NCBI GenBank assembly: GCA_016235455.1
Contig: JACRKZ010000052.1
Coordinates: 1 to 25,172, forward strand
Reading direction: 5' to 3'
From: Armatimonadota bacterium
GTDB taxonomy: Bacteria; Armatimonadota; UBA10988
DNA: 25,172 bases
Under the pieces are notes generated by a model. That model was not told the origin of the DNA, searched no databases, and saw only the letters and a program-made list of their open reading frames with translations. This document shows positions 1 to 25,172 of this stretch, piece after piece. Each line of letters starts with the position of its first letter. The stretch's first letter is position 1. The position numbers were made by a program, and so were the translations under genes.

Positions 1-165
1 ACGGCCTTTGCGCTGGGCGTGGGCCTGTTGCTGAGCTACTACATCCTGTGGAACGCGACCTGCTTCCTGGGTGAAGGCGTGGCCTATCCCGGCCTCATCT
101 GTTGGAGCACCAACATCGCCGGTCTGGCCATTGGCACCTGGTTGGTGTCGCGCGTGCCCGATTAG
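1..165 (+). CDS. C-terminal fragment of a membrane permease, probably LptF/LptG (YjgP/YjgQ) family; 5' part lies outside the window
   Basis: Frame 1 is open from base 1 to TAG at 163-165 and reads TAFALGVGLLLSYYILWNATCFLGEGVAYPGLICWSTNIAGLAIGTWLVSRVPD*. Two hydrophobic segments with 'YY..' and 'P....W..N' resemble the LptF/G C-terminus. Confidence 0.6.
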   Translation, partial: TAFALGVGLLLSYYILWNATCFLGEGVAYPGLICWSTNIAGLAIGTWLVSRVPD

Positions 166-950
166 GGCGCGGCCAGCCGCAACGCGTAACGCGCGCGCCA
201 GGTCTGGCCAGCGGGCCAGCCGGGCGATTCGCCATCGAGCAGTCCGACAAACAGCGCGCCACTGCCGCCGGTGCCGACATGCAGGAACACATTCTGCAGC
301 GGACAGCCCTCCGCGCCGATGCCGGCGATGACCAGCCGGCGGCCATCGGCATAGAGCAGTTCCAGCTCCGGCCGCGCCGGGTCGAGCGGCGTCCTGGCCG
401 ACTCGAAGCAGCGGCCGTCGCGCGTGATGCGCTCGTTGATGCGACCTTCGACCGTCCAGGCCAGCCATTCGCTCAGCCCGGTCATCTGCGTCTGCGCGGC
501 CAGGAAGGCTGGGGTGCCCTTGAGCGCCACCGTCGGCGTCACGGCGACCTCCACGGCCAGCTCGGGCTTGTCACCCAGGCTGTAGCGCAGCGCGTAGCCA
601 ACGCTCGATGCTGCCGGCTCGCAGGCGGCGTCGGCATGGAACGTGCCCTCGACACGGACCCAGGTCTGGCCACCGTCCTGGCCCTGGGTCACCTTCGGTG
701 CGGCGTCACCAGCGCTACTCACCACGCCGCGCGGGGTGAACAGGCCCCAGTCAGTGTAGACCATGCCGCCGCCCGCATAGACACGGCCGTCGGCTCCGGC
801 CAGCCGGCCCAGCCAGCCGCCGCGCGCCAGGTCGATGGTGGCCGTCAGATGAGCGTTGGCCAGCGTGAGGGCGGTGGCCGAACCCTCGACCCGCGGTTGG
901 GCCTGGCAGCCAGCGACCGCCAGCAGGCAGCAGCAGAGGAGTTGCTTCAC
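162..950 (-). CDS. Hypothetical lipoprotein (262 aa), beta-rich; paralog of the C-terminal domains of the upstream GH13-like protein
   Basis: Signal MKQLLCCCLLAVAG-C has lipobox VAG^C. The GTG start overlaps the upstream TGA (GTGA, 947-950). It shares N.H..A.I....GG.L, YTD.GL and LQN.FL....LF motifs with the upstream C-terminal domain. Confidence 0.8.
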   Translation of the reverse strand: MKQLLCCCLLAVAGCQAQPRVEGSATALTLANAHLTATIDLARGGWLGRLAGADGRVYAGGGMVYTDWGLFTPRGVVSSAGDAAPKVTQGQDGGQTWVRVEGTFHADAACEPAASSVGYALRYSLGDKPELAVEVAVTPTVALKGTPAFLAAQTQMTGLSEWLAWTVEGRINERITRDGRCFESARTPLDPARPELELLYADGRRLVIAGIGAEGCPLQNVFLHVGTGGSGALFVGLLDGESPGWPAGQTWRARYALRLAAP

Positions 951-3900
951 GGCTGGATCTCCAGTTCGACCTCGCGCCAGGTAGGCGCAATGGGCACCGG
1001 CTGGTTGTCGTAGTGTGCCAGGAAGAGCACCGGGTCAATGCCCGACAGCAGGAACGCGTTCTGCAGCGACTCCGCGCCGGCGCGCACGGTGACCACGAGC
1101 TGCCGGCCGTCGATGGTCAGCTTGTACTGGCCCGGCCCGACACCGCCGTGCTCGCGGCTCTGCCACAGGCGTTCGAAGCGGTCGGGCGGCATGGCGCCGC
1201 CGCTGGTGCCATCGGTGCCGGCGCAACTCCAGTTGGTCACGCGCAGGAAGCGCAGCGTATGCGCGGCGAACGCGGCCACATCGCGCCGCTCGAAGCCCGC
1301 CCGCGGTCGGATGCCGAGCTTCATGTGCAGCGCGGGGCCATCATCCACCACGAACTCGTGCCGGTACCAGGTGTACGGCCGCTGGATGGACATGCCGAAG
1401 CCCTGATCGCCACTGAGCACGCCCTGGAAGGTCAGCCGCAGCCGACCAGCCCGGTCGTCCACGCGGACATCGGGCTCGACGTCCAGATTGCTGCCGACGT
1501 TGGTCTTGTGCTGCTGGCCCAGGGGGTCGGTCCAGGTCTGGTAAAGCCCGTTGTCGGTGTAGCTGTTGGTGCCCGCCACGAGGCTGGGTCCCGCCGTGCC
1601 GTTGGTGAGGCGGCGCAGCTCGCGTAGCGACCCGCCGGCCGAGCGGCCGATGACCGCCTCGAAGTGCTGGTTGCGCACATGCCAGTTGCCGCCCTGGCAG
1701 GTCAACCGCGTCGACCGGGCCGTCTCGCGGCCCGTGGTCAGCCGGAAGCTGAGCGTGATCGGGTGGCCGGGCAGCAGCGTCACCGGCTGGCGGCCGGTGA
1801 ACCAGTCCAGGACCACATCGGCGCCGTGTCCATTGTCGCAGAGCAGGATGTCGTGGGGTAGTTCAGGCAGGGCCGAGTTGACGTCGGTGAGCATCAGGCC
1901 GGCGCCACCGACCTGCACACCGCAGCCGCCCGCCAGCGGCAAGGTGCTGTCGCGCCACAGCGGCCCGGCCGCGTGGCGGTAGCGATAGCCTGGCCACTCG
2001 CGAGGTTGCGCAGGCTTCACCGTGGGGTCGGGAGTACCGGCCAGTGTGCCCTCGATCGTGTCGGCGCGCCAGCGCTCGCCGCGCAGCCCGAGCACCTGCC
2101 GCAGCTCGCAGTTGGCGCCTTGCACGGGCTCGGTCGCTTCCAGGGTCATCGTGCAGACGATGCCGTCGCGGGCCTCGTAGCGCCGCGTGACGCGCAGCTT
2201 GCCGGCCACCACGCCCCGGCATTCCAGCGCATTGCCCGCGCGGCTGGCGGTTGCGGCGAAGGCGGTCAGATCCAGCGGCGGTGTGCCGGGGAACAGCTTG
2301 CGCTCCCCCTCGCGCCAGGACTCCGCGTCGGCCAGGCGCACGGCGCCGGCCGCATCGCCGAGCCACAGGCTGTCGATGGCGCCGCCACGCCGCGGATCGA
2401 CGCGAAGCGTCATGTCGCCAGCCTTGACCGCCAACAGGTCGCCCGCGGGGGGCAGCGCCTGTCGTGGTGGCGCCGGCGGGGCCTCGGTGGGCGTCGCCCA
2501 GGCGTTGTCGGTGAGGATGCCGGCTTCACCGGGCTGTAGCTCGACGTGCGTGACGGCGCGGGCCACGCTCGGCCCGTCCGCGCCGAGCCGTGTCCAGGTC
2601 AGCCCCGCGACGGGCCCAGGCAACTCGGCCTGCTGCCGTTGGTGGCTGAGATTGATAGCCACGAGCGGTAGCCGGCGACCGCTGGCTGGCCGCCAGCAGA
2701 GCAGGTCGCTGCCCTTGGCGGCCAAAGGGTACTCGACGGGCCCGGCGGCGGGCAGCAGGGCGCCGCGCGCTCGGAGCAATGGCGCCAGCGCGAACTCGTG
2801 CCCGGCCTCCTCGCGGTCGTACAGCATCGGCGCGCCATCGACCAGGGCGGTAAGCAGCAGCAGCCCACGATGCAGATTGGCACCATAGCGTGGCAGCCCG
2901 CGGATCGTGTCGTGGCTGGTCACGTAGCGCATGAACTTCGTGCCCCGCGGGTACTGCGCCGGGCGCCAGGCCAGCCAATCGGCCAGCGCGGCCTGCCATT
3001 CGGGCAGGGGCATTTCCAAAACGCGTGGCAACACCTCGTAGGCCCACGGGAAGTCGTAGATCAGGTCGCCCGTGGTGGCCAGCTGCGGCGACGTGCCCTC
3101 CTGGATGAGCATGGCGCCCGCGTCCTGCCTCTTGATGCGCGAGCGCACGGCGGCCAGCAGGTCGTGCGAGCCCTTGAGGCTGGAGTTGCTGGGCCGATTG
3201 CCGTCGTACGGGCGCCAGTTGGACGGCCCGCCGCCGGCCACGTCGACCCGGTAGCCGGCCAGGCCGACGCGCTTCATCCAATCGACGGCGTGGTCGGCCA
3301 TGTACCCCTGCCACCCCGGGTGGGCGTAATCGCAGCTCAGGCAGCCCCACCAGATGATGGGCTGGCCGGCTCGGTCGCGTGACACCCAATCCGGATGCTG
3401 CGCCAGCAGGCCACTCTCCTCACGCGGGCCGTGCGGGACCAGATCGGCCAGCACGCGCACGCCGCGGCGGCCGGCTGTGGCCACCAGGTCGCGCAACTGC
3501 GCCTCTGTGCCGAGCTTGTCGTCGTGGGCCGCGTAATCCACGGGCGCATACACCCAGCCTTTCCAGAACGGCAGCATCCATAGAGTGTTGACGCCCAGCG
3601 CGGCGATGCGGTCCAGACGCGCCGTCATCGCTCCGAACCCGCCGGTGTCGCGCCAGTCGGAATCGATGGTGCCGCCGGCGTGGGCACTGTAGACCACGGT
3701 GCGGTCTACGTCGGCGCGTCGATCGGCGGGCACGCGCCGGCCGAGCCGGTCGAACGCGTCCCAGGAGGCGGCCGTGACGGCGTCGGTGGAAGCTAAGGCA
3801 CTGGTCAGCACCTGCGTGCCGACGGTGATGGGCACGCCGCCCTTGAGCTGGGCCTCGGCGTTCCAGACGTGCTCGACATCGATGCTGCCGGCCTGCTCGG

Positions 3901-4537
3901 TAACATGGGCCCAGCTCGGGTCATCGCCATCGTCGCCGAGCACCACAAGTGCCTGGTCGAGCGCGGCGCTGCGCAAGACCACGAGGCGATTGGTGTTGCC
4001 GCCACCCGCCGACCGGTCGGTGCCGGGGTGGTTGTCGGCCACGGCTCGCGCCGAGATCGGAAAGCTGTGAGGCAGCACGACGCTCGCATCCGCGGCGCTT
4101 GGCAGGTGAAGACCGTCCAGGCGCAGCCGTACCTGCGTGAGCACTCCCGCATCGTCGGGTGGAACGATGGTCACACTACGCCGCACGCACGGCGAGCCGT
4201 CGGACAGGCGCCAATGCTCCGTGACGCGCCAGCCAGCCGCGCGCCAGGTGACGTCGAGGCCGTCGGGCGTGGCTTGCCAGGCCTCGAACGAAGGCGTGGC
4301 CTTGCTGAACCGGCTGCCGCCGGCTTCGACCACGAGATCCACCGCGGAGTGCGTGACGCGACTGGGCTGCCCGGTGGGCGCAAAGCCGCACAGCGCGCCG
4401 GTCGCCAGGTCGACCCGCAGATCGACGACACCGTTGGTCAGGCGTACAGTGTTGCCCATGGGTGTGGCGGTGATGGCGGCCCCAACACCGCGGGCCACGA
4501 TCAGCAGAAGCACCACGAACTGGGCGAAGGTGCGCAT
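947..4537 (-). CDS. Secreted multi-domain glycoside hydrolase with a GH13 (alpha-amylase-like) catalytic barrel and several beta-sandwich domains (~1196 aa)
   Basis: Start re-assigned to ATG 4537 (GGAG upstream; signal peptide MRTFAQFVVLLLIVARGVGA). GH13 hallmarks: LDRIAALGVNTLWMLP, YAPVDY..HD.KLGT, DLVPH (region I), GYRVD (nucleophile), IQE (acid/base), TSHD (region IV). Confidence 0.8.
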   Translation of the reverse strand: MRTFAQFVVLLLIVARGVGAAITATPMGNTVRLTNGVVDLRVDLATGALCGFAPTGQPSRVTHSAVDLVVEAGGSRFSKATPSFEAWQATPDGLDVTWRAAGWRVTEHWRLSDGSPCVRRSVTIVPPDDAGVLTQVRLRLDGLHLPSAADASVVLPHSFPISARAVADNHPGTDRSAGGGNTNRLVVLRSAALDQALVVLGDDGDDPSWAHVTEQAGSIDVEHVWNAEAQLKGGVPITVGTQVLTSALASTDAVTAASWDAFDRLGRRVPADRRADVDRTVVYSAHAGGTIDSDWRDTGGFGAMTARLDRIAALGVNTLWMLPFWKGWVYAPVDYAAHDDKLGTEAQLRDLVATAGRRGVRVLADLVPHGPREESGLLAQHPDWVSRDRAGQPIIWWGCLSCDYAHPGWQGYMADHAVDWMKRVGLAGYRVDVAGGGPSNWRPYDGNRPSNSSLKGSHDLLAAVRSRIKRQDAGAMLIQEGTSPQLATTGDLIYDFPWAYEVLPRVLEMPLPEWQAALADWLAWRPAQYPRGTKFMRYVTSHDTIRGLPRYGANLHRGLLLLTALVDGAPMLYDREEAGHEFALAPLLRARGALLPAAGPVEYPLAAKGSDLLCWRPASGRRLPLVAINLSHQRQQAELPGPVAGLTWTRLGADGPSVARAVTHVELQPGEAGILTDNAWATPTEAPPAPPRQALPPAGDLLAVKAGDMTLRVDPRRGGAIDSLWLGDAAGAVRLADAESWREGERKLFPGTPPLDLTAFAATASRAGNALECRGVVAGKLRVTRRYEARDGIVCTMTLEATEPVQGANCELRQVLGLRGERWRADTIEGTLAGTPDPTVKPAQPREWPGYRYRHAAGPLWRDSTLPLAGGCGVQVGGAGLMLTDVNSALPELPHDILLCDNGHGADVVLDWFTGRQPVTLLPGHPITLSFRLTTGRETARSTRLTCQGGNWHVRNQHFEAVIGRSAGGSLRELRRLTNGTAGPSLVAGTNSYTDNGLYQTWTDPLGQQHKTNVGSNLDVEPDVRVDDRAGRLRLTFQGVLSGDQGFGMSIQRPYTWYRHEFVVDDGPALHMKLGIRPRAGFERRDVAAFAAHTLRFLRVTNWSCAGTDGTSGGAMPPDRFERLWQSREHGGVGPGQYKLTIDGRQLVVTVRAGAESLQNAFLLSGIDPVLFLAHYDNQPVPIAPTWREVELEIQP

Positions 4538-4587
4538 CCTGAACTCCGCTCTGCCTTTCGCCAACGGTGCAGCGGGTCCTGTCGGCC

Positions 4588-4616
4588 TTGCCGGGTGGAC
4601 GACCCAGTCGTAGAAT
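4588..4616 (+). promoter_or_regulatory. Sigma70-type promoter for ispG
   Basis: TTGCCG (4588-4593), 17-nt spacer, TAGAAT (4611-4616). Confidence 0.65.
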
Positions 4617-4658
4617 GCCCTGGTGATCGGCCCCGAGCGGGCATGGGAGATGCTGAGC

Positions 4659-5840
4659 ATGGAGCTGTACTATCCGCGGCGCAAGACGCGCGGAGTGCGC
4701 GTGGGCAACGTGACCATCGGTGGTGGCCACCCCGTGGTCGTGCAGTCGATGACGACGGCCCACACGCGCGACGTGGACGCGGTCGTGGACGAAGCGGTCA
4801 ACCTGTGGCGCGCCGGCTGCGAGATTGTGCGCGTCACGGCACCGACCATGGGCGATGCGATCGCCATCGGCCAGATCCGCGCGCGGCTCGACGAACTGGG
4901 CTGCACCGTGCCGCTCGCCGCCGATGTCCACCATGATGGCAGCAAGATCGCCGTTGAAGTGGCCAAGCATGTCGACAAGGTACGCATCAATCCCGGCCTG
5001 TTCGTGTTCCGCAAGCCCAGTGCCGATGCCGTCGACTATACGGAGGCCGAGCATCAGGCCGAGCTCGAGGCCATCGAAGACCAGCTCCTGCCGGTCATCG
5101 AGGCGTGCCGAGCCCGCGACATCGCCATGCGCATTGGCGTGAACCACGGCTCGCTGGCGCAGCGCATGCTGGTCACCTACGGCGACACACCCGAGGGCAT
5201 GGTCGCTTCCGCCATGGAGTTCCTGCGGCTGTGCGAGAAGCACGACTACCGCAACCTGGTCATCTCGCTCAAGGCCTCGCGCGTGCCGGTCATGTTGGCG
5301 GCCTACCGGCTGATGGCCTCGACCATGGATGCGGCGGGCATGGACTATCCGCTGCACCTGGGCGTCACCGAGGCGGGCGACCGCGACTATGCCCGCATCA
5401 AGTCCGCCATCGGCATCGGCACGCTGCTGGCCGAGGGCATCGGTGACACCATCCGCGTCTCGCTTTCCGAGCCGCCAGTCAACGAGATCCCGGTGTGCTA
5501 CGAGATCCTGCAGGGCCTGGGCCTGCGCAAGACGAAGACCGAGTACATTGCCTGCCCTAGCTGTGGCCGCACCTACTTCGACCTGCCCACGGTGCTCAAC
5601 CAGGTACGCGATGCCACCGAGCACCTGGCCGGCATCGACATCGCTGTCATGGGCTGCATCGTCAATGGACCCGGTGAGATGGCCGACGCCGACTACGGCT
5701 ATGTGGGCAAGGGCGAGGGGAAGATCGCGCTGTACCGCGGCCGCGACATGGTCAAGACGGGCATCCCAGAAGCGCGAGGCGTCGCTGAGCTGATCTCGCT
5801 GCTCAAGGCCGACGGCGTGTGGAACGAGCCCGAGGGGTAG
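4659..5840 (+). CDS. ispG: (E)-4-hydroxy-3-methylbut-2-enyl-diphosphate synthase (IspG/GcpE), MEP pathway
   Basis: Motifs [54 protein letters not shown], 4Fe-4S ligands CPSCGR and [10 protein letters not shown]. Start is uncertain (GTG 4623, ATG 4650 or ATG 4659); 4659 has GGGAG at suitable spacing. Confidence 0.97.
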
Positions 5841-5865
5841 GTCCTCACCGCTGGCTTGGGCAGTG

Positions 5866-5914
5866 CCCAAATACGAGAGGGCTCGTCCAGCGGACGAGCC
5901 CTCTCGTATTTGGG
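5866..5914. terminator. Perfect 23-bp hairpin between convergent ispG and S8 protease genes; probable bidirectional terminator
   Basis: CCCAAATACGAGAGGGCTCGTCC (5866-5888), loop AGC, GGACGAGCCCTCTCGTATTTGGG (5892-5914). Confidence 0.85.
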
Positions 5915-5928
5915 GTGAGGTGCGTGCG

Positions 5929-8900
5929 CTAGCGCAGCCGCACCGTGCGCACCGCGCGGACCGTGTCGCCTTGGTCGTTGCGCGCGATGAGCGTCACGTT
6001 GTAGACGCCGGCGGGCAGCGGCCGGCCGGCGTTGTCCAGGCCGTTCCAGACGATGCGCGTCGGGCCATCGCCCTGCACCGGCGCCGTCTGGGCTACCAGC
6101 CGACCGGTCAGGCTGGCGACCTGCACGATCAACTCAGCCGGGGCGCTGAGCGTGACGTCGAACTCGGTGGAGCCGCCGCGCGTGGTGGTGGGCTGGAAGC
6201 TCTGCACCGCCAGCGCGCCGGCCGCGCGCGGCGCCACCGACAGAACCAGTTCGCGGTCGCTGTTGACCACATAAGAGCCCGTGGTGTTGAGCGCCACGAC
6301 GCGCCCGGAGGTCGGGTCGATGAGGCGAGCGCGGTAGCCGGCCGGCAACTGGCGGAGCAGGCTGGGCCAACTCAGGGTCACCTGGCGGCCGTTGCTGCCG
6401 CTGACCTTGAGCCGCCACGTGGCCTCGTTGACCACCGCGCCTCCGACGAAGTCAGCTGCGGCGCGGCTGCCATCGGCGGCGAGCACCTCGAGCATCACGC
6501 CGCCCGCGGCACCAGCAGGCGCCGGCGGGCGCACGCTGCGCAGCGCCGCCGACTGAGCGCCAACGATGACCCGTGAAGTCTCTTCACCCGCGGCGGCCAC
6601 CAGCGAGAAGCCGAAGTTGCTCGCACTGGTCGGCGCAGCGGCACGAGCCACCGAGCCGGGCGCCACGACGATGCGCACGTTGGCGGTGCGAGTGCGCCAG
6701 AAGGCACCCTCGAAGACCTCCAACTGGGAGCGCACGCCGTCAGCACCGGCCATGTTCGGGTCCATCACCAGTTCGTAGGTGTGACCGTTGAAAGCCCACA
6801 GGAACGGGTCGACGATGGACCAGTTGGCCTGCGTGCGCAGGTCGCCCTGGTCGACGCCGTTGACGTAGACGCGCACATCCTGCATGCGGAACGCCAGAGG
6901 CTGGTCCGGCCGCGGGTTGCCAATGAGATGGTAAGCCGCCTTGGCCATATCGAACTGGTAGGTCGGCTGCGCCGAGGCGCTGGTGTTCCAGGTGCCGTAG
7001 AGGCGGATGGAGCCTGGCACCGTGGTCTGCAGGAACCAGCCCTTGCCGGGCGCGATGTTGAAGAACGAGCTCGGCGCCGCGGGGTCGAAGGCCTGGTAGG
7101 CCATCAGATCCTCGTTGTAGCCAGCCAGGCGCGTCGGCTTGGGGGCCACATTGAAGTTGGCGATCTGCTCGGACGAGTTAGGCACGGTGATGGGGAAGGT
7201 GGTCAGGTACAGACCCGGCACCGGCAGCGTGATATCCATGACTCGCAGGAACGTGACGGTCACGCTGTTCGAGACCGCCTCGCCGTCGACGTTGCCACGG
7301 AAAACCACCGGCCCATCGACAGAGCGATGCGCGCGGAAGATGGCCTGGCCGTTGGCGTCCGAGGGCGTGGTCGGCGGCGTGATGGTCAAGCCGTCGTTGT
7401 TGTCGGCCGTGACCGTCAGGCGCGCTGCGGCGATGCCGGCCAAAGCCTGACCAGCCGAGTCGCGCACCGTGAGGGTCAGTACCACATCCGTGGCACCGTC
7501 CGCGGGCAGGTCGTTACCCGACGCAGTCAGCCCGGACATACCGGCGACGGCCAGGATATCGTAGAGCACCGTGCCGTTGAGCCCGACCGTCACCGTGAAC
7601 GAACGCGTGCCCTGGGCCACTAGCGTGGGGCTGCCCTTGCTGCGCTCGGAGAAGCCGATGAGGCTACCGACGTCGGCCCAGTTGGACCACGTGCCGTAAG
7701 CATCCACCGGCGTGGTGGCCTGGCTGACGCCGTAGAGCATGTGGTTCGTGACCGTCACGGGGTTGTTGCGCGTGGCGCCGCTCAGCGTGATGGTGGGTCG
7801 GATCTGCTGGTAGTAGGTCGGCGAGAGTTCGCGGTTGGCCAGCGTCACGGTGAAGTTGACCGGCGTGTCGTTGAACAGGAGCCAGCGCTGGTCGGCGGTC
7901 GTGCCGGCGGTGCGGGCCGAGTAGGTCAGGGTGCTGCCGGCGTCGACCCAGGCGCGGACCGGGGTGGCCGCGACGGCAACACTGGCCGCCTGGCCCAGGG
8001 ACACATACGAGACCGTCGCCTCGTTGCCCGTGGTGAGCGGCGCGGCGTCGGCGGGCACCTGGGTGCTCAGCGATGCGCTGACCTGGTTGTAGTAGTCGAA
8101 CGACAGACTGGCATCCGATGAGCCGACAGTGACCGAGTTCTGCTGGCCCGGGGCGATTTGCCAACGGCTCTGGGTGCTGCCGGCGCTGTCGGTGGTGCTG
8201 ACGCTGAGGGTGCTGCCAGCATCGCACAGCACCGTCTTCGGCGTGCCGTCCCAGACGTTTGTCGTGTGGGAGGTGCCGCCGAGGACGGAGGTGATGACCA
8301 CGGCATTGGTGTCGTCCATCAGACGACCGCCGACCGACGGGCCGTTGAGCGTGTTGACCGAAACGGTGATGCGCGGGCCGGTGACCGCGGCGCTGGCCGC
8401 GGCATACGCGTCCAAGCGACCATAACCGTAGCGGTTGCTATGGCCGTTCACGTCGTAAGCGCCGGCGGCGCTGTCGATCTTGACGGCGGTGTTCTCGAGC
8501 AACGCCATGGCCTGGGCCGAGGTCAGCGACGGGTTGACCGAGAGGGCCAGGGCGGCCACGCCCGCGGCCAGCGGGCAGGCGGCGGACGTGCCGCTGAAGT
8601 CGATGCCGGTGGTGTAGTTGGAGGCCGTGTAGCCACTGGCGCCCACGTTGTCCGTGGTCAGGATGCTGTGCTCGGGAACATCATCGCCCGAGCCGCCCGG
8701 CGCGACGCAGTCCAAGCTGGTGCCGGTCTCACTGAAGGACGACTTGGTGTCGTTCCAGGTGCTGGCGCCGACATTCAGCACCTGCGGATTGGAGGCGTAG
8801 CCGTCGTCGTCGGTGCTGTCGATGGGCGAGCCGTTGCCGGACGCCCAGGTGACCACGCAACCGAGCCCGCCACGGCCGTTGGTGACGGCGTTGTCGATGG

Positions 8901-10053
8901 CGGCAGCGGTGAGCGCGGGCAGTGGCGAGACGATGCCATAGCCGTCGGTTGGGCCCCAACTGTTGGAGATGACATCCGCGCCGTTGTCGGTGGCGAAGGT
9001 GAAGGCCTCCGCTTCGATGCTGACCGTCATGGCCATGCCGAGCATGCGGATGGGGATGAGCTGGCACGACGGAGCGATACCGGACACACCGATGCCGTTC
9101 TGCGCCGCGGCGGCGATGCCGGCGCAGGCGGTGCCGTGCATGTCGCCGGTCTCGGGGCTGGGGTCGCCGTCGTTGTCGAGGACGTCGCGCATGGCGGCGA
9201 ACTTCGTGGCCGCCGGCTGGAAGTCAGGGTGCCGGAGATCGCAGCCATCGTCGAGGATAGCGATCTTGATGGAGCCGCCGGTGGTCAGATCCCAGGCGCG
9301 CTTGGCGTTGACATCGGCCCCCACCGTGCCGCCCGGGACCGAGCCGACCCGGCCGGTGTTGTTCAGGTGCCACTGACGCGGGAACAGCGGGTCGGTGGGC
9401 GTCAGCCGCGAGGCCAGGGGGGCGGCCGCCGATCGTTCCAGGCCGCGGGCCCGCATGCTACGCAGCAGGTCGGGCTCGGAAAAGATGGTCTGCTCGTTCT
9501 CGTACAAGCGGTTGGCGACAGACACGCCGGTCTGGGTGGCCAGGTCGTTGACCGCGCAAAGGTAAGCGCCCGGCAGCCAGCGGTAGGCTTCCAGCACGTG
9601 GAACCCGTAGGTGCGCTGGAGTTCGGCCAACACGGCGGGCGAGGGGGTCGAGCGGAAGCGCACCACGAACTGACCCAGGTCCACCTGCATGGCGGGGCCT
9701 TGGCCGTACGTGGGCAGCAGTACCTGGGTCGCGGTGTCCTTGCCGACCTGGGCCGACAGTGAGGCCACGGCGCCCGCGCTACGCGTCGGCGCGGCCAGCA
9801 CGGCCACGTTGTAGCGCTTGAGATAGGTCGACTGCGTGCTGTTGTAGTTGGCGCGCAGCCGCGGCATGGCGCGTGATGCACCAGCACCAGCGGCATTGAG
9901 CTTCACACCCACGAACTGGTCCGACGGCACCAACGGGATACGTTGGCCCTTGTTCCAGTAATAGGTGTCCAGTGACCAGCCCGGCAGGGCAGTCATGGCC
10001 AGCAAGCCGACAACCCAGGCCAGCAGCGGAAAACGAACCTTGGATGACAGCAT
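5929..10053 (-). CDS. Secreted S8 (subtilisin/kexin-like) serine protease with tandem beta-repeats, Ig-like (Big_1-like) domain and FlgD-Ig-like C-terminus (~1374 aa)
   Basis: Signal peptide from ATG 10053 (MLSSKVRFPLLAWVVGLLAMTALPGWS). Catalytic triad ILDDG / HGTACAG / GTSAACP; oxyanion ASGNG; DPLF..QWHL.N. LPADG...V.LTLTVRD is Ig-like. C-terminus has WNGLDNAGRPLPAGVY. Confidence 0.9.
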   Translation of the reverse strand: MLSSKVRFPLLAWVVGLLAMTALPGWSLDTYYWNKGQRIPLVPSDQFVGVKLNAAGAGASRAMPRLRANYNSTQSTYLKRYNVAVLAAPTRSAGAVASLSAQVGKDTATQVLLPTYGQGPAMQVDLGQFVVRFRSTPSPAVLAELQRTYGFHVLEAYRWLPGAYLCAVNDLATQTGVSVANRLYENEQTIFSEPDLLRSMRARGLERSAAAPLASRLTPTDPLFPRQWHLNNTGRVGSVPGGTVGADVNAKRAWDLTTGGSIKIAILDDGCDLRHPDFQPAATKFAAMRDVLDNDGDPSPETGDMHGTACAGIAAAAQNGIGVSGIAPSCQLIPIRMLGMAMTVSIEAEAFTFATDNGADVISNSWGPTDGYGIVSPLPALTAAAIDNAVTNGRGGLGCVVTWASGNGSPIDSTDDDGYASNPQVLNVGASTWNDTKSSFSETGTSLDCVAPGGSGDDVPEHSILTTDNVGASGYTASNYTTGIDFSGTSAACPLAAGVAALALSVNPSLTSAQAMALLENTAVKIDSAAGAYDVNGHSNRYGYGRLDAYAAASAAVTGPRITVSVNTLNGPSVGGRLMDDTNAVVITSVLGGTSHTTNVWDGTPKTVLCDAGSTLSVSTTDSAGSTQSRWQIAPGQQNSVTVGSSDASLSFDYYNQVSASLSTQVPADAAPLTTGNEATVSYVSLGQAASVAVAATPVRAWVDAGSTLTYSARTAGTTADQRWLLFNDTPVNFTVTLANRELSPTYYQQIRPTITLSGATRNNPVTVTNHMLYGVSQATTPVDAYGTWSNWADVGSLIGFSERSKGSPTLVAQGTRSFTVTVGLNGTVLYDILAVAGMSGLTASGNDLPADGATDVVLTLTVRDSAGQALAGIAAARLTVTADNNDGLTITPPTTPSDANGQAIFRAHRSVDGPVVFRGNVDGEAVSNSVTVTFLRVMDITLPVPGLYLTTFPITVPNSSEQIANFNVAPKPTRLAGYNEDLMAYQAFDPAAPSSFFNIAPGKGWFLQTTVPGSIRLYGTWNTSASAQPTYQFDMAKAAYHLIGNPRPDQPLAFRMQDVRVYVNGVDQGDLRTQANWSIVDPFLWAFNGHTYELVMDPNMAGADGVRSQLEVFEGAFWRTRTANVRIVVAPGSVARAAAPTSASNFGFSLVAAAGEETSRVIVGAQSAALRSVRPPAPAGAAGGVMLEVLAADGSRAAADFVGGAVVNEATWRLKVSGSNGRQVTLSWPSLLRQLPAGYRARLIDPTSGRVVALNTTGSYVVNSDRELVLSVAPRAAGALAVQSFQPTTTRGGSTEFDVTLSAPAELIVQVASLTGRLVAQTAPVQGDGPTRIVWNGLDNAGRPLPAGVYNVTLIARNDQGDTVRAVRTVRLR

Positions 10054-10288
10054 CTTCAACCCCCGCCCAGCGGTCTGCTCGACGCTATCCGTCGGCCCCG
10101 CTACGGCGCGCATGTTGTTTCAGACACCGGGAGGCAACGAGAAGGGCGCGTTCTCTCGATGCCAAGCCGAAATCGACCCTACCGGGGGAGCCAGGTCGAC
10201 TCGTACTCGCCTGCCACCCGTCCAGCACCAGTACCGGCCCGCGGGCCAATGGCGCGCAGACTCGCAGCCACCAAAGATGGCACACGTC

Positions 10289-10318
10289 ATCCTAGCACAT
10301 TCGAAGTTGGCCGGTCAA
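10289..10318 (-). promoter_or_regulatory. Sigma70-type promoter with extended -10 for the S8 protease gene; -35 overlapped by an inverted repeat
   Basis: Minus strand TTGACC (10318-10313), 18-nt spacer ending in TGc, TAGGAT (10294-10289). Inverted repeat GAAGTTG-N6-CAACTTC at 10303-10322. Confidence 0.55.
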
Positions 10319-10463
10319 CTTCATCTCGCCTTCGAAGTCGGTGTCTCGTTGCCTGGCCGAGACCGGCGAGTCAGGGCTGTCACCGGGCTCTGCCCGCCGC
10401 CGCCGCGCGCGGTCGGCGCGCGACCCGACCGGACGAGAAGCGCACCACCACCGTGTGGGTCGG

Positions 10464-10493
10464 TTGACCAACGGCCGGCGTCTGGCCTATACT
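10464..10493 (+). promoter_or_regulatory. Sigma70-type promoter of the tRNA-Pro/tRNA-Gly unit
   Basis: TTGACC (10464-10469), 18-nt spacer, TATACT (10488-10493), 11 nt before tRNA-Pro. Confidence 0.75.
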
Positions 10494-10504
10494 GACGGTA
10501 CCGG

Positions 10505-10582
10505 CGGGGTGTAGCTCAGTTTGGCTAGAGCGCGGGCTTTGGGAGCCTGAGGCCGGAGGTTCAAATCCTCTCGCCCCGACCA
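10505..10582 (+). tRNA. tRNA-Pro (anticodon TGG), CCA encoded
   Basis: Acceptor CGGGGTG/CGCCCCG, D-arm GCTC..GAGC, anticodon arm CGGGC-TT TGG GA-GCCTG, T-loop TTCAAAT, ends ACCA. Confidence 0.96.
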
Positions 10583-10590
10583 CTTACCTT

Positions 10591-10661
<71 letters not shown>

Positions 10662-10666
10662 TTCCC

Positions 10667-11344
10667 ATGAACCAACCCTTCTCGCCAGGCTGTGTCCGTC
10701 GGTTGGACCACGCCAACCTCGTGGTGCGCGATCTTGTCGCCGCCACCGCCTTCTACCGCGACCGGCTCGGACTGCGGCCCGTGCTGGAGCGCCGCCTGCA
10801 GGACTCCTGGATCGGTCAGGTGGTGGGCCTGCCCGGGGCCGTGATGGACTGCGTCATCCTGGAGGCGCCCGACGGCGGGGCTCGCCTCGAGCTGCTGTCC
10901 TACGTGCGGCCCGAGCCTTTCGTCGCCGGCGACGTCAGCGCTCCGCACGCGTTCGGGCTGCGCCACGTGGCCTTCGACGTGGACGATCTCGACGCGGTAT
11001 GGCGGCGCTTGAGCGAGTCTGGCGTCACACTGCTCTCAGAGCCGGTTGAGGTACCGTTCCCGGTGGCTGGCCGGCGCAAGCGCCTGGCCTACCTGCTGGA
11101 CCCCGAGGGCGTGCTGCTGGAACTGGCCGAATACAGCGAGATGACCATGGAACAGACGATCAAGGTGCCCGACATGATGTGTGCCGCGTGCGCGGCGAAG
11201 ATCGAGGCGGCGCTGCGCGCCGTGGCCGGTGTGGAGGCGGTGGTGTGCACACCGCCGACCAAGACCGTTAAGGTCACCGGCCAGGCCGGTGTGGAGGCCA
11301 TCGTCGCGGCCATCCGCGGGGCGGGCTTCAGCCCCACCGAGTGA
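10667..11344 (+). CDS. VOC (glyoxalase/bleomycin-resistance/epimerase) family protein fused to a C-terminal heavy-metal-associated (HMA/CopZ-like) domain
   Basis: VOC motifs LDHANLVVRDL....AFY..LGL, LELL, GLRHVAFDVDDL, DPEG..LELAE. These continue in frame into MEQTIKVPDMMCAAC..KIE.AL..V.GV (MxCxxC HMA motif). Confidence 0.8.
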   Translation: MNQPFSPGCVRRLDHANLVVRDLVAATAFYRDRLGLRPVLERRLQDSWIGQVVGLPGAVMDCVILEAPDGGARLELLSYVRPEPFVAGDVSAPHAFGLRHVAFDVDDLDAVWRRLSESGVTLLSEPVEVPFPVAGRRKRLAYLLDPEGVLLELAEYSEMTMEQTIKVPDMMCAACAAKIEAALRAVAGVEAVVCTPPTKTVKVTGQAGVEAIVAAIRGAGFSPTE

Positions 11345-11392
11345 CTTGGAGCGCGCGCCCGCGTGGACGTCGCGAAGGCGAACGCGCAGCGG

Positions 11393-11421
11393 TTGACAGA
11401 AACGCGCCGGGTCGGTATCAT
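11393..11421 (+). promoter_or_regulatory. Sigma70-type promoter of tRNA-Val (probably also rpsR)
   Basis: TTGACA (11393-11398), 17-nt spacer, TATCAT (11416-11421). Confidence 0.8.
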
Positions 11422-11434
11422 CTCGCCTTGCTAC

Positions 11435-11508
11435 GGGCGCGTAGCTCAGTTGGTTAGAGCGCATGCTTGACATGCATGAGGTCAGGGGTTCAAGTCCCTT
11501 CGCGCCCA
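11435..11508 (+). tRNA. tRNA-Val (anticodon GAC), CCA not encoded
   Basis: Acceptor GGGCGCG/CGCGCCC plus discriminator A; anticodon arm CATGC-TT GAC AT-GCATG; T-loop TTCAAGT. Confidence 0.96.
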
Positions 11509-11598
11509 TCTCTGACTGCCTTTGCGCGTGGTCTGGTTCCTTTGGGTGCCGTGATGCGTCGAGCTGGCTGAGAACGAGCGTGTTGAGGAGTGCACCAG

Positions 11599-11820
11599 AT
11601 GGGCAAGCGATACGGCCGCCGTGGCGCGCCGGTGGTGATGGATCCGGACAACGAGCTGGACTACAAGAATCATGGTCTTTTGGTCAGGTTTCTGACCGAG
11701 CGTGGCAAGATCTTGCCGCGCCGCCAGACTGGTCTCAGCGCCCGCTACCAGCGTCTGCTTACGCAGGCCATCAAGCGCGCTCGCGACATCGGTCTGCTGC
11801 CGTATCAGCGCGAGGACTAG
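11599..11820 (+). CDS. rpsR: 30S ribosomal protein S18 (cysteine-free form)
   Basis: [22 protein letters not shown]....QR.L..AIKRAR..GLLPY; RBS GAGGAG at 11585-11590 before ATG 11599. Confidence 0.95.
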
Positions 11821-11842
11821 TCCTCCGCGAAGCGGTGACCGC

Positions 11843-11895
11843 GAAGACGCCCGACCTGACGGCCTTGGCCGGCTCGGTTCGGGCGTTTCTGCTTT
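11843..11895 (+). terminator. Probable intrinsic terminator after rpsR
   Basis: ACGCCCGA (11847-11854) pairs with TCGGGCGT (11879-11886), with an inner CGGCC/GGCCG stem, followed by TTCTGCTTT. Confidence 0.55.
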
Positions 11896-11908
11896 GGGAG
11901 GCCACCAG

Positions 11909-13444
11909 GTGAGTCGATCAGGCGCGGGCTCGCTGGCGGCGATGGCGGCTGGCTCCGGCCAGCGGGTCATGCTGCGCGGGCCGGCCGTGACCGACTACCT
12001 GGTGGGCAGCCTGCTGTTCTGCGCGCGCCACCCCGATGACCTGGCTGAACTGGCGCCGCGCGCGCTCGGCTGGTATCGGCATCTCTGCGCTCACGATATC
12101 CGCCTGCCGCTCGGTGTGGTGCTCGATCTGGGCTACATGCTGCTGTCGGGTGACGACTTCCGTTTCCGTGACTACTTCGCCGACCGCCGCCTGAGTCGCG
12201 CCGAGCAGGTGCTGCGTGAGCAGTACGAGCAGCGTGTGCTGCTCCGTCGACTGCAGGAGTCGGCCTTTGCTCGGCTGTCGAGTCTGCTGCGCGGGCAGCG
12301 CGAGCAGGACGAGGCGCTGGCCTTGGTGCTCGAGATCCTGCTGCGGCCCATCGCGGCGCGGCTCAGCCAGCGGTACGAGTTCGACCTCGGCGCCGTGGGC
12401 GACCTCGACGTGCAGCCGCGGCGGCTGGCCGACCGGCTGGCTCTGTTCGAGTCGACCGTGGAGCGGCCGGGGGTGGTACTCGGGCAGGTGGAAGAGGTGG
12501 TTCGCGCCGCCGGCCTGCTCGACCTCGACCAGCGGCTGGCCGACGAGGACTTCTACGAGATTGAGCACATCCGTGTCTTCCCGCGCGCCAGCCTGCGCGA
12601 AGTGGCGCGCGGCATCAAGCGCGCCGAACGCGTGCTGGGCAGCCTGCCGCGCATCGACGCCCGCGGCCTGCGCGAGCGGGCGCTGGCGCGCACCAACCTG
12701 AGCAGCGTAGGCACCTATCCCGTGGGCGGCATCGCCGAGATCAGCACACGCGGCCCTATCGAGAACCTGGTGCCCTCGGAGTTGCTCTATCTCGAGCGCG
12801 GTCGTGAGCTGGACCTGTTCAGCCTGCGCTACGCGGAGAACGAACTGCTGCGCTGGTTGCGCGACGGCGCGGTGCTGCATCTCATGCGGCGCACGATGGT
12901 CTTCTACCTGGACGAGTCGGACGCGCTGTTGGGCCCGGTGACCGTGGGCGACGCCGAGCGTGGCCTGCGCGGCGTGAAGCTGCTGCGCTGCGTGTTAGGC
13001 TTGGTGCTGTCGCTGGTGAGTGATCTGGTGCGAGTCTTCGCGCATGACGACGTGCGTTTCGAGTTGCGGCTGGTGCAGCCCGAGGGCGCGGCCGCCGCGC
13101 TCGGTGCCGAGCGACGTGAGGTGGCCGAGGTGCTGCGGCTGCTGCTGGCCGACCGCGAAGCCGCTGGTATGGCTACGGTGACTGTCGATCAGGGGTCGCT
13201 GGCGGACCTGATTGCCGCGCGCCGTGCCGACACCAGCCGGGCAGTGACCATCGTCGGCCTGGCGCCGCGTGAGCAGCTAGTGGGGCTGGACGGGCTGCGC
13301 CTCAACCACGGGCAGCGTCTGGTGATGCAACCGATCCGGGTCGGCAACGAGCCGGCGACCGACGGCGCGATCGACTTCACGCTGGACCCGATCGCCAGCC
13401 TGCGGGCAGCGCGCGCGCGGCTGCTGGGGAGGATGTTCGCCTGA
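11909..13444 (+). CDS. Divergent vWA-type protein resembling the vWA component of MoxR-vWA ternary systems (~511 aa)
   Basis: GTG 11909 with RBS GGGAGG. Conserved-looking block YPVGGIAEISTRGPIENLVPSELLYLE...DLFSLRYAENELLRWLRD, followed by strand MVFYLDESD (degenerate MIDAS position). Family assignment is from recollection. Confidence 0.6.
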   Translation: MSRSGAGSLAAMAAGSGQRVMLRGPAVTDYLVGSLLFCARHPDDLAELAPRALGWYRHLCAHDIRLPLGVVLDLGYMLLSGDDFRFRDYFADRRLSRAEQVLREQYEQRVLLRRLQESAFARLSSLLRGQREQDEALALVLEILLRPIAARLSQRYEFDLGAVGDLDVQPRRLADRLALFESTVERPGVVLGQVEEVVRAAGLLDLDQRLADEDFYEIEHIRVFPRASLREVARGIKRAERVLGSLPRIDARGLRERALARTNLSSVGTYPVGGIAEISTRGPIENLVPSELLYLERGRELDLFSLRYAENELLRWLRDGAVLHLMRRTMVFYLDESDALLGPVTVGDAERGLRGVKLLRCVLGLVLSLVSDLVRVFAHDDVRFELRLVQPEGAAAALGAERREVAEVLRLLLADREAAGMATVTVDQGSLADLIAARRADTSRAVTIVGLAPREQLVGLDGLRLNHGQRLVMQPIRVGNEPATDGAIDFTLDPIASLRAARARLLGRMFA

Positions 13445-14748
13445 TGCCCGACCTCTACTTCGCCAGCACCGAGGAGCTTGTGGCTGGGCTGAGCCTGATC
13501 AGTGATCCGGCGGCCTGGCAGCGCCCGGCGCGGAGGGTGCAGTTGCTGGGTCCCGAGGGTCAGACGGCCTGGGTCATCCAGAGCGAGACGCCGGTGCCTG
13601 GTGCAGGCGCCTCGGTGGGCGCGTTGAGTCGCGAGGGTGAGCGCATCGTCGTGCGTACCCGAGAGGCCGAGCGCGTCTACGGCGTGGCGGAAGTGCGCGA
13701 TCTGGCGGCGCTGGGCCAAGCGGTGCCGTTGGCGCCGCGCCGTGGTGAGCCGGCCTCGACGACCTATGTCGAGATCTCTGATGGGCAACGCTTCCGCGAG
13801 GCCATCCGCCAGAACCTGATGCTGGGCAACGATCAGATCGGCGTGCTGGTGGTGGCTGGCGGGCGCGCCTTGCTGCGCGTGGAGCGGCTCAGCGGCTTTC
13901 TGCGCGAGGCGTGGTTGGCCGATCCTGCGCTGACCCTCTATCAGCCTTCGACCGAGCAGCCGCGGCTGCTGCTGCCTTGGGGCTGGGACCATCCGCTGGC
14001 CCGGCACGTCAGGGTCGCCGGCGACCGCGACTTCTGGCTGGTCGACAAGCAAGGCGCGTGGAACCGGGTGAGCGGCGGGTTCCGCGATGTCTATGACCAC
14101 CTCAGCCTCGACCCTGAGGGCCTGCGCACGGAGACCTGGACGGCAGCCACGGCGCTGCCGCGGGTGCAGGTAGCGCTGCGGCTGGAGCCCACCGATTCTG
14201 CTGACCGGCCCACGCTGTGGCGGCTGGCTCCGGCGGATCGACCGGCCCTCGACCGCCTGCTGAGCGAGTCGGCCGAGAGCGAACTGGCCACGCTCCAGGC
14301 CGCCTGCCTGGACGTGGGTGATCGCGGTGAGCCGACCATCTTCATTTGTGAGCGACCCGGCACCACCAACCGCATGCCCCCGCCGATCACCGGTGGCCAG
14401 GCCTTCGTCGGTCGCCTCGCCACCGAGCACTTGTACGTGCCCGTGGGGCTCAGGCTGGCACCGTTCCTGTCGCGTCGTGGCCTGGTGGAGACGCTCTGCC
14501 TGGCCGACGACCACCTGACGCTGGTTGAGCCCGGCGAGGGCGAGACCATCCGCCTGCTGCGCGTGCCACGCTCGGCTTTGAGGCCCGTGGTGGACCTCGT
14601 CGACTACCTCGTGGCCGAGGCCGAGACCGAGGTGGCATCGCTCCTGGACACCGTGCGCGTGGATCTGGACCTGGATGCCGCGCCCGACGACTCGAGCAAG
14701 GGCGGCGATGGTCGGCGCAGCCTGTGGCAGCGCCTGCTTCACCGCTGA
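13444..14748 (+). CDS. Hypothetical protein (434 aa), translationally coupled to the vWA-like gene; resembles the FtsH-ternary-system 'X7'-type accessory protein
   Basis: TGATG overlap at 13442-13446. Motifs L.LGND.....ALLRV, PWGWDHPL, LYVPVG.RL.P. Family resemblance is recalled, not searched. Confidence 0.6.
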   Translation: MPDLYFASTEELVAGLSLISDPAAWQRPARRVQLLGPEGQTAWVIQSETPVPGAGASVGALSREGERIVVRTREAERVYGVAEVRDLAALGQAVPLAPRRGEPASTTYVEISDGQRFREAIRQNLMLGNDQIGVLVVAGGRALLRVERLSGFLREAWLADPALTLYQPSTEQPRLLLPWGWDHPLARHVRVAGDRDFWLVDKQGAWNRVSGGFRDVYDHLSLDPEGLRTETWTAATALPRVQVALRLEPTDSADRPTLWRLAPADRPALDRLLSESAESELATLQAACLDVGDRGEPTIFICERPGTTNRMPPPITGGQAFVGRLATEHLYVPVGLRLAPFLSRRGLVETLCLADDHLTLVEPGEGETIRLLRVPRSALRPVVDLVDYLVAEAETEVASLLDTVRVDLDLDAAPDDSSKGGDGRRSLWQRLLHR

Positions 14749-15851
14749 AGCCAGCGCTCGATGGCTCGCGCCAGGCCACGCCCGAAGGCGCGCGCCTTGT
14801 CCGGCGTCACCTCCTGCCCGTCGACCACCGCATAGGGGAACTCCAATGCGGTGGCGGTGACGGTGTCCGAGAGCGACGCCGCCCAGCGGGCGAACGAGCG
14901 GCCGTCGGTGGTGTTGGCGTCGGTGTTCCAGGCCGTGCCATACGGCAGGTTGCGTGCGGCGGAGTAGGGTAGCGGCCCGTGGTCCGTGCCCTCCAGCTGG
15001 GCGGCGAGGGCCAGTGCGCGCCGCCAGTTGTCCTGCTCTGGCCCGCCGACGAAGTACGGATGCTCGTTCCATTCACCGCGGATCCAGGGGCAATGGAGAT
15101 CGAGTGCCAGCCGCAGCCGGCCGGCCGACCAGGCCGGCACCTCGGCCATCAGCGACTTGACCGCGGCGTAGCGCGCGCGCTCGTCGTAGTCGCGGTTGTG
15201 GTCGCGCGGGCGACGGTTCTTGCCCTGGTCTCCCTGCTCCACGCCGTCCTTGTCCACGAAAGGCACCACCATGGCCTCGACGTTCAGAGCGCACCACGGC
15301 GAGGCCAGCAAGCCGTCGACCACACCCTCCAACATGTAGCTGGCCATGGCCTCGCAGCAGTGGTGCCGCGCGGTGAACAACAGGCGATGCGGCGCCGTGC
15401 CATCCAGACGACCAAGGCGCAGTCGCTCCACCGGCCGGTCGTGCTCGCTGCGGCACAGCGTCTCGACTACCCAGCCGGGCCGCCCGCTGCGGCCCGCGAC
15501 GAAGGCCTGCCAGTCGGCCTGCAGGTAGGGAATGTGCATGGCGAAGCGCACGTCGGGCGAGTCGGGCACGTGGTACCGGAACGACTGGCCATTGACGGCC
15601 TCGGCGCCCAGCCAGCGCCAGGTGGCGCCGGCGTCGTCACTGACCGCCGGGCCGCGGCCGGCCAGCGGGTTGCTGCCAGTGAACGTGATGTGGACGTCGC
15701 GGCCCTGGGCGTCACGCAGGCGGAAGGCCCAGTAGAACCAGTCGGTCGTGGTGTCGCGCAGGTCCTGGCGCACGCGGGCGGTGGTCTCGGTGGTCTGCTC
15801 GACGACGATGTTGCCGCCAGGGAAGTCGGCGTCGATGGCCAAGGGCAGCAT
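14739..15851 (-). CDS. M14 family zinc carboxypeptidase, cytosolic-carboxypeptidase-like (~370 aa)
   Basis: ATG 15851 with AGGAG RBS. N-domain motifs DFPGGN and WFYWAF; zinc motif ARHHCCE (HxxE); DHNRDY; LDLHCP; ALEFP. No signal peptide. Confidence 0.8.
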   Translation of the reverse strand: MLPLAIDADFPGGNIVVEQTTETTARVRQDLRDTTTDWFYWAFRLRDAQGRDVHITFTGSNPLAGRGPAVSDDAGATWRWLGAEAVNGQSFRYHVPDSPDVRFAMHIPYLQADWQAFVAGRSGRPGWVVETLCRSEHDRPVERLRLGRLDGTAPHRLLFTARHHCCEAMASYMLEGVVDGLLASPWCALNVEAMVVPFVDKDGVEQGDQGKNRRPRDHNRDYDERARYAAVKSLMAEVPAWSAGRLRLALDLHCPWIRGEWNEHPYFVGGPEQDNWRRALALAAQLEGTDHGPLPYSAARNLPYGTAWNTDANTTDGRSFARWAASLSDTVTATALEFPYAVVDGQEVTPDKARAFGRGLARAIERWLQR

Positions 15852-15862
15852 GGCGGGCTCCT

Positions 15863-18118
15863 CTAGCGCGTCTGGACATCCCAGATCGAGCGGCCGAAGG
15901 CGGTCAGATCGGCACTCCATTGGCCGATCCAGCGGTCCAGATGGGCCTGTAGCCGCGCCGGCGGCAGCACATCGGCGATGGCTTCCACGCGGTGCAGGGC
16001 CTCGGCGTCGATGCGCGCGTTGCCGGACAGCCGCCTGAGCAGGCCCGCTTCCACGGCTTCGAGCCAGCGCGACTCCGGCCGCGTCAGCGTGGTCCGCAAG
16101 GCAACCAGGGCGGGTCCCAGTCGAGCCGGCGGCAGGGCCATCATGGCGTCGAGCGCGCGGCGCGCCTCGGGCCGACCGGGCCGCTCCTCGATGCGGTCGA
16201 CGGCATAGGCCAGCACCAGCCAGGCCGCCACGGCGCGTTCGTCGCCACCAGACGCGCCGTCTCTGGCGCTGCCCTTGGCGCCACGGCGCAGCGGGTCGAG
16301 CAGCGGGCGCAGGACCACCTCGTCGCCAGGCCGCGCGGCGCTGGCCAGCGCCGCCGCTGTCCAGTGCCAGGTCTCCAGGCTGTCGGCCCACAGCTTCTCG
16401 GCGGCGGCGGCCATGGCCACGACGTTGCGCTCGCCCCAGCCGGCCAGGAAGCGGCTCGGCCAGGTGTTGCTCAGCGCCGCCAGTTGCCGCCGCAGCTCGT
16501 CACGCGCGGGCCCGGCGGGCTGCGCGCTGACGGCCAGCAGCGTCTCGCTCAGTGCCGCGCCGTCGCGCGAGTCGATGGCCGCGGCGACGGCCAGGTTGAG
16601 GATGGCCGCGGCGTTGGCGCCGAGGTCGGGGCGGCGTGTCTCGGTCAGCCAACCGGACACGAACGAGGCCAGCCGCGCGCGCGCCGCGCCGGGGTCGAGC
16701 CGGCGGGCCAGGTCGGCCGCTTCGGTCCACAGCCTGATGGCCTGCGGCGGATCCACCGGCGCCCAGGCCCGGCCCACGGCCTCCAAGGCTGGTGCCAGCG
16801 TGGCCTCGTCGGGCAGCAGACGCACAATGCGCTCGAGATCGCAGCGCAGGTCGGCCAGGCGCGGGTCCGTCTCCTCGCCGAGTGCCTCGCCAATGACCAC
16901 CAACCCCGCCGACACGTGGCCGGGCGACTTCATCGGTGCGAGGATGGCCAGCAGTTCGGAGATGGCCGAGCGCGAGCGCTTGGCCCGGGGCCAGAGGCGT
17001 GCGCGGATCTGGGCCTGCACAATGGCCGGCGACTGGTCGCCCGCGATGCGGCCGCTGACCGGCTCGGCGGTGAGTTCCAGCAGCTTGTCGGCCATGCTCA
17101 GCAGGTCGCCCGAATCGGACAGCGCATAGACCGGCAGCGAGGCGCGGTGGCGTACCGGCGGATCCACATAGACCCACGGCTCCATGCCCAGCGCCGCGCG
17201 CCAGCGCGGCGGCACGTGGTCCACCCAGCTCTCGCCGTCGTCGGCGTAAGTGGAGTCCGGCTCGGCCAGGGGGTTGTCGCCCGAGCGGTAGCCGGCCCAG
17301 CCGTCGCGCAACTGGCGCGCGAACGCCAGGTCGGGCTCGACGGCGCCCGCCAGGCGGTCGCGCTGGCGGCTGGCCTCCTCGCGGTCGCCGGTGACGGCCA
17401 GCAACTCGCGCCACAGCACCAGCTCCACCGTGCGCGGCAGCCCGGCCCGCGCGAGCAGCTGGTACAACTCCGCCACCTGGCCCGGCGCCAACACCTCGGC
17501 ATTGAGGGCCAGCGCGGTGAGGCCGTGAGGTCGCAGCGCGCGGCCAGGCACCCAGGCGTCGTGCTCGGTGCCCATGGCCTGTTCGGCCAGGGTCAGCAAC
17601 TGGTCGGGCTCGATGGCACCCACCCGTAGCGCCTCGGCGCCGGCGCGAATGGCGCCATCGACTTCGCCGATGGAGAGCAGGCTCTCGCTCAGCCCCCACC
17701 ATGAGCCACTGCCGCAGCCTTCGATGCTCAGCAGGCGCAGCCAGTCCGCGCGCGAGCCCTTGCCGGTGCCGCTGTCGCGCAGCACGCGGCGCAGGCGGTC
17801 GGCCTCGGCGCGCAACTGCTCGGGCGCGAAGGACTGGTGGATGCGGCGCAAGCGCTCGGTGACGCGTTCGGCGACCAGGTTGTGCGCGGCGGCCAGTTGC
17901 CGGCGGAGCGACTGCGACTGCTTGCGTCGCCGCGCCGAGCCGCTGCCCAGTTCCGCGCCCCAGAACAGCAGCGGCACGGCCGTCAGCGTGATGCTGCCCC
18001 AGCAGACCGCGCGGTAGCCGGCGGGCACCAGCGGAGCAATGCCCAGCAGCATCGTCGCGGCGAAGATGAGCCAGGCCGCGGCGAAGAGGGCAAAGGGCTG
18101 AGCTTGACGCGACGGCAC
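15863..18118 (-). CDS. Hypothetical membrane-anchored protein (~751 aa): two N-terminal TM helices plus a long Ala/Leu/Arg-rich alpha-helical (TPR/HEAT-like) region
   Basis: GTG 18118 preceded by AGGAG. Hydrophobic segments FALFAAAWLIFAATMLLGIAPLV and AVCWGSITLTAVPLLFWG. Fits between neighbours with 19- and 11-nt gaps. Confidence 0.65.
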   Translation of the reverse strand: MPSRQAQPFALFAAAWLIFAATMLLGIAPLVPAGYRAVCWGSITLTAVPLLFWGAELGSGSARRRKQSQSLRRQLAAAHNLVAERVTERLRRIHQSFAPEQLRAEADRLRRVLRDSGTGKGSRADWLRLLSIEGCGSGSWWGLSESLLSIGEVDGAIRAGAEALRVGAIEPDQLLTLAEQAMGTEHDAWVPGRALRPHGLTALALNAEVLAPGQVAELYQLLARAGLPRTVELVLWRELLAVTGDREEASRQRDRLAGAVEPDLAFARQLRDGWAGYRSGDNPLAEPDSTYADDGESWVDHVPPRWRAALGMEPWVYVDPPVRHRASLPVYALSDSGDLLSMADKLLELTAEPVSGRIAGDQSPAIVQAQIRARLWPRAKRSRSAISELLAILAPMKSPGHVSAGLVVIGEALGEETDPRLADLRCDLERIVRLLPDEATLAPALEAVGRAWAPVDPPQAIRLWTEAADLARRLDPGAARARLASFVSGWLTETRRPDLGANAAAILNLAVAAAIDSRDGAALSETLLAVSAQPAGPARDELRRQLAALSNTWPSRFLAGWGERNVVAMAAAAEKLWADSLETWHWTAAALASAARPGDEVVLRPLLDPLRRGAKGSARDGASGGDERAVAAWLVLAYAVDRIEERPGRPEARRALDAMMALPPARLGPALVALRTTLTRPESRWLEAVEAGLLRRLSGNARIDAEALHRVEAIADVLPPARLQAHLDRWIGQWSADLTAFGRSIWDVQTR

Positions 18119-18137
18119 CGGACTCTCCTGGATCTTG

Positions 18138-19115
18138 TCAGCCGACCCGCAGCATCTGTTCGACGCGCTCGCGCACCAGAGCAAAGCGCTCCTCATCCTC
18201 ACCCAGATGGCAGAGCAGGCGCAGATCCTCGCGTCGCACCTCGCCGCCATGGGCCAGGAAGGCGCGCGTGCGCAGCAGTCGATAGAGCTTGATGACTTTG
18301 CGGTCGCTCACGGCGGCCAGTTCCTCGGCCTCCAGGCCGGCCAGAATGCGCCGGAACAGATCGAACACATCGGGCGGGAACCAGCGCGTCAGGCCGAGAC
18401 CGGCGGCGGCGTCGTTCTCCTGGTAGTCCAGGAAACGCCGCACCGCCACGAAGTCGTCCAACGACGCCACGCCGGCCCACGGTTGTTGGTTGAGCGCCCG
18501 GTACGTCTCATTGGCCAACCCGGCAGTGACCAGCGCCTCGAACCGAGCCGAGCGCACACTGCGGCTTTCGACCTTCAGCACGAACCGGTCGCGCAGGGCG
18601 TCCATCTCCTCGTAGCTGGCCACCGAGTTGGTGGCGCCGAACAACATCACCAGCGGCACTGTCACCGGCTTGCCGTCCTGGTAGTACTTGCGCTCGTTGA
18701 GTACGGTCAACAGCGTGTTGAGGATGGCCGAGTTGGACTTGAAGATCTCATCGAGGAAGACCACGCGCGCCGTAGGGATCTTGCCTTCCACCCGACGGAT
18801 GTAGTTGCCCTCGCGCAACTGGTTGATGTCGATGGGGCCGATGATCTCGCTGGGTTCGGTGAACCGTGTGAGCATGTATTCGAAGTAGTCGCCGTCGGGC
18901 AGCGACAGGGCCTGGACGAACTTCACCACCAGGTCCGACTTGGCCGTGCCCGGTGCGCCGACCAGCAGCAGCGGCTCCTGCGCGGTTGTGCAGAGCACCA
19001 TCAGGTCGATCAGTTCGTCTTTGTCCACGAAGTACCGCTTGAGCACCTCGCCGACGCGGTTGACCCGCTCGCGCGCTCCGTCCACCTGCGATCGCAGCGT
19101 CTCGAATTCGCTCAA
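18138..19115 (-). CDS. MoxR-family (RavA-like) AAA+ ATPase
   Basis: TTG start with GGAGGT RBS. Walker A GAPGTAKS, YFEYMLTRFTEPSEIIGP, Walker B VFLDEIFK, NTLLTVLNER, GATN, arginine finger LRDRF, sensor-2 SDR. Confidence 0.92.
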   Translation of the reverse strand: MSEFETLRSQVDGARERVNRVGEVLKRYFVDKDELIDLMVLCTTAQEPLLLVGAPGTAKSDLVVKFVQALSLPDGDYFEYMLTRFTEPSEIIGPIDINQLREGNYIRRVEGKIPTARVVFLDEIFKSNSAILNTLLTVLNERKYYQDGKPVTVPLVMLFGATNSVASYEEMDALRDRFVLKVESRSVRSARFEALVTAGLANETYRALNQQPWAGVASLDDFVAVRRFLDYQENDAAAGLGLTRWFPPDVFDLFRRILAGLEAEELAAVSDRKVIKLYRLLRTRAFLAHGGEVRREDLRLLCHLGEDEERFALVRERVEQMLRVG

Positions 19116-19134
19116 CCGGGCACCTCCACGGTCA

Positions 19135-20013
19135 CTATGGTACGCGCCAGAACGTGACGAGCCGGCTCACGCGGCGCGACTTCTCGCCCCAGCGCTTGAA
19201 CGCTCGCCAGGCCAGGAAGCCGGGCGGACCCCAGACCACCGCGGGCTCGGCGACCTGTGTCCAGCCCAGCCGCGTGCAGAAGCCGGCCAGCGTGGCCGGC
19301 GTGAATAGCACGCGGTGCCAGATGGTCCAGTGTTTGCTGGTAGCGGCCAGTTGGTCTGGCGGGGCGCTGTGTCGGCGGCTCTCGGCGTCGGGGGTTTCCA
19401 CCATGATCAGCGCGCCCGGTCTGGCCACGCGCTGCATCTCGCTCAAGGCGCGGTAGGTCTGCATGTCATGCTCGATGACGTGCTTGGCATGCACCAGATC
19501 GAAACTGCCGTCGGCGAAGGGCAGGGCGGTCATCAGCGCCACATGCGCGTCCAGCCCCTGCTCTCGGGCCACCTTGACCACCGCCGGGGAAATGTCCACG
19601 CCGGCCGTGCGCCAGCCGCGCTGTGCACCGGCGGCGAGCATCGAGCCGTAGCTGCAGCCGATGTCGAGCAGCGCGCCACGGGCCGGCATCATGGCCTCCA
19701 GCACGCGGCAACGGTGGTGCGCCGTACGCAGCTTGCGGGCCAGATGCTTCTGGTACATGCCGGCGTAGGCGTATTCCTCGTCGGCCACCGCGGCATCGCC
19801 GCCGGTGGGATCCTGGGAGTTCCACAGCCCGCAGCGCGTGCAGTGGTACCAGCCCGGCGAACTGTGGCCATCGTCCTGCCGCAGCCGCGGGTAGGCCTGC
19901 CGGTCGGCACTGCCGCACCACGTGCATCGCTCGGCCGATACCGCCACCAGATCCGCGTCGATGGCCGGCGATTCAGGGTGCACTGGCGCGGGTGGGATGC
20001 GGTCAACGTCCAT
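19135..20013 (-). CDS. Class I SAM-dependent methyltransferase with an N-terminal CxxC..CxxC zinc ribbon
   Basis: CTWC...CTRCG; LLDIGCSYG (motif I); GVDIS; LPFADGSFDLV; HVIEH; RPG. ATG 20013 has a GGAGAG RBS. Confidence 0.85.
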   Translation of the reverse strand: MDVDRIPPAPVHPESPAIDADLVAVSAERCTWCGSADRQAYPRLRQDDGHSSPGWYHCTRCGLWNSQDPTGGDAAVADEEYAYAGMYQKHLARKLRTAHHRCRVLEAMMPARGALLDIGCSYGSMLAAGAQRGWRTAGVDISPAVVKVAREQGLDAHVALMTALPFADGSFDLVHAKHVIEHDMQTYRALSEMQRVARPGALIMVETPDAESRRHSAPPDQLAATSKHWTIWHRVLFTPATLAGFCTRLGWTQVAEPAVVWGPPGFLAWRAFKRWGEKSRRVSRLVTFWRVP

Positions 20014-20038
20014 CGAGCGGGCTCTCCAAGCCTCCATG

Positions 20039-20073
20039 AGTATACCCGATTCGCCTCGGGCTCGTGGTAGAAT
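20039..20073. promoter_or_regulatory. Divergent promoter region: -10 TATACT on the minus strand (methyltransferase/MoxR operon) and extended -10 TGgTAGAAT on the plus strand (galK)
   Basis: AGTATA at 20039-20044 (TATACT on minus); TG-G-TAGAAT at 20065-20073. The -35 boxes are weak. Confidence 0.55.
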
Positions 20074-20106
20074 GCGGGCTCACACAACGGTGGAAGGAAC
20101 GACCCC

Positions 20107-21270
20107 ATGGCCCTTGACCATGCCCTCTTGCGTAACGAATATGCCGCGCGATTTGCCGGCACGCCGCGCCTTTTCCGTGCCCCGGGCCGGGTCAACCTGA
20201 TTGGCGAGCACACCGACTACAACGACGGGTTCGTGCTGCCCTGCGCCATCGACCGCGAGGTCGTTTTCGCCGTCACGCCGCGCGCCGACCGCGTGGTGCG
20301 CCTGGCCGCGCTGGACTTCGACCCGGCCACGGTTGTCGAGTTCGACCTGGACGATGCGGGCTTCGTCCAGAGCCAGCACCACTGGAGCAACTACGTCAAG
20401 GGCATGGTCAGCGTGCTGGAGGCCAACGGCTTTGGCTGCAGCGGCTTCGAGGGCATCATCGCCGGCGACGTGCCCATTGGCGGCGGCGTCTCCTCCTCCT
20501 CGGCCTTCACGGCGGCCGTGGCCACCACGTTGGAGGTCCTCAACGGCCTGACCGTCGACCCCAAGCGCATGGTGGAGTTGATTCTGGACGCCGAGAACGC
20601 CGCCACTGGCTTGCGCGGCGGCATCATGGACCAGTACACGGCCCGTATGGGCAAGGCCGGCTCGGCGCTGCTCATCGACTGCCGCATCAAGGAGCACGAG
20701 ATCGTCTCGCTGCCCGAGATGACCATCGTTGTGGCCGACACGCGCCGCGCGCGCACGCTGGCTGCCACTGCCTACAACGAGCGCCGCGCGCAGTGCGAAC
20801 TGGCCTCGCGGCTAATCGCCACGCGCTACCCGGGCGTGACGGCGCTGCGCGATGTGACCAACGCCATGCTCGACGATTGCCGGGACTTGCTGAGCCGCGA
20901 CGTGTACCGTCGCGCGCGCCACGTGGTCACCGAGACCGAGCGCACGCACGCCAGTGTGGAACTGCTGGCCAAAGGCGACCTGGAGCGCTTCGGCCGATTG
21001 GTGACCCAGTCGCACCAGAGCCTGCGCGACGACTACGAGGTGTCGTGCGAGGAACTGGACGCGCTGTGTGAGATCGCCTGGACCGTGCCCGGCGTCTATG
21101 GTGCGCGCATGGTCGGCGCGGGGTTCGGCGGCTGCATCATCGCTGTCTGCGAGGCCGGTGCCGTGGCGCCGTTGACCAGTGCGCTGATGCGCGAGTATGC
21201 GCGGCGCTGTGGGCGCGAGGCGGATGTCTACGCGACGGTGCCGAGCGACGGCGCGGGCGAGATCCTGTAG
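20107..21270 (+). CDS. galK: Galactokinase (GHMP kinase)
   Basis: PGRVNLIGEHTDYNDGFVLP.AI; HWSNYVKG; P.GGG.SSSSA; GIMDQ; YNERRAQC; SHQSLRDDYEVSC.ELD; GARM.GAGFGG. Confidence 0.93.
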   Translation: MALDHALLRNEYAARFAGTPRLFRAPGRVNLIGEHTDYNDGFVLPCAIDREVVFAVTPRADRVVRLAALDFDPATVVEFDLDDAGFVQSQHHWSNYVKGMVSVLEANGFGCSGFEGIIAGDVPIGGGVSSSSAFTAAVATTLEVLNGLTVDPKRMVELILDAENAATGLRGGIMDQYTARMGKAGSALLIDCRIKEHEIVSLPEMTIVVADTRRARTLAATAYNERRAQCELASRLIATRYPGVTALRDVTNAMLDDCRDLLSRDVYRRARHVVTETERTHASVELLAKGDLERFGRLVTQSHQSLRDDYEVSCEELDALCEIAWTVPGVYGARMVGAGFGGCIIAVCEAGAVAPLTSALMREYARRCGREADVYATVPSDGAGEIL

Positions 21271-21290
21271 ACAGCGTGAAGGTTGGCCGG

Positions 21291-21326
21291 GGAGGCGTGG
21301 ACGCGTATCGTCGCGGACACGCCTCC
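21291..21326. terminator. Hairpin between convergent galK and kdsB; probable terminator
   Basis: GGAGGCGTG (21291-21299) pairs with CACGCCTCC (21318-21326), with an inner CGCG/CGCG pair. No strong U-tract. Confidence 0.55.
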
Positions 21327-21336
21327 GTGGTTTGGG

Positions 21337-22062
21337 CTACTGGGCCAGCAGGGCGCGCACGCGCTCAAGGTCCTCGGGCGTATCGACGCCGACCGCCGCG
21401 TGGGGTGTCTCGGCGCAATAGATGCGGTAGCCATGCTCCAGCGCGCGCAACTGCTCCAGGCTCTCAGCGAGTTGCAGCGGCGTGGGCGGCAGCTTGGCGT
21501 AGGTGAGCAGGAAGTCGCGGCGGTAGACATACAGGCCGATGTGCCGCCACCAGGTGATGTGCTGGTCAGGGTCGCGGCGGAAGGGGATGGGGTGCCGGCT
21601 GAAGTACAGCGCGAACCCCTCCTGGTCGCAGACCACCTTGACGTTGTTGGGGTCAAGGATGGCATCGCGATCGTTCAGCGCCTCGCGGAGCGTACTCATC
21701 GGCAGGTCGGCGCGAGCCACCATCGGCTCCAGGGCGATCTGCACCGATTGTGCCGCGATGAGTGGCTCATCGCCCTGCACATTGACCACCAGATCGCAGT
21801 CGAGCCCCTGGGCGACTTCAGCCAGCCGGTCGGTACCGGTCTGGTGGTCGGCGCGGGTCATGACCACCTTGCCACCGAAGCCGCGCACGGCGTGCGCGAT
21901 GCGCTCGTCATCGGTGGCCACGATCACCTCAGCAATGCCGTGCGCGGCGCTGGTGCGCTCGTAGACATGCTGGATCATCGGCTTCCCGGCGATGTCCAGG
22001 AGGACTTTGCCGGGAAGCCTGGTTGCGGCGAACCGCGCCGGAATGACGGCGACGGCTCTCAT
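21337..22062 (-). CDS. kdsB: 3-deoxy-manno-octulosonate cytidylyltransferase (CMP-KDO synthetase)
   Basis: True start is ATG 22062: MRAVAVIPARFAATRLPGK.L.DI.GKPMIQHVYE. Also VATDD.RI, GTDRLAE, VNVQGDEP, ALYFSR.PIP, HIGLY.Y, LEQLRALE.G, VDTPEDL. Confidence 0.95.
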   Translation of the reverse strand: MRAVAVIPARFAATRLPGKVLLDIAGKPMIQHVYERTSAAHGIAEVIVATDDERIAHAVRGFGGKVVMTRADHQTGTDRLAEVAQGLDCDLVVNVQGDEPLIAAQSVQIALEPMVARADLPMSTLREALNDRDAILDPNNVKVVCDQEGFALYFSRHPIPFRRDPDQHITWWRHIGLYVYRRDFLLTYAKLPPTPLQLAESLEQLRALEHGYRIYCAETPHAAVGVDTPEDLERVRALLAQ

Positions 22063-23267
22063 CAGTAGCGACGCTTGCCCTTGTTGCCGCCGCCGCCCTT
22101 CTTCTTGGTGCCGGTGCCGGCAGCTTCGCCGGACTCGGCCTCGACCGTGGCGGCCGGCTTGGGCGCGGCGGGCTTGGCCGTCGCGGCCGCGGGCTTGGCG
22201 GCGGAGGCCGCCGTGGGCCGAGGACGCTGCTGCTGTCGCGCCGCGGGCAGCGGCTCGGTCAGCGCGCGCTTGGCCAGGGAGCGGCGGTTGAACAGGATCA
22301 GCAACGGCGAAGCGTTGAAGATGGAGCTGTAGCCGCCGGAAGCCATACCCACGAACATGGCGAAGGCGAAGTGGCGCACGCTGACGCCACCGAACAGGTA
22401 GAGGCAGAGCAACGGGGTGATGGCCGTGCCCACCGTGACCACCGAACGGGTCATGGTCTGCCACAAGCTGAGCTCGACGACGTCCTCAAGGTGACGGATG
22501 TCACGGCGCTGCAGCGGATCGAGCTTGCGCAGGTTCTCGCGGATACGGTCGAAGATGATGACCGTGTCCTGCACGCTGAAGCCCACCACGGTCAACACCG
22601 ACGCGATGAACGTCGTGTCGATGTCGTGGCCGGTGAAGGCATAGCAGCAGAGCATGACCAGCACGTCGTGGACCAGCGAGATCAACGCGCAGACGCCGAA
22701 CAGGTAGCCGCCGCCGAGGCCGCCGATGTTGTAGCGGATCCACACGTAGAACATGATCAGGACGCAGCCGAGCAGAATGGCCGTGATGGCCTGGCTGCGC
22801 AGGTACTTGCCGATAACCGGCCCGACCAGTTCCTGCTGCTGCAACTCAACCTTGCCGCTGGTGCCCTGCTGCAGGATGCCCAGGATCTTCTGGGCCTCCT
22901 CGCTGGCCTTGCGGCTGGCGCCCGAGACATCGCTGCCGTCGGAGCCGGTGCGGGTGCGGATCTGCACCTGGTTGCCCTGCGGGAAGACCTGGATGCCGAC
23001 ATTCTTGATGCCGCCGGCCTCAAGCTTGGGGCGGACGGTGGCGATGGCCTTGGTCGGCGTGGCGCCGGGCAGCTTGTCGAAGTGGTACACGTAGGACGCG
23101 CCACCGGTGAAGTCGATGCCGAAGTCCAGGGGCTGGCCCTTGGTGTTGTAGTTGATGCCCATCTTGACGATACCGGCCAGGACAACCAGCACCGAGATGG
23201 TCAACCACTTCGACGTCCACGGGATGATCGGGAACGGATACGGATATTTCTTGGTTTCAGAGCTCAC
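22062..23267 (-). CDS. secF: Protein translocase subunit SecF
   Basis: FGIDFTGG, VGP.IG, SLVHDV, GFSVQDTVIIFDRIRENL, QTMTRS, YSSIF.ASPL; lies directly downstream of secD. Confidence 0.95.
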   Translation of the reverse strand: MSSETKKYPYPFPIIPWTSKWLTISVLVVLAGIVKMGINYNTKGQPLDFGIDFTGGASYVYHFDKLPGATPTKAIATVRPKLEAGGIKNVGIQVFPQGNQVQIRTRTGSDGSDVSGASRKASEEAQKILGILQQGTSGKVELQQQELVGPVIGKYLRSQAITAILLGCVLIMFYVWIRYNIGGLGGGYLFGVCALISLVHDVLVMLCCYAFTGHDIDTTFIASVLTVVGFSVQDTVIIFDRIRENLRKLDPLQRRDIRHLEDVVELSLWQTMTRSVVTVGTAITPLLCLYLFGGVSVRHFAFAMFVGMASGGYSSIFNASPLLILFNRRSLAKRALTEPLPAARQQQRPRPTAASAAKPAAATAKPAAPKPAATVEAESGEAAGTGTKKKGGGGNKGKRRY

Positions 23268-23309
23268 GACGTATCTCCTGCCGGCAATAGGCAGTCATCG
23301 GCACCGACC

Positions 23310-25172
23310 TCAGACGCGATAGGCCTTGTCAATGTGCTCGGCCAGGTGCGACGCGGCGAGCAGGGTCTGCAGTTTGCGGGTGACGACCAGCGCGGTGAAC
23401 AGGTGGCAGAAGATGCCCAGCGCCAGGGTCACCGCGAAGCCACGAATGGACCCGGTACCCAGCGCGTAGAGCACGATGGCCATCATCATCGCCGTCACGT
23501 TGCCGTCCAGAATGGCCGGCCAACTGCGGTCGTAGGCGTGCCTGAGGTTGGCCGCCAACGGGCGCGAGTGGTACTCGCGCACCTCCTCCTTGAGCCGCTC
23601 GAAGACGATGACGTTGGCGTCCACGGCCATACCGACGCTCAGCAGCAAGCCAAGGATGCCAGGCATGGTCAGCGTGGCGCCCACCAACTGCAGGGCGGCG
23701 AGGGTGTAGATGCAGTAGAACGCCAGGGCCACGTTGGCCAGCCAGCCCGACACGCGGAACAGCACGGCCATGATGATCACGATGAGCAGCGTGCCCAGCA
23801 GTCCGGCGCGACCGGCCTGGTTGATGGAGTCGGCGCCGAGCGTGGCACTGACCGTGCGCTGCTCGACCACGTCCACCGGCACCGGCAGCGAGCCGGCGTT
23901 GAGCAGGATCTTCAGGGCGTTGGCCTCTTCCAGGGTCTGGAAGCCACCGCTGATCTGCACCTGACCGTTGAACTGCGTCGCGTTCATCTGCGGCGCCGAG
24001 ATGACCTCTCCGTCCAGGTAGACGGCCAGGAACTTCTTGTAGTTGTCGCGGGCGAACTTGTCGAAGCGCTTGGCGCCTTCGCTGGTCAGGGTCAGGTTGA
24101 CCGCCGGCTCGGTGCCCTTGGTGAACGACACGTTGACGGCATTGGCCTTCAGGTGGGTACCCACCAGGATGTTCTTGTCGCCATCGAACTCAGGCGCCTC
24201 GTAGTAGGCGACTTCGGTCGGGACGGGCGAGCGGTCGGTCTTGGTGGCGAAGGTGGTCGTTTCCTTGCCGCCTTCGCTCTTGTCGACCTTGGGCTCGTAC
24301 TTCTCGGGCACCTTGCGGAACTCCAGCCGGGCGGTCGTGCCGAGCATCTGGACCGCCTCTTCGGGATCCTTGATGCCGGGCAGCTGCACCGCGACGCGGT
24401 CCGTGCCCTGCGTGACACACTGGGCCTCGGCCACACCGAGCTTGTCCACGCGGCGCTGAATGACGTCCTTGACCTGCTGGATGGCATTGGCCGGGATCTT
24501 CAGCTCGCGCGGCTCGCCCAGGGCGACCACCTTGGGAAAGACCTTGCGCAGCGCGTTTTCGAAGGCGGCCTTCTGGCTGCTGAGCAGCTCCTTCTTGTCG
24601 GCGCCACCGACGCTCGGCTTGATGAAGGTGCGCAGGACGACGACGTTGCTGCCGATCATCTCGGCGTGCACCTCGCCCCAGGCGGCCGGGAACTTGCTTT
24701 GCTCTTCGTCCATGAAGGTGCGCACGCGCTCGGCCACGCCGCGGCGCAGAGCGTCGTCGGACAGCAGCGCCGCGTCCTCGGCGTCCGGCGCCGGGGCCGG
24801 AGCGGACTTGGCGTCCTTGGCGTCGGCGGGAGCCGGGGCCGGTTCGGCGCCCTTGGGCGCCTGGGCCAGCCGCACGGGCTCACCACCGTCGCGAGCCGGC
24901 TTCCCGGGCTCGGTCTTGGGGGCATCGCTCTTCTTGGCGGCGTCAGGCGTGGCCGCCTTGGCGGGCTCGGTCTTGGCGGACTCTGCCGGCGTGCTCTTGG
25001 CTTCGGCCGGGGCAGCCTTGCCATCGACCGGCGCGGCCTTCGCCTCGGCGGCGGCGGCGGCGGCGGGCTTGGCGCCGGCGGCCAGGGCGGCCTTCAGGTC
25101 GGCGCCGGTGTCGGCCAGGCGGAATTCGTACTGGGTGTTTTGCGTGCGGGCCTTGAGGACGAGTTGGACGCC
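23310..25172 (-). CDS. secD: Protein translocase subunit SecD (5' end outside the window)
   Basis: The frame is open to the window edge, beginning GVQLVLKA (end of the GLDL.GG motif), so the listed start at 24875 is not the real one. Motifs RRVDKLGVAE, VQLPG, ISAP, ISGGF, LNAGSLPVP, LTMPGI.G..L.VGMAVDANV.VFERLKEE, IRGFA.TL. Confidence 0.95.
   Translation of the reverse strand, partial: GVQLVLKARTQNTQYEFRLADTGADLKAALAAGAKPAAAAAAEAKAAPVDGKAAPAEAKSTPAESAKTEPAKAATPDAAKKSDAPKTEPGKPARDGGEPVRLAQAPKGAEPAPAPADAKDAKSAPAPAPDAEDAALLSDDALRRGVAERVRTFMDEEQSKFPAAWGEVHAEMIGSNVVVLRTFIKPSVGGADKKELLSSQKAAFENALRKVFPKVVALGEPRELKIPANAIQQVKDVIQRRVDKLGVAEAQCVTQGTDRVAVQLPGIKDPEEAVQMLGTTARLEFRKVPEKYEPKVDKSEGGKETTTFATKTDRSPVPTEVAYYEAPEFDGDKNILVGTHLKANAVNVSFTKGTEPAVNLTLTSEGAKRFDKFARDNYKKFLAVYLDGEVISAPQMNATQFNGQVQISGGFQTLEEANALKILLNAGSLPVPVDVVEQRTVSATLGADSINQAGRAGLLGTLLIVIIMAVLFRVSGWLANVALAFYCIYTLAALQLVGATLTMPGILGLLLSVGMAVDANVIVFERLKEEVREYHSRPLAANLRHAYDRSWPAILDGNVTAMMMAIVLYALGTGSIRGFAVTLALGIFCHLFTALVVTRKLQTLLAASHLAEHIDKAYRV

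Follow-up and report, generated by a model that had tools for sequence, protein, structure and literature searches.

A core of four genes in the 25,172-nt Armatimonadota contig analysed here (the window) probably represents an Armatimonadota-like rearrangement of the 'simple' FtsH-containing MoxR-vWA ternary system described by Kaur, Burroughs, Iyer and Aravind (2020, eLife, PMC7159879). Judged from sequence comparisons, the core comprises a MoxR ATPase, an ivWA-family vWA protein, X7 as a protein of its own, and a protein anchored in the membrane that appears equivalent to the C-terminal half of the long X7 protein (X7long), with FtsH, X5, and X6 unlinked. A preceding sequence-only reading had proposed a rearranged MoxR-vWA system here; its locus, its ivWA and fvmX7 families, the rearrangement, and the lack of FtsH hold, while its assignment of a membrane protein and an M14 peptidase to the role of third component is not supported.

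The locus (11909-20037) consists of two convergent operons with six close-set genes in total. On the plus strand, the vWA-like gene (11909-13444; GGGAGG ahead of its GTG start) is followed by the fvmX7 gene (13444-14748; 434 aa), which shares 1 nt of its start with the vWA stop. The minus-strand operon encodes a methyltransferase (19135-20037, with an alternative internal ATG at 20013; 300 aa), MoxR (18138-19115; 325 aa), a protein with two transmembrane segments (15863-18118; 751 aa, GTG start after GGAGAG), and an M14 carboxypeptidase (14739-15851; 370 aa), separated by 19, 19, and 11 nt, respectively; the genes and spacing described earlier agree with these coordinates and gaps. The 3' ends of the X7 and M14 reading frames share 10 nt.

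The 511-aa vWA protein combines a presumably helical N-terminal region with a divergent ivWA domain (Pfam PF19997, residues 271-450, E 6.7e-16, 58.7 bits against a cut-off of 35), the only domain found; Pfam shows no beta-propeller or repeat family in it at E<=0.1. A hidden Markov model built from 24 vWA proteins encoded downstream of MoxR in related loci matches it with E 1.1e-74, and it is colinear with 22 related-locus vWA proteins. Residues Y270, P271, G273, G274, G282, E285, F304, E312, L314, and R318 are invariant in this alignment, as is D73 within the N-terminal region, where P67, Y106, and L111 are at least 90% conserved. A partial MIDAS motif (D335-x-S337) provides the first Asp and the Ser. 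The Pfam model ivWA-helical_N has no match in the protein at E<=0.1; residues ~20-270 nevertheless align colinearly (tblastn, MAFFT) with proteins that match this model. A profile of the window vWA family found no solved vWA structure. By sequence, the protein is a member of the ivWA family of FtsH-type ternary systems.

Its 434-aa neighbor is, by the same kind of evidence, a member of the fvmX7 family of these systems (Pfam PF20005, E 2e-22, 80.3 bits, cut-off 24). Both families had been named from motifs in the sequence-only reading, and the Pfam matches bear this out. A model derived from canonical-locus proteins matches the window X7 with E 8.9e-51, and hhalign, with probability 99.9% and E 1e-35, places residues 2-415 of its family onto residues 23-427 of the X7long family, whose proteins have ~1100 aa. 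Five further clusters of 431-437 aa, down to 42% identity, bring the standalone X7 family to six clusters, and the conserved family residues are present in the window protein.

The 751-aa protein is composed of an N-terminal hairpin of two transmembrane segments and a helical region predicted to be cytoplasmic; the two hydrophobic helices are present in 9/9 full-length family members examined. No match was found in Pfam, NCBIfam, PADLOC, PHROGs, or PDB, and the family is rare (of 1.84 billion representatives, 14 match at E<=1e-3 and 11 of these at E<=1e-10), with homologues of 687-771 aa that reach down to 31% identity. The earlier suggestion that it constitutes a new third component is probably incorrect: it seems to correspond to the C-terminal half of X7long, a supported but remote relationship visible at the profile-profile level only (hhalign probability 65-72%). 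Its residues 127-519 align with residues 505-927 of X7long (score 54.5, P 3.5e-5; 52.5 and 5.9e-5 in a second run), an alignment that extends with low mact to 93-761 onto 486-1132, and disjoint halves of the family each match the same X7long region (47.8 and 49.6). The control scores were 18.4 for the reversed template, at most 18.9 for 40 column shuffles, and 14.5-19.4 for five further families encoded in the same loci, 19.4 being the highest of all controls. With a Planctomycetota-only subset of X7long, the register was the same at a score of 24.6 (P 0.13). Searches with models against single sequences were not significant (best E 0.0037 to 0.03, with an unrelated amidohydrolase at 0.02). 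Three motifs are colinear between the two families, including the pairs GD..EA.RQR.RL / GD.L.LARARDRLL and RWL..VE..LL.R / RRWLDEDE.LVRRRI; in a joint MAFFT alignment D245 is invariant, while W140, R251, A514, L686, and E690 are at least 90% conserved. Given the profile-profile scores and the three colinear motifs, the canonical X7 protein appears to be split here, one part being the soluble X7 and the other being anchored in the membrane.

MoxR matches the Pfam family bpMoxR (PF20030, E 2.3e-62, above the cut-off) as well as AAA_5 and AAA_lid_8, and carries a P-loop (GAPGTAKS, residues 53-60) and a Walker B motif (FLDE at 120). The GxxxTAKS form of the P-loop is reported for MoxRs of the FtsH- and beta-propeller-type systems (Kaur et al. 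2020, PMC7159879). A model built from canonical-locus MoxRs matches the window protein with E 2.1e-154, and its nearest solved relative is RavA (PDB 3nbx/6q7l, E 3.4e-32). In the MoxR tree the window falls within a 15-row Armatimonadota clade (SH-aLRT 99), which groups (91) with canonical FtsH-type loci of Myxococcota (L002, L008, and L016). As this tree is unrooted, the X7 rearrangement may have been either a fission or a fusion.

In related loci of Planctomycetota and Myxococcota, the canonical gene order is X6-X5-FtsH(AAA+M41)-X7long-MoxR-vWA, X7long consisting of X7 and a ~650-aa helical C-terminal half. Pfam recovers the full order in loci L002 and L032, where FtsH is recognized as AAA+Peptidase_M41; in L027 it recovers X6, X5, and X7long, to which jackhmmer adds FtsH and vWA. 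Among the 79 outgroup loci, the jackhmmer counts are 44 for X7long, 29 for vWA, 23 for FtsH, 18 for X5, and 16 for X6. Against this order the layout of the window is rearranged, as had been supposed, and it also lacks an FtsH-like ATPase: no AAA+/FtsH gene other than MoxR is present, and the models for FtsH (built from 20 canonical loci), X5, and X6 from related loci yielded 0 matches at E<=1 in its six frames. The present locus is not alone in having no linked FtsH; X7long-MoxR loci devoid of FtsH account for 6 of the 25 informative outgroup loci, i.e., loci that encode X7long at full length and in which FtsH was either found (19 loci) or could be excluded from the length of the flanks. The FtsH, X5, and X6 genes may be located elsewhere in the genome. 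Their absence from the window and the gene order, scrambled relative to the canonical one, would also be expected of a decaying remnant, in which a formerly complete FtsH-type system had lost FtsH-X5-X6, X7 had been broken, and the remaining pieces were non-functional. This is very improbable: each of the six reading frames is open and preceded by a plausible ribosome-binding site, MoxR retains both Walker A and Walker B, the vWA and X7 proteins keep the conserved residues of their families, and the split architecture is full-length in homologues down to 31-47% identity.

The surroundings of the locus could instead suggest a housekeeping chaperone module, in which MoxR-vWA and the membrane scaffold would serve the assembly or quality control of a membrane or envelope complex, with the M14 enzyme and the methyltransferase as metabolic neighbors. 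Its flanks are housekeeping genes (rpsR, tRNAs, galK, kdsB, and secDF), no integrase, significant repeats, or phage-family matches were found around it, and a toxin-like effector domain was detected in none of the six proteins. The chromosomal position is the same in locus L001 of a related species, the single in-clade locus recovered, which shares 79% MoxR identity with the window and keeps the order secD-secF-kdsB-galK-methyltransferase-MoxR-751-aa protein, ending inside the gene for the latter. Moreover, in 15/79 loci MoxRs of this family occur on their own amid housekeeping genes, and complex assembly is the role of characterized MoxR-vWA pairs like RavA-ViaA (Kaur et al. 2020, PMC7159879). 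The module nonetheless seems unlikely, as the vWA, X7, and MoxR families were defined from conflict-type neighborhoods in the same work (PMC7159879), the 751-aa protein and X7 diverge faster than MoxR (about 50-54% identity versus 79% in the comparison with L001), and the rare, patchy distribution of X7 and the 751-aa protein fits an accessory system better.

The two remaining genes of the minus-strand operon are assigned from sequence similarity. One encodes a CCP-like M14 metallocarboxypeptidase, related to bacterial CCP-like M14 structures (PDB 3k2k/4b6z/4a37, E 3e-10 to 3e-6; up to 1.4e-3 with 3l2n included) and aligned to 3k2k from residue 4, versus residue 22 of that structure, onward. 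Enzymes of this subfamily have a beta-rich N-terminal domain, zinc ligands of the form HxxE...H, an NR pair that binds substrate, and a catalytic Glu. The active site is intact, with H164, E167, N219, R220, H253, and E337 invariant in 16 homologues and the zinc-ligand stretch reading H164-C-C-E167. Pfam Peptidase_M14 has no match in the window protein, many homologues of which carry PF00246, and Pepdidase_M14_N reaches E 0.0059, under the Pfam threshold. The other product is a class I SAM-dependent methyltransferase of generic type, with the Rossmann-fold SAM-binding domain of that class (Pfam Methyltransf_11 E 1.4e-19; Methyltransf_11/23/25 range 1.4e-19 to 2.9e-15) with an N-terminal Cys4 motif; NCBIfam and PDB gave generic matches only, with no subfamily at its NCBIfam cut-off. 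Its homologue in L001 (61% identity) occupies the same position and keeps the Cys4 motif.

An alternative reading makes all six genes one new MoxR-vWA type, with the M14 enzyme as effector and the methyltransferase as modifier or regulator in place of FtsH-X5-X6. The short gaps on one strand suggest co-transcription, and the methyltransferase-MoxR-751-aa protein order is retained in L001. Further, the homologues of X7 (P0003, 81%) and of the M14 enzyme (P0143, 78%) each have a longest listed contig of 5466 nt and therefore probably lie together; because L001 ends inside the 751-aa protein gene, the association of vWA and X7 with the minus-strand genes beyond the window is deduced from this shared size. 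Canonical systems contain a zinc protease, too (M41 HExxH intact in 20/20 FtsH paralogues), and the M14 enzyme, its active site intact, is likewise a zinc peptidase. However, an M14 homologue occurs in 0/80 related loci fetched, and homologues of both enzymes are missing from 79/79 outgroup loci. The sole exception, a 45-aa match in locus L035 (E 7.6e-4), was taken as noise. The M14 family is also very large and crosses phyla: at E<=1e-10 it yields 2704 homologues, most of them with 50-57% identity, and records at that identity come from Armatimonadota, Sumerlaeia, Bryobacterales, Brocadiia, and Planctomycetaceae. Set against the 14 matches of the 751-aa protein and the six X7 clusters, this number indicates that M14 enzymes mostly occur without the system. 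A weak indication is that no contig size is common to the 20 MoxR clusters (>=63% identity; longest contig of each) and the best 120 of the 2704 M14 matches. Finally, since the linkage observed is confined to close relatives, where synteny includes the housekeeping flanks as well, membership of the M14 enzyme and the methyltransferase in the system is unproven. A six-gene type seems quite unlikely on these grounds, and the peptidase is not supported as the third component; a literature search found no link between M14 and MoxR-vWA.

For the four-gene core, a MoxR hexamer and its vWA co-chaperone may remodel a scaffold formed by X7 and the helical protein, with vWA capturing a peptide at the partial MIDAS site. 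The scaffold would lie at the inner membrane, on its cytoplasmic side, as the basic stretch after the second transmembrane segment points inward, and the ATP-dependent switch might gate a downstream output. In the canonical conserved set (X6, X5, FtsH, X7long, MoxR, and vWA), the only enzyme is the soluble FtsH-like AAA+/M41 protease; here, this role could be taken over by the membrane FtsH that the cell itself possesses or by the presumably co-transcribed M14 enzyme. The methyltransferase and M14 enzyme are regarded as operon neighbors of uncertain involvement. We know of no physiological substrate of bacterial CCP-like M14 enzymes. That the class as a whole functions in conflict is itself predicted computationally.

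Among known systems, the bacterial CCP-like M14 enzymes (Rimsa et al. 2014, PMC3940198) share with the window protein an N-terminal domain followed by an M14 catalytic domain with conserved HxxE, NR, H, and E, although its similarity to the solved members is low (best E 3e-10). RavA-ViaA of E. coli follows the same logic of an AAA+ protein with a vWA co-chaperone, and RavA is the nearest solved MoxR relative; however, RavA is about 500 aa long and has additional domains at its C-terminus, its partners and gene context bear no relation to those of the locus, and the NCBIfam RavA model scores 132 bits on the window MoxR against a cut-off of 681. The beta-propeller class resembles the locus in its best MoxR model (bpMoxR), in the lack of FtsH in the window, and in a membrane-spanning helical component. 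In this class, vWA strictly bears a C-terminal beta-propeller, and the third component spans the membrane and has helical repeats (PMC7159879), whereas the window vWA, of the ivWA family, ends at 511 aa without a propeller, the 751-aa protein has neither a propeller nor a bpX match, and fvmX7 is an FtsH-class marker. The third component of the FtsH class is an FtsH-type protein with one inactive and one active AAA+ domain, and the vWA protein of its simple form has a large all-alpha N-terminal domain (PMC7159879). Unlike these systems, the window is devoid of an FtsH-like AAA+/M41 protein, fvmX5, and fvmX6; its X7 is a standalone 434-aa protein, the presumed other half being anchored by two transmembrane segments and encoded after MoxR on the strand opposite to X7; vWA-X7 and MoxR lie in convergent operons rather than in the order X7long-MoxR-vWA; a methyltransferase and an M14 enzyme flank the MoxR operon; and Armatimonadota are not among the phyla named in the text of that paper (PMC7159879). 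The locus shares with the FtsH class a MoxR with the GxxxTAKS P-loop, a divergent ivWA domain after a long, presumably helical N-terminal region, an fvmX7 protein, and, by profile comparison, also the helical C-terminal half of X7long.

The locus is best described as a new, membrane-tethered, split-X7 variant, and its six genes, bounded by rpsR and galK in a window of ~70% G+C, form two convergent operons. The + operon opens with the vWA-like gene (11909-13444), whose stop overlaps the start of the 434-aa gene (13444-14748). The - operon opens with the methyltransferase gene (19135-20037), followed after 19 nt by the MoxR gene (18138-19115), after another 19 nt by the gene of a 751-aa protein (15863-18118), and after 11 nt by the M14 peptidase gene (14739-15851), exactly the spacing given in the sequence-only reading. 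The 434-aa (X7) and M14 frames share 10 nt at their 3' ends (14739-14748), and a scan for terminator-like sites found none separating the operons; RNAs made from the two sides would be mutually antisense.

The flanks consist of housekeeping genes: an amylase-like gene, ispG/gcpE, a 1394-aa S8 subtilase, tRNA-Pro, tRNA-Gly, a glyoxalase-HMA fusion, tRNA-Val, and rpsR on the left, and galK, kdsB, secF, and secD on the right. The subtilase (5929-10113, - strand) carries Big_1 and FlgD-Ig domains, while the fusion (10667-11344, + strand) joins a glyoxalase to a heavy-metal-associated domain; neither is related to the finding. A lone rpsR, encoding ribosomal protein S18 (11599-11820, + strand; Pfam Ribosomal_S18, E 6.6e-24), stands between tRNA-Val and the vWA gene, which begins 89 nt downstream, and a near-consensus (11/12) sigma-70-like site lies ahead of tRNA-Val at 11393-11421. 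Read-through from this housekeeping unit into the vWA-X7 operon may occur. Repeat, promoter/terminator, and Rfam scans of the window revealed no mobile-element borders, and Rfam recognized three tRNAs only.

The core proteins belong to families of known ternary systems. In Pfam, the vWA-like protein falls in ivWA (E 6.7e-16), a family annotated as 'vWA domain found in the FtsH ternary systems', the 434-aa protein in fvmX7 (E 2e-22), and the ATPase in bpMoxR (E 2.3e-62), bearing out the two families named in the sequence-only reading for the vWA-like and 434-aa proteins; among the other three proteins, the methyltransferase is assigned, the M14 protein stays below threshold, and the 751-aa protein is unmatched. 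Profile HMMs built from related loci match the vWA protein at 1.1e-74, X7 at 8.9e-51, and MoxR at 2.1e-154. The P-loop of MoxR reads GAPGTAKS, and a GxxxTAKS P-loop is typical of FtsH- and beta-propeller-type systems according to Kaur et al. 2020 (PMC7159879). In the vWA protein, the MIDAS motif is represented by D335-x-S337. NCBIfam, PADLOC, and PHROGs searches gave nothing specific, and PDB sequence searches with the vWA and X7 profiles gave nothing usable.

The closest MoxR proteins (69-93% identity) bear Armatimonadota names wherever they are named. A MoxR-alignment scan of one-genome-per-species contigs yielded at least 80 loci; among those listed, one is in-clade (L001, an Armatimonadetes MAG with 79% MoxR identity) and 79 are outgroup loci, nearly all from Planctomycetota or Myxococcota (51-61%). 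The canonical operon, defined by Pfam on L002 and L032 (and on L027 for X6, X5, and X7long) together with jackhmmer across all ORFs, runs fvmX6, fvmX5, FtsH-like, X7long, MoxR, vWA. Its FtsH-like protein (~720 aa) comprises AAA and Peptidase_M41 domains, X7long is a ~1100-aa protein with fvmX7 as its first ~420 residues, and the vWA protein consists of ivWA-helical_N and ivWA. Among the 79 outgroup loci listed, many truncated where a contig stops, X7long occurs in 44, FtsH in 23, X5 in 18, X6 in 16, and vWA in 29. A quick maximum-likelihood MoxR tree with an arbitrary root places the window in an Armatimonadota clade (SH-aLRT 99), which groups under this rooting with canonical Myxococcota loci and MoxR-vWA pair loci (support 91). 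Two contigs titled Bifidobacterium breve MAG (L048) and Chitinophaga MAG (L058) carry MoxR and ivWA genes, and L058 X7long as well; they are probably mis-binned, their genes nesting among Planctomycetota and Myxococcota in the tree.

The 751-aa protein has no match in Pfam, NCBIfam, PADLOC, PHROGs, or PDB, and its family is rare, with 14 matches at E<=1e-3, of which 11 reach E<=1e-10, in a set of 1.84 billion representatives. Two N-terminal hydrophobic helices, a hairpin common to all nine full-length members, are followed by a basic stretch, so the bulk of the protein should face the cytoplasm. The standalone X7 family aligns to X7long residues 23-427 (probability 99.9%), and profile comparison aligns the 751-aa family to the part beyond them: residues 127-519 fall onto 505-927 (score 54.5, P 3.5e-5), with a colinear extension of 93-761 onto 486-1132 under a permissive setting. 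Repetition with hhalign on fresh alignments gave 52.5 (P 5.9e-5). As controls, the reversed template scored 18.4, none of 40 column shuffles exceeded 18.9, and five other families of these loci (FtsH, X5, X6, vWA, and MoxR) reached 14.5-19.4. When the 751-aa family was divided into two disjoint halves, either half recovered this X7long region (47.8 and 49.6). With X7long restricted to the Myxococcota-type subset the score was 54.0, and with the Planctomycetota subset just 24.6 (P 0.13), the latter in unchanged register. A joint MAFFT alignment of the two families contains three motifs in conserved order (W..LA...A..C..EA; GD..EA.RQR.RL vs GD.L.LARARDRLL; RWL..VE..LL.R vs RRWLDEDE.LVRRRI), and residue D245 does not vary across the 32 rows.

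HMM-against-sequence searches of the 751-aa family against X7long gave no significant match; their top match, an amidohydrolase (8175-9791 in the outgroup locus L050), thereby shows their noise level. Structural-atlas leads for the 751-aa homologue P0008 were TPR-like only, all below 0.9 with TM-score below 0.5, and are not counted as evidence. The sequence-only reading had proposed that the 2-TM protein may fill the third-component role; the profile comparison and colinear motifs suggest that it is instead probably the split half of the X7 protein with a membrane anchor. From sequence comparison, there is thus a good, though not secure, likelihood that the 751-aa protein is the missing C-terminal half of X7long, the relation being remote. 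If this holds, the 434 residues of X7 and roughly 660 cytoplasmic residues would reconstitute the canonical ~1100-aa protein. Given how widely the fused form occurs, fission of X7long is the simpler reading than fusion, though unproven. X7long also appears as two overlapping ORFs on the same strand in L021 (6531-9933) and L038 (6995-9876), which could reflect a frameshift, an assembly error, or an independent split.

In none of the window's frames did HMMs built from related loci detect FtsH, X5, or X6, which upholds the earlier statement that the window contains no FtsH-like ATPase. The locus truly belongs to the FtsH-class component family but is not a complete FtsH-class system, because the defining FtsH is absent from the window. 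FtsH is present in 19 of the 44 X7long loci listed and missing from six (L017, L020, L054, L057, L064, and L075) although at least 4 kb of upstream and 6 kb of downstream sequence is available; three others have no FtsH upstream and a short downstream flank, seven have flanks too short for a judgement, and nine contain X7long only in part. FtsH-less loci thus make up 6 of the 25 informative outgroup loci listed, so the window is not alone in lacking FtsH beside the core. Other arrangements vary as well: an X7long-MoxR-vWA trio lies amid unrelated genes (L017), X6-X5-FtsH-X7long-MoxR occurs with no adjoining vWA (L033), MoxR and vWA stand alone in six outgroup loci listed, and MoxR is solitary among housekeeping genes in 15 of the 79 (including L029, L034, and L050), mostly from Gemmataceae. 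The components seem to be often dispersed in these large genomes. In L003, an ivWA-type vWA protein (9957-12218) carries a C-terminal FGE-sulfatase (sulfatase-modifying-factor-like) domain, possibly an effector or binding fusion, and a Gemmataceae locus (L060) encodes tandem X7long paralogues (2-3541 and 3606-7169) upstream of MoxR.

The M14 assignment holds despite its sub-threshold Pfam scores: PDB matches are to bacterial enzymes of the CCP-like type (3k2k, 4b6z, and 4a37; E 3e-10 to 3e-6), and an alignment of 16 homologues has invariant HxxE (H164, E167), N219-R220, H253, and E337. The protein has 2704 homologues at E<=1e-10; among the best 120 of these, two close matches (81% and 78%) precede a plateau at 50-57% identity across several phyla, the pattern expected of an enzyme that is widely conserved and usually found in the absence of X7 and the 751-aa protein. 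Mean column identity among 16 diverse members is 61%. The methyltransferase is a generic class I SAM enzyme (Pfam, E 1.4e-19) with a conserved N-terminal Cys4 motif; a PADLOC mad2 match was rejected, as it spans the generic SAM domain only. Evidence of linkage is thin. L001 keeps the order methyltransferase, MoxR, 751-aa homologue (61%, 79%, and 50-54% identity), the last found by tblastn and BLASTP in an ORF running off the contig end, as well as secD-secF-kdsB-galK; its contig stops short of any M14 position. The M14, methyltransferase, and 751-aa proteins have no homologues in the 79 outgroup loci listed, apart from one 45-aa methyltransferase match (E 7.6e-4) taken as noise. At the relatedness of L001, synteny is uninformative on function. 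One X7 and one M14 homologue each have a longest contig of 5466 nt, which suggests their adjacency indirectly and not by observation.

These data bear on a fifth MoxR-vWA type, membrane-tethered and confined to one lineage of Armatimonadota, in which a co-transcribed M14 peptidase and a zinc-ribbon SAM methyltransferase would replace FtsH-X5-X6. As its output, a vWA-captured peptide would be trimmed at its C terminus and/or methylated at the inner membrane, in place of AAA+ proteolysis. Such a type is unlikely, and the two enzymes are treated as unproven passengers of the split-X7 variant; were either of them part of the system, the class would gain a new effector logic.

The sole enzyme of the conserved canonical set (X6, X5, FtsH, X7long, MoxR, vWA) is the FtsH paralogue. 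All 20 canonical paralogues (4000-6171 in L002, 3952-6108 in L032, and those of 18 further loci) have no N-terminal transmembrane helices and retain intact GPPGTGKT (one Walker A) and HExxH, and are therefore soluble AAA+/M41 zinc proteases; Peptidase_M41 is present in both paralogues scanned by Pfam (L002 and L032). Two AAA+ domains are described for the canonical FtsH by Kaur et al. (PMC7159879). By analogy with characterised MoxR-vWA pairs, and following Kaur et al., the MoxR ring with its vWA co-chaperone might drive an ATP-dependent switch in the state of an X7/helical-protein scaffold, which in this variant would be tethered at the inner membrane. Speculatively, the anchor could place the complex beside the membrane FtsH of the cell itself, or the captured peptide could be a substrate of the M14 enzyme.

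Literature searches found no bench studies of FtsH-class MoxR-vWA systems, the ternary systems being known from comparative genomics only, no prior description of this arrangement for MoxR and vWA in Armatimonadetes, and, among the papers listed, nothing relevant on MoxR/vWA with M14 or carboxypeptidases. Kaur et al. provide a supplementary CSV in which the terms 'Armatimonad' and 'FtsH' do not occur; their Figure 1-source data, a list of neighbourhoods and alignments, may already show a split X7. The locus and its relatives suggest a constant core of MoxR, ivWA, X7, and the helical C-half, and an FtsH-X5-X6 module that can be separated from it; vWA or MoxR, too, can be located away from the rest. 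The natural split of X7 marks a domain boundary, providing a pair of smaller parts that can be expressed separately for interaction and structural work, and the membrane anchor predicts where the complex would act. Compared with the FtsH-class ternary system, this locus is probably distinguished by a split X7 protein and an added membrane anchor rather than by a new component.
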